Origin: Pseudodesulfovibrio piezophilus C1TLV30
GTDB taxonomy: Bacteria > Desulfobacterota > Desulfovibrionia > Desulfovibrionales > Desulfovibrionaceae
NCBI RefSeq assembly: GCF_000341895.1
Contig: NC_020409.1
Location: forward strand, 3,062,411-3,094,410
Length of the DNA stretch: 32,000 bases
Direction: 5' to 3'
Of this stretch, positions 1 through 32,000 are shown in pieces. The notes under the pieces are model-generated. The model was not told where the DNA came from, did no database searches, and was given only the letters and a program-made list of their open reading frames with translations. Made by a program: the position numbers and the translations under genes. How positions within the stretch are numbered: the first letter of the stretch is position 1; the number at the start of each line of letters is the position of its first letter.

Positions 1-1091
1 GTCAGGGTTGCGCCGTCTGAAGCCGCGCCATCGGAAACAGTGTAGTTGACGGTGATGGTCTCAGATTCACCTGCGGCGAGATAATCATAGCCTGAGGCGT
101 CAAAGGAATAGGTTCCGTCACCGTTGAAAGTTAGGCCATCGGGGATGGTCTGTCCGTCATCGAGGGAATAGGTGAGTTCATCGGATGAGTTGTCCACATC
201 AGAGTCATTGACGGCGACAGAACCTGTCAAAGCTGCTCCGTCTTCCAAAAGAGCGCCGCCGTTGTCATCCACGGCAACCGGGGCGTCATTGATAGGCAGG
301 ATGGTAATTGATCCTTCGCCCGAAGTGGAGAGTCCACCGCTGTCTGAGACGGTATAGCTGACTTGAATGTCTCCAAAATAATCTTGATCCGGCACAAACG
401 TCCATTGTCCTGAAACCCCTTCAATCGGGGTGAGCGTACCACCTGAGACCGAAAGTTGTGTCACCGAAAGGAAAGATCCTGGGTCATCCGTGACGTGTTG
501 CAGGATGTCAGTGTCCTTAATGATATAAGGGTTGTCTGCACTGTTCGGCTCGTTATCCTCATTCATAGTCAGCTGAAATTCACTGATGATTTCAGGAGCA
601 TTGTTAACGATTTCAGTGGAATCCTGTCCTGCTGTGAGAGGGGTGTCGTTGTCTTCCCCGGCTGAACGAAGAAGATCTCCTTGCCCTTGAATTCTCTCGA
701 TACTCCTGAACAGGGCTCCGCTGTCATCTATATATGCGCCGACACCGCTCCCTCCCACGCTCCCGCTGGCGGCAGTCTCAATGGTGTCTCCTGCGGTATT
801 GAAGACAAAAAGATAGACATTACCCGGGACTTCCTCGCCCCCGATCAACTCGAAAACGGGAATATTCCCCTGCTCTGCGGCAACAGCGTAATCTTCGATA
901 ACAATGGTCCCGCCATTTTCTGTAGTAATGACCAGGTCGTTGTCGTTGCTACTGAATATAGCGTCGTTGACTTCAAATCCGAATGAAATGACACCATCTG
1001 CCGGAAGTGTATATGAAACCGTTTCCTGAGAATTCGCGGGTGGCGCTATGGTGCCACCGTTCGTGAGTTGTATAGATTGCGTATCAGCCAT
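1..1091 (-). CDS. Giant repeat adhesin / T1SS-type surface protein, N-terminal 363 codons only (3' end leaves the window)
   Basis: Absent from the supplied ORF track because no stop codon lies inside the window. I checked every minus-strand codon in the frame of the ATG (complement of 1089-1091) down to nt 3 and found no stop. GGAGG (complement of 1097-1101) lies 5 nt upstream of the ATG. Hand translation: MADTQSIQLTNGGTIAPPANSQETVSYTLPADGVISFGFEVNDAIFSSNDNDLVITTENGGTIVIEDY...SITILPINDAPVAVDDNGGALLEDGAALTGSVAVNDSDVDN...ETITVNYTVSDGAASDGATL. INDAPVAxDD and YTVSDxxG motifs are typical of cadherin-like/VCBS-type repeats in very large exported adhesins (family call from memory). Confidence 0.7.
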   Translation of the reverse strand, partial: MADTQSIQLTNGGTIAPPANSQETVSYTLPADGVISFGFEVNDAIFSSNDNDLVITTENGGTIVIEDYAVAAEQGNIPVFELIGGEEVPGNVYLFVFNTAGDTIETAASGSVGGSGVGAYIDDSGALFRSIERIQGQGDLLRSAGEDNDTPLTAGQDSTEIVNNAPEIISEFQLTMNEDNEPNSADNPYIIKDTDILQHVTDDPGSFLSVTQLSVSGGTLTPIEGVSGQWTFVPDQDYFGDIQVSYTVSDSGGLSTSGEGSITILPINDAPVAVDDNGGALLEDGAALTGSVAVNDSDVDNSSDELTYSLDDGQTIPDGLTFNGDGTYSFDASGYDYLAAGESETITVNYTVSDGAASDGATL

Positions 1092-1630
1092 GGGTTCCTC
1101 CTAAAAAGTGAGTAGGCTATTCATGTCGGAATTTTTTTCCTGAATTTAAATTAGAATATACGCATGGATGCAAATCAAGTCAACGGTAATTAAGTTAATT
1201 AAACTAATGCTTTGTCCTGTGTATAACAGAAAGCAATAAAGTCATACCTGTTGCGAGGCAAGGGGGATTTTGAATTGCGAATAGAAGTGATTATTCGAAT
1301 GTTATAAAAGTTATTAACAGATACCTGTTTATAACTTGACGAGGGCGGATTTTGTTTTCCCCGACAATAATAAGATGTTTTAAATCACAATATGTTGTAA
1401 TAATGATATTTTTTATGTAAATAGAAAAGATTATCATTTTTGGGCATCAAAGTGCGCACAAATTGCCATAGGGCGTAAAGTGAGTAGCCTCCTTATGCAC
1501 AAAAGCTTTCATGTTTGTGCATGACACTTTCGAGTGCCTTGGTCACTTGAAGGTGCCTACTTCCCTTTTATGGCTCTACTGGTAAAAGAGGAAGACAAGG
1601 TAGGTTTTTGATCAAGCAAAAGGAGAACTC

Positions 1631-2467
1631 ATGTTCCAGTTTGAAGTTGATTCGGAGTTATGTATCGGTTGTGGCGAGTGTGCCGCTGACTGTCCTTATT
1701 CTGTAATAGAAATGGTCGATGACTTTCCCACAATCAGTGAGGAGAAATCGAAACAATGTATTGAATGTCAGCACTGTCTTGCAATTTGTCAGCCGGGCGC
1801 GCTGTCTATATTCGGTCTTGATCCTGCTCAATCCATGGCTCTGCCTGGAAAGCCGTTGGACCCTGCCGAATTGGAACTGCTGATGTTGGGCCGTCGCTCC
1901 ATCCGGCGGTATAAGGATGAACCGGTCAATCCGGCTTTGCTCGATTCCATCTTGGAAGTTGTGCGTCATGCCCCTACGGCAGTGAATCAGCGCGGAACGG
2001 TGTTGACCGTGGTGGAAGACAAAGAAGCCATGGATGCTCTGCGGACTCGGATCTATGATGCCTTGCGTCAGAAAAGGGATGCCGGAGAATTGCCGGAAGA
2101 GATGAAGTTCTTTGCAGGAGTCGTCAAAGCGTGGGATGCAGGGAAAGATATCCTTTTCCGGGGAGCACCGCATTTTCTGGTTGTTTCCAACCCGGCTGAT
2201 TCTCCAGCACCCGTGGCTGATTCTCTTATTGCCATGAACTATTTTGAGCTGTTGGCGAGCGCTCATGGCATAGGGACTGTATGGGATGGGCTGGCGAAGT
2301 GGGCCTTGACCATTGTTGTTCCTGAGGTCGCATCCATGCTCAATATCCCGGACAATCATGAAATAGGCTATATGATGGCGTTTGGCATGCCTGCTATCAG
2401 GTATCATCGGACTGTCCAGCGTCCTGGTGGTGTCGTTAATAAGGTCACGGTTGAAAAATCAAAGTGA
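1631..2467 (+). CDS. 4Fe-4S dicluster ferredoxin domain fused to a nitroreductase-family domain
   Basis: 278-aa ORF. AGGAG lies 5 nt before the ATG at 1631. The N-terminus has two ferredoxin cysteine motifs (CIGCGECAADCP and CIECQHCLAICQP). The rest (RRSIRRY, HAPTAVNQRG, GIGTVWDG) looks like a nitroreductase fold. Confidence 0.8.
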   Translation: MFQFEVDSELCIGCGECAADCPYSVIEMVDDFPTISEEKSKQCIECQHCLAICQPGALSIFGLDPAQSMALPGKPLDPAELELLMLGRRSIRRYKDEPVNPALLDSILEVVRHAPTAVNQRGTVLTVVEDKEAMDALRTRIYDALRQKRDAGELPEEMKFFAGVVKAWDAGKDILFRGAPHFLVVSNPADSPAPVADSLIAMNYFELLASAHGIGTVWDGLAKWALTIVVPEVASMLNIPDNHEIGYMMAFGMPAIRYHRTVQRPGGVVNKVTVEKSK

Positions 2468-2567
2468 TGATTCTTCCTGAGAACCGTTCGTGAAGGAAGA
2501 AAAATGGGTAGGGCCCTGAGAAATCCTCCCTCGGGGCCCTCCGGTTTGAGTGTTGTAGACAGGACAG

Positions 2568-4676
2568 TTATTTAGTAGAAATGAACCATATCCCGTCCCA
2601 TCTTGCAGGCGGAGAGGCGGCTAGTTCAGCGCATTTGTCGCGGTATCGGGATGAAACAGGATCGGTTTCGGCAAGCGAAGAGAAGACCCTGAATGCTCGA
2701 TTGAAGTTTCCTGCATAGAAAAAAGCAAGGCCTTGCTCAAATCTTTTCAGTCGTTTCTCCCCATGTGCCCGTTCCTGCAAACTCAGCGGCGCATGGATCG
2801 TGACAGGTTCCTGCTTCCCAGGGACGATGACACGCGATATTTCTCTGAGCAAGATCGTGTTATCAAGAAGGTCCCGCGTTGTTTGGGAGATCAGAGTTGT
2901 TGTCCCGAATTGCTTGTTGATTCCTTCCAATCGGGCCGCAATATTGACCGAATCGCCCATGGCTGTGTAGTCGAATCTCGTGGATGAACCGAAGTTGCCG
3001 ACCACAGCCGGGCCAGTATTAATACCTATTCGTACGTGGAATTCATGGCCGGTTCGTATTGCGAGCCCGGGCCGCATGGTTGCCAGCTTTTTCTGGCAGT
3101 CGATGGCGGCCAGAACAGCTCGTTGCGCATGGTCGGGCTGATTCAGGGGCGCGTTCCAGAAAGCAACGATACCGTCACCTTCATATTTGTCTATAGTTCC
3201 ACCTAATTCCTGAATGGTTTCGGTCATTGCAGTGAGGTATTCATTGGTCACCGCTGTCAGGTCTTCGGGTTCCATACTTTCGGCAATGGAGGTGAATCCC
3301 ACGAGATCGGCAAAGAAGATTGTAAGGGATTTTCTTTCTCCTCCCAATGAGAGGCGGCTTGGGTCCCTGAGAAGCTGTTCAATGACATTCGGGCTGAGGT
3401 ATTGGCTGAAGGCGGATTTGATGAAATTTCTTTGTCGGCCTTCAGTGATATATTTGATCGTCCCCGCGATTAATATTGAGAAGACGCATGCCGTGAGTTG
3501 CAGTGTCAGCCCGAACCAGAATCCCATGCGGTATAGAATGAAAGAAAGCGTCATCGGAGCCGAGAGAATGACGAACGATGCAGCTGATGACATGAGCGTG
3601 GTTCGAAACTCCATGACCCCCATGGCCGTCAGGATACCAAAGAGGACGGCTGCAACCGTATTGGCTGTTTGACCGACCGGGTGTATAAAATCGCCTGAGA
3701 GTATATTGTCGAGAACTGTTGCATCAATTTCTATACCAGGAAATTTGTTTCCCACGGGAGTAGACCGTAAGTCGTAGAGGGCTGGGGCTGAAACGCCAAA
3801 CATGACGTGTTTGTTTTTGAATTCCGTCGGATCAATAAGCGGGGCCTTCCCTTCAGCAAGGTTGTACCGGCTCTCCATGATATCAGCTGCTTTGTATGTC
3901 TTGAAAGTCCCTTTTGGCCCTCTATAGTTGATAATAGCCGATCCTTGTTCATCTGTGGGGATATTTTTGCCCAAAAGAGTGACTGATCTGGAATGAAATT
4001 GAAGTGGAGTGGAACTGCTTTCGAAAGTTGCTATTGCCAGTGGGAGTGAAGGGACCAATTTGTGGTCGAAAAGAACGAAAAGAGGTGCCCGTCGCAATAT
4101 TTCATCAGGGTCGGCAGTGATATTGGCGTTGCCGATAGTGGTTCCTTCTGTCAGGTCCGGTATTGGAAAAGTGGCAACATTTGAACCGTCTGATCGTATC
4201 GTTCCTATTGATTGCAACGTGGGAAGCGGGATCGATTGCGGCCATGATTCATCAGAACCGTCCAATTTGGCAAAGTCACCTGGAAGAATGGCACGGCCAA
4301 ATTGTTTTAAAGCAAAGCTGAGGGTTTCATCATCTCTGGAGCCATAGACTGACGGATCGTTGAAAATGACATCCAGAGTGAGAGAAGAGGCTCCTGCCAG
4401 TCGACAGAAGTCAATGATGGGGACATACGCTTTGCGAGGCCAGGGCCATGTGTAGCCGAATTGCTGTTGCGCCCGATTCAGGGAGTTTCGATCCAGAAGG
4501 ATCAGCCGGATTTCCTCTGTGGTGGCGCTGGGTTTGGCTAAAATTCGTGCACGCAGGTCAAAGGTGAGAGCTTCCCATGAATCAAGAGCGCCTGTTCCCC
4601 ATAAGCTTAGAGCTATTAAAGCGCCAATCAGGCCAGCACCGAGTCCGGCCAGCAGTCGTTTTATCCTGGGAGTCAA
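2568..4676 (-). CDS. CHASE2-type sensor adenylate/guanylate cyclase (class III)
   Basis: 702-aa ORF with a TTG start and GGAGG 4 nt upstream. It has an N-terminal TM helix, a ~330-aa extracytoplasmic-looking region and a block of TM helices. The C-terminal class III cyclase motifs are LTIFFADLVGFTS, KYEGDGIVAFW, RIGINTGPAVVGNFG and DYTAMGDSVNIAARLE. Confidence 0.8.
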   Translation of the reverse strand: MTPRIKRLLAGLGAGLIGALIALSLWGTGALDSWEALTFDLRARILAKPSATTEEIRLILLDRNSLNRAQQQFGYTWPWPRKAYVPIIDFCRLAGASSLTLDVIFNDPSVYGSRDDETLSFALKQFGRAILPGDFAKLDGSDESWPQSIPLPTLQSIGTIRSDGSNVATFPIPDLTEGTTIGNANITADPDEILRRAPLFVLFDHKLVPSLPLAIATFESSSTPLQFHSRSVTLLGKNIPTDEQGSAIINYRGPKGTFKTYKAADIMESRYNLAEGKAPLIDPTEFKNKHVMFGVSAPALYDLRSTPVGNKFPGIEIDATVLDNILSGDFIHPVGQTANTVAAVLFGILTAMGVMEFRTTLMSSAASFVILSAPMTLSFILYRMGFWFGLTLQLTACVFSILIAGTIKYITEGRQRNFIKSAFSQYLSPNVIEQLLRDPSRLSLGGERKSLTIFFADLVGFTSIAESMEPEDLTAVTNEYLTAMTETIQELGGTIDKYEGDGIVAFWNAPLNQPDHAQRAVLAAIDCQKKLATMRPGLAIRTGHEFHVRIGINTGPAVVGNFGSSTRFDYTAMGDSVNIAARLEGINKQFGTTTLISQTTRDLLDNTILLREISRVIVPGKQEPVTIHAPLSLQERAHGEKRLKRFEQGLAFFYAGNFNRAFRVFSSLAETDPVSSRYRDKCAELAASPPARWDGIWFISTK

Positions 4677-4942
4677 GTTGTTGCCTCCGGTTATTAATAA
4701 CCCGTTCTTTTCGCGAGAGAATCAAGCCTTTTCATCAATAATTGTTCGAGCCATAGTCTGGTCGGCTCGATTGTACGAACTTTCCCGCTGTTGCATGAGC
4801 GTGTCATTGCTCAAATGGTAGATGAATTATATTGTGAATTGGAGCGGGGCGAGATTCCAAACCCATTTCATGCCATATGTCTTCCAGTTTTTCTTTCAGC
4901 AGAGGATTTTTGTATCAATTGCATCTTATCCGCTCTTTTATA

Positions 4943-4971
4943 TTGACAAGATTCGAGTCATTCTGCAAATT
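4943..4971 (+). promoter_or_regulatory. Candidate sigma70-type promoter of tRNA-Ala
   Basis: TTGACA at 4943-4948, a 17-nt spacer, then the weak -10-like CAAATT at 4966-4971, ending 18 nt before the tRNA 5' end. Pattern match only. Confidence 0.3.
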
Positions 4972-4988
4972 AACTCTCCCAACAGCGT

Positions 4989-5064
<76 letters not shown>

Positions 5065-5074
5065 CAAGAAAGTT

Positions 5075-5108
5075 AAGGGTTTCAAGTGAATACTTGGAAC
5101 CCTTTTTT
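5075..5108 (+). terminator. Rho-independent terminator after tRNA-Ala (island-supplied)
   Basis: 12-bp stem aagggtttcaag / cttggaaccctt (one G-U pair), 6-nt loop tgaata, then a T6 run ending at 5108. Confidence 0.65.
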
Positions 5109-5141
5109 CGTGCCTGATGGCGGATTTCAGGAATATGTCCG

Positions 5142-6329
5142 CTATGTGTCCGCCGCTTCCGACCGACTGTTTTCGGTGCCGGTCATGGCGTAGCGCGCGG
5201 CCAGACGATCTTGCGGACCGTCTTCCAACACGCCTTCAAGGTGGCTGTACCGGTCCGTCATGCGCAGGGTCTTGTGCCCGATCATGACGTTGGTCTCCTT
5301 GAGCGTGCAGCCTGCCTTCAGCATGTTCGTGCAATAGGTGTGGCGGTGATCGTGGAAGTGCAGGTCGTCGAAGTCGTGGTCTTTGCACAGCCCTTCCCAC
5401 GCGGCCTTGATGGACCTGAACGGGGTGCCGTCCATGTTGCCGATTACGAAATCGCCCTTGGTCGCCACGCCCCGTTTTTCTCGGTGTCGGGTCACATGCT
5501 CCAAACGAGCTTCGAGTGCTTTGCGGGTGCGGGGCATAATCCGGTGGGTTCGGGTCACCCCGTTTTTGGTGCGGTGGAACGTGATGTGGTTTTCCGCAAG
5601 GTCGACATTGGCCCACTTGAGGCTGAGGACTTCCTGGGTGCTGCACCCGTGCTCGACCGCCAGCAGGATCGCCAGGGGCAAGTAGTGCTTCGCCCTGCGC
5701 TGATGGGCCGCTGCCAGCAGCTTCTCGATTTCGAGGGGCTTCTGGGCCTTCTTGCGCTCACTGGCCTTCTCCGACAAGTATGGGATGTCCCGCGCAATGT
5801 TTTTTTCGATCAAACCCTGCTTCGCGGCCTGTGCGAACACTTGCTTGATGACAAACAATCGGCGGTTCGCCAACACGTTGCAGTTCTTGCCTTTTTCGCC
5901 CTTGGCCACAAGCTTCGCCTTGGTCTGTGCGGCGATGCCGATGCGGTAATCTCGAATGGTCTCCTCCTTGAGGTCATGGAGCAGGGTGTGCTTCCATCCC
6001 TTCAGGACCGGGGCCAGCAGGTAGCCGTACCCGGCATGGCTCGCCTGGGATATCTTTCCTTCCCCGAGCTTTCGGTCCCATTCGTCCCGACACAGCAGGG
6101 CAGCTTGCCCAAAAGTGGGCAGGGACTGCTGCTTCGGTTGCCGAGTTTCCTTGGTCGGCAATCTGCCACTGTCGAGCAGGGTGCGAAGCCGGTTGGCTTC
6201 TTCCTGGGCCAGGTCTTTCCGTCTTAGCGTCTTGTGGTATTCCTTCCTGTCCGTTTCCGGGTTGTTGAAGTGAATGACGTACGCTTTTCCCTTTTTCAGC
6301 GAACGGGTCGCGATGGTGACAGTAGCCAT
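5142..6329 (-). CDS. int: Tyrosine-type site-specific integrase
   Basis: 395-aa ORF next to the tRNA and reading toward it. The C-terminal catalytic region is HFHDHRHTYCTNMLKAGCTLKETNVMIGHKTLRMTDRYSHL (the H-x-x-R ... H ... Y signature of tyrosine recombinases). GGGAGA SD lies upstream within the end of the preceding gene. Confidence 0.9.
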   Translation of the reverse strand: MATVTIATRSLKKGKAYVIHFNNPETDRKEYHKTLRRKDLAQEEANRLRTLLDSGRLPTKETRQPKQQSLPTFGQAALLCRDEWDRKLGEGKISQASHAGYGYLLAPVLKGWKHTLLHDLKEETIRDYRIGIAAQTKAKLVAKGEKGKNCNVLANRRLFVIKQVFAQAAKQGLIEKNIARDIPYLSEKASERKKAQKPLEIEKLLAAAHQRRAKHYLPLAILLAVEHGCSTQEVLSLKWANVDLAENHITFHRTKNGVTRTHRIMPRTRKALEARLEHVTRHREKRGVATKGDFVIGNMDGTPFRSIKAAWEGLCKDHDFDDLHFHDHRHTYCTNMLKAGCTLKETNVMIGHKTLRMTDRYSHLEGVLEDGPQDRLAARYAMTGTENSRSEAADT

Positions 6330-6332
6330 AAG

Positions 6333-6536
6333 CTATTCTCCCTTCGGACTGTTCGCCGCCAAGCTTCTTCGATTTTCAATGAACGCTTGCAGGTCTGTTT
6401 TCAGAACCAGCTTTCGTGATCCTATCGCGATATGACCCAAGGCGCCAGACTGAATCAGACGCGAAATGGTCGCACGGTGGACCCGCAAAAAGCAGGCGAC
6501 TTCCCTGATGGTCAAAAGAGTCGATGCATCGGACAT
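6333..6536 (-). CDS. Excisionase-family / AlpA-like helix-turn-helix DNA-binding protein
   Basis: MSDASTLLTIREVACFLRVHRATISRLIQSGALGHIAIGSRKLVLKTDLQAFIE matches the excisionase-type HTH pattern. I prefer the ATG at 6536 (67 aa) over the track start at 6626, because the extra 30 residues are Gly/Arg-rich filler. The stop lies 3 nt before the integrase ATG. Confidence 0.7.
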   Translation of the reverse strand: MSDASTLLTIREVACFLRVHRATISRLIQSGALGHIAIGSRKLVLKTDLQAFIENRRSLAANSPKGE

Positions 6537-6706
6537 GGTGTGGTTCTCATAGGAACGGAACGTAAAGCCTCCTACCGCCGTAGCGTACCCGTTTCCACTT
6601 CCCCTTCGGTTGAAGTTGCTCGTCAAAACTCAGCCAACAGTCCAGTTTGACACCGTAGGAGAAATAAAAGTCAAACGTCGGAAGGGGGCTCGGAGAGAAA
6701 AGAATG

Positions 6707-6743
6707 AAAAAAAATGAAGCCCCGCACTAAAAGGCGGGGCTTC
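6707..6743 (-). terminator. Rho-independent terminator of the recombinase-like gene
   Basis: Perfect 10-bp stem gaagccccgc / gcggggcttc (6716-6725 / 6734-6743) with an 8-nt loop. On the minus strand it is followed by T8 (A8 at 6707-6714). It starts 3 nt after the stop at 6746. Confidence 0.8.
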
Positions 6744-6745
6744 TG

Positions 6746-7705
6746 CTAATAGGAACTGCCAAGATAGGCGTTCGATACGTCACGTCTTCCGGCAGAATGT
6801 CCTGCCGTGTCTTCGATCTCATCACGTGCTTCATTGTCGAGCCGGGGCCATTTTTCCCCGGCGGCATCGTATGCTGCTGCTTGAAACACCTGAACGTCGT
6901 CGTGCTGGTTGGGCGGTTCAAAGCCAGTATGCTCCACGTATATTTGGTGGAAGCGCTCGTGACGGAGACCGTGCAGGGTTCCCCCTGCGTCTTTGCCGGT
7001 CAGACCGTGTTTTCTGGCCGCATAGTCCAACCGATGCAGCCAGTTGTCGCCCATATGCTCGGGCATGAGGTTGTTGACGCCTTTCCTGTCTGAAGGGGAC
7101 ACATATTCCTGCGCCCGTTCAAGGGCTGCTTCTTGCATGGGCGACAGGTTGAGCAAGGCTCTTGGTCTGCCGCCTTTGGTCCCGTACTGGACAAGCAGAC
7201 TGTGCTCGTCGCGATTCCAGTCATTGGGCAAGTCCAGCTTGGCCGATTCTTCCCGACGCAGCCCGAGCTCATACATTAGCTCGATTTGTGCCGCTGCCCG
7301 ACCCGCCTGCGGATACGACGTGTCGTTCCGCATGCGGGTCAGGGTGTCTTGGATGACTTCCGGGCTCACTGCACGGGATGTCGCATTGGCGATAGACCCG
7401 CGTCTGACCCCGAAGATCGCGTTGTTCTTGCTGATGTGGTTATTTCCGTATGCACGGCAGATATGGCGCGCGGCGCTGAAGACTTCGGCAATCCTGCCGT
7501 CACCCACGCCGTCCGCACGCATGGCGTCCGCCACACGCTGGAAATGTTTGTTGGTCACCTTGGTCCACTTCTGGGCTCCCAGGTTCGCCTGGCGCAAGAC
7601 CTTGACGAAATGTTGGGCCGTCTGGCGGATTCGGTGCTGTTTCGATTTCGGGCCGGACAAGGTTGCCCGGTTGATCCCATACTTGAGGCTGTCGGATTTT
7701 CTCAT
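6746..7705 (-). CDS. Second tyrosine-recombinase-like protein (integrase-domain protein of the type seen on plasmids/ICEs)
   Basis: I prefer the ATG at 7705, which has AAGGAG 7 nt upstream, over the track start at 7738. Recombinase-like elements are ELGLRREESAKL, LHGLRHERFHQIY and a C-terminal SNAYLGS tyrosine. The N-terminal part (KWTKVTNKHFQRVADAMRADGVGDGRIAEVFSAARHICRAYG) resembles the 'phage integrase N-terminal' module. Family call is from memory. Confidence 0.5.
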   Translation of the reverse strand: MRKSDSLKYGINRATLSGPKSKQHRIRQTAQHFVKVLRQANLGAQKWTKVTNKHFQRVADAMRADGVGDGRIAEVFSAARHICRAYGNNHISKNNAIFGVRRGSIANATSRAVSPEVIQDTLTRMRNDTSYPQAGRAAAQIELMYELGLRREESAKLDLPNDWNRDEHSLLVQYGTKGGRPRALLNLSPMQEAALERAQEYVSPSDRKGVNNLMPEHMGDNWLHRLDYAARKHGLTGKDAGGTLHGLRHERFHQIYVEHTGFEPPNQHDDVQVFQAAAYDAAGEKWPRLDNEARDEIEDTAGHSAGRRDVSNAYLGSSY

Positions 7706-8423
7706 TGGAATTCTCCTTCCGTTAAAGGTTCGGGGCAACGCCCCGGGGCCAAGCAGATCGGACTTTTCCCGTTATCCGGGAAAGACCTGCCTGTGGCGGT
7801 AACCCCGCCACGCATCACCAGCTAAGGGAAGAATGAATGCCCGTTTCCCATTGGAAGAAGATTCCGGAAGACCCAGTCAATAAGGGATGCTGCCCCGCAA
7901 GTGCTAGTCTTGCGGATTGGATGGCAGCCGTAGGGGAAGTACGGCAATGACAAGCGTAGATACTTGTCATTCCACCATCGGCGGGTGCTGCGTTACAGCC
8001 TGCGTGTTTGGATTTGGAAATGGCCGTTTGTTTGGAAAACGGTGCGTGGATCGTTGAAGCACAAGGCTTCGTCATGCGTCATCAGTTCGGACTTCGTCAC
8101 GAACTTATGACGCGCATGAATGCGTTTTACCTCCTTTGGGTTACGGAATTATCCGGTGGATATGCCCAACCATATGACGCCGCAAAACCCTCGCGCAAGG
8201 TCCGGCGGCAGGGTTTCTGCCCCTCCTGCCGATTTTGCCGCGAGCGTGACACAAGCAGTCGCCGGGGCAAGACCAAGCCCTGCGGGCGGACGCTTCGCGG
8301 TCCGGCCTTGCCCCGACGACTTTGCTTGCGTCGAGATTATCGCAGGCGACGGCGAGAGGGATGGCGGGTTTGACTCAGGCTCAAGGGATTTCCTTGGCAA
8401 AGCTTGAGGAATACTATTCAGTA

Positions 8424-11400
8424 CTAGCTCATGAAGAAGGTTGAAAGACAGCTGGCGAGGTACTCATTAACCTTCTGCGAGAGCCGCTTAACCCCCAGGA
8501 TATCCGCCAAGTCCCGGACTCGGTCTTTGCTCATCACAAGCTCAGGATGGTCAGCTATAAGCCCGAATAGTTCGTGGCGCGAGATGTCTGTGACGGCTCT
8601 ACCTTCGATGGTCCTATAAGGGACCTTTTCCTGATAAGTTCCAGGTGACCAGATAAAAGTCGTCTTACCTTCCTTGCGGAGTTCATTTTTGCCGAGGCAG
8701 GTGTCGATTTGCTGCCGGATGTTGGCACCGGTTCTTTTCCAGCCGTGGGCTTTGCAGATAGTCCGGGCCAGTCGGTCGGCCTCAATGGGGCCTTCTTTCT
8801 CTACCAGATAGTCGATCAGTTGACAGAGAATCGGTGTGTATCCGGCATCGAAGAAACGGTCCGCATCCGGTTGGACGGGCCATTTGATAGGCGAGATATT
8901 ACTTGAGACCGTCGAATCCTCCACCCCGGTTGATTTGGCATATTTTGAGTGTTGATCTGGTGGTTCCAGATCAGAATACGGAAGCTCAAGTTCATTGCTT
9001 ACATTGGGAAGCTTGACTTGTCTTGAAACCCGAGGCTGCAAAACATGCTCTTCTTCCGGTTGTGATTTCATGGTTTCCGCAACAAGCTCTTCGGGCACCT
9101 CCCTCCATTCCTCTTCTTGCTCGGATTGTTCTTTGGCCTGGGCTTCTAGTGCCTTCTCCTTTTGGCGGGAGTTTTCGAGAAGCTCCTCAAGTTCTGTATG
9201 AACCCGTTTGAGCGCTTCCGTAGGAGTCATGAACCAGTCTGTTGACCATATGCGGATGATGTTCCACCCGAGGTTACATAGGACCGTCTCACGGATTTTG
9301 TCTCGATCCCGTGCGCTTGCGGAACTGTGGTAGGTTGCGCCGTCACACTCAACGCCCGCCAGGTAGGCACCTGCGTGATCGGGATGGACCACGCCCAGGT
9401 CGATTCGGTAATCGGAAACACCGATTTGAGGTCGTATCTCCCAGCCCTTGTCTTGAAGAGCGGACATGACGGCTTCTTCAAACGGACTCTCCGCATCACC
9501 AACGGAATCACCCCTACCCGCACCGCACGGGAGCGCTATCGGGCCTCGCTTGGCGTAGTCAAGAAAGGTCTTGAGATGGGCCACGCCAAGGGCCTTGGTC
9601 CGCGATGTGTCGATGTCATCGGCCTCAATTGATGAGAAGACATGCATTTCGGATCGGGCGCGCGTTACGGCGACGTTTAGGCGTCTTTCTCCTCCATCCC
9701 GATTGAGCGCGCCGAAACTCATTGACATTTTGCCTCCATTGTCTCTTCCGAAGGTAATGGAGAAGCACATGATGTCCCGTTCGTCGCCCTGAATGTTTTC
9801 CAGGTTCTTGACGATGACCGGTTCTTCCCGATTTTCGCTGAAGAACCACTCGAGTTTCGGGTTGGAGCGTCGGGCCTCGTCAAAAAGATTGAGGATCAGT
9901 TCCTGTTGCTGAATGTTGAATGTGATGACGCCGAGGGTCGGTCGCGTCTCCTTTGGGAGTTGTAGCCAGCGTTCCAGTCGTGACCTGGCAAACCCGACGA
10001 TTTCTCTCGCTTCCGTGATGTTGGTACGGCCCGTGCCTCTCGCATACGCGCCGTCGCTTTTGTGAAAAACAAGGGCATCTGATTCTGTTTTGGGCGAAGG
10101 GAAGGTGATGAGCCTACCACCATAATAGTGATGGTTCGAGAACGAGATCAACGACTCATCTCGGCTTCGGTAATGCCAGTTCAATTGGACTTCCGGCAGG
10201 CCAGCCGCACTGGCTTCTTCGAGAATACTGGGCAGGTCTTTTTCATATTCGGCAAGGTCTTCCTCGTCCTCGTCATCGGTACGGCCGAAGAAGTTGGTGG
10301 GTGGCAACTGTTTCGGGTCGCCCACGATGATGGATTGTTTGGCCCTGGCAATAGCCCCGACCGCATCCCACGTCGTGATCTGGGAGGCTTCATCGAAAAT
10401 GACCACATCAAATTGAGTCTGGTCAGCGGGAAGGTATTGAGCCACTGAAAGCGGTGACATGAGCATGCATGGTGCCAGCTTCGTGAACACGGTTGGCGTG
10501 TTTTCGAGCAATTTACGGATGGAAAGGCTCGGCCGTTGCAGCCCAAGCTGGTGCCTCAATGTTCCCAATTCCGAGCGGCGAGGGACGCTATCCCTGGCGG
10601 GAAGCCCATGCGATGTCTTAATCAATACCTGATTCGAGGCCATTTTTTGAACGGCTTCGTCCCTCTTGCGAAACTCTCGTATCAAATCTTCATGGGACCA
10701 TTTGCGGAAGCCACGAAGCTCAGAACTGGCGTCTATGACGAGGGGCAACCACCAATGGAAATATGCCACCCGGAAATCCAACTTGGCGTTTTCGATCTGC
10801 CCGGTTGGTAGTGCCTTCAGAAACGGATCAAGGCCCAGTGCCCGTGCTTCCTCTCTGACCGCCACCCAACGGACCCAATCCGCCAGTTGTGTCTTGTGGG
10901 CAATCAAATGTCGTAGGTTCGTTTCAAGGGACTCTATCGACGGGATATGCAGCTTTCCTTTGGAGTGAACAGCGTAGGCATCACAGGCCGATTTGAATTC
11001 CCTGAGCGCTGAATGAAATGCCGTTGCCAGGCGTTCGGCGTCAGGTTGTTGCTGCCCGTGATTGAGCAGGGAGTCCAATGCGGCTCCAAACTGCTGGGCA
11101 TCAGAGGCATAACGCCGAACATCGGCGAGCGCTTGTTGCAGATCCCCAGCACCTTTGAGATATTCCAATACGTTGGAATGGTCGGTTTCTTCGTTTCGAA
11201 ATACCGGAAGCCCTGCCAGCTCGCTCAGGTCGATGGTTTCAATGTTGTTTTGGATTTCCCGCAGGGGAATTATTTCCGAAGCGACATCCACCTTGCCGTC
11301 CGCTGCATAGCTTTGGAGAAGTTTGCCGATTCGCCTGCGCCCGAAGGCCGAGAGTGGCCACATTTTGGCATTTGCCTCGCGCCATTGACGGTCGATGTCG

Positions 11401-14330
11401 TCCACGGGGATGCGTTTCAGTTCGGCGTTTTCGTAGCTAGCCGTGAGGTTCGACCGGGCCTGGCGAATGATGGTGATGGCGGCGGCGAGAGATGCCGCGG
11501 CTTCTTCCAAACGGCCCAATTCCGCATCGACGACCTTGCTGTAGTCCTGCCCGGAAGCGATCCGGCAAACCTCATGGAATCGATTGAGTTGCTTTATGCG
11601 CTCAAGATTTGTTTCCTCAGCGTTTGGTAGCCCTATCTTATGCGCCAAGGCGTCGGCGGTTTCCTTGAGTTGGGGAATAGTAGCCAAAATTGATTCGGCG
11701 TGTTCAATCAGACTGTTTTGCCAAGAAAACGTCCATTCCTCAGCGTCGATGCTGTCGAATCCCTTGCAGTCGCGGACAATGGCGTGAATTCTGTCCGCGC
11801 GTATTGCGGTCTCCTCAAGCCTGGCGAACATGCCCGGATCGTGCGCATTGAGATTGTCGAACGTGAGAGTGAACCGTGGGCGATGTCCGGCGACAACGCC
11901 GATGGCCTGGAAAACACTGAAGCCGTGGCTACCAGGTGCATGAAGTTGTTCCACATACCTGTTGAGTTGGTCTCTTGCCGCCTCAAGTTGGCTTGTTGCA
12001 CGGTCCCAGGAATCCGTCGCATATTTTTCACTACGTTCCCAAGCGGCTCCCAGTTGGGCCAGAACACGTTTCCTGTCGGATTTATTGGAGTGGAGTTCAA
12101 GGCAGACGTCGCCAAGCCCGTATGCCTTCAATCGGCGGTAAACCACGTCCAGCGCCGCTGATTTCTCCGCCACAAAAAGAACGCGTTTCCCCACGGAGAG
12201 GCACTGGGCGATCATGTTGGCGATTGTCTGGCTTTTCCCTGTGCCGGGAGGGCCGATGACAACGAAGTCGTGTCCGTTCATGGCCGCAACAACGGCAGCC
12301 AACTGGGAGCTGTCGGCGGGAAGCGGAGTCAGCAGGTCATGCAGGGGGATCTTTTTGTCGATCTCGTTGGGCAGGGGAAGACAGGGGCCGTCACACGCTT
12401 GGACAAAAGGAGTCTCGGGCGAGTCTATGAGATGTTTGACAAGCCGGTTGTTTCTCAGGTCCTCGGTTCGGTCGACCAAATCCTTCCACATGAGATACTT
12501 GGCAAAAGAAAACGTGGAAAACGCCGCCTCCTCCTCAACAACTTCAAATCCTGGGATGTCCCGCACGGCCTGGCGCATGAGCGAGAAGACCAAAGGGACG
12601 TCGATACCTGATTCGTCTTTTGGGAGCTCTCCTTCCAAGGACGGGACCCTGAGTCCGAAATCCCGCTGCAAGAATTGAAGGAGGGTCGAGTTGATGCGGA
12701 TGTCATCCTCATGGTGTGCAAGATAAAAATCCGATTTCGCCGAACGGCGTTTCAGGGAAACCGGGAGCAGGAGGATGGGGGCTCGATACAGCGTCGGGTC
12801 GTTTTCCGTTTTCTTCCACCTGAGGAAGCCCGCCGCCAGGTAGAGGGTGTTGGCGCCGCCTTCCGCGAGTTCGCTGTTAGCCTTGCGGAAAAGCGTGATC
12901 AGCCGGTTGCGCATCTCGTTTCCGGTAAGGTCGATACAGAGCTGCTTGCGCTCCAGGGCATCCTTGGCGAACTCTTCATGGATGTCTTTGCCGTATTGTT
13001 GTTGATACAGTTCCGGATCCCGTGCGCCGACAGGATTTTCATCCTTGAGGGATATGACCCGGAAGCGGCTTCCGTCCGCCAGCATGTCTTCCAGTCTCGG
13101 AAGATCCGGGCACAAGACCGGGATGGTCTGCTTGGTGTCCTTGAAGTTGAGGAGGCGATTTCGAAGGGTCAGGTCAAGGAGTTTTCGTTGCCAGCGGTCT
13201 ATCCTGTCCTGAGGTGTCTGGGGCGTTTCGTCGATGACTTCACCCGGCAACATGCCGAAGTCCGGTTCCGGCGGGAGAGCCGCCGGGGCAACTTCCTCTG
13301 CGGCTTCCTTTGATGATTCTTCGACATGATGGGCAGCGAGGGGAGTGACACCTGCAAAACGAGCCCTGCGGATGTCCACGGCACGCTTGAAGTCGATCTC
13401 GTATTTTTCGTTGAGTTTCACCCTGGCATTCTGAACTGCCTGGGTGAAGCCAGCGACGGGGCGACTTGTTACCAAGGTCGTTTCAAATGCCTCGAATTCA
13501 CGCGCCGCGATGGCTTTGCGGAGTTCGACGACATCCGGTTCTTCAATGGAGGGCAGGGGCTTGTCCGCAAGCCAAACGCCCGTAAAGGCGTGTCCCTTGG
13601 TAAAGATAATGACAGGGTTGAGCCCCGCCGCTTCAAGCGCACCAGCAAATAGCAGCGAGCTGTCGAGGCAGGTGACCAACCCCTCGTCGTGTATTCTCCG
13701 CGGCCCTCGGACCTTCTGCCCTCTGGATTCAAAAGAGGCGGGAGGCTGCGCGTAACTCAGGGCCTTTTCGGTGATGGCCGACCATATGCCGGCAGCAAGC
13801 ATGTACGCCCGTTTGGGGTTTTGATCCTGGTACCCGTTGAGCGCCCCGTTGTGACCACCCTTTTCCAGGAGTATACTTGCCCGTTTGCAAACTTTTGCGA
13901 CAACGGGATCGTTCGGCGAGACAAACGCGGCGAGGATGCTGGCCATTTCGCCCAAGCCGCCCCATTCGTCTCGCGCCAGAAGCCTGATGGGCAGAATCTG
14001 TTCGCCCAAGGCCGCCTCGTTCTGGCGAAGCCGGAAGGTCAGTTGTCCACGCTCAGCTTCGTTGAGCCCATCGAAAAAAGCGAAGTCGTATTCCAATCGC
14101 AAGTCGGAGAGGGATATGTCGCTATTGGCATGTATTCTGTCGATGGTCCAAGTCTTGTTCCGGCAAAACGGAGGGTGAGGAGTGAGCTCCAGGGTGATAT
14201 TCTCAACAGGCACATCCGAGGTGTTGCGGATTTGGATGCTACGCAGGATTGGAACCGAATTTTGCGCGGAGGCAAAATTGATGCATTCGGCTGCGGATAT
14301 TACCAAAGTGAGCGTGCTGTTCGTATTCAT
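8424..14330 (-). CDS. 1968-aa fusion: transglutaminase-like N-domain, DUF4011-like region, Upf1-like SF1B helicase, Vsr/DUF559 endonuclease, DUF3320-like C-terminus (Hhe-like candidate defence protein)
   Basis: Single uninterrupted ORF. Cys/His core: GLVTCLDSSLLFAGALEAAG (Cys codon 13668-13670) and FTKGHAFTGVW (His codon 13590-13592). DUF4011-like LLDLTLRNRLLNFK. Helicase motifs: GPPGTGKS (12231-12254), DEAS (10383-10394), GDPKQLPP, WHYRSR, QGDERD, NVAVTRAR. Endonuclease: YRIDLGV...VECDGATYH (ECDG at 9339-9350)...GWNIIRIWSTDW. Then an acidic linker and a C-terminal EGPIEADRLARTICKAHGW segment. Confidence 0.85.
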   Translation of the reverse strand: MNTNSTLTLVISAAECINFASAQNSVPILRSIQIRNTSDVPVENITLELTPHPPFCRNKTWTIDRIHANSDISLSDLRLEYDFAFFDGLNEAERGQLTFRLRQNEAALGEQILPIRLLARDEWGGLGEMASILAAFVSPNDPVVAKVCKRASILLEKGGHNGALNGYQDQNPKRAYMLAAGIWSAITEKALSYAQPPASFESRGQKVRGPRRIHDEGLVTCLDSSLLFAGALEAAGLNPVIIFTKGHAFTGVWLADKPLPSIEEPDVVELRKAIAAREFEAFETTLVTSRPVAGFTQAVQNARVKLNEKYEIDFKRAVDIRRARFAGVTPLAAHHVEESSKEAAEEVAPAALPPEPDFGMLPGEVIDETPQTPQDRIDRWQRKLLDLTLRNRLLNFKDTKQTIPVLCPDLPRLEDMLADGSRFRVISLKDENPVGARDPELYQQQYGKDIHEEFAKDALERKQLCIDLTGNEMRNRLITLFRKANSELAEGGANTLYLAAGFLRWKKTENDPTLYRAPILLLPVSLKRRSAKSDFYLAHHEDDIRINSTLLQFLQRDFGLRVPSLEGELPKDESGIDVPLVFSLMRQAVRDIPGFEVVEEEAAFSTFSFAKYLMWKDLVDRTEDLRNNRLVKHLIDSPETPFVQACDGPCLPLPNEIDKKIPLHDLLTPLPADSSQLAAVVAAMNGHDFVVIGPPGTGKSQTIANMIAQCLSVGKRVLFVAEKSAALDVVYRRLKAYGLGDVCLELHSNKSDRKRVLAQLGAAWERSEKYATDSWDRATSQLEAARDQLNRYVEQLHAPGSHGFSVFQAIGVVAGHRPRFTLTFDNLNAHDPGMFARLEETAIRADRIHAIVRDCKGFDSIDAEEWTFSWQNSLIEHAESILATIPQLKETADALAHKIGLPNAEETNLERIKQLNRFHEVCRIASGQDYSKVVDAELGRLEEAAASLAAAITIIRQARSNLTASYENAELKRIPVDDIDRQWREANAKMWPLSAFGRRRIGKLLQSYAADGKVDVASEIIPLREIQNNIETIDLSELAGLPVFRNEETDHSNVLEYLKGAGDLQQALADVRRYASDAQQFGAALDSLLNHGQQQPDAERLATAFHSALREFKSACDAYAVHSKGKLHIPSIESLETNLRHLIAHKTQLADWVRWVAVREEARALGLDPFLKALPTGQIENAKLDFRVAYFHWWLPLVIDASSELRGFRKWSHEDLIREFRKRDEAVQKMASNQVLIKTSHGLPARDSVPRRSELGTLRHQLGLQRPSLSIRKLLENTPTVFTKLAPCMLMSPLSVAQYLPADQTQFDVVIFDEASQITTWDAVGAIARAKQSIIVGDPKQLPPTNFFGRTDDEDEEDLAEYEKDLPSILEEASAAGLPEVQLNWHYRSRDESLISFSNHHYYGGRLITFPSPKTESDALVFHKSDGAYARGTGRTNITEAREIVGFARSRLERWLQLPKETRPTLGVITFNIQQQELILNLFDEARRSNPKLEWFFSENREEPVIVKNLENIQGDERDIMCFSITFGRDNGGKMSMSFGALNRDGGERRLNVAVTRARSEMHVFSSIEADDIDTSRTKALGVAHLKTFLDYAKRGPIALPCGAGRGDSVGDAESPFEEAVMSALQDKGWEIRPQIGVSDYRIDLGVVHPDHAGAYLAGVECDGATYHSSASARDRDKIRETVLCNLGWNIIRIWSTDWFMTPTEALKRVHTELEELLENSRQKEKALEAQAKEQSEQEEEWREVPEELVAETMKSQPEEEHVLQPRVSRQVKLPNVSNELELPYSDLEPPDQHSKYAKSTGVEDSTVSSNISPIKWPVQPDADRFFDAGYTPILCQLIDYLVEKEGPIEADRLARTICKAHGWKRTGANIRQQIDTCLGKNELRKEGKTTFIWSPGTYQEKVPYRTIEGRAVTDISRHELFGLIADHPELVMSKDRVRDLADILGVKRLSQKVNEYLASCLSTFFMS

Positions 14331-14414
14331 GTCACTGCCTCGAATTCATCAAGATACGTTTGAATTTTCGTTTTCCGTTGGAGTTAATCAATACACATTA
14401 TAGAAAGGGTTGAA

Positions 14415-14858
14415 AAGAAGCGGACGCGAAGCATACTCAATATGCGGCATTGGCACGATATGCTCAGTGACGGATGATGCTTATCGACCATCTGCCGCCT
14501 TTGCTCATTGGTCACTTCCGAGCGAAGGCCTTTTGTAAAAAATCATTCTCGATTGTGAGCTGTCCGATCTTTGCGTGCAGCTCCTTGAGATCGTTTTCTT
14601 CTTGGCTCTTGCGGCTCTGAACTTTGCCGGAAAAACCAGCAGCGATTAGTTCCTTGGCTTGCTTTTTTCAAGTCGAGACTTGATTGGGGTGAATTTTGTA
14701 CTTGCTGGCCAGCTCTGAGAGCGTCATCTCGCCCGATAATGCATCAAGCGCAATCTTGGCCTTGAACTCTGCTGAAAAGCGTCTTCTCTTGGACATTGCT
14801 TGAAGTCCTTCTCGTCGTTGGACTCCACCTTAATGGCCTGTCCAGAAAACCGCTACCA
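14415..14858 (-). mobile_element. IS3-family insertion-sequence remnant (left end, orfA, and the first ~30 codons of orfB only)
   Basis: Terminal sequence TGGTAGCGGTTTTCTGGACAGG (complement, starting at 14858) resembles an IS3/IS150-group end. orfA and the start of orfB (NEQRRQMVDKHHPSLSISCQCRILS) are recognisable. Similarity fades near 14415, so the catalytic DDE region and the right end are missing. Confidence 0.7.
14512..14796 (-). pseudogene. IS3 orfA (HTH transposase subunit) with an in-frame TGA
   Basis: Hand translation: MSKRRRFSAEFKAKIALDALSGEMTLSELASKYKIHPNQVST*KKQAKELIAAGFSGKVQSRKSQEENDLKELHAKIGQLTIENDFLQKAFARK. The stop (complement of 14668-14670) replaces the conserved Trp of the STWKKQ motif (TGG to TGA). 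Confidence 0.75.
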
Positions 14859-14917
14859 CCTCTGTTGTAATGTGCCGACGAGTTGTGGCACTCTCCCAAC
14901 AAGATATTTCGACGATT

Positions 14918-14934
14918 GTTCCATATTCTGGAAC
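14918..14934 (+). promoter_or_regulatory. Inverted repeat upstream of the AddB-like gene (candidate operator)
   Basis: GTTCCA-tattc-TGGAAC has perfect 6-bp arms and ends 56 nt before the ATG at 14991. Pattern only. Confidence 0.2.
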
Positions 14935-14990
14935 GATGTTGTGGCTATCTAGTCTGAAAGATCGCAGAACGCGGAAGGGAAACGGGCTTC

Positions 14991-17639
14991 ATGAAAATAC
15001 ATGTCGGATATCATTTTGACGGTGGGAGCTTCCCGGATGAGCTGGGAACAGATGTCGCTGCAGAGGGGGTAATCACGACCGGCCCGCTCGGCTTGATAAG
15101 TATCCTTGAAACCCGTTTGGGGCTGGTTGGGCCTAAGCCGGGGCAGCCGATTCGCATTGCCCGCTATTTGGCTGCAATGGAAACTCGTTGCAAAATGGGC
15201 GATCCCTTTTACAAAAAATCCTTTGAAGCAGACGGCTGGTCTTCAGCAAGGAGCTTGCTCGCCTTGCGGGATCAACTCCGATTGTCCGGATGGGACGGCA
15301 GCGATATGGGGGGCTCGGCGCGATTGGCCGACATGGTCGCTCTTGAGAAGGAATCGGACATTTTGCCGGGCCTTGCGGAGCGTATTGAAGAGATTCTCGG
15401 GGCTCTCGCCACGTATGGCATTTCAGGGATTTCAGAAATAGCTCTAAATGGGCATGAGCAAGTGGAATGGCCGTCCTGCTGGCGCAGGCTTTTTGCCGCA
15501 CTGGAAGCGGCGGATGTCAGCATCGACGTGGTTCAGCCCGAATATTCCTCGGGCACTTCCTCTGATCTGGAACTGTTACACCGGGCCCTTTGCGCTCAGG
15601 ATATTGGCGACGCAGCTTTTCAGGCGGACGGTTCGCTGATTTGCTTGAGCGCATCCACGGCCCTGGAGGCTGCCGATGCCTTGGGCGCGTGGCTTTCCGC
15701 CGAAGAAACCACGGAAGGAACCGTAGCCATTGTAGCAGAGTCCGTAACAGAAGTTCTCGATGCCGCCATGCGTCGATATGGTTTGCCTCGTCCTGGCGGC
15801 GGAGGTCGATCCCAATGGCGGGCGGCGTTGCAGTTGTTGCCCTTGGGGTTGGGCATTCATTGGGCTCCATTCGATCCGCAACGCTATCTGGAATTTTTGA
15901 CTGCCCCGATTTGTCCCTTGCATCCGGCCATGGCTGGTCGGCTTGTCCGCGCCCTTGAAAAGTCCCCTGGTCTGGGAGGGAAACAATGGCTTGGGGCCCT
16001 TGCCAAGTGTGAAGAGTGGGCGAAGAAGCGAGAAAATGCAGACGAGTTGCTGGAGGCTCTGCGTTTTTGGACCGAGGTCAAAAGGGTTTCGCCTCATGCC
16101 GGTTTGGATGTGGAGACGATCCGAACCGTCTGCCAACGTCTGAGCGACTGGTCCGCAAAGGGCGCAAGGTCCCGGGAAGGTGGGCTGATGGGCGCGGTTT
16201 CCGGCATGGCGTTGGAACTTGCCGAAGCCGCGAGGGCAACAGGCCGACAGGCCATCCCAAAATCGCAATTGGACCGGATGCTTGATTCGGTCATAGGCGG
16301 CGGTGCCGCAGTTGCAGACAGGGCCGAAGCTTCGCCGTGGGTTGTCTTGTCGCATCCGGGGCAGATCGGCGGGAACATCGATACAGTCATTTGGTGGAAT
16401 TTTTCCATGACGGGACTGCCGTCCGGGCGTTTGCCGTGGACCAATGGCGAAGTGGAAGCCCTAAGCAAGGCCGGTGTCCACATGGATGATGTTGATTTAC
16501 AACGGAACCTGGAGCTTTCATCCTGGCAACAGGTTGCGTGTAATGCCGGTAAGCGGCTGGTCCTGGTCATGCCGGAACAGGACGGAGGCGAACCGCTGGC
16601 CCCGCATCCCTTCTGGGAAAACATCGTTGCCGCCATGAATCTTTCCGAAGAGACGGATATCCCGGCCATGACGATATCGGCTTCACAGCTTCGTCGTGGT
16701 AACGGCGCACTGTTGGAAAGATCCATTTCCCTTGATCCCTTGCCGGAAAATGCGGCCCTGGAATTTCAGGAGGCATGGCAGGCTCCGAAAGACGTCATTG
16801 AAAGACGGAAAAAGGAATCGCCGTCGGGGATGTCGCAACTCATCAAGTGCCCTCTGGCCTGGGTGCTCAATCATGTGCTCAAGATCAGCGCCACCGGCAG
16901 CCCGACGCTTGCCGAGGGGAATCAACTCATCGGTTCGTTTTGCCATTCCATTGTCGAGGATCTGATCAACGAATCCCGCTGTTGGAAGCCGGAAGACGCT
17001 GTTGCCCGGGCAATGACCTTGTTTGAATCCCGGCTCAAGGAAATGGCGGCATCATATCTCCTGCCCGGCATGGAAACCAAACGGGAGCAACTCCGTTACG
17101 GGCTTCGCCGTGCGGTCTTCGATTTGTTCAACCGCATCGAGGGCGCAAAGCTCTCAATCGTCGAAAGCGAAAGGGAAGTTGAGCGGATTGACGCGGGAGG
17201 CCAGACATATCGGGGTTACGTCGATATCAGCCTTGAGGATACCAAGGGCAATCCCGTCGTCTGGGATATGAAGTGGACCAACAAGAGCAAGTACCGGCGT
17301 GAGGAATTGGAAAAGGGCATCGCCCTCCAACTGGCGGCCTATTGCTGGATGCTCGACAAGGACGACCTCCCTGCGTTCGGCGCCTATTACATGCTGGCCC
17401 AGGCTCAACTCATTTCCTCCTCGGCCCCATGGCTCCCTCCGGAAGACGTTGTTGATTCCGATTTGAAAGCCACATGGGAGATGGTGCGGGAACGATACGA
17501 CGCCATCATTGATCGCCTGATGACCGGGGATGTGGAGGCCGTCGCGCCCAGTGACGACGGCGAGGAGAAGGAGTTCGATTTCGGCACAGGCTGCTTCTTC
17601 TGTGATTACGCGATGGTTTGCGGGGTTGGATATGAGTAA
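14991..17639 (+). CDS. AddB/RexB-like PD-(D/E)XK nuclease subunit with a Cas4/AddB-type Fe-S cysteine set and no recognisable Walker A
   Basis: 882-aa ORF. Nuclease motif GYVDISLED...VVWDMKWT (D at 17223-17225; D-M-K at 17265-17273). Cysteines: C in LIKCPLAW (16848-16850) plus a C-terminal CFFCDYAMVC, i.e. C-x2-C-x5-C (17592-17621). I could not find a GxxGxGK[ST] motif by eye. Confidence 0.75.
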   Translation: MKIHVGYHFDGGSFPDELGTDVAAEGVITTGPLGLISILETRLGLVGPKPGQPIRIARYLAAMETRCKMGDPFYKKSFEADGWSSARSLLALRDQLRLSGWDGSDMGGSARLADMVALEKESDILPGLAERIEEILGALATYGISGISEIALNGHEQVEWPSCWRRLFAALEAADVSIDVVQPEYSSGTSSDLELLHRALCAQDIGDAAFQADGSLICLSASTALEAADALGAWLSAEETTEGTVAIVAESVTEVLDAAMRRYGLPRPGGGGRSQWRAALQLLPLGLGIHWAPFDPQRYLEFLTAPICPLHPAMAGRLVRALEKSPGLGGKQWLGALAKCEEWAKKRENADELLEALRFWTEVKRVSPHAGLDVETIRTVCQRLSDWSAKGARSREGGLMGAVSGMALELAEAARATGRQAIPKSQLDRMLDSVIGGGAAVADRAEASPWVVLSHPGQIGGNIDTVIWWNFSMTGLPSGRLPWTNGEVEALSKAGVHMDDVDLQRNLELSSWQQVACNAGKRLVLVMPEQDGGEPLAPHPFWENIVAAMNLSEETDIPAMTISASQLRRGNGALLERSISLDPLPENAALEFQEAWQAPKDVIERRKKESPSGMSQLIKCPLAWVLNHVLKISATGSPTLAEGNQLIGSFCHSIVEDLINESRCWKPEDAVARAMTLFESRLKEMAASYLLPGMETKREQLRYGLRRAVFDLFNRIEGAKLSIVESEREVERIDAGGQTYRGYVDISLEDTKGNPVVWDMKWTNKSKYRREELEKGIALQLAAYCWMLDKDDLPAFGAYYMLAQAQLISSSAPWLPPEDVVDSDLKATWEMVRERYDAIIDRLMTGDVEAVAPSDDGEEKEFDFGTGCFFCDYAMVCGVGYE

Positions 17640-20600
17640 GAAAATCGAATTGATAAGCGCGAGTGCCGGGTCCGGCAAGACATACTCCCTGACGGAAAGA
17701 TTCGTGAAAAGCCTTGATGAGGGCGTTCGGCCCGAAAGCGTCGTCGCCACCACCTTCACCAAGAAAGCGGCGCAGGAGATCGGCAGCCGATTCCGTTCGA
17801 AGCTGTTCGAACAGGGACGTGCGGAAGACGCGCAGCGCGTGTTTGGCGGCTATATAGGCACGGTCAACGCGGTCTGTGGAGCACTCCTCAAGGATTACGC
17901 TTTCGAGGTCGGCCAATCCCCGACGTTGGAAGTGGTGCCGGACGGCGAGGATGCCGCCCTCTTCCGCGTGGCTGCTGCCGATGCCGTCGGTCGAAAGGCC
18001 AGGCAGATCGTCCCGCTTGTGCGCTCCCTGGAAATCGAAAAGTGGGAAGACATCGTCAAGGGCATCATCGACAAGGCCAGGGCGAACGCCATTGACCGCA
18101 AGATGATGTTAGAAAGCGGAGAGCGTTCCTGGGAATTGCTCAGGGAGTTGATGCCCGATCCGATTTCCGAAACCGAAGGCAAAAAACTCGATACGGAAAT
18201 CGTGCGCGAATTGAAGCGGACGATCGGCGCACTTCCTTCCGATGGGGATACGAGCAAAGGCACCTTGGGAGCAAAAAAAGACCTTCAGGCCATCCATCGT
18301 ACGTTATCCCAAGAAAGCATTCCCAATTGGGCTACATGGGCCAAGCTGTCCAAAATCAAGCCCACATCAAAAAGTGCGCATGAGGTGGAAACGCTCCATG
18401 AACTGGCCGGACAGTTCCTTCAACATCCCAGGTTCCACAATGAGGTCCGCCAACTCATCACTCTGCTGTTTGACTGCGCCGCCGAAGCAGCGGGCTTGTA
18501 TCAACAGCACAAGCGGACCCTGGGGCTGATCGATTTCACGGATCAGGAAGCCTTGGCCCTGAAGATGGTCGAGGACGCCGCTGTGGCCGACCAACTGAAA
18601 GAGAGGTTGGACATGGTCATGGTCGACGAGTTCCAGGATACCAGTCCCATCCAGTTGGCCTTGTTCCTCAAGCTGTCCAAACTGGTGGACCGGTCGGTCT
18701 GGGTGGGCGACCAGAAACAGTCGATCTACGCCTTCCGTGGTTCGGACCCGGCATTGATGGATGCCGTCATCGATTCGCTTGGCGAGCCGGAGACGCTGCC
18801 GAACAGTTGGCGGTCACAGTCTGCCCTGGTCGATTTTGCCAGCGAATACTTCGCGGTGGCCTTCGGCCAGCTCGGCATCCCCGAAAAACGGGTGCGGCTG
18901 ACCTCCAAGGTGAGGTCGACCACGCCGAAGAGTCCGCATCTCAAATGCTGGCGGTTTGAATCGAAGAACAAGCCCGATGACAGGTTGTGCCTTGTTGGCG
19001 GCATCCAATCCATGCTCGCCGATACGGCGGCATATGCAATTCTCGACAAGACGACAAAAAAAGAGCGTACGCTCAAGGCCGGGGATATCGCAGTCCTCTG
19101 CATGACCAATGACAATTGCCGTGATGTCGCCGCCCTGCTGGAAGAAAACGGCATTCGTGCCGCTATTCCTCGAACAGGACTCATGAAGCGTCCAGAGATC
19201 GTCCTCGTTATGGCTGCCTATCGCTACCTTCTCAGTCCTGAAGACACGCTGGCTGTCGCTGAGCTGGCCAAGATATTTGGCCTGGAGGATTGGTTCTCGG
19301 TGGCCCTGCAAAACGGGATGGATGCAGTCAAGGATCTGCATCCGATGTTCGGACGTTTGGATGATGCTCGTCATGAGCTTGCCTCGTTGACGCCGTCCGA
19401 GGTGCTGGACCTGGCCATCGACCTTTCCGATGCGGGACGCATGGCCCTGGGGTGGGACAACCCTGCCCTCAGACAGGCCAATCTGGACGCCCTCAGGGGG
19501 CACGCCCTAGGGTATGAGTCCACCTGTAAGGCGCGGCGATGCGCCTGCACTCCCGCCGGTCTCATCAATTATTTGCATCAACTGAAAGGGGACGATGCGG
19601 ACTCCCAGGCTGTCGGCGTGGGCGACGATACCGTCCAGGTCCTGACCTATCACCGGTCCAAGGGGCTCGAATGGCCCGTGGTCATCCTGACGGATCTTGA
19701 GTCCGGCGAAAAGGGGAAGCCGTTCGGGCTGAGCGTGCAATCGTCCGACGCCCCGTTTGACCTGGATGATCCCCTGGCTGGCCGGTGGCTTCGCTACTGG
19801 CCCTGGCCCTTTGGTCTGCAAAAGAAAATCGAGGGATTCTCCGATGTGGTTGAAGAAAGCGATGCGGGCCGGACCGCATTCGAGCGGGAGCGCCGGGAGC
19901 GCCTGCGTTTGTTGTACGTCGGAATGACGCGCGCCAGGGACTACATGATTCTCTCAGCCAGAAAGGAAGGCAAAGGGGCACCGACAGCTTGGCTTGACTC
20001 CTATACGGATGCTGGCGGCAATCGGATCGTGTCCTTGCCCAACGTGGCTGGAGTTGCGGAGATTACCGTGGGCGGAAAGACGTTCCCCATTGAGACCGTA
20101 TGCCTCACGCCGATTGGGGAAGTGACACAGGCCGTTGCCGGTCAAAACCATGCCCCAGTTTTGCCGGAGAAGGTGAAGGCCCATCCCCCGGCCCGTTTCG
20201 TGCCGAGCAGCGATACCATCGACGAGGACAATATCTCTGTGGAGTTCTTCGAACTGGGAGCGCCCCTGCTGATCAAGGCCACGGATTCCCGCGTGGATTT
20301 GGGAAATGCGGTGCATGCCTTCCTGGCAGTGGCTTCACCGGAGCAGGACGAGGCGACCCTCAGGACGCGGGCGGAACGGATCGTGACCGGCTTGGGTTTG
20401 AAAGACCTCACTGCCGACATGCTGCTCGAAATGCACCAACGATTGCGGACCTTCATCACAACGACAATCGATCCGGCAGGCACGGGCGAAATCCTCACGG
20501 AGTGGCCGATCCATCTCAAGCGAGGATTGCAAAAAGGCAGCGGCTGGATCGACATGCTGTGCCGCCAACCGGACGGCGACGTCATTATCGACCATAAAAC

Positions 20601-20766
20601 GTCATTGGGCGGCAAAGATGTGCTGGAGAAAAAGGCAATCGGCTATGCTGGACAGTTGGCCACGTATGGGGAAGCACTTCAAAAGGCGACCGGGATATCT
20701 GGACGGGGGATGTGGTTGCATTTCGCGTTGGCGGGGATGATGGCTAGGGTGAATATTCAAGGATAA
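17632..20766 (+). CDS. AddA/RecB-like UvrD-family SF1A helicase with a C-terminal RecB-type nuclease domain
   Basis: I prefer the start at ATG 17632 (MSKKIELISASAGSGKTY), which overlaps the upstream stop as ATGAGTAA. Motifs: AGSGKT 17665-17682, DEFQD 18625-18639, VGDQKQSIYAFRGS, WRSQ, TYHRSKGLEWPVV, YVGMTRARD. Nuclease: GNAVHAFL ... WIDMLCRQPDGDVIIDHKTS (D 20551-20553; D-H-K 20590-20598) ... YAGQLATY. Confidence 0.85.
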   Translation: MSKKIELISASAGSGKTYSLTERFVKSLDEGVRPESVVATTFTKKAAQEIGSRFRSKLFEQGRAEDAQRVFGGYIGTVNAVCGALLKDYAFEVGQSPTLEVVPDGEDAALFRVAAADAVGRKARQIVPLVRSLEIEKWEDIVKGIIDKARANAIDRKMMLESGERSWELLRELMPDPISETEGKKLDTEIVRELKRTIGALPSDGDTSKGTLGAKKDLQAIHRTLSQESIPNWATWAKLSKIKPTSKSAHEVETLHELAGQFLQHPRFHNEVRQLITLLFDCAAEAAGLYQQHKRTLGLIDFTDQEALALKMVEDAAVADQLKERLDMVMVDEFQDTSPIQLALFLKLSKLVDRSVWVGDQKQSIYAFRGSDPALMDAVIDSLGEPETLPNSWRSQSALVDFASEYFAVAFGQLGIPEKRVRLTSKVRSTTPKSPHLKCWRFESKNKPDDRLCLVGGIQSMLADTAAYAILDKTTKKERTLKAGDIAVLCMTNDNCRDVAALLEENGIRAAIPRTGLMKRPEIVLVMAAYRYLLSPEDTLAVAELAKIFGLEDWFSVALQNGMDAVKDLHPMFGRLDDARHELASLTPSEVLDLAIDLSDAGRMALGWDNPALRQANLDALRGHALGYESTCKARRCACTPAGLINYLHQLKGDDADSQAVGVGDDTVQVLTYHRSKGLEWPVVILTDLESGEKGKPFGLSVQSSDAPFDLDDPLAGRWLRYWPWPFGLQKKIEGFSDVVEESDAGRTAFERERRERLRLLYVGMTRARDYMILSARKEGKGAPTAWLDSYTDAGGNRIVSLPNVAGVAEITVGGKTFPIETVCLTPIGEVTQAVAGQNHAPVLPEKVKAHPPARFVPSSDTIDEDNISVEFFELGAPLLIKATDSRVDLGNAVHAFLAVASPEQDEATLRTRAERIVTGLGLKDLTADMLLEMHQRLRTFITTTIDPAGTGEILTEWPIHLKRGLQKGSGWIDMLCRQPDGDVIIDHKTSLGGKDVLEKKAIGYAGQLATYGEALQKATGISGRGMWLHFALAGMMARVNIQG

Positions 20767-20797
20767 TGACTCCCCCTTCATGGGAGAAGGATACGAC

Positions 20798-22312
20798 ATG
20801 GCTGACCAAATGAATTTGTTTAAGGCATACTCCGGTGGGAACCGAGAGGATCTCGAGCATATGGATCGATTGGAAAACAATGTGACGCGCGCCTTTGTTA
20901 TTACGTTGCAATACATTCATGCCGATGAGCCGGATGTGTTTCGGCGTATCCTCGGGGAGATAACTGGGGATAGGGGGAAACGGTTTGAACCAAAGCAAGT
21001 ATGGTTCGATTTGCAGAGTGGGACCCAGGAACTAGTGGCCGCTGCGCAAAAAGATGGGGTCGAGAAAATAATTTTGGCAATTTCCTCACGGAAGGAGGAA
21101 ACTCCGAGGTTTTCCTGTGTAACCCAGTTCGATCGTTTGTTGAAGGACTATGAGGATGTGCCCGACAATGACCAGAAAAAATTTCTAAAGTCTTTAGCCA
21201 AGTGGCAGAAGAAAGGAGAAAGCGAAAAAGAGGTGCGTATTTCCCTGAGGGGCACTGAGTATTCTTTTTCTCCGCACGAAGCTGAAAATGTCTACCGACT
21301 CGTACACGATAATATCCCTGATGGATGGATTGTGGCCCCAGGACGCTATGCGATCCTGATAGAATCGAAAATTGGGAGCGGTCGTATCTGTGAGGAGCAG
21401 CTTTTTCGTCATGCGACTGGGAACAAGGGTTTTAAGCTGTCCGCTCAAGATGTGAAAAATGATGGCAGTGTACAAATCGTCTGTGTCACTTGGGGAAAAG
21501 TCTGCGACGCCTTGGTTGGGGCGAGCAAAGAGCTTAAGGGAATGTCCTTGAAGATAACGGAACAATTTTTGGAGTATATGGAAATGAGCGGGGAAAAACT
21601 GAATTTTGAATTTTTCTTGAGAGGGGCTTACGATGAAAATGGGATGCGTAATCAGTTCCCATTATTGGTTGATAAGATGCAACAAAAGCTCAAGGAAAGG
21701 GATATCCCGCTCGAAGCAGAGAATCGCCCTTTGACAGGTGTCTGGCAGCGATTCAAATATGGGGCGGAGGGAGACATGTTCTATACCTTGCGGGCCTCAG
21801 AAGGCGGGGTAGAGATCTCACTGACTGCTCATAACTCGCTGAAAAAAAAGTTGTATTTAAACAAGGCATGGGCAGGTATTCTCTGGGATATGTGTAGTGG
21901 CTCGGGGAAATGGCTCAGGCACCGTTACCAAGTGATGCTTCATGACTATCGACTGGTGGATAGGCAAAAGGGACAGATGAAAGGAGAAAGCCAAGAGTTG
22001 TTTAATTACCGGTTCACCCTGGGAACGGTGGGAACAAAGGGAGACTTGGATTCCTTGGTCGAGATTGGCAAACAGCTTGTCAAGCTTAAGGACGTAAAGC
22101 AGTTGGATATGACGTTTAAAGTTGGAGTGATCGATGGGAGCAAGATCAAACATGGAGAAGAGGGGACTTTGAGGGCTGAAAATGCCAAGCTGCTCTCTGA
22201 CCCAGAAACCCTTCTGGAATCATTCTGCGATTTTGTAGAAAATACATTTCCTGTATATATGGATGTGCTGAAGCACAAGAGCCAACGTAAGGGCGCCACA
22301 AAGGAAGGATAG
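20798..22312 (+). CDS. Hypothetical protein with an N-terminal PD-(D/E)XK-like motif and a ~300-aa C-terminal region of unknown function
   Basis: 504 aa from ATG 20798, which has GGGAGAAGGA ending 6 nt upstream (track start is 20780). Motif succession: LENNVTRAF ... IPDGWIVAPGRYAILIESKIG (D 21320-21322; E-S-K 21362-21370) ... EQLFRH. G+C is clearly lower than in the two upstream genes. No family recognised for the rest. Confidence 0.6.
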   Translation: MADQMNLFKAYSGGNREDLEHMDRLENNVTRAFVITLQYIHADEPDVFRRILGEITGDRGKRFEPKQVWFDLQSGTQELVAAAQKDGVEKIILAISSRKEETPRFSCVTQFDRLLKDYEDVPDNDQKKFLKSLAKWQKKGESEKEVRISLRGTEYSFSPHEAENVYRLVHDNIPDGWIVAPGRYAILIESKIGSGRICEEQLFRHATGNKGFKLSAQDVKNDGSVQIVCVTWGKVCDALVGASKELKGMSLKITEQFLEYMEMSGEKLNFEFFLRGAYDENGMRNQFPLLVDKMQQKLKERDIPLEAENRPLTGVWQRFKYGAEGDMFYTLRASEGGVEISLTAHNSLKKKLYLNKAWAGILWDMCSGSGKWLRHRYQVMLHDYRLVDRQKGQMKGESQELFNYRFTLGTVGTKGDLDSLVEIGKQLVKLKDVKQLDMTFKVGVIDGSKIKHGEEGTLRAENAKLLSDPETLLESFCDFVENTFPVYMDVLKHKSQRKGATKEG

Positions 22313-22447
22313 AAATGTGTCGTCACTTCGAGTCTTTTAAACCATCAATTCTATAATAAGATATGACCAGCAAAGATCAGTGCATTAAAAAATATTTTTT
22401 GAGGAAGTCGTATTTTGTTGACTAAACAATATACCTCATTACCAATC

Positions 22448-22491
22448 AAAAAAATATAAAGTCCACACATCTGCTTGATGGGTGGACTTTT
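22448..22491. terminator. Hairpin terminator between convergent genes (better T tract on the minus strand)
   Basis: 8-bp stem aagtccac / gtggactt (22459-22466 / 22482-22489) with a 15-nt loop. A7 at 22448-22454 gives T7 after the hairpin on the minus strand. Only TT-TT follows on the plus strand. Confidence 0.5.
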
Positions 22492-22534
22492 GTGGCAGAA
22501 ATTATGCTGACGTAGATGCCTCCGTCAATTGCAC

Positions 22535-22894
22535 CTAATCCCATCTCAACATCTTCTCAAAGGTGTTAGGTGCACGTTCCTTGAGCTTCATTCGGTAAAT
22601 ATATTCCCAATAATACTTCGGATCAATCGGCGAGAGCAGGGGTATATCATACCGCAGTCCAGTGCGTGGGTCTAACATGTTGTAGTAATATGAATCGTTC
22701 TTTTCAACTTGGCTAGCAAGTTCCTCGTCCATTTGCAATTTTTGCGAGGCGAACTGGAATGCGTTCGTATTGTTTGCCATTGCCACCAGAACAACATCTT
22801 TGTCATTTTGGAGGTCTTCAGATACAAGTCGCAGGTTCATCCCGTCTTCTTTGACAGCCTCCAAGGCAGCCTGTTTTTCAGTGATGGCAATCAT
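22535..22894 (-). CDS. DUF4116-repeat protein
   Basis: 119 aa from ATG 22894, which has AGGAGA 6 nt upstream (track start is 22948). AALEAVKEDGMNLRLVSEDLQNDKDVVLVAMANNTNAFQFASQKLQMDEEL fits the DUF4116 repeat pattern as I remember it. Confidence 0.6.
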   Translation of the reverse strand: MIAITEKQAALEAVKEDGMNLRLVSEDLQNDKDVVLVAMANNTNAFQFASQKLQMDEELASQVEKNDSYYYNMLDPRTGLRYDIPLLSPIDPKYYWEYIYRMKLKERAPNTFEKMLRWD

Positions 22895-23172
22895 CGCGTT
22901 TCTCCTTTTGAATTGATTTGCGCTGATGATGCCTGAATCTTGTTCCACAACTTGGAACGTTGTTGCCTGAATATTGTCGGCTTCAAGGTCGATTTATTTG
23001 TGTCGCAGAGGCCCAGCGGCTATTGGCCGTATTTCCCCATCATTGAGCGTATCTCCTCCCCCACTGCCTGCTGGGGGCAGTCTATGGACTCCATCGTGCC
23101 GCCTGTGAAAGAGCGGGAGTAGGTATGATCGTGTCTGTTGTTTGGGGTATCGCCTGTTTGTCTTTCGTTGTA

Positions 23173-23832
23173 TCAACTGGTCAAATATACTCCGTATTCT
23201 CGATACAACCGATAAACAGTGTTAAAAATAATGTCTGATTTTCTTTCGCGAACCAAATCATTTCTGAAAATACAATGCAATTCTGGGGCAAATCCATCCA
23301 CTCTTATAAGCGGGAAGAGCATGTTGAAGTAAGCCTCGTCCAAACAAGTGCAGTCAGCGAGCAGCACAGTAAAGCAGCATTGGTTGGGGGGAATGACGAA
23401 ATTAGCTGATTTTATTTTCAATCCATATCTTAATGCAACAGCAAATTCCATGATTGCTGCGGCCATTGGATTGAAATGCCTGCTTTTAATCTCAAAAACA
23501 ACAGCTTTGTCTTCCGTGTTTTCATTGTAGGCGATTATATCAAGTTGTTTTCTTGGGAATCCTTTGGCTTTCCTTTTGTCCCATTCGATAGTTGGATTTG
23601 CCTCAGCCTTGATTTCGGGAAGGGTGTTAAAACCAGCAATAATGGCATTCTCAAAGGATTTTGAGAAAAAGGTCCTGTCCCCTGGATTTGTTTGCGTTCG
23701 TGCTTCCATCTGGTTTGAAATGGTTTGGAAAAACAGTTGAGCTGCTGAGTGATATCTATCCCTGCGCGAAATTGTTGAACAGACCTTTGAAACGGAGAGA
23801 AGGCCGTCTATGTATTTACTTGTGCCAGTCAC
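23173..23832 (-). CDS. Hypothetical 219-aa protein with a PD-(D/E)XK-like motif, translationally coupled to the WYL regulator
   Basis: GTG start (complement of 23830-23832) lies directly after the TAA of the upstream gene (23833-23835). AGGAGA (23838-23843) is 5 nt upstream. Motif: FENAIIAGF ... QLDIIAYNENTEDKAVVFEIKS (D 23539-23541; E-I-K 23485-23493). Low G+C. Confidence 0.6.
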   Translation of the reverse strand: MTGTSKYIDGLLSVSKVCSTISRRDRYHSAAQLFFQTISNQMEARTQTNPGDRTFFSKSFENAIIAGFNTLPEIKAEANPTIEWDKRKAKGFPRKQLDIIAYNENTEDKAVVFEIKSRHFNPMAAAIMEFAVALRYGLKIKSANFVIPPNQCCFTVLLADCTCLDEAYFNMLFPLIRVDGFAPELHCIFRNDLVRERKSDIIFNTVYRLYREYGVYLTS

Positions 23833-24840
23833 TTATATCTCCTGTCCGCTATATATGTTGGTTGTCCTTTCAAGCTCATTTAGTACCTTCCCTCGCAAGT
23901 GGGAAGGCATCAGCACTTCAATATTTGCCCCAAAGCTCAACACCCAAGACAGTAATTCCGTTTCGCTCTGTGCGGTGAACTCAAGTTCGTATCGCCCATC
24001 ATCCAGGTCCTTAACGACCTGGTCCGAACTCCAGCGGCGTTCTTTTACATAACGCCCGGCTTCTGGAGTGAGGCGTACCTTGACTCGGAACGATTCGCAT
24101 TCCGGAAACCCGAAATAGTGCGGTTTCTCCTGCTGCTGAATGGAATGTTTTTTTCTGACAGGTTCGGCGGCCGTGAAACGGTGGATAGGCAGATGCATTT
24201 CGTAAATAGGCTCAGCTTCTTTGGCCCGTATGTCCACCTTCCAACCGGTGACGTACAGGGCTTCCCTGTAAGACTTAATTTTGAGGGGTGCGAAGTAGTG
24301 CAGCTTCTCCTCCTTTTGCCCCAACGCCTTGTATTTGATCTCGCACACGTCCTTGCCCGCGATGGCATTGAGGATCGTCGTGATGATCGCTTCCTGGGGG
24401 GTGTAGTCGATACTTCCTTTTAGTATGGCCCCGGCCAAGGATTCGAAGGCTTGCGCCCTGTTGTCGAGAGCCGGGAGTAAGGCCACCGTTTTGTGGATGG
24501 TCTCGTCGACCTCTTTCGACAGACCCTGCGGCAGCAGATGGCGGACCATTTCCTTGCAGAGCAGCAAATGGCTGATTTCGTCTTCAGACAAAGCCACTTT
24601 GGGTCTGTTTCTCGGCGTCTGGATTTGATACCAAGTCCGCTTGCCTTCCTTGCCTTTCTCCACTCGAACCGAGTAGCTGCGATCAATATCCTCCATCATG
24701 CGTATAATGGTCTGTTTGGAACAATCCAATTCCCTGGCAAGGTCGATAAGATAATGCCGCTTGCCAGTGTACATGAGCTGGCAGAAGAGCGTGACGGCCT
24801 TCTGAGTCGGCTTGGCGTGTTGGTTTTTCTTGGGCGGCAC
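23833..24840 (-). CDS. WYL-domain transcriptional regulator (HTH, WYL and C-terminal extension; BrxR/CapW-like architecture)
   Basis: HTH: YLIDLARELDCSKQTIIRMMEDID. WYL-like core: KLHYFAPLKIKSYREALYVTGWKV. C-terminal module: RWSSDQVVKDLDDGRYELEFTAQSETELLSWVLSFGANIEVLMPSHLR. I prefer GTG 24840, which has AAGGAGA (24846-24852) 5 nt upstream. The track start TTG 24897 has no SD. Confidence 0.75.
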   Translation of the reverse strand: MPPKKNQHAKPTQKAVTLFCQLMYTGKRHYLIDLARELDCSKQTIIRMMEDIDRSYSVRVEKGKEGKRTWYQIQTPRNRPKVALSEDEISHLLLCKEMVRHLLPQGLSKEVDETIHKTVALLPALDNRAQAFESLAGAILKGSIDYTPQEAIITTILNAIAGKDVCEIKYKALGQKEEKLHYFAPLKIKSYREALYVTGWKVDIRAKEAEPIYEMHLPIHRFTAAEPVRKKHSIQQQEKPHYFGFPECESFRVKVRLTPEAGRYVKERRWSSDQVVKDLDDGRYELEFTAQSETELLSWVLSFGANIEVLMPSHLRGKVLNELERTTNIYSGQEI

Positions 24841-24873
24841 ACGGGTCTCCTTGTGGCGAAATCGGTCGGTCAA

Positions 24874-24947
24874 AGGCAGCACTGCCTCTGGATGCAATCT
24901 TTGATACCAAATAAACCAATATGAAGGAAACCCATAATATTATCGGG
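24874..24947 (-). promoter_or_regulatory. Candidate promoter/operator region of the WYL operon (two palindromes)
   Basis: AGGCAG-ca-CTGCCT at 24874-24887 and CCCATAATATTATCGGG at 24931-47 (core ATAATATTAT is a perfect palindrome). Both lie in the 134-bp gap between the AAA+ gene stop and the preferred WYL start. Pattern only. Confidence 0.3.
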
Positions 24948-24974
24948 ATGATCGTATCTGGCCGAGTGGGCTGA

Positions 24975-27185
24975 CTAAAACCCGATGGCGCGCTGTCTGC
25001 CCGTTTCGTTTTTAATTGCGGATTCCCTTGCCAGGGCTTGGACAAGATCTGCGTGGCGGATTTTGTTCTTCGGGTAGAACGCGAATCGGTCTCGTATGAT
25101 CTTGAAGTCTCCAGGTGTCAGGTTTTTTAGATGGCAAATGGCCTGGAGTTCATTGTCGGTCACCTGTCGGCTTACGAGAGGAGCAAGCATCTTATCGTAA
25201 AAGGAAGCCACGCCCTTCTTGCCCAGAAAATCGAAGAAAATTTTGTGATTGAATCTTCGCAGTGATGCCGAATCCAGTTCGTCCATACGGTTAGTGGTGC
25301 AGATGAGCAGCCCCCGGAAGTGTTCCATCTGGGTCAGGAATTCGTTGACCATGGACGTTTCCCATGATCGAACCGCTTTGTCCCGGCTGAAGAGCAGGCT
25401 GTCCGCTTCATCGATGACCAATACGGCCCGTTGCTTTTCGGCTTGCCGGAATGCCTTGGCTATTTGTTGCTCGCTTTGTCCTACCCACGCGCTCAGGAGG
25501 TCGCTCGTGCGCTTCACTATCAGCTCCCGTTTGAGATGCCGGGATAGATAACGGGACAGTTCCGTTTTTCCAGTTCCCGGAGGGCCGTAGAAAAGCAGGT
25601 TCATGTTGACGCGCAATTCGTCTGAATCCCTTTTGAGGTAGGCGTTGAATGCGTCCAGTTGCTCCAGGAGTGCCGACATGTCTGCATCCAGGTTAAGACC
25701 TTCCAGCGAATAATCGTTTTCAATGACGTCATCCCGCTTGATGGATCTGTCGCCGGATATCAACTGCTGGCTGGCTATGAGGGATCGCTCCACCGCTTGG
25801 AAGAATGGCCTTTTCTTTCGACCGGCTATTTCCTTGGCCTTTTTGATGGCCATATCAATGGAACCTGCGGACAGCGGATAGCGGACGGCAAATGTTTTCA
25901 TTTGATCCCTGGTGAGGAGTCCCAACACCTTGTTCTTGGCAGCAACCCGCTGCCAGATGTTGATGCGCTCGTCACGGCCGAGTTTCTGGAACTTCACGCT
26001 GTAGGCAAAACGCCGCATGACCGAATCCGGAATGCCGAAAGTGTCGTTCGTTATCCATATTGTCCTGGTGCCGGGACGCTCAAGGAATTCGTTGAGCCAT
26101 CCTTTATCCTGCTTGTCGCCCGAGAAGATGTAAGCGAATTCGGTGTTGAGCAGGTTGTCCGCTTCGTCGACGATCACCAACCCTTCCTGTCCATTCCCCG
26201 TCATATTGAGACAAGCTTCGAGAGCTTTTTTGCGTGCTGAGGAATCGCTGTTGTCAGTTGTCCTGACATTATAGGCATTTTGCCCGATTTTATGAGCTGC
26301 CGTCGCGGCGAAGCTGCTTTTACCCGCGCCGGGCTCGCCGTACAAAAGGATATGCGTCGGAGCCGTGTTGTCGGCTTTCAAAAGGGCGAGGATGTGTTCG
26401 GCCACGCCTTCTTCAAGGGGAAAGTACTCTAGGGGAAGGAGTTCTTTCTTCGCCTGCTTGTAGAAAAGGTCCTCCATGTTCTCGAGCGGGGTGGTGAAAA
26501 TTGATTCGACGACCCGGTCAACCGTCAGCGATCCGTATTTGTCTACCAACTCAAGTCTGGAGATTTTCCCGGAAATGGCTTTGTTGAAATCCTGTTGCGA
26601 GATATTCAGCATGGTGGAGAAAACTCCTGATTTCCCCTGCTCTCGACAGCTCAAGTGGGAATCAAAGTATTCATTGAGTATATCCCAATTCTCGAGCAGA
26701 TGAACAGCGAGGATTATAGCCACCTCCGTTTCATTGAGTCGAAAGAATGTTTGCAGAATCTTGCATCCTTTATCGAGGTTGGACTCGTGCGTACCGGGGA
26801 AGTCGTGGAGGCGGTTGCTCAATTGCTCATGCAGAATTGATGCGAGTGGATGAGATAGGGCTACCCCGCATTTCTTTATCAGAATTTCAATATTGTCTGC
26901 GAGGATGCTGTGATCTTCCAAGTCGTCGAAGTGTTGAAGACGTTCCTCCAATTCTCCGGGGGTGAGCTTTTGGGGGCCGGTAACAGTGATCAGTTCCTTG
27001 CATTCGGCCAAAAATTCAGGAGCCCTGTCATTCAGGGCTTTGAGAGAAAACCTGATTGCGTTTTCGTCAAGCGGGATTCCCTTGCTGAGCAACCGCATAA
27101 ACCAGGTGATGCTGGTTTCAAAAACATAGATATCGTCGTCGCTCAAAAATTGGTCAGGAATACGTTCGATGGAGCCAAAGCCCAT
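24975..27185 (-). CDS. Tandem AAA+ ATPase (two P-loop modules, the second of classical SpoVK/Cdc48 type) with a ~270-aa N-terminal domain of unknown function
   Basis: 736 aa; GGAGG lies 5 nt before ATG 27185. Module 1: LLYGEPGAGKSS ... LVIVDEADNLL. Module 2: LLFYGPPGTGKTELS ... VLVIDEADSLL ... ICTTNRMDELDSASLRRF (a second-region-of-homology-like segment). Confidence 0.8.
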   Translation of the reverse strand: MGFGSIERIPDQFLSDDDIYVFETSITWFMRLLSKGIPLDENAIRFSLKALNDRAPEFLAECKELITVTGPQKLTPGELEERLQHFDDLEDHSILADNIEILIKKCGVALSHPLASILHEQLSNRLHDFPGTHESNLDKGCKILQTFFRLNETEVAIILAVHLLENWDILNEYFDSHLSCREQGKSGVFSTMLNISQQDFNKAISGKISRLELVDKYGSLTVDRVVESIFTTPLENMEDLFYKQAKKELLPLEYFPLEEGVAEHILALLKADNTAPTHILLYGEPGAGKSSFAATAAHKIGQNAYNVRTTDNSDSSARKKALEACLNMTGNGQEGLVIVDEADNLLNTEFAYIFSGDKQDKGWLNEFLERPGTRTIWITNDTFGIPDSVMRRFAYSVKFQKLGRDERINIWQRVAAKNKVLGLLTRDQMKTFAVRYPLSAGSIDMAIKKAKEIAGRKKRPFFQAVERSLIASQQLISGDRSIKRDDVIENDYSLEGLNLDADMSALLEQLDAFNAYLKRDSDELRVNMNLLFYGPPGTGKTELSRYLSRHLKRELIVKRTSDLLSAWVGQSEQQIAKAFRQAEKQRAVLVIDEADSLLFSRDKAVRSWETSMVNEFLTQMEHFRGLLICTTNRMDELDSASLRRFNHKIFFDFLGKKGVASFYDKMLAPLVSRQVTDNELQAICHLKNLTPGDFKIIRDRFAFYPKNKIRHADLVQALARESAIKNETGRQRAIGF

Positions 27186-27281
27186 AAATCCCTCCTTGGA
27201 TCAAGATTGCGTGTGCTGGTCTGAGAGTGTAAATGTCGGTCGTTCCAAAATACGGAACAATCTGTTTAGAAAGTATGGCTA

Positions 27282-28460
27282 TCAATCGGGTGGGGAATTT
27301 ATGTCTTTGAGCCAAGCCGAAACGATGTCCCATGAGAGGGCATTGGGTTCCCTGTTTTGGTGGAGCTTGAACTCTTGCACCACAAAGCCGTCGTAGTCTC
27401 TGCCGAGGGCGATTGTGCCGCGTTCGGGCCACAAAACTTTGTAAAACGTGAGTGCTCCGGAAGAAGCTTCGTTGAGATAGCTGAATACGCAGTGGTTCAG
27501 TTCCTCTCCTTCTTCATAAAGCTCATGGACGGTTGTGATGGGGACAATCGTGTCAGTGCCAGGCGCTTTAGGCGCAGCAAGGTCAGGACTCTCTTTTTGT
27601 TTTATGTATGCAGCCAATTTTTGTTCATCAGTGACTTCGTTTGCCCATTTTGAATGAAGGCTCAGTAACTGCTTGTAATCCGAACATCGCTTCAGGGCCT
27701 GCCATGGATCTTGTTTTTCCATGAATTCGGCAATCCGCAGACATTCATAGAATTCTTCGCGTATTCGTTTATAGAGAGAATTGAATGTCTCCTGCTCCCG
27801 AATGAGCTTTTTGAAAAATGCGCAACTGAGCAGGTCTTCGTTCATCTCGGAACGGGACAATGCCTTAAGATTAATTGTCCCACAGTGAAGGAGGTGACTT
27901 GTGATCGCCGTGTCCCCCGTGACTTTCTTGAGGGCAAGGAATTCGTTGAAGTCATAGTCTACCATCAGGATTCGTTTGATGAATTTTACCGAAAGCGATG
28001 GGTTGTACGGATGTAGCTGTTTTACGATCTGTTTCTGTTTGAGCCGAATCAATTCACGACATTCTATATACGACATGCTGCCCGTGCTCATCTGCTCGGC
28101 GATGAGCCAAAGCAGGATGGGATTGGAATGGGCGAGATCAATGGCGTAGGACGTGAAGCGCATCAAGCGAAGGATGTTTAGTTGGTGCCATCTGAAAGGT
28201 TTTGCCAGTTCTCGTATTTCTTTGGGGATTCTGTCGAGGAACCGTTGGCGAACCGGACACGGCTTTCGGAATCTCGGTTGAGTGAAGAGTAGGCGCAGTC
28301 CAGGAAGCCGGTCTACCGGCGTCCATTTTTGGTCAATCCAACAGTAGCAACCAAAATCTGCATTCCACGGCGTCAGGCAGAACGCTGCGCCATCTGCTTT
28401 GAAGTAGAGGCAATCTTGGTCCTTTCGGTGATGTATAAGATCTCGGTCTCGTATTTTCAT
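27282..28460 (-). CDS. PcfJ-like protein
   Basis: 392 aa; GGAGG lies 8 nt before ATG 28460. The C-terminal segment VHELYEEGEELNHCVFSYLNEASSGALTFYKVLWPERGTIAL resembles the conserved EG..hxHCV..Y core of the PcfJ family as I recall it. No search was run. Confidence 0.5.
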   Translation of the reverse strand: MKIRDRDLIHHRKDQDCLYFKADGAAFCLTPWNADFGCYCWIDQKWTPVDRLPGLRLLFTQPRFRKPCPVRQRFLDRIPKEIRELAKPFRWHQLNILRLMRFTSYAIDLAHSNPILLWLIAEQMSTGSMSYIECRELIRLKQKQIVKQLHPYNPSLSVKFIKRILMVDYDFNEFLALKKVTGDTAITSHLLHCGTINLKALSRSEMNEDLLSCAFFKKLIREQETFNSLYKRIREEFYECLRIAEFMEKQDPWQALKRCSDYKQLLSLHSKWANEVTDEQKLAAYIKQKESPDLAAPKAPGTDTIVPITTVHELYEEGEELNHCVFSYLNEASSGALTFYKVLWPERGTIALGRDYDGFVVQEFKLHQNREPNALSWDIVSAWLKDINSPPD

Positions 28461-28796
28461 GAATTATTCCTCCCTGCGTGGAGAAATTATGTCAGAGGAA
28501 TGTTCCAGAAAGCGGAATGTAGGGTCGCTCTTTTGAATTAGGGTGATGCTCTTTCAAAGTGATCCACGGGCCATCCCCTAAATCCCCATCGAAGGCGTAG
28601 TCCTGCCAGCAGGTGCTTTGATGGCCGCCAAGGCCGTGTCCGTTATGTGTCCGCTTTTTCCACGACGCCCTGTAAAAAGCGACGACATTCCGCGCTTTCT
28701 GCACGTTCTGTTCAAAAGTGGCTTGAAGTCGCTTGGCGGCGATAAGTCCTTTGTTTTTAAATTGTTAAGTGGTTAGTCTGGTTCAGTGCCAACAAA

Positions 28797-28842
28797 AATG
28801 GCATTCAAGAGGTCGTGGGTTCGATTCCCTCCAGCTCCACCA
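28797..28842 (+). repeat. attR: 46-nt copy of the tRNA-Ala 3' part (no 5' half, so not a gene)
   Basis: Identical to 5019-5064. The sequence upstream (gttcagtgccaacaaa) has no acceptor or D-arm counterpart. Confidence 0.9.
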
Positions 28843-28851
28843 ATGATTATA

Positions 28852-28886
28852 AAGGCTTAGAAGGTTTTCCTTCTAAGCTTTTTTTT
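28852..28886 (+). terminator. Rho-independent terminator, probably the original tRNA-Ala terminator
   Basis: Perfect 10-bp stem gcttagaagg / ccttctaagc (28855-28864 / 28869-28878), loop tttt, then T8 ending at 28886. Confidence 0.75.
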
Positions 28887-29171
28887 CGTGGGATATACAA
28901 ATGATAGCAAGGTGATTGTGTGTACTTTTCAGCATGGTTAGGCCGTTGGATGTGGCGGTATGGAAAGTGCCTTTTCGCAAAAATGCTCATTTTGAAAAAG
29001 AAAAAATTGACTCTTGAATAAAAATGATCTTTTTATAGCATGTCAGCCACTCAGTACAAGGAAGATTGGATTCACCTTACGTGCAAACAAGCTTGTTTAA
29101 GGTGTGTTTCAGGTCGTAAACATCGTGACAGACTCACATCTGAGACTCCTTAGTATAGGGGGAGGGGGCTT

Positions 29172-29480
29172 TTGAACCCAACCCGGTCGGGCGACGGTCT
29201 CGGAATTGAACTGAAGGTAACTCTAAACCAGCGAGTGCAAGAGATGAGTAAAGAGCAGGAAAAGGTCAAAAAGATTTATATAGGCTACCACCCCCGGACG
29301 CATGACGGCAGCTCTCCGCAAAAACGCTCTCTTGCTGACTCCATTGAAATTATGGAGGCCTTCAACGAAGAGCAGATAGAGGAGAGACTGAAAGCAGAGC
29401 TTGTAGAAATAGCCTGTAGCGATCTTTGCGCTGTTGCTGTCATGGAAACAACGATCTGCAAAGTCTGGCAATATATTTAA
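29172..29480 (+). CDS. Hypothetical small protein (102 aa)
   Basis: TTG start with GGAGG (29161-29165) 6 nt upstream. No recognisable motifs. It is the only SD-supported ORF in a ~1-kb gene-poor stretch. Confidence 0.3.
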   Translation: MNPTRSGDGLGIELKVTLNQRVQEMSKEQEKVKKIYIGYHPRTHDGSSPQKRSLADSIEIMEAFNEEQIEERLKAELVEIACSDLCAVAVMETTICKVWQYI

Positions 29481-29855
29481 GACTCGTCCAACAGCCCTTC
29501 CTTCATTTTTGCTGTGGTGTCTCGTTTCTTTAGAGAGAATCCATCAATTCACTGCTCAGGTCTCTGTGGCTGGGCGATTTTTTTGGAACGGTCTCCCTCC
29601 CAAAAAAAGTCAGAATCCCTTGCAGTACCTCTCTTACCCCCAATAGAACGTGTCGACCAGGAATCTGGAATAGAGGTTGAGCGTCGATTGGCGGGTGTGC
29701 GATTCTGCGAAAACAAGTGGAAAATGTTTCTCCAGTCGTCTTCCTGGTAAAATTCCCCCTATCTCCCCTCCTCATTTGCGTGTTCCCGTGTCTTGAGGTA
29801 CGCCCATTGGTCTGCTTGGTGGCGGAGTTTGATCACTGCATAAATGAGGAATTGA

Positions 29856-31085
29856 ATGGGAAAGCATATTATTGAAGAGGCATCTCGTTGCCTGAGGTGT
29901 AAAAAACCGTTGTGTAGTAAAGGATGCCCTGTTTCCACTCCGGCGAACAAGATGGTGGAGGCCCTGCTGGAAGGAGACATGAAGAAGGCGGGTGCCATGT
30001 TGTTTGCCAACAACCCGCTGACTGCCGTCTGTTCGTTGATCTGCCCGCACGAGAATTTTTGTGAGGGGCACTGTATCCTGGGAAAGAAAGGGGCACCTGT
30101 TCAGGTGAGCAGTATTGAGCAGTATGTCTCTCGTTATTATCTGGAACAGTTCGATCCCGAACGGCCGGTGAACCAAAATAATGGCAAGCGGGTTGCTATA
30201 GTTGGATCCGGCCCAGCTGGTATCACGGTGGCCTTTATCTTGGCAGCCCAGGGGTTTGATGTCACTGTTTTCGAGTCAAAAGAGCGCATAGGCGGCGTCC
30301 TCCAATATGGTATCCCGGACTTTCGCCTGCCAAAGGATATTCTTGAAAAGCTCAAGGAAAAGCTCCAATCCCTCGGCGTGAAGATTCGCCCCAATATGCT
30401 CATCGGACCTGTTGTCAGCATTGATGATCTGTTTCGGGACGACTACAAGGCTGTTTTCATCGGGACTGGGGTGTGGAATCCAAGACCGCTTCGGCTCAAG
30501 GGTGAGACGCTGGGGAATGTGCATTATGCTATCCACTATCTCAAGAATCCCAAAGTTTACTCTCTTGGTCGCAAAGTCGCGGTTATCGGCGCGGGTAATG
30601 TGGCAATGGATGTCGCACGGACAGCTCTTCGGGAGGGGGCGCAAGAAGTCACTATCCTTTACCGACGTGGTGAAGATGATATTTCTGCCACCAAATACGA
30701 ATATGAATACGCCAAAATCGACGGTGTTCGGTTCAAATTCTATTCGTCACCGGTGGAAATCACGGAGAGAGGTGTTATTTGTGTGGAGACGCAGGTGGTC
30801 CAGGGGGCGGACGGTCGAGCTGGAGTCGAACCTGTACCGGGGTCTGAATCGTTGTTTGAGGCCGACTCTGTCTTCATCGCTGTCAGTCAGGCTCCACGTA
30901 ACAATCTGACCGGGTTGGAAGTTGGTAAGACCGGGCTGGTCATTACTGATGAAGATGGGCGTACCACGCGTTCCGGTGTCTTTGCATCGGGCGATGTTGT
31001 CACCGGAGCAAAAACCGTGGCGGAAGCCGTGAGTCTGTCCAAGCGGTCGGCACAAGCCATTATCGACTATATTGACGGTCTGTAG
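29856..31085 (+). CDS. GltD-like NAD(P)H-dependent oxidoreductase (glutamate synthase small-subunit family)
   Basis: 409 aa; GAGGAA lies before the ATG. N-terminal Cys clusters: CLRCKKPLCSKGCP and CPHENFCEGHC. Two Rossmann motifs: VAIVGSGPAGIT and VAVIGAGNVAMD. The C-terminal GVFASGDVVTG is typical of this family. Confidence 0.8.
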   Translation: MGKHIIEEASRCLRCKKPLCSKGCPVSTPANKMVEALLEGDMKKAGAMLFANNPLTAVCSLICPHENFCEGHCILGKKGAPVQVSSIEQYVSRYYLEQFDPERPVNQNNGKRVAIVGSGPAGITVAFILAAQGFDVTVFESKERIGGVLQYGIPDFRLPKDILEKLKEKLQSLGVKIRPNMLIGPVVSIDDLFRDDYKAVFIGTGVWNPRPLRLKGETLGNVHYAIHYLKNPKVYSLGRKVAVIGAGNVAMDVARTALREGAQEVTILYRRGEDDISATKYEYEYAKIDGVRFKFYSSPVEITERGVICVETQVVQGADGRAGVEPVPGSESLFEADSVFIAVSQAPRNNLTGLEVGKTGLVITDEDGRTTRSGVFASGDVVTGAKTVAEAVSLSKRSAQAIIDYIDGL

Positions 31086-31152
31086 GACGGTCGTTGCACT
31101 GAAGTTTCATGAGCGGTCCGGGGAGTTTGCTTCTTCGGGCCGTCCTTGTCAT

Positions 31153-31764
31153 TCAGTCTTGAAGGTCAGGCTCGGTTTCTTTGCTGTACAATTCTTCGAG
31201 TGATTTGGTGAAGTGGCGGACGATGGCGTTTTTGTCCAGTTGACTGCGGTTCTCTTCGGGCAGGAGGAAAAAACTCAGCGAAATGCCGACCAGGGAGGCC
31301 AATCCCAAAAAAGCCCTTGTGTCCCTGTCATCCCCTTTCATGAAACGGGCGCGGCGTTCTTTTTGCCGTAAGAAGTATTCGGACACCACATCGGAAACTT
31401 CTGGGTCCATGGCAGAGAGAAGAAGCAGTCGGAGTTTTTCTTTTCTCGGATTGTCATCCTCGGCAAGCAGCTCAGTCATGACCTCTCGAGCCAGGTTCTG
31501 TTCCCCGTGTGATGAGAGGACACTGTGCCCCATGGAGTGTACCACTTCATTGAAGAGTTTCTTCTTTGAACCGAAGTAGCGGTTGATCAGTGTGATATTG
31601 ACCCCGGCTGCTGCGGCAATGCTCCGCGTGCCGACGTTCTTGTAGATATCCTGTGAAAACAGTGTCCGTGCAGCGATGAGAATGCGTTTCTTTGTCTCTG
31701 CTGCGTTTCGCGGGTGGTGTTCAGGAGGCTTCTGGCTACTTGATGTGCCGTTCCGGACTGACAT
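31153..31764 (-). CDS. TetR/AcrR-family transcriptional regulator
   Basis: 203 aa. The N-terminal HTH is KKRILIAARTLFSQDIYKNVGTRSIAAAAGVNITLINRYFGSKKKLF. GAAGGAA lies upstream of ATG 31764. Confidence 0.85.
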   Translation of the reverse strand: MSVRNGTSSSQKPPEHHPRNAAETKKRILIAARTLFSQDIYKNVGTRSIAAAAGVNITLINRYFGSKKKLFNEVVHSMGHSVLSSHGEQNLAREVMTELLAEDDNPRKEKLRLLLLSAMDPEVSDVVSEYFLRQKERRARFMKGDDRDTRAFLGLASLVGISLSFFLLPEENRSQLDKNAIVRHFTKSLEELYSKETEPDLQD

Positions 31765-31819
31765 TTATGTAATTCCTTCTCTTTGTTCTTGACAGAAAGA
31801 ATCTTGTCACACTACTACT

Positions 31820-31839
31820 ATGTAGTCAACTGATTACAT
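31820..31839. promoter_or_regulatory. Candidate TetR operator (imperfect palindrome)
   Basis: ATGTAGTCA-ac-TGATTACAT has 9-bp arms with one mismatch, 56 nt upstream of the TetR ATG. On the minus strand it overlaps a TTGACT -35-like hexamer. Confidence 0.4.
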
Positions 31840-31840
31840 A

Positions 31841-31910
31841 CGCCAATGCGGGCCAATGCGGGCCAATGCGGGCCAATGCGGGCCAATGCGGGCCAATGCG
31901 GGCCAATGTG
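31841..31910. repeat. Tandem repeat, 7 x 10 bp (GGCCAATGCG)
   Basis: cgccaatgcg, then five perfect ggccaatgcg units, then ggccaatgtg. It directly abuts the palindrome at 31820-31839. Confidence 0.95.
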
Positions 31911-31963
31911 GTTGACGTTGCTCGTGGTAGAGTGGTCAAAGAGTGTAGAAAATATTATACAAG

Positions 31964-31983
31964 CTGTAATCGTATGATTACAG
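31964..31983. promoter_or_regulatory. Perfect palindrome CTGTAATC-gtat-GATTACAG (second candidate operator)
   Basis: 8-bp perfect arms that share the GATTACA core with the half-site at 31831-31839. Confidence 0.35.
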
Positions 31984-32000
31984 AACGTCCGAGAGGGTCA

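Follow-up and report, generated by a model that had tools for sequence, protein, structure and literature searches.

What is the role of an AddAB-like helicase-nuclease that is carried by a genomic island? The question is raised by two overlapping genes found in a window of 32,000 nucleotides from Pseudodesulfovibrio piezophilus C1TLV30 (contig NC_020409.1, positions 3,062,411 to 3,094,410; coordinates given here are those of the window). Our analysis identifies the pair as a mobile accessory helicase-nuclease of the AddAB/RecBCD class, carried as cargo by a 23.8-kb tRNA-Ala integrative defense island. On the basis of guilt by association, the chances are about even that it acts in defense as an accessory enzyme, by destroying linear DNA, which makes it a candidate for such a role.

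The Integrative Island

A tRNA-integrated island had been proposed in a preliminary description of the window, and its hallmarks are present: a tRNA-Ala(ggc) gene, an adjacent integrase, and a 46-bp stretch of the tRNA 3′ end that is repeated exactly (Table 1). The two repeats place the island at approximately 5065–28842. Its GC content is a mosaic, with values of 0.56–0.61 over the pair and 0.43–0.49 at 20.5–23.5 kb; the flanks outside the island range from 0.43 to 0.52.

Within the window, the pair is flanked by ProA on one side and by an AAA2-WYL module on the other. The large gene divergent from the pair had been called Hhe-like, but ProA/PDC-S37 is the better name; the protein scores 2165 bits against NF058533 (cut-off 1500) and 1205 bits against the PADLOC PDC-S37 model, whereas its score against the Hhe model is 831 bits (cut-off 2000). 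It is a separate, single-gene defense system. The last gene of the island encodes a PcfJ-like protein, a name that comes from a protein of conjugative plasmids. In three other loci (L013, L006, and L170), PcfJ genes are found upstream of the pair, and PcfJ is a companion in loci of the Desulfovibrionales type.

Table 1. Coordinates of the island boundaries and genes in the 32,000-nucleotide window
Feature	Coordinates	Strand	Basis or remarks
tRNA-Ala(ggc)	4989..5064	+	ARAGORN; 3′ 46 nt (5019-5064) form the left attachment repeat
Tyrosine integrase	5142..6329	-	Pfam; beside the left repeat
HTH_17 (excisionase-like) gene	6333-6626		Pfam; after the integrase
Integrase_1 gene	6746-7738		Pfam; after the HTH_17 gene
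ProA/PDC-S37 anti-phage protein, 1968 aa	8424..14330	-	NCBIfam NF058533; PADLOC PDC-S37
AddB-like subunit, 882 aa	14991..17639	+	Inactivated SF1-helicase-like N-terminal fold; C-terminal Cas4/AddB-type PD-(D/E)XK nuclease (predicted)
AddA-like subunit, 1044 aa	17632..20766	+	SF1A UvrD-type motor, motifs I to VI intact; C-terminal RecB-type nuclease (predicted)
Rare downstream gene, 510 aa, candidate PD-(D/E)XK protein	20780..22312	+	Invariant D181, E195, K197
WYL-WCX transcription-regulator-like protein, 354 aa	23833..24897	-	Pfam WCX and WYL; PADLOC WYL models
Double AAA+ ATPase (AAA2), 736 aa, Cdc48/VAT-like	24975..27185	-	Pfam AAA, twice
PcfJ-like protein, 392 aa	27282..28460	-	Pfam PcfJ; last gene of the island
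Right attachment repeat	28797..28842	+	Exact repeat search; 46-bp copy of the tRNA-Ala 3′ end

The Helicase-Nuclease Pair

An AddAB-type layout with one motor and two nucleases, as first described for this locus, is confirmed at the level of sequence motifs and of the fold predicted for the AddB-like subunit. In that subunit, the putative PD-(D/E)XK site is D745...D759-M-K761 (17223–17273), with Q780 and Y784 as further residues, and a four-cysteine set is formed by C620 (16848–16850) and C868-x2-C871-x5-C877 (17592–17621); a search with the pattern [AG]x4GK[ST] found no Walker A motif in this protein. Pfam assigns its residues 610–877 to PDDEXK_1 (E 1e-20). The closest PDB match of its AF2 model (pLDDT 85.9) is Bacillus subtilis AddB (3u4q_B; E 1e-22, full length, TMq 0.55–0.58), followed by AdnA (E 4e-19) and RecC (E 3e-16).

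The AddA-like subunit carries the Walker A motif ASAGSGKT (K16 at 17677–17679), the motor motifs DEFQD at residue 332, GDQKQSIY at 359, YHRSKGLE at 673, and VGMTRA at 763, and a nuclease motif, D974...D987-H-K989 (20551–20598), with QLATY at 1008 (Q1008 and Y1012). Its Pfam matches are UvrD-helicase (E 1.5e-42), UvrD_C, and PDDEXK_1. When the motifs of both proteins were re-read from the translations, every position reported earlier proved to be in frame and to encode the expected residue; the reported overlap is also present, the stop of the AddB-like gene and the start of the AddA-like gene sharing the 8 nt ATGAGTAA.

Conservation was assessed in 51 AddB-like and 54 AddA-like proteins of 26–81% identity. 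All ten key residues of the AddB-like subunit are invariant, as are the AddA-like motif residues apart from two conservative variations, a pattern that indicates purifying selection on the predicted catalytic residues. In all 75 loci whose sequence extends downstream, the AddB-like gene precedes the AddA-like gene; the two genes share 4 nt in 46 loci and 8 nt in nine. The pairing is obligate: the genes are always adjacent, in one order, and usually overlapping.

Judged by model scores, the pair is not a canonical AddAB, and it misses every AddA, AddB, and RecB equivalog cut-off. A comparison with the AddA family models, proposed at the outset, gave the AddA-like protein 175 bits against addA_alphas (TIGR02784; cut-off 860), 172 against addA_Gpos (708), and 142 against recB (696). 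The AddB-like protein has no match in NCBIfam or PADLOC; the AddB models in question are presumably TIGR02773 for the B. subtilis type and TIGR02786 for the alphaproteobacterial type.

With B. subtilis AddAB (PDB 3U4Q and 4CEH; AddA is NCBIfam TIGR02785) the pair has in common the two-subunit layout, an AddA subunit that joins an SF1A motor to a RecB nuclease, and an AddB subunit with an inactivated helicase-like body, a RecB/Cas4 nuclease, and a four-cysteine iron-sulfur site. However, the AddB-like protein is approximately 280 residues shorter (882 versus 1166) and lacks a Walker A motif, its sequence similarity to B. subtilis AddB is barely detectable (profile E 0.05) and lies outside the nuclease active site, and the pair is mobile, borne on islands or plasmids, whereas B. 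subtilis AddAB is core. The alphaproteobacterial AddA model is the best NCBIfam match of the AddA-like protein and covers nearly its full length (residues 75–1018), but at the low score given above and with the AddB-like partner unmatched. Alphaproteobacterial AddB likewise is not known to have a functional ATP site.

AdnAB of mycobacteria and RecBCD of Escherichia coli belong to the same enzyme class, and RecB is among the sequence matches of the AddA-like protein; AdnAB, however, has two active motors, and RecBCD has three subunits with one nuclease and a RecD motor, whereas the pair combines a single motor with two nucleases and has no RecD-like gene. Gabija resembles the pair in teaming a UvrD-family helicase (GajB) with a nuclease in a defense island. 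The top PADLOC matches of the AddA-like protein are GajB models (E 6e-35), with coverage of the shared helicase core only; GajB, at approximately 500 residues, lacks a nuclease domain, its partner is the ATPase-TOPRIM protein GajA, and Gabija has no AddB-like subunit.

Distribution and Mobility

The pair belongs to a distinct, widespread, and unstudied family of about 2,050 clusters, whose patchy distribution takes in ten or more groups at phylum or class level (74 species genomes) and which moves horizontally. It occurs on 27 plasmids, 17 of them conjugative; relatives with 30–35% identity are found on Lysinibacillus plasmids and on large rhizobial plasmids. Among 2.9 million viral contigs, a single locus was found. 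In the three closest genomes (P. nedwellii, P. profundus, and P. portus; 76–81% identity), the pair occupies three unrelated sites. The pair is mobile-island cargo rather than a core gene in conserved synteny. Its site is conserved in three related Pseudomonadales genomes, a pattern that vertical inheritance in that group could explain.

Genomic Neighborhood

Defense genes adjoin the pair in every locus whose neighbors were annotated individually, and a pooled scan of 23 further loci agrees. Each of the three closest Pseudodesulfovibrio genomes has the pair among defense or mobile genes, which include MmeI and Type ISP restriction enzymes, SNF2+PLD, TerB, and a dynamin-patatin pair. In the other individually annotated loci, the neighbors are GmrSD, Dcm-Vsr, Wadjet, a cNMP/TIR/E2 cluster, AbiC, TIR, NERD, IS21, DUF4238, ThiF/MPN, RES-Xre, DUF262, restriction-modification, AbiEii, and Type I restriction-modification; DISARM, BREX, and Abi-type genes are also found. 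In the pooled scan, 112 neighbor proteins match 116 Pfam families, led by GmrSD_N, ResIII, SNF2, and ARPP-1 and including McrBC, BrxC, and Cas1; PADLOC matches include DrmD (E 4e-203), DrmA, BrxH, MADS, and SoFic.

The sole recurrent neighbors of the pair are the WYL and AAA2 genes (23833–27185), which the preliminary description passed over. Of 25 well-flanked loci, 11 (this window among them) have one or both within approximately 10 kb of the pair (AAA2 in nine, WYL in eight); AAA2 is found there across several phyla, and WYL adjoins AAA2 in many loci. A co-oriented AAA2-WYL-AddB-AddA cluster is present in L046, L055, L058, and L068, and L171 has the same order with intervening open reading frames. 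AAA2 and WYL are possible partners of the pair, although the association may be one of location alone.

The AAA2 profile matches Cdc48, p97, and VAT across two stretches (E 1e-48). AAA2 shares an AAA+ core with IetA of the IetAS system, a related model against which it scores 104 (cut-off 510), but it has two Cdc48/VAT-like AAA+ modules, and no IetS protease is found here. The WYL-WCX protein has no detectable sequence match to any solved structure; it contains the WYL and WCX domains of the defense-system regulators BrxR/CapW and of DriD, and is probably a sensor or regulator. The WYL regulator DriD is reported to be activated by single-stranded DNA (PMC9186387).

For the 510-aa gene downstream of the pair, five relatives were found among 5.8 billion proteins; one is 100% identical and comes from P. 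piezophilus. An earlier suggestion that it forms one system with the pair fares poorly: the gene does adjoin the pair at both sites with readable context (this window and L170, where it follows the AddA-like gene), but it is absent from all 79 pair loci compared. Rather than a partner throughout the family, it is an optional addition. It has no match in Pfam, NCBIfam, PADLOC, or PHROG, and a PDB search with its structural model (pLDDT 71.5) found nothing at E ≤ 0.001; the invariant D...ExK motif suggests that the product may be a PD-(D/E)XK nuclease.

Possible Function

The AddB-like and AddA-like proteins would load as a heterodimer onto free ends of double-stranded DNA, where the AddA-like motor would unwind the duplex and each RecB-type nuclease would cut one strand, so that linear invading DNA would be destroyed; possible targets are injected phage genomes, rolling-circle or restriction-cut intermediates, and broken plasmids. 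The circular chromosome would be spared because it has no free ends. Since the pair diverges strongly in sequence from the host end-processing enzyme, it may also escape phage inhibitors of that enzyme. The role of AAA2 and/or the WYL-WCX protein, nearby in roughly one third of loci, is a more speculative step: they probably regulate or aid the pair, for example through sensing of the single-stranded DNA that it produces. A widespread, unstudied family located in defense islands and on plasmids is a good candidate for a novel system against phages or plasmids. Against this reading, the AddB-like protein is matched by no defense library.

That the pair is instead an ordinary, vertically inherited Desulfovibrionales AddAB that merely looks foreign is largely refuted and very improbable: its closest relatives are all Pseudodesulfovibrio, but it lies between exact attachment repeats, at different sites in the three closest genomes, has the distant plasmid relatives described above, and fails all of the equivalog cut-offs. 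An accessory repair or recombination enzyme is a less remote alternative, though still rather unlikely. AddAB-like break resection would feed RecA, as an extra or replacement copy with no immune role, to the benefit of the host or of the carrier element (for example, in the upkeep of large plasmids and islands). The full AddAB layout, a predicted fold closest to AddB, the large rhizobial plasmids, and the conserved Pseudomonadales site are consistent with this. RecBC is reported to be absent from Desulfovibrio vulgaris (PMC1193525), a gap that a transferred enzyme of the AddAB type could fill, so the P. piezophilus island copy could serve ordinary break repair. Housekeeping recombination genes, however, undergo little horizontal transfer (PMC1193525), whereas the pair is nonsyntenic even at 76–81% identity; its plasmid hosts include alphaproteobacteria and Bacillaceae, clades (rhizobia included) in which almost all members have canonical AddAB (PMC1193525, section 8); and its neighbors are consistently defense genes, not repair genes.

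Strict conservation of both nucleases fits DNA destruction better than protection, which argues against the improbable alternative of counter-defense or self-protection, in which the pair would favor the survival of an incoming plasmid or island through repair of restriction or CRISPR cuts, by outcompeting host RecBCD/AddAB at ends, or as an inhibitor decoy. Carriage by conjugative plasmids and an integrative island, and the PcfJ-like genes beside the pair in several loci, would suit such a role, but the pair is nearly absent from viral contigs and its neighbors are defense systems rather than the anti-defense genes of conjugation leader regions. It is tentatively possible that the Cdc48-like ATPase, the WYL regulator, and the pair act only together as a four-gene system, with pair-only loci as eroded or differently partnered versions. 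AAA2 is missing from most pair loci, complete genomes and plasmids included, and about two thirds are without AAA2 and WYL; of approximately 28 AAA2 loci found independently, just two contain a clear pair, with no more than a weak UvrD-type match in a third (L121), and order, orientation, and distance (70 to 6,500 bp) vary. In favor of a four-gene system, the association spans several phyla at 25–47% identity and includes the co-oriented clusters, a distant AddB/AddA-like pair adjoins AAA2 in L119, and P. profundus retains a WYL remnant 5 kb from its pair. AAA2 loci that lack the pair often neighbor another end-processing nuclease, namely DUF2779 (L090, L093, L106, L108, L112, and L115) or SbcCD (L103).

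Architecture and Conservation of the Pair

The AddB-like and AddA-like proteins have the AddAB-type layout of one motor and two nucleases that the preliminary description had read from their motifs; Pfam matches, motif positions, and a predicted AddB fold bear this out, and all the motif coordinates reported earlier for both proteins are in frame and correct. By Pfam and motif positions, the AddA-like protein pairs an SF1A UvrD-like helicase, its ATPase and helicase motifs all present, with a C-terminal RecB-family nuclease. The AddB-like protein matches only a PDDEXK_1 domain in Pfam by sequence, and no Walker A motif was found in it. A profile built from the AddB-like family matches AdnA and AddB in the PDB only marginally (E 0.02–0.05). 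The AF2 model of the protein (pLDDT 85.9, pTM 0.79) has as its best PDB match chain B of Bacillus subtilis AddB (E 1e-22, TMq 0.55–0.58), followed by AdnA and then RecC. Since the match to AddB extends over the whole length, protein 1 can be read as a short AddB, with a predicted inactivated helicase-like body and a Cas4/AddB-type nuclease.

A word-indexed search recovered 73 relatives of the family, and an exhaustive profile search of 1.84 billion representatives gave 2,053 clusters at E <= 1e-30; among the best 150 of these 2,053 clusters, nearly all are full-length matches (835–984 aa). Residue conservation was assessed in 51 AddB-like and 54 AddA-like proteins from fetched loci, with 26–81% identity. 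The nuclease residues (D-D-K-Q-Y in the AddB-like protein), Walker A and B, motifs III and VI, and four AddB-like cysteines (C620, C868, C871, and C877) are invariant; the two exceptions among the motif residues both lie in the AddA-like protein, a single Q-to-H change in the DEFQD motif and an alternation of A and S in motif V. The four cysteines form a putative iron-sulfur cluster site, as in the AddB class. An AddA-like gene directly follows the AddB-like gene in all 75 loci with downstream sequence, with an overlap of 4 nt in 46 loci and of 8 nt in nine. The sequences thus indicate that the two genes form an obligate unit, kept by purifying selection for an enzyme with one motor and two nucleases. 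A promoter and terminator scan of 14300–23200 gave counts at chance level.

Relation to Known Enzymes and Defence Systems

The enzyme class of the pair is itself well known: the AddA-like protein combines the SF1A motor and RecB nuclease of an AddAB-type A subunit, and the AddB-like protein the predicted inactive helicase body and four-cysteine RecB/Cas4 nuclease of a B subunit. RecBCD has three subunits, with an SF1B motor in RecD and a nuclease-less RecC, whereas the nuclease of protein 1 is intact; no RecD-like gene was found in the island with Pfam or NCBIfam. AdnAB has active Walker A motors in both subunits, unlike the pair.

Described earlier as AddAB-like, the pair falls below the canonical AddAB cut-offs when compared with the AddA and AddB equivalog models. 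The AddA-like protein scores 175 against a cut-off of 860 (TIGR02784) and 172 against 708 (TIGR02785) with the NCBIfam AddA models, and 142 against 696 with recB, a fifth to a quarter of the equivalog cut-offs; the AddB-like protein has no NCBIfam match at E <= 0.01. A canonical AddAB or RecBCD housekeeping locus is core, vertically inherited, and syntenic, whereas the pair is island-borne, non-syntenic in the three closest genomes, and found on plasmids.

In PADLOC-DB v2.0.0, the AddB-like protein and the product of the 510-aa gene directly downstream of the pair have no match, and the AddA-like protein matches only the helicase core of the GajB and DRT-helicase models. Gabija was rejected, as the island has no GajA-like or TOPRIM gene. 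A literature search found no AddAB-like defence system; the mentions of AddAB read in reviews concern the host enzyme. A separate mobile defence-island family of the AddAB class appears to be undescribed in the libraries and literature searched, and so does the association of this family with a Cdc48-like ATPase and a WYL regulator.

The Island and Its Other Cargo

The proposal that the pair is carried by a tRNA-integrated island is upheld: exact 46-bp repeats and an integrase beside a tRNA-Ala gene mark out about 5065–28842 as a 23.8-kb integrative island. This is probably GI7 of the P. piezophilus genome paper, described there as 21.9 kb with 11 ORFs, a GC content of 51.9%, a tRNA, an integrase, and a function listed as "unknown" (PMC3559428, Table S1), an identification that we infer; that paper and its supplements do not mention RecBCD or AddAB genes (PMC3559428).

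Features of the island
Feature	Position	Strand	Remarks
tRNA-Ala(ggc)	4989–5064		
Direct repeat of tRNA-Ala 3′ end	5019–5064 and 28797–28842		46 bp, exact
Tyrosine integrase	5142–6329		Followed by an HTH_17 gene and an Integrase_1 gene; Pfam
ProA/PDC-S37 anti-phage protein	8424–14330	-	1968 aa; NCBIfam 2165 bits, cut-off 1500; PADLOC PDC-S37
IS3-family orfA remnant	14530–14799	-	In-frame stop; divergent intergenic region between ProA and AddB-like genes
AddB-like gene	14991–17639	+	882 aa
AddA-like gene	17632–20766	+	1044 aa
Third gene	20780–22312	+	510 aa
DUF4116 gene and 219-aa gene	22535–23832	-	DUF4116 gene 137 aa; between third gene and WYL gene
WYL-WCX regulator	23833–24897	-	
Double AAA+ ATPase (AAA2)	24975–27185	-	
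PcfJ-like gene	27282–28460	-	

The gene divergent from the pair had been called Hhe-like; it scores 831 against a cut-off of 2000 with the Hhe model, and ProA is the better name. The term "PDC-S37" was not found in the literature searched. The IS3 remnant shares 72% identity with an IS3 transposase encoded on a plasmid of P. profundus. The DUF4116 and 219-aa genes occupy the lowest-GC part of the island (0.43–0.45); locus L170, colinear in other respects, lacks both, which suggests that they were inserted later. A relationship between the 219-aa gene (23173–23832) and the 227-aa gene between the WYL and AAA+ genes of locus L080 was considered and rejected, the two being unrelated. PcfJ-like genes recur in one or two copies beside the pair or AAA2 in Desulfovibrionales-type loci (L013, 8580–9872; L006, 2390–4985; L170, 724–3243).

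Mobility and Spread

The three closest homologues of the pair (76–81% identity) lie in the complete genomes of P. nedwellii, P. profundus, and P. portus, at three unrelated sites. A scan of one genome per species, with an alignment of 14 sequences as the query, gave 74 loci, in Desulfovibrionales, Syntrophomonadaceae, Zetaproteobacteria, Alphaproteobacteria, Pseudomonadales, Holophagales, Spirochaetes, Victivallales, Actinobacteria, Obscuribacterales, and others. Sites differ within the Zetaproteobacteria and within the Syntrophomonadaceae; one is common to three related Pseudomonadales genomes. L007, from a metagenome-assembled genome labelled "archaeon," is almost identical around the AddB/AddA junction to L008, from a Thermodesulfobacteriaceae metagenome-assembled genome, so its archaeal label is doubtful and may reflect mis-binning.

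The family also occurs on 27 plasmids, 17 of them conjugative, with hosts that include Rhizobium, Sinorhizobium, Agrobacterium, Bradyrhizobium, Methylocystis, Variovorax, and Lysinibacillus. Canonical AddAB is reportedly close to universal among firmicutes and among most alpha- and betaproteobacteria (PMC1193525); judged from that survey of clades, the plasmid-borne pair is therefore very probably a second enzyme in such hosts.

A phage origin was rejected, as a single pair locus was found among 2.9 million viral contigs and the sole phage-labelled record with the pair looks bacterial. This record (L171; GenBank MT835507, "UNVERIFIED: Bacteriophage sp.") carries PLD, AAA2, WYL, the AddAB-like pair, and a Type I restriction-modification system in a 26-kb stretch in which no phage genes were seen; it is probably a bacterial defence island and no phage.

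Defence Neighbourhoods

The idea that orthologues of the pair recur beside defence genes held in every locus annotated individually.

Neighbours of the pair in individually annotated loci
Locus or set	Neighbours
P. nedwellii	WCX regulator, dynamin-like, patatin, ERF, MmeI-type enzyme
P. profundus	MobA, coupling protein, IS elements, Type ISP restriction enzyme, WCX remnant
P. portus	TerB, HSP70-like gene, SNF2+PLD
P0011 contigs	MmeI-type, SNF2, Dcm-Vsr, GmrSD; then WYL, 227-aa gene, double AAA+ gene
Arthrobacter	NERD, IS21, TerB
P0029 contigs	Wadjet JetABC, BrxR, cNMP/TIR/cyclase/E2 cluster, AbiC, TIR
Three plasmids	DUF4238, ThiF/MPN, RES-Xre, multiubiquitin/ThiF, DUF262, restriction-modification, AbiEii, SNF2

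A pooled scan covered the 112 neighbour proteins within 4.5 kb of the pair, AAA2 and WYL left out, in 23 genome loci flanked by 5 kb or more on each side. It matched 116 Pfam families, most commonly GmrSD_N, ResIII, ARPP-1, and SNF2; McrBC, BrxC, Cas1, and transposases are among the others, and PADLOC matches include DrmD (E 4e-203), DrmA, BrxH, MADS, and SoFic. The enrichment of defence genes around the pair is qualitative.

Among the other neighbours, a four-gene run lies between the AddA-like gene and AAA2 in L013 (15906–19563) and also in L065; it encodes a PDDEXK_4 nuclease, a DSP-type phosphatase ("Swiss Army Knife" type), an ADP-ribosylglycohydrolase, and a GGACT-like protein. In the Arthrobacter locus L082, a fusion of ADP-ribosylglycohydrolase and DSPc lies near the pair.

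A Recurrent AAA+ ATPase and WYL Regulator

All-against-all clustering gave only two recurrent neighbour families of the pair, the double AAA+ ATPase and the WYL-WCX regulator. By family HMMs, the ATPase is present in nine, the regulator in eight, and either in 11 of the 25 genome-scan loci flanked by 5 kb or more on each side. This association extends over Desulfobacterota, Alphaproteobacteria, Victivallales, Spirochaetes, and Holophagales, and is found in the human-gut contig L171 (26% identity) and, in L119, next to a distant pair. The genes differ in order and orientation between loci: in four Acidocella-type loci, AAA2, WYL, AddB, and AddA are closely spaced in that order and point the same way, and in the window the two genes are convergent to the pair, 3.1 kb (WYL) to 4.2 kb (AAA2) downstream. 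In P. profundus (L003), IS elements and a Type ISP restriction gene separate the pair from a truncated WCX/WYL gene 5 kb downstream (21080–21700), which is 77% identical to residues 155–351 of the window's regulator; the locus looks like a decayed version of the window-type arrangement.

The association is weaker when followed from the ATPase. About 28 metagenome loci were found via AAA2. A clear pair is present in L107 and L119 only, and L121 has a weak UvrD-type match; WYL is present in many. Loci lacking the pair include six with DUF2779 proteins (among them L090, L093, L112, and L115), one with SbcCD (L103), and two with GmrSD. This distribution suggests that AAA2-WYL is a separable two-gene module with a tendency to accompany DNA-end nucleases. 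Read by eye, the N-terminal region of these DUF2779 proteins has a Cas4-like cysteine and D..ExK pattern; its candidacy as a homologue of the AddB-like nuclease was dropped after a weak profile comparison (E 0.019, probability 2.4%), so no homology is claimed.

The ATPase resembles the Cdc48, p97, and VAT unfoldases. An assignment to Iet (IetA-IetS) was rejected (IteA model, 104 against a cut-off of 510), and no protease gene (IetS) was found near AAA2; the AAA2-WYL module is unnamed in defence libraries. DriD is a WYL regulator activated by single-stranded DNA (PMC9186387), so it is a reasonable guess that the regulator here would sense resection products.

Possible Roles of the Pair

The usual view of RecBCD and AddAB is that of single-copy housekeeping enzymes for which degradation of phage DNA is incidental, and dedicated phage-borne inhibitors target both. 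The architecture, conservation, pairing, mobility, and defence setting of the pair are observed; destruction of linear foreign DNA is the role that its context favours, and we give it an even chance of being right. By analogy with established AddAB behaviour, the two proteins would form a heterodimer that loads on DNA ends, is driven by one motor, and turns one nuclease on each strand. If the pair proves protective, end-dependent DNA destruction would be a transferable immune module as well as a by-product of repair, and the idea of a bacterial back-up enzyme against phage inhibitors would be directly tested. The main rival, that the pair is a plain accessory repair enzyme, is unlikely but kept alive by the report that Desulfovibrio vulgaris lacks RecBC (PMC1193525). 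A pair serving repair only would be a clear case of a recombination enzyme spreading horizontally, which is reportedly uncommon. A counter-defence role on behalf of mobile elements we regard as quite improbable.

An obligate four-gene system, in which the ATPase and the regulator are required partners, overlaps the reading of the pair as a destroyer of foreign DNA and is a tentative possibility, on the unlikely side. A broader scheme is speculative and improbable as a whole: the pair would be the effector of a new mobile anti-phage and anti-plasmid system, a spare end-destroyer unseen by invader inhibitors, with four genes in its full form and with the AAA+/WYL genes shared with other nucleases. 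In the four-gene form, the regulator would sense single-stranded DNA made by the pair, and the Cdc48-like ATPase would clear the invader DNA or the pair of end-protecting or inhibitor proteins; in other genomes, the AAA+/WYL module may serve other end-processing nucleases (DUF2779 proteins and SbcCD). The recurrent link to the ATPase and regulator is a second lead, which could reveal what activates or assists such nucleases.

The Gene Downstream of the Pair

It had been proposed that the third gene might form one system with the pair; it is absent from all 79 family loci compared, and the arrangement of the window is shared by L170. There, a relative with 61% identity follows two PcfJ genes and the AddB-like and AddA-like genes, and precedes convergent WYL and AAA2 genes. 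The third gene is an optional extra in one sublineage, and its GC content (0.44–0.49) is below that of the pair. Among 5.8 billion proteins its product has five relatives, one of which, named from Pseudodesulfovibrio (formerly Desulfovibrio) piezophilus, is 100% identical to it; exact-sequence look-ups gave no record for this product or for the AddB-like protein. Its product has no match in Pfam, NCBIfam, or PHROG, and its structure model (pLDDT 71.5) has no significant match in the PDB; the earlier designation as a nuclease is tentative and draws only on the D...ExK motif (D181...E195-x-K197), whose three residues are invariant in the five sequences. Elsewhere, the gene directly after the AddA-like gene encodes PDDEXK_4 (L013) or GmrSD (L080), and on an R. 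etli plasmid a hypothetical gene is followed by DUF262.

Follow-up and report, generated by a model that had tools for sequence, protein, structure and literature searches.

A putative PD-(D/E)xK nuclease gene as variable cargo behind a WYL regulator in a tRNA-Ala island of Pseudodesulfovibrio piezophilus

Integrative islands harbour variable defence hotspots flanked by conserved genes, and the WYL regulators CapW (of CBASS systems), DriD and PafBC sense single-stranded DNA (ssDNA). PafBC and DriD control DNA-damage responses (PMC6789036, PMC10853764). BrxR-type WYL regulators stand at the head of defence islands (Picton et al. 2022, PMC9122601; Luyten et al. 2022), with the BrxR operator situated between the −10 box and the start codon (PMC9122601).

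Here, we describe a locus of Pseudodesulfovibrio piezophilus C1TLV30 in which a WYL regulator gene is followed directly by the gene for a 219-aa putative nuclease. The whole stretch of DNA that we analyzed, hereafter the window, comprises 32,000 nucleotides (contig NC_020409.1, positions 3,062,411 to 3,094,410), and all coordinates below are window positions. Similar to BrxR, the regulator has the WYL-WCX layout expected of its class, with a weakly detected N-terminal helix-turn-helix (HTH), an inverted repeat between a −10-like box and the regulator start codon and, in relatives, variable defence genes downstream (Azaca, a methyl-directed restriction endonuclease, Cas3/Cas4-like genes). In other respects it differs: its sequence could not be matched to BrxR structures, and its subfamily has a recurrent partner, a tandem AAA+ ATPase, of which the accessible portions of the BrxR articles make no mention that we found. 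The regulator belongs to the same domain family as CapW, DriD and PafBC, and by analogy it is plausible that a nucleic-acid cue switches on the downstream genes; in contrast to those systems, what would be controlled is a single small nuclease rather than CBASS or a damage regulon. As in other defence hotspots, we found conserved flanks, sharp homology breakpoints, low-GC cargo and differing defence systems in close relatives, although here one flank is the regulator itself and the breakpoint falls in its last ~25 codons. We consider it probable that the locus carries a solitary PD-(D/E)xK nuclease effector as slot cargo, co-expressed with a BrxR-like WYL gatekeeper in a tRNA-Ala island.

The island and its cargo slot

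Two perfect 46-bp direct repeats at tRNA-Ala bound a 23.8-kb integrative island. The first, attL (5019-5064, plus strand), is the 3′ end of tRNA-Ala(GGC), while the second copy, attR (28797-28842, plus strand), gave a weak tRNA-like (tmRNA) match in Rfam with a sub-gathering score; this remnant aside, Rfam detected no RNA family between 20000 and 30000. Two integrases (5142-6329 and 6746-7738) and a Hhe/PDC-S37 protein are encoded within the island. A conserved arm on the minus strand begins with the gene for a 392-aa PcfJ-like protein (27282-28460; Pfam PcfJ, 3e-10), conserved in Pseudodesulfovibrio portus, followed by that for a 736-aa tandem (type II) classical AAA+ ATPase (24975-27185) and by the regulator gene (23836-24840). 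The ATPase is Cdc48/VCP-like: it matches Pfam AAA in two stretches (6e-40), its best relatives in the PDB are Cdc48/VCP (1e-29), and both Walker A and Walker B motifs are readable in its translation. We rejected its assignment as IetA of the IetAS system (Gao_Iet), as the NCBIfam IteA model scored 104 bits against a cut-off of 510 and matched the C-terminal AAA domain only, and Pfam revealed no protease gene in the arm that could serve as the IetS partner. CoCoNuT was likewise discarded as a match for the pairing of WYL and Cdc48 proteins on account of its different ATPase context. Literature searches on PcfJ returned C. elegans pCFJ plasmids only.

On the other side, the slot is flanked by a plus-strand helicase-nuclease pair (14991-20766) comprising AddB-like (882 aa; Pfam PDDEXK_1) and AddA-like (1078 aa; UvrD and PDDEXK_1) proteins. 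The regulator and AddA-like genes converge, and between their 3′ ends lies a variable, low-GC segment (20745-23905). Its limits are sharp: blastn homology to four close relatives stops at 23906-23924, ~80 nt before the WYL stop codon, and resumes at 20743/20744, the 3′ end of the AddA-like gene, in three of those four. The GC content of the segment is 0.41-0.47, versus 0.51-0.58 in its flanks. This segment is a cargo slot, and the 219-aa gene is an exchangeable passenger there. In addition to that gene, which comes first, the slot holds a second co-oriented gene 224 bp further on, encoding a 137-aa DUF4116 protein (22535-22948, minus strand; Pfam DUF4116, 6e-17) and not found beside any homologue of the nuclease, and a plus-strand gene for a 510-aa protein (20780-22312) that starts 14 bp after the AddA-like gene, is absent from relatives and matched no family in Pfam, PADLOC, NCBIfam or PHROGs.

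The slot and the corresponding position in other genomes contain different genes. P. portus, the closest relative, has a WYL protein 92% identical to that of the window and the same PcfJ-ATPase-WYL backbone, but where the window has the nuclease it carries four other genes as cargo. An Azaca-like trio (a 444-aa protein, a PLD-like protein and an SNF2 helicase) occupies the slot of P. portus and of locus L017, and such a trio also lies immediately downstream of the WYL gene in L097. The slot of L100 contains a PvuRts1I/SRA methyl-directed restriction endonuclease (PADLOC, 1.5e-86), and that of L101 small ORFs and a DUF2779 gene. Among more distant relatives, canonical ZacABC genes directly follow the WYL gene in L045 (E 5e-87, 7e-134 and 2e-271) and a Cas4-like nuclease does so in L087; a Cas3-like gene lies immediately downstream in L083. 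Thus, defence systems do stand immediately downstream of WYL genes in relatives, and in the window the downstream gene is unclassified. Azaca (ZacABC), which adjoins the ATPase-WYL pair in relatives, with Azaca-like trios in P. portus, L017, L033, L092 and the Desulfosarcina BuS5 plasmid, is absent from the window, where the 219-aa nuclease, DUF4116 and 510-aa genes take its place. Since the breakpoint lies within the last ~25 codons of the WYL gene, cargo arriving in the slot can become co-transcribed with the regulator and even translationally coupled to it.

The regulator, its leader and its junction with the nuclease gene

Assignment of the 335-aa regulator to the WYL-WCX transcription regulators rests on Pfam, PADLOC and its homologues. 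The WCX domain is clear in Pfam (72 bits, E 5e-20), whereas the WYL domain scores 21.2 bits (E 2.9e-4), just below the cut-off of 21.8; the PADLOC WYL model matches residues 44-334 (E 8e-25), and PF13280 is carried by more distant homologues (≤60% identity). The expected N-terminal HTH gave weak signals only: residues 29-73 matched an NCBIfam family of HTH regulators (E 0.002), and the family profile matched MarR/DeoR-type HTH chains of the PDB (E 0.25-0.35). When the profile built from 37 homologues was compared with PDB sequences, PafC (5e-9) and DriD (7e-8) were matched in the WCX region only, CapW reached E 0.05, and no BrxR chain appeared at E ≤ 1. The earlier note had likened the HTH-WYL-C-terminal extension layout to BrxR/CapW. 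The WYL-WCX part of that layout is borne out, with the HTH weakly detected, but the regulator falls outside the BrxR/CapW clade by sequence; its nearer relatives are the activators PafC and DriD, with the repressors BrxR and CapW further away. A genome scan with the single WYL protein gave no match, and a metagenome scan for close relatives yielded two short contigs only.

The regulator starts at GTG 24840 (MPPKK...), where relatives have ATG, and an invariant AGGAGAC precedes the start in the window and in relatives. This start fixes the leader, as previously described, at 134 bp from the end of the ATPase gene to the first codon of the regulator (24841-24974, minus strand). Within it, downstream of a −10-like box and ahead of the ribosome-binding site, we identified an operator-like inverted repeat, TCAAAG-N23-CTTTGA (24870-24904), that is unique in the window against 0.09 occurrences expected by chance; relatives conserve its half-sites. 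At this point of the leader, L017 has a 17-bp perfect repeat (z −8.2) and L101 an 11-bp perfect repeat (z −6.0), relative to which the window copy is degenerate (8-bp stem, z −1.4). Both palindromes proposed in the earlier note as operators map to this leader, with different outcomes. That at 24874-24887, a genuine 6-2-6 inverted repeat (AGGCAG TG CTGCCT), forms the inner part of the conserved repeat, and we regard 24870-24904 as a candidate WYL operator, conserved in position. The second, at 24931-24947, is imperfect, with a 10-bp ATAATATTAT core and CCC/GGG arms one base out of register; in our alignment of the leaders (A7), its palindromy is lost in relatives, while an A/T-rich −10-like box (TATTAT), followed by an invariant ATGGG-TTCC, is kept. 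A sigma-70 consensus scan did not call this box. That the leader hairpin is instead an intrinsic terminator for the ATPase gene was not adopted as the main reading: no U-tract follows the hairpin, its position is downstream of the −10-like box, and a terminator scan did not call it. The operator-like site was found in the WYL leader only, downstream of the PcfJ-like and ATPase genes; the earlier proposal that the WYL protein controls the whole arm from 28460 to 22535 is only partly right.

At the other end of the gene, the regulator is joined to the 219-aa ORF by a compact junction (23830-23843, minus strand). The regulator ends ...GGA CAG GAG ATA TAA, its stop codon (23835-23833) directly abuts the GTG start of the next ORF (23832-23830), and an AGGAGA (23843-23838) lies within its last codons, 6 nt 5′ of the GTG; the two genes share a reading frame with the TAA alone between them. 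This geometry, read directly from the sequence, agrees with what had been noted before, and judged by it the two genes are built for expression as one unit. A consensus promoter scan called no promoter inside the WYL gene, although the same scan also missed the leader promoter, and an unrecognised promoter inside the WYL gene may drive the nuclease.

The 219-aa protein

The gene (23173-23832, minus strand) opens at GTG 23832-23830 and runs for 219 codons to 23173. Its start is backed by homologues, whose N-termini lie at most 1-2 residues from the GTG, and residues S5, Y7 and C18 are invariant in the three closest ones. The family is tiny, with 14 clusters of relatives among 1.84 billion (1.84e9) representatives. 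A word-indexed protein search returned one near-identical homologue only, a narrower nuclease alignment (A5) had no match in JGI metagenomes or IMG/VR, and tblastn had none in phage and plasmid collections. The protein had been said to resemble nothing known, and database comparisons agree. It matched neither Pfam nor PHROGs at E ≤ 0.01; PADLOC and NCBIfam gave marginal matches only (E 0.003-0.006), all to unrelated models; scanning all 15 family members against Pfam returned noise, and the family profile had no match beyond noise among PDB sequences.

Conservation and structure prediction are more informative. Of the E...D...E-I-K motif pointed out previously, D98 (codon 23541-23539), E114 and K116 (codon 23487-23485), spanning 23485-23541, are invariant in the 15-sequence family alignment A1 (mean column identity 32%), as are P80 and K95, while the upstream E61 is not conserved. 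Full length and catalytic residues are kept across the family. An AF2 model reached a pLDDT of 91.1 and a pTM of 0.88, whereas single-sequence AlphaFold produced no usable model (pLDDT 38). The AF2 model (H54-68, E74-78, E99-103, E110-116, H120-136, E137-142) contains the alpha-beta-beta-beta-alpha-beta core of PD-(D/E)xK enzymes, in which D98 opens strand beta2 (99-103) and the ExK closes beta3 (110-116), their canonical positions. A Foldseek search, the check that the earlier note had proposed, retrieved PD-(D/E)xK restriction and defence nucleases as best matches: PfoI, PspGI, Can2, Card1, Cas4, NucS and EcoRV, with all top matches being PD-(D/E)xK enzymes (E 2e-4 upward). Because their TM-scores are low (0.35-0.53), they establish superfamily membership only, and no specific enzyme type. 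Taken together, the model and the alignment identify the 219-aa protein as a predicted PD-(D/E)xK fold with a conserved catalytic triad, that is, a putative nuclease.

The protein resembles PfoI, PspGI, EcoRV and Mrr-like type IV enzymes in its core fold with D...ExK, its size of ~220 aa and its location in a defence island. It differs from these solitary restriction-type enzymes in having no sequence relationship to any Pfam or PDB family, in TM-scores that reach 0.35-0.42 only, and in an N-terminal three-helix region of its own. No methyltransferase domain was detected by Pfam in the 17 larger window ORFs scanned, and no methyltransferase or immunity gene accompanies the 219-aa gene; therefore, the protein is not classifiable as a classical type II enzyme. 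Kinship with the PDDEXK_4 neighbours of relatives was tried by hhalign, which aligned the D...ExK with a probability of 2%, and was rejected, as was kinship with their Cas4-like neighbours.

Association of the nuclease, the regulator and the ATPase

In the reading that we favour, the 219-aa gene, representing a new and very rare family, would have been acquired as cargo in the variable slot of the 23.8-kb island, between the convergent backbone genes for the WYL protein, which follows the PcfJ-like protein and the tandem AAA+ ATPase, and for the AddA-like helicase-nuclease. In the window genome, the cargo would have landed with the nuclease start abutting the regulator stop, and because of this arrangement we propose that the WYL promoter drives transcription of the nuclease gene and that translation of the nuclease proceeds by termination-reinitiation. 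The conserved inverted repeat of the leader is most likely bound by the WYL protein itself, which, as either a repressor or an activator, would determine how much of the two proteins is made. If BrxR, CapW and DriD are a guide, the ligand could be a nucleic acid (for example, ssDNA) arising from phage attack or DNA damage, which would alter DNA binding by the WYL protein and increase expression of the nuclease. Invading or cellular DNA would then be cut, in what may be an anti-phage role.

A wider reading is suggested by the surroundings of WYL relatives. The tandem AAA+ ATPase adjoins them in 34 of 85 loci, in four gene arrangements, and in 19 of the 45 loci with full flanks, so that the recurrent partner of the window regulator is the ATPase encoded upstream. 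The pair spans Thermodesulfobacteriota, Hydrogenedentota and Krumholzibacteriia, with Azaca-like, DUF2779 and AddAB-like genes as neighbours, and in L045 the PcfJ-like gene lies between its two members. It is conceivable, if doubtful, that the ATPase and this WYL subfamily, sometimes with the PcfJ-like protein, form a conserved sensor-regulator pair and a portable control socket for exchangeable defence effectors, the unfoldase-type ATPase having either the WYL protein or the effector as its target. On this account, the effectors may include Azaca-like trios, methyl-directed restriction endonucleases, DUF2779/Cas4-like nucleases and the 219-aa nuclease of the window, whose family may be one of several non-homologous effectors, and the ATPase may, for instance, strip off the repressor or activate the nuclease on infection.

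A stricter version, which we consider unlikely, holds that the ATPase, the WYL regulator and a PD-(D/E)xK nuclease are a three-part unit in which the nuclease place is filled by unrelated families and the 219-aa protein needs the ATPase. The conserved adjacency described above fits this proposal, and PD-(D/E)xK genes do recur beside the pair: DUF2779 in L032, L038, L042, L073, L086, L089 and L101, a PDDEXK_4 gene between the ATPase and WYL genes in L057, and the Cas4-like gene of L087. A distant homologue of the nuclease, P0005 (30% identity), is pertinent as well. On two contigs it lies behind a 339-aa WYL/WCX gene, separated by a 22-bp gap, and upstream of that gene is a divergent one of at least 682 aa, ATPase-like by size and position alone, as a three-part unit would predict. 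However, many ATPase-WYL pairs have no nearby nuclease, their neighbours are mixed (ADP-ribosylglycohydrolase, RtcB, nitroreductase, hydrolases), and in L100 a cargo gene accompanies the WYL gene with no ATPase present.

The earlier note had put forward a compact module, in which the WYL regulator and the 219-aa nuclease form a dedicated, self-contained, inducible two-gene effector that travels as a unit. The abutting stop and start codons, the ribosome-binding site in the regulator's last codons, the confinement of the operator-like site to the WYL leader and the WYL/WCX gene preceding P0005 would all suit such a module. As an evolutionary unit, however, it is not supported by the surveys. 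The note had proposed surveying WYL genes for the same downstream partner; the nuclease family occurs in none of the 85 loci encoding relatives of the window WYL protein, and P0005 alone among the eight other nuclease homologues examined has a WYL gene directly upstream. Homologues elsewhere are solitary, beside GmrSD, restriction-modification, DUF2779 and RadC-type genes. Moreover, the 92%-identical WYL gene in P. portus has other genes behind it, homology breaks off within the 3′ end of the WYL gene, and the GC content is 0.41 in the nuclease gene against 0.52 in the WYL gene. We therefore regard the dedicated module as quite improbable.

We give equally little credence to the idea that the nuclease serves a mobile element or DNA repair (for example, at ends or junctions with the AddAB-like enzyme), or is a decaying passenger whose position behind the WYL gene has no regulatory meaning: the gene does sit between the WYL and AddAB-like genes, with AddA-like genes at most 10 kb away from WYL relatives in 12 loci, the nearest WYL regulators by sequence (PafBC and DriD) govern DNA-damage responses, and one homologue adjoins a phage tail gene, but the family keeps its length and catalytic residues, recognised defence systems occupy the same slot in relatives, homologues reside in restriction/GmrSD neighbourhoods, and no repair gene recurs with the nuclease family.

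With the solitary cargo nuclease that we favour, the candidate single-gene defence nucleases would gain a PD-(D/E)xK family that is very rare and had not been classified before. The placement of the breakpoint offers a concrete route by which cargo gets wired to a regulator, inheriting its promoter and even its ribosomes. Should the ATPase and WYL proteins indeed work together as a regulator module, defence islands would be subject to a new level of control.

Coupling of the regulator and nuclease genes and a candidate operator

The WYL-WCX regulator (23836-24840) and the 219-aa putative nuclease (23173-23832) belong to a run of five co-oriented minus-strand genes extending from 28460 to 22535, which also includes genes for a 392-aa PcfJ-like protein (27282-28460), a 736-aa protein that carries a pair of classical AAA+ domains (24975-27185, hereafter the ATPase) and a 137-aa DUF4116 protein (22535-22948). 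The regulator ends in GAG ATA TAA, and its stop (23835-23833) is abutted by the GTG of the nuclease (23832-23830), with AGGAGA 6 nt upstream of that GTG. The start is real: homologues have their N-termini within 1-2 residues of this codon, and the closest three all share residues 5, 7 and 18. The regulator itself begins at GTG 24840 (MPPKKNQHA...), with ATG at the equivalent position in relatives and an invariant AGGAGAC preceding the start codon throughout; the leader separating it from the ATPase stop is therefore 134 bp long. Direct reading and the homologue starts thus agree with an earlier note on this sequence about the abutting codons, the AGGAGA and the leader length. The parts it named are real, and in the P. 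piezophilus genome they appear wired as one expression unit. Both ORFs share a frame and are separated by a single TAA, so read-through would yield a WYL-nuclease fusion, yet homologues of both proteins all end or start there. A gap of 224 bp, in which no terminator-like site was called, separates the nuclease gene from the downstream gene of the DUF4116 repeat protein, which may be read through from the WYL-nuclease transcript; DUF4116 was not found near any nuclease homologue. A 21-nt direct repeat of 86% identity, near the ATPase 3' end (25086-25106) and across the PcfJ start codon (28443-28463), is probably a chance likeness of similar K-I-R-D-R codons.

Three blocks of the leader proved invariant on alignment with those of P. 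portus and two further loci, L017 and L101. The first, ATGGG-TTCC, follows an A/T-rich box; the other two, TTTGGTATCAAAG and GTGC-GCCTTT, form the arms of an inverted repeat. In L017 (8765-8805) the repeat is perfect over 17 bp (GTATCAAAGGCTGCACC N7 GGTGCAGCCTTTGATAC; dG -31.8, z -8.2), and in L101 over 11 bp with a 4-nt spacer (z -6.0). The window and P. portus carry a degenerate version, TCAAAG-N23-CTTTGA, which folds into an 8-bp stem (z -1.4); the window has a single copy of this outer pattern, where chance would predict 0.09. The repeat of L017, a Pseudodesulfovibrio MAG, is much stronger than that of the window and would be a good probe for binding studies. The leader repeat lacks a following U-tract and was not among the sites called by the terminator scan. 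With a -10-like box on one side and the ribosome-binding site on the other, it has the position that PMC9122601 describes for R-BOX1 of BrxR. Of two leader palindromes previously suggested as operators, 24874-24887 proved to be the inner 6-2-6 part of this conserved-position repeat, whereas 24931-24947 is imperfect, lacks conserved symmetry and makes more sense as the -10 region. One more near-match to a half-site falls within the WYL gene (24623-24635), where it covers the conserved TWYQI codons, and is probably a coincidence.

Family and predicted fold of the 219-aa protein

Apart from its motif, the 219-aa protein had been said to resemble nothing known, and we likewise obtained no match at E ≤ 0.01 in Pfam or PHROGs and only marginal matches to unrelated models in PADLOC and NCBIfam. 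Among 5.8 billion proteins, a word-indexed search returned one sequence of 95% identity; HMMER, run in full over 1.84 billion cluster representatives, returned 14 relatives of 214-244 aa at 25-40% identity. Pfam scans of each family member, and a search of PDB sequences with the family profile, gave no match. Mean column identity in the family alignment is 32%, with P80, K95, D98, E114 and K116 invariant; the proposed E...D...E-I-K motif accordingly keeps its D98, E114 and K116 and loses its upstream E61, which is not conserved.

AlphaFold gave a pLDDT of 38 without an alignment and of 91.1 (pTM 0.88) with one, albeit a shallow one of 15 sequences. In the model, three N-terminal helices precede an alpha-beta-beta-beta-alpha-beta core; D98 lies at the start of one strand of this core and E114-x-K116 at the end of the next. 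The earlier note had suggested a nuclease, and a Foldseek comparison agrees: PfoI (E 2e-4) and PspGI, both restriction enzymes, lead the PDB matches, followed by Can2, Card1, Cas4 SSO0001, NucS, a CdiA-CT toxin and EcoRV, and matches among viral models are Mrr/PD-(D/E)xK entries together with phage proteins that are uncharacterised. Membership in the PD-(D/E)xK superfamily is therefore well supported by the model, at superfamily level and no finer because TM-scores do not exceed the range 0.35-0.53.

Conservation of the pair and a variable slot behind the regulator

The earlier note had proposed the two genes as a compact defence module, and the coupling in this genome fits that idea, but surveys from both sides argue against it. 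Among eight other nuclease contexts, one member (30% identity) lies directly behind a 339-aa WYL/WCX gene, at a 22-bp gap on two contigs. The others follow an unrelated 276-aa gene, a metallo-beta-lactamase-fold gene or a KptA-like gene, stand alone beside a phage tail gene, lie near GmrSD and DUF2726, adjoin ResIII-GmrSD-methyltransferase genes in an integrase island, or lie between RadC-like and AlkZ-like genes; GmrSD is the only recurring neighbour family, seen twice. The distant member behind the KptA-like gene (L012, 6040-8215) has a WYL gene 3 kb away and is convergent with a DUF2779/Cas4-like nuclease gene; DUF2779 is also the family found most frequently with the ATPase-WYL pair at other loci. 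From the regulator side, we found 63 homologues, the closest in Pseudodesulfovibrio portus (92% identity). A genome scan with their alignment, reliant on a single conserved peptide pattern, retained 80 loci of 181 matches, and look-ups and a metagenome scan added five. A profile search (E ≤ 0.01) of all ORFs in these 85 loci, called by a longest-ORF procedure, found the nuclease family in none, and the pair is thus not a conserved unit.

Comparison by blastn with four close relatives locates the variation. Homology ends at 23906-23924, 70-90 nt before the WYL stop, so the C-terminal ~25 residues diverge among regulators otherwise 80-92% identical, and in three of the four it resumes at 20743/20744, ~20 nt before the convergent AddA-like stop. 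The enclosed 3.16-kb segment (20745-23905) has a GC content of 0.41-0.47, against 0.51-0.58 in the flanks, and holds the nuclease, the DUF4116 gene and, on the plus strand, a 510-aa ORF (20780-22312) that starts 14 bp after the AddA-like stop and has no match in the profile libraries used and no homologue in related loci. P. portus and L017 instead carry an 87-aa ORF overlapping the WYL stop and an Azaca-like trio of 444-aa, PLD-like (668-aa) and SNF2 (875-aa) genes; L100 has a PvuRts1I/SRA methyl-directed restriction enzyme (PADLOC 1.5e-86), and L101 two small ORFs and a DUF2779 nuclease. In more distant loci, canonical ZacA, ZacB and ZacC start 24 bp behind ATPase-PcfJ-WYL (L045; 5e-87, 7e-134 and 2e-271), a Cas4-like nuclease 31 bp behind ATPase-WYL (L087), and a Cas3-like helicase-HD gene 10 bp behind WYL (L083). 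Since the following gene is oppositely oriented in about half of the loci, coupling to it is occasional and not a family trait. These comparisons indicate that the nuclease is evolutionary cargo: it occupies a hotspot bounded on the left by the WYL gene itself.

Partners of the regulator and the surrounding island

Of the 85 loci, 34 have an ATPase homologue adjoining the WYL gene; among the 45 whose flanks each reach 2.5 kb or more, 19 do. The homologue lies upstream and co-oriented (13 loci), divergent (15), downstream and co-oriented (5) or convergent (1), and the pairing spans several phyla and includes the Desulfosarcina BuS5 plasmid ('WYL domain-containing protein', 'AAA family ATPase'). 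Adjacency retained despite rearrangement is the usual mark of a functional link, and these four arrangements are a sign of one here. The ATPase has both Walker A and Walker B motifs, and its best solved relatives are Cdc48/VCP (1e-29). No PADLOC model matches it strongly; IetA was rejected at 104 bits against a cut-off of 510. With this WYL subfamily it may form an undescribed regulator pair.

Canonical Azaca (ZacABC) or the divergent trio of a ~440-aa protein, a PLD-like protein and an SNF2 helicase adjoins the ATPase-WYL pair in six loci (for example L045, 5000-10856; L097, 11305-17262; L102, 8115-13971), possibly a regulated form of Azaca. AddA-like genes occur within 10 kb of WYL in 12 loci. 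The window's AddB/AddA-like pair (14991-20766) has counterparts in L018, L020, L025, L032, L033, L065, L066, L072, L078, L097 and L100, directly adjacent in L025, L072 and L078. AddAB-type enzymes produce ssDNA, which is known to be sensed by WYL regulators. The remaining neighbours are heterogeneous, DUF2779 being the most recurrent (6 of 134 neighbouring genes scanned).

The WYL-nuclease pair and its slot lie wholly within a 23.8-kb integrative island. The last 46 nt (5019-5064) of tRNA-Ala(GGC) (4989-5064) are perfectly repeated in direct orientation at 28797-28842; two tyrosine recombinase genes (5142-6329, 6746-7738) follow the tRNA, and ordinary metabolic genes lie outside the repeats. 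A predicted second defence gene of the island (8424-14330, minus strand) encodes a 1968-aa DUF4011/helicase/MTES_1575 nuclease/DUF3320 protein that matches PDC-S37 in PADLOC over its full length (1205 bits) and also Hhe. A Pfam scan of the window's larger ORFs found no methyltransferase in the island, and the nuclease could therefore be modification-dependent, structure-specific or kept under tight repression. In sequence, BrxR and CapW are no nearer to the regulator than are the activators PafC and DriD, so it may repress or activate. What we infer of function for the nuclease, the WYL protein and the locus comes by association: because the relatives' neighbourhood holds recognised defence systems, defence effector is the most likely role of the 219-aa protein, and BrxR-like gatekeeper that of the WYL protein.

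What the first reader, a model, noticed from the sequence alone, without database searches (positions are those of the whole stretch)
24975..28460. PcfJ-like protein paired with a tandem AAA+ ATPase: an unexplained two-gene unit
The two same-strand genes are 96 bp apart and both have strong SDs. One is a 392-aa protein whose C-terminal EG..LNHCV..Y segment resembles PcfJ, a family known only from conjugative plasmids and with no assigned function. The other is a 736-aa protein with two complete P-loop modules. Its second module is a classical AAA (SpoVK/Cdc48-like) module with an arginine-finger region, and it has a ~270-aa unknown N-domain. No conjugation genes accompany them here. Unfoldase-type double AAA+ proteins next to a Cys/His-motif protein in a defence-type island, directly upstream of a WYL regulator, suggest a conflict system or an anti-defence/establishment module. 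I cannot match it to any named system.
Basis: inference. Interest (0 to 1): 0.7.

Follow-up and report, generated by a model that had tools for sequence, protein, structure and literature searches.

The report
WYL-controlled AAA+ module with PcfJ accessory
The two genes are real, but the conserved unit is the double AAA+ ATPase with the neighbouring WYL regulator; the PcfJ-like gene is an optional add-on carrying its own copy of the palindromic site found in front of four gene sets in this integrated defence island.

Summary
A 392-aa PcfJ-domain protein (PF14284, 40.5 bits, cut-off 25) and a 736-aa protein with two classical AAA modules lie 96 bp apart on the minus strand, upstream of a WYL/WCX regulator.

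The "two-gene unit" reading is only partly right.
- The genes sit at the far end of a 23.8-kb island integrated in tRNA-Ala. It has 46-bp att repeats and an integrase, and it carries the anti-phage gene ProA.
- Across about 90 related loci the constant partner of the ATPase is the WYL regulator, not PcfJ.
- A palindrome, GTTCC-N7-GGAAC, lies in the 96-bp spacer. It recurs upstream of the ATPase gene in 12 of 20 related loci (0.045 expected), including loci without PcfJ.
- The window has four exact copies, all promoter-proximal: before PcfJ, the ATPase, a DUF4116 gene and an AddAB-like operon.
- PcfJ-like genes adjoin this ATPase family in four lineages and are not each other's closest relatives.

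Best reading: a WYL-controlled, probably inducible regulon whose core is a Cdc48-like unfoldase, with PcfJ as a facultative accessory. Its biochemical role is untested. No published description was found.

The parts
27282..28460 (-). PcfJ-like gene (392 aa; CCH50076 / WP_015416118). It is a facultative accessory of the module.
   Evidence: ORF. PF14284 40.5 bits. The full-length family has 1614 clusters at 50% identity. AlphaFold model pLDDT 90.8. NCBI name.
24975..27185 (-). Double AAA+ ATPase (736 aa; CCH50075). It has a helical N-domain with a winged-helix-like element (res 1-262), AAA module D1 (~270-480) and classical AAA module D2 (~520-700), and ends in a conserved IGF.
   Evidence: N-domain model pLDDT 87 with only weak winged-helix matches. 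Nearest solved relatives are VAT/Cdc48/p97.
23833..24897 (-). WYL/WCX transcription regulator, the conserved partner of the ATPase. The start codon is uncertain: TTG as listed, while homologues are ~332 aa.
   Evidence: Pfam WCX E=5e-20 and WYL 21.2 bits. PADLOC WYL E=8e-25. Commonest neighbour of the ATPase family.
27242..27258 (.). Palindrome GTTCC-N7-GGAAC in the PcfJ-AAA spacer, 72 nt before the ATPase start. Proposed operator.
   Evidence: An exact site lies upstream of the ATPase gene in 12 of 20 related loci (0.045 expected).
28502..28518 (.). Second copy of the palindrome (core 28503-28517), 57 nt before the PcfJ start.
   Evidence: Same position in P. portus locus L006. Also before the nearest PcfJ relative, in L178.
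22943..22957 (.). Third copy of the palindrome, about 63 nt before the likely DUF4116 start (ATG at 22894).
14919..14933 (.). Fourth copy of the palindrome, 72 nt before the AddB-like gene.
22535..22948 (-). DUF4116 protein, carried with the module in the window, L006 and L176.
   Evidence: Pfam E=6e-17. Contexts.
23173..23832 (-). 219-aa protein of unknown function that abuts the WYL gene.
   Evidence: No family hit.
14991..22312 (+). Operon of an AddB-like PD-(D/E)XK protein (882 aa), an AddA-like UvrD helicase-nuclease (1078 aa) and an unknown 510-aa protein. It is preceded by the palindrome and recurs next to AAA-WYL elsewhere.
   Evidence: window, L012, L014, L015, L061, L079, L044.
5019..5064 (+). 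attL: 3' part of tRNA-Ala(GGC) (gene 4989-5064). The integrase gene lies at 5142-6329 on the minus strand.
28797..28842 (+). attR: perfect 46-bp repeat of the tRNA-Ala 3' part. It marks the island end, 337 bp from the PcfJ start.
   Evidence: Contig L177 starts inside the equivalent sequence.
8424..14330 (-). Anti-phage protein ProA (1968 aa). It marks the island as a defence island.
   Evidence: NCBIfam NF058533 2165 bits, cut-off 1500. PADLOC PDC-S37.

Best explanation
Shown: the PcfJ-like gene and the double AAA+ gene lie at the attR end of a 23.8-kb island integrated into tRNA-Ala of Pseudodesulfovibrio piezophilus. The conserved core is the ATPase gene plus a WYL/WCX regulator gene. This pair is preceded by a 17-bp palindrome, GTTCC-N7-GGAAC. 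In this genome the same palindrome also precedes the PcfJ-like gene, a DUF4116 gene and an AddAB-like helicase-nuclease operon. PcfJ-like genes have joined the ATPase in several lineages. In Pseudodesulfovibrio the gene lies upstream with its own palindrome; elsewhere it lies directly downstream in the ATPase operon.

Inferred: the WYL protein binds the palindromes as a dimer. By analogy with BrxR and CapW it keeps the four units repressed until an infection or DNA-damage signal reaches its WYL domain. Derepression then produces the ATPase, which acts as a Cdc48-like protein-threading motor through its D2 pore loops. Its helical, winged-helix-like N-domain, and where present the PcfJ-like protein, may select the target. 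The most likely role is inducible defence against phage or other invading DNA. The biochemical role of PcfJ remains unknown.
For: - Island: a perfect 46-bp direct repeat of the tRNA-Ala 3' part lies at 5019-5064 and 28797-28842, with an integrase next to the tRNA. ProA scores above NCBIfam's equivalog cut-off.
- Core pair: WYL/WCX is the commonest neighbour in ~86 ATPase loci. It is directly downstream or divergent upstream in nearly every locus above ~36% identity.
- Palindrome near the ATPase: an exact TTCC-N7-GGAA lies within 160 nt upstream of the ATPase gene in 12 of 20 distinct loci (0.045 expected), and in 16 of 20 with one mismatch (1.1 expected). These loci come from Desulfovibrio, Syntrophaceae, Desulfobacterales and Acidobacteriota.
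- Palindrome in the window: there are four exact sites against 1.03 expected, all 57-72 nt before gene starts inside the island. Three of these positions are conserved in P. portus.
- Palindrome and PcfJ: the nearest PcfJ relative (36% identity, L178) also has the site 63 nt upstream, although no ATPase or WYL gene is within 4.7 kb.
- PcfJ linkage: PcfJ-family genes adjoin this ATPase in the window/L006, L004, L102 and L061. Those PcfJ proteins are not each other's nearest relatives.
- Motor: both modules have complete catalytic motifs, and D2 has a canonical pore loop. Its best solved relatives are VAT, Cdc48 and p97. The nearest defence ATPase is IetA/IteA.
- Precedent: BrxR-family WYL regulators repress defence loci through inverted repeats (PMC9122601).
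Against: - No experiment links any of these genes to phage defence, and none was found in the literature searched.
- Binding of the WYL protein to the palindrome is inferred. The ATPase N-domain also has a winged-helix-like element and travels with the module, so it could be the binder.
- Pfam WYL is just below its cut-off, and no HTH domain was detected by Pfam.
- Four close loci (L016, L018, L021, L027) lack the site.
- More distant ATPase homologues (28-35% identity) mostly lack WYL. In Lentisphaerota and Kiritimatiellia they sit next to sigma-54 activators, so the pair is clade-specific.
- PcfJ-like genes mostly occur without this ATPase (1 of 69 loci). Their neighbours are heterogeneous.
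- Whether the regulator represses or activates is unknown.
Confidence: 0.55

Rival explanations
1. One reading: PcfJ-like protein and the double AAA+ form an obligate two-gene system. One is the effector or sensor and the other the motor, and the WYL gene is only a nearby regulator.
For: The genes are adjacent on the same strand. The pair is kept in P. portus at 86% and 94% identity. PcfJ-like genes lie directly downstream of the ATPase in L004, L102 and L061.
Against: ATPase homologues at 62-72% identity lack PcfJ but keep WYL. Only four or five of ~86 ATPase loci, and 1 of 69 PcfJ loci, show the pair. The spacer holds a palindrome that precedes the ATPase gene even in loci with no PcfJ gene. 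L177 shows the island end joined directly to the ATPase promoter region without PcfJ.
Confidence: 0.12
2. The ATPase is a signal-transducing partner of the regulator rather than an effector. It would remodel or strip the WYL repressor, or other DNA-bound proteins, from the palindromes. The AAA-WYL pair would then be a regulatory cassette for whatever cargo the island carries, here PcfJ, DUF4116 and the AddAB-like operon.
For: The pair is tightly conserved while flanking genes vary: type I R-M, GmrSD, DUF2779, Mrr, PLD plus SNF2, AddAB-like. The N-domain has a winged-helix-like element. In another clade the ATPase sits beside a different type of transcription factor, a sigma-54 activator.
Against: Characterised WYL regulators (BrxR, CapW) need no ATPase. 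The winged-helix matches are not significant (E about 1). A tandem classical AAA with a canonical pore loop is typical of protein unfoldases, but that does not say what the substrate is.
Confidence: 0.15
3. The genes serve the mobile element rather than the host, as an anti-defence or establishment module of the integrative island. This would fit PcfJ's presence on plasmids, integrative conjugative elements and phages.
For: The wider PcfJ fold is common in phages (21 BFVD matches at E<=0.001). The family is named after a pCF10 gene. The genes lie at the island terminus next to attR.
Against: The island has no transfer genes. This PcfJ subfamily matches only 2 of 72,556 plasmids and no phage record by sequence. 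The co-regulated and neighbouring genes are of defence type: ProA, an AddAB-like nuclease and a WYL regulator.
Confidence: 0.1
4. PcfJ is unrelated cargo that happens to lie beside the AAA-WYL pair in a gene-shuffling hotspot.
For: PcfJ-like neighbourhoods are very heterogeneous. Presence/absence varies among close relatives.
Against: PcfJ shares the palindrome with the ATPase gene in two species, and its nearest relative has it too. Adjacency recurs in four lineages with non-sister PcfJ proteins, although the family makes up only about one in a million protein clusters.
Confidence: 0.08

Closest known systems
BrxR / CapW-type WYL regulators of defence loci (BREX, CBASS and defence islands)
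   Same: It is a WYL plus WCX regulator encoded beside defence-island genes. A palindromic site lies in the promoter regions. The regulator gene lies in or next to the unit it appears to control.
   Different: The constant partner here is an uncharacterised double AAA+ ATPase, not BREX, CBASS or a restriction system. The site is repeated before four separate units. Binding and ligand are untested, and there was no sequence match to any solved WYL structure.
IetAS (Gao_Iet) anti-phage system, ATPase IetA/IteA
   Same: The second AAA module and the linker before it resemble IetA (PADLOC E=1.8e-34 over residues 475-695; NCBIfam IteA 104 bits).
   Different: The score is far below the equivalog cut-off of 510. 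The protein has an extra AAA module and a 262-residue N-domain. No IetS-like protease is nearby.
Cdc48 / p97 / VAT type II AAA+ unfoldases
   Same: It has two tandem classical AAA modules with a second region of homology and arginine fingers, and a pore loop in D2. These are its best solved relatives (E about 1e-39).
   Different: The N-domain is helical with a winged-helix-like element, not a double-psi barrel. D1 lacks a canonical aromatic pore loop. The CDC48 subfamily model scores 70.7 bits against a cut-off of 802.
PcfJ of Enterococcus plasmid pCF10 and phage 'PcfJ-like' proteins (PF14284)
   Same: The C-terminal domain contains the E-G-x-x-M/L-x-H-C-V motif and hits above the Pfam threshold. 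The fold matches phage PcfJ-like models.
   Different: It belongs to a chromosomal full-length family of ~390-420 aa with an N-terminal beta domain and a helical middle domain. It is not on a conjugative element, and no member of the family has a known function.

Membership tests
PcfJ (Pfam PF14284) | HMM score above the gathering threshold | tested here: met
   40.5 bits against a cut-off of 25, E=3.1e-10, residues 263-369.
PcfJ (Pfam PF14284) | Conserved H-C-V motif in the C-terminal domain | tested here: met
   EELNHCVFSY in the window protein. H323 and C324 are nearly invariant or invariant in the family alignments.
Classical AAA (PF00004), tandem type II | Two modules, each with Walker A, Walker B, sensor-1 and second-region arginine fingers | tested here: met
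   PF00004 matches in two stretches. Invariant K289, D340/E341, N380 and R391 in D1, and K540, D592/E593, N632 and R643/R644 in D2.
Classical AAA (PF00004), tandem type II | Aromatic-hydrophobic-Gly pore loop 1 | tested here: inconclusive
   Present in D2 (W/Y-V-G, G569 invariant). No equivalent motif is seen in D1. Threading activity was not tested.
Cdc48/p97/VAT | Subfamily model score and double-psi-barrel N-domain | tested here: not met
   TIGR01243 scores 70.7 bits against a cut-off of 802. The N-domain model is helical plus winged-helix-like.
IetAS (Gao_Iet) | IetA/IteA equivalog score | tested here: not met
   NF042959 scores 104 bits against a cut-off of 510. The match covers only residues 476-682.
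IetAS (Gao_Iet) | Adjacent IetS serine protease | tested here: not met
   No protease domain was found in neighbouring ORFs.
BrxR-family WYL regulators | WYL and WCX domains | tested here: met
   WCX 72 bits (cut-off 23.9). WYL 21.2 bits, just under the cut-off of 21.8. PADLOC WYL models give E=8e-25 and 1e-16.
BrxR-family WYL regulators | N-terminal winged HTH that binds an inverted repeat at the regulated promoter | tested here: inconclusive
   No HTH Pfam hit. A conserved inverted repeat is present at the promoters, but binding was not tested.
BrxR-family WYL regulators | Co-localisation with defence genes | tested here: met
   ProA is in the same island. Related loci carry type I R-M, GmrSD and Mrr genes.
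tRNA-integrated genomic island | Direct repeat of the tRNA 3' part at both ends, and a tyrosine integrase next to the intact tRNA | tested here: met
   A 46-bp perfect repeat is spaced 23,778 bp apart. tRNA-Ala lies at 4989-5064. Phage_integrase hit at E=1.4e-22.
Conjugative element (the setting in which PcfJ was named) | Relaxase, coupling protein and type IV secretion genes | tested here: not met
   None among the island ORFs scanned.

The most novel reading that the evidence does not exclude
The AAA-WYL pair, with PcfJ-like proteins as exchangeable accessories, may be a new inducible anti-phage system. A single WYL repressor would hold four promoters through a shared palindrome. On infection it would release a Cdc48-like unfoldase together with an AddAB-like nuclease. 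The unfoldase would dismantle phage or invading-element proteins chosen by its N-domain or by PcfJ. It might hand them to ClpP through its conserved C-terminal I-G-F, the tripeptide that ClpX uses to dock on ClpP. This would also give the first functional handle on the PcfJ family, which is widespread in phages, plasmids and islands.
Probability: 0.2. Interest if true: 0.8.

Novelty: new variant of a known kind. Interest (0 to 1): 0.55.

Why it matters
PcfJ (PF14284) is a large family spread over chromosomal islands, plasmids and many phages, and it has no assigned function. This locus places one member under a recognisable control element, next to a motor protein, in a defence island. That gives concrete experiments. 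The ATPase-WYL pair with its conserved palindrome spans several phyla and no description was found, so it is a candidate new defence or stress module. The four-promoter regulon is unusual because one small palindrome appears to tie together an unfoldase, a helicase-nuclease and two unknown genes. That can be tested directly by gel shift, reporter fusions and transcript profiling.

Tried and rejected
- PADLOC, NCBIfam and Pfam scans gave no named defence system for the PcfJ protein, the 219-aa protein, the 510-aa protein or the AddB-like protein.
- Foldseek of the PcfJ model against the PDB gave no match at E<=0.001. Weak GNAT-like hits to the C-terminal b-a-a-b-b-b-a domain (probability 0.2-0.3) are not reliable. 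A PDB sequence search with the family profile gave nothing meaningful.
- I considered a PD-(D/E)xK nuclease reading of the C-terminal domain (E317, P345-E346, E362-x-K364). I rejected it because the lysine position is not conserved in the family alignment.
- Foldseek of the ATPase N-domain gave only weak winged-helix matches, E about 1.
- The WYL protein has no sequence match in the PDB.
- The metagenome scan with the broad PcfJ alignment failed for lack of a conserved stretch. A narrower alignment worked.
- No single conserved partner of PcfJ-like genes emerged from 113 immediate neighbours. The ~365-aa single-AAA neighbours come from one sediment lineage and are only generically related. One 815-aa 'AAA' neighbour is ordinary Lon.
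- The 119-aa gene between the ATPase and PcfJ genes in L004 has no relatives in the other loci.
- Sigma-70 promoter and terminator scans were uninformative.
- Other WYL-linked PcfJ loci do not share this palindrome.
- One-mismatch versions of the palindrome in the window are at background level.
- Literature searches found no functional work on PcfJ or on an AAA-WYL pair.
- A structure prediction of the PcfJ-ATPase complex could not be run.


Full report
**1. The observation**

A 392-aa ORF lies at 27282..28460 and a 736-aa ORF at 24975..27185, both on the minus strand and 96 bp apart. Both are preceded by strong Shine-Dalgarno sequences.

The 392-aa protein hits Pfam PcfJ above threshold: 40.5 bits against a cut-off of 25, E=3.1e-10, over residues 263-369. 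It contains the EELNHCV motif.

The 736-aa protein hits PF00004 in two stretches. I aligned it with 26 full-length homologues. Walker A, Walker B, sensor-1 and paired arginine fingers are invariant in both modules. The second module also has the aromatic-Val-Gly pore loop of classical AAA unfoldases. The first module has no such loop. The best solved relatives are VAT, Cdc48 and p97.

The next gene downstream, 23833..24897, is a WCX/WYL regulator. An exact-sequence look-up shows the window comes from Pseudodesulfovibrio piezophilus C1TLV30. There NCBI names the genes 'PcfJ domain-containing protein' (CCH50076) and 'AAA family ATPase' (CCH50075).

**2. Setting**

The genes lie at the far end of an integrated island. 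A perfect 46-bp direct repeat of the 3' part of tRNA-Ala(GGC) sits at 5019-5064 and 28797-28842. A tyrosine integrase gene lies next to the intact tRNA.

The 23.8-kb island carries:
- a 1968-aa protein that scores above NCBIfam's equivalog cut-off for the anti-phage protein ProA (2165 bits, cut-off 1500);
- an AddB-like PD-(D/E)XK protein, an AddA-like UvrD helicase-nuclease and a 510-aa unknown, in one operon;
- a DUF4116 gene, a 219-aa unknown, the WYL gene, the ATPase gene and the PcfJ-like gene.

There are no conjugation genes.

**3. The conserved partner of the ATPase**

The ATPase family is large and well conserved over its full length, including the N-domain (349 hits). I looked at gene contexts of homologues from metagenome contigs. 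I also examined 80 loci from species-representative genomes and clustered their neighbours.

The WYL/WCX gene is by far the commonest neighbour, in 27 of ~86 non-redundant loci. In loci above ~36% identity with enough flank it is nearly always present. It sits either directly downstream on the same strand or divergently upstream.

A profile built from 121 full-length PcfJ relatives finds PcfJ-like genes in few of these loci:
- the window and its P. portus counterpart (L006-L011; PcfJ 86% and ATPase 94% identical);
- L004/L005;
- L061;
- L092, at 7 kb distance.

Homologues at 62-72% identity (L001, L013, L176, L177) keep AAA-WYL and have no PcfJ gene. L012 (67%) keeps the pair too, but its contig ends 467 nt upstream of the ATPase gene; that stretch holds no PcfJ coding sequence.

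**4. The 96-bp spacer holds a conserved palindrome**

I compared the sequences upstream of the ATPase gene in PcfJ-less relatives. The same element appeared in each: GTTCC-N7-GGAAC. The window copy is at 27242-27258, 72 nt before the ATG.

Of 20 distinct loci of the close subfamily, 12 have an exact TTCC-N7-GGAA within 160 nt upstream of the ATPase gene. Shuffled upstream regions give 0.045. Sixteen have it with at most one mismatch, against 1.1 expected. These loci come from Desulfovibrio, Syntrophaceae, Desulfobacterales, Thermodesulfobacteriota and Acidobacteriota. Whatever reads the site must therefore travel with the module. Where the WYL gene is divergent, the site lies in the shared intergenic region.

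The ATPase-WYL unit thus has its own control element, independent of PcfJ. It is not a terminator. It has no T-tract, and it also occurs where there is no upstream gene to terminate.

**5. Four copies in the window define a probable regulon**

The whole 32-kb window has exactly four exact matches, against 1.03 expected from shuffles. All four lie inside the island, 57-72 nt before a gene start:

| Site (core) | Downstream gene | Distance to start |
|---|---|---|
| 28503-28517 | PcfJ-like gene | 57 nt |
| 27243-27257 | ATPase gene | 72 nt |
| 22943-22957 | DUF4116 gene (likely ATG at 22894) | ~63 nt |
| 14919-14933 | AddB-like gene | 72 nt |

One-mismatch matches are at background level and scattered through coding sequence. 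In P. portus the sites before the PcfJ, ATPase and DUF4116 genes are at the same positions, although the surrounding intergenic sequence has diverged.

The nearest PcfJ relative outside this clade (P0122, 36% identity, locus L178) has exact sites 63 nt before its own start and 74 nt before the next gene. No ATPase or WYL gene lies on that 4.7-kb contig. So PcfJ has its own copy of the site and is probably co-regulated with the ATPase.

**6. PcfJ as a recurrent but facultative accessory**

The PcfJ-like protein belongs to a large full-length family of ~390-420 aa. It has 1614 clusters at 50% identity at E<=0.001 and 634 at E<=1e-10. Only the last ~150 residues are covered by the Pfam model.

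I fetched 80 metagenome loci encoding relatives, which reduce to 69 non-redundant loci together with the two plasmid loci. Their neighbours are heterogeneous. A WYL regulator is the commonest neighbour, in 9 loci. Only one locus, L102, has this ATPase family, and there the PcfJ gene starts 2 nt after the ATPase stop.

In L004 the order is divergent WYL, then ATPase, a 119-aa gene and PcfJ-like. In L061 it is divergent WYL, then ATPase and PcfJ-like, followed by a convergent AddA-like gene and a second large ORF of ~1100 aa.

The PcfJ proteins of these four lineages share 20-39% identity, and each has closer relatives elsewhere in the family. This points to repeated recruitment rather than one inherited pair. 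The family makes up about one in a million protein clusters, so four adjacencies in about 90 loci is far above chance. A phylogeny-corrected census is still needed.

A presence/absence polymorphism is also visible. Contig L177 (ATPase 62% identical) begins inside the sequence that corresponds to attR. It runs through 188 nt of homologous island-end sequence (73% identity to window 28635-28822) and then straight into the ATPase promoter region, with no PcfJ gene.

**7. Structure**

The AlphaFold model of the PcfJ-like protein is confident (mean pLDDT 90.8). It shows a small N-terminal beta domain, a helical middle domain and a C-terminal beta-alpha-alpha-beta-beta-beta-alpha domain. The C-terminal domain carries the conserved E317, H323, C324, Y340, R347, T349 and N369.

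It has no PDB match at E<=0.001. It matches 21 predicted phage proteins, nearly all of those that carry a name labelled PcfJ-like, from large myoviruses among others. By sequence, this subfamily hits only 2 of 72,556 plasmids and no phage record.

The ATPase N-domain model (pLDDT 87) is helical with a helix-helix-helix-hairpin element at 186-222. Its weak PDB matches (E about 1) are mostly to winged-helix regulators. This is a lead, not a finding.

**8. Comparison with known systems**

- The second AAA module resembles IetA/IteA of the IetAS anti-phage system. It scores far below the equivalog cut-off (104 against 510), and no IetS protease is present.
- It is not a Cdc48 orthologue.
- The regulator matches the BrxR/CapW kind of WYL protein. 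These repress defence loci through inverted repeats and co-localise with many defence systems (PMC9122601).
- I found no paper describing an AAA-WYL pair, this palindrome, or any function for PcfJ.

**9. Most likely mechanism**

Shown: the architecture, the island, the conserved AAA-WYL pair, the palindrome and its four promoter-proximal copies, and the recurrent PcfJ adjacency.

Inferred: the WYL dimer binds the palindromes and holds the units off until a ligand produced during infection or DNA damage releases it. The induced ATPase then acts as a hexameric protein-threading motor on a target chosen by its N-domain and, where present, by PcfJ. The AddAB-like enzyme induced at the same time would act on DNA.

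Alternatives kept open:
- The ATPase may be a remodeller of the regulator rather than an effector. One point in favour is that homologues in Lentisphaerota and Kiritimatiellia sit beside sigma-54 activators instead of WYL.
- The module may serve the mobile element.

**10. Verdict**

The finding is best recast as a WYL-controlled regulon. Its core is an uncharacterised double AAA+ ATPase, and PcfJ is a facultative, separately promoted accessory. I rate it a new variant of a known kind, the WYL-regulated defence-island module. It is of moderate to good interest because it yields sharp, inexpensive tests and a first handle on the PcfJ family.

Noticed in passing
window 14991-22312 (+), with a palindrome at 14919-14933: This is an operon of an AddB-like PD-(D/E)XK protein (882 aa), an AddA-like UvrD helicase-nuclease (1078 aa) and an unknown 510-aa protein. 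No defence-database model covers the AddB-like or the 510-aa protein. AddA-like and/or AddB-like genes lie near the AAA-WYL pair in L012, L014 and L015 (both) and in L061, L079 and L044 (one detected), so the operon may be a candidate system in its own right.
   Followed up: partly
window 24975-24983 (C-terminus of the ATPase); alignment A1: The ATPase family ends in a conserved I/L/V-G-F, with G735 and F736 invariant in 27 sequences and sometimes a short tail after it. This is the tripeptide ClpX uses to dock on ClpP. It may be a docking motif for a partner ring.
   Followed up: no
L038, L042, L058, L065 (Lentisphaerota and Kiritimatiellia): More distant homologues of the double AAA+ (about 31-36% identity) sit directly next to sigma-54 enhancer-binding proteins of ~500 aa instead of WYL regulators. 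A different dedicated transcription factor thus partners the same ATPase family.
   Followed up: partly
window 8424-14330 (-): This 1968-aa protein (DUF4011, SF1 helicase, MTES_1575 nuclease, DUF3320) scores as the anti-phage protein ProA (NCBIfam 2165 bits, cut-off 1500) and as PADLOC candidate PDC-S37.
   Followed up: partly
window 5019-5064 and 28797-28842: A perfect 46-bp att repeat of the tRNA-Ala(GGC) 3' part bounds a 23.8-kb island. A tyrosine integrase gene lies at 5142-6329 and a second integrase-like gene at 6746-7738. Contigs L012, L176 and L177 all break 300-470 nt upstream of the ATPase gene. L177 begins inside the attR-equivalent sequence; L012 and L176 showed no similarity to it there.
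   Followed up: partly
L176 161-175 and 240-254; L177 209-223 and 304-318: PcfJ-less relatives carry two palindrome copies (one degenerate in L177) 80-95 nt apart upstream of the ATPase gene. They could be what is left after loss of a PcfJ cassette that once lay between two sites.
   Followed up: no
L178 395-409 and 1697-1711: The nearest PcfJ relative (36% identity) and the 194-aa membrane-like gene after it each have an exact copy of the palindrome. No WYL or ATPase gene is on the 4.7-kb contig, which suggests control in trans.
   Followed up: partly
L014 7508-9558 and the matching part of L015: In Desulfovibrio sp. UBA4079 and a Syntrophaceae genome the ATPase gene is preceded by an ADP-ribosylglycohydrolase gene and a gamma-glutamyl cyclotransferase-like gene. 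AddAB-like genes lie further upstream.
   Followed up: no
L102 2988-3950: In the locus where the PcfJ gene directly follows the ATPase gene, the next overlapping gene encodes a Porphyromonas-type peptidyl-arginine or agmatine deiminase (PF04371, E=6e-31).
   Followed up: no
window 31832-31921: There is a tandem array of about eight copies of the 10-bp unit GCCAATGCGG, just upstream of the TetR-family gene at 31153-31764 (minus strand) and outside the island.
   Followed up: no
window 22458-22490: A 14-nt-arm inverted repeat (93% complementary) lies between the convergent 510-aa and DUF4116 genes. It is probably a bidirectional terminator.
   Followed up: no
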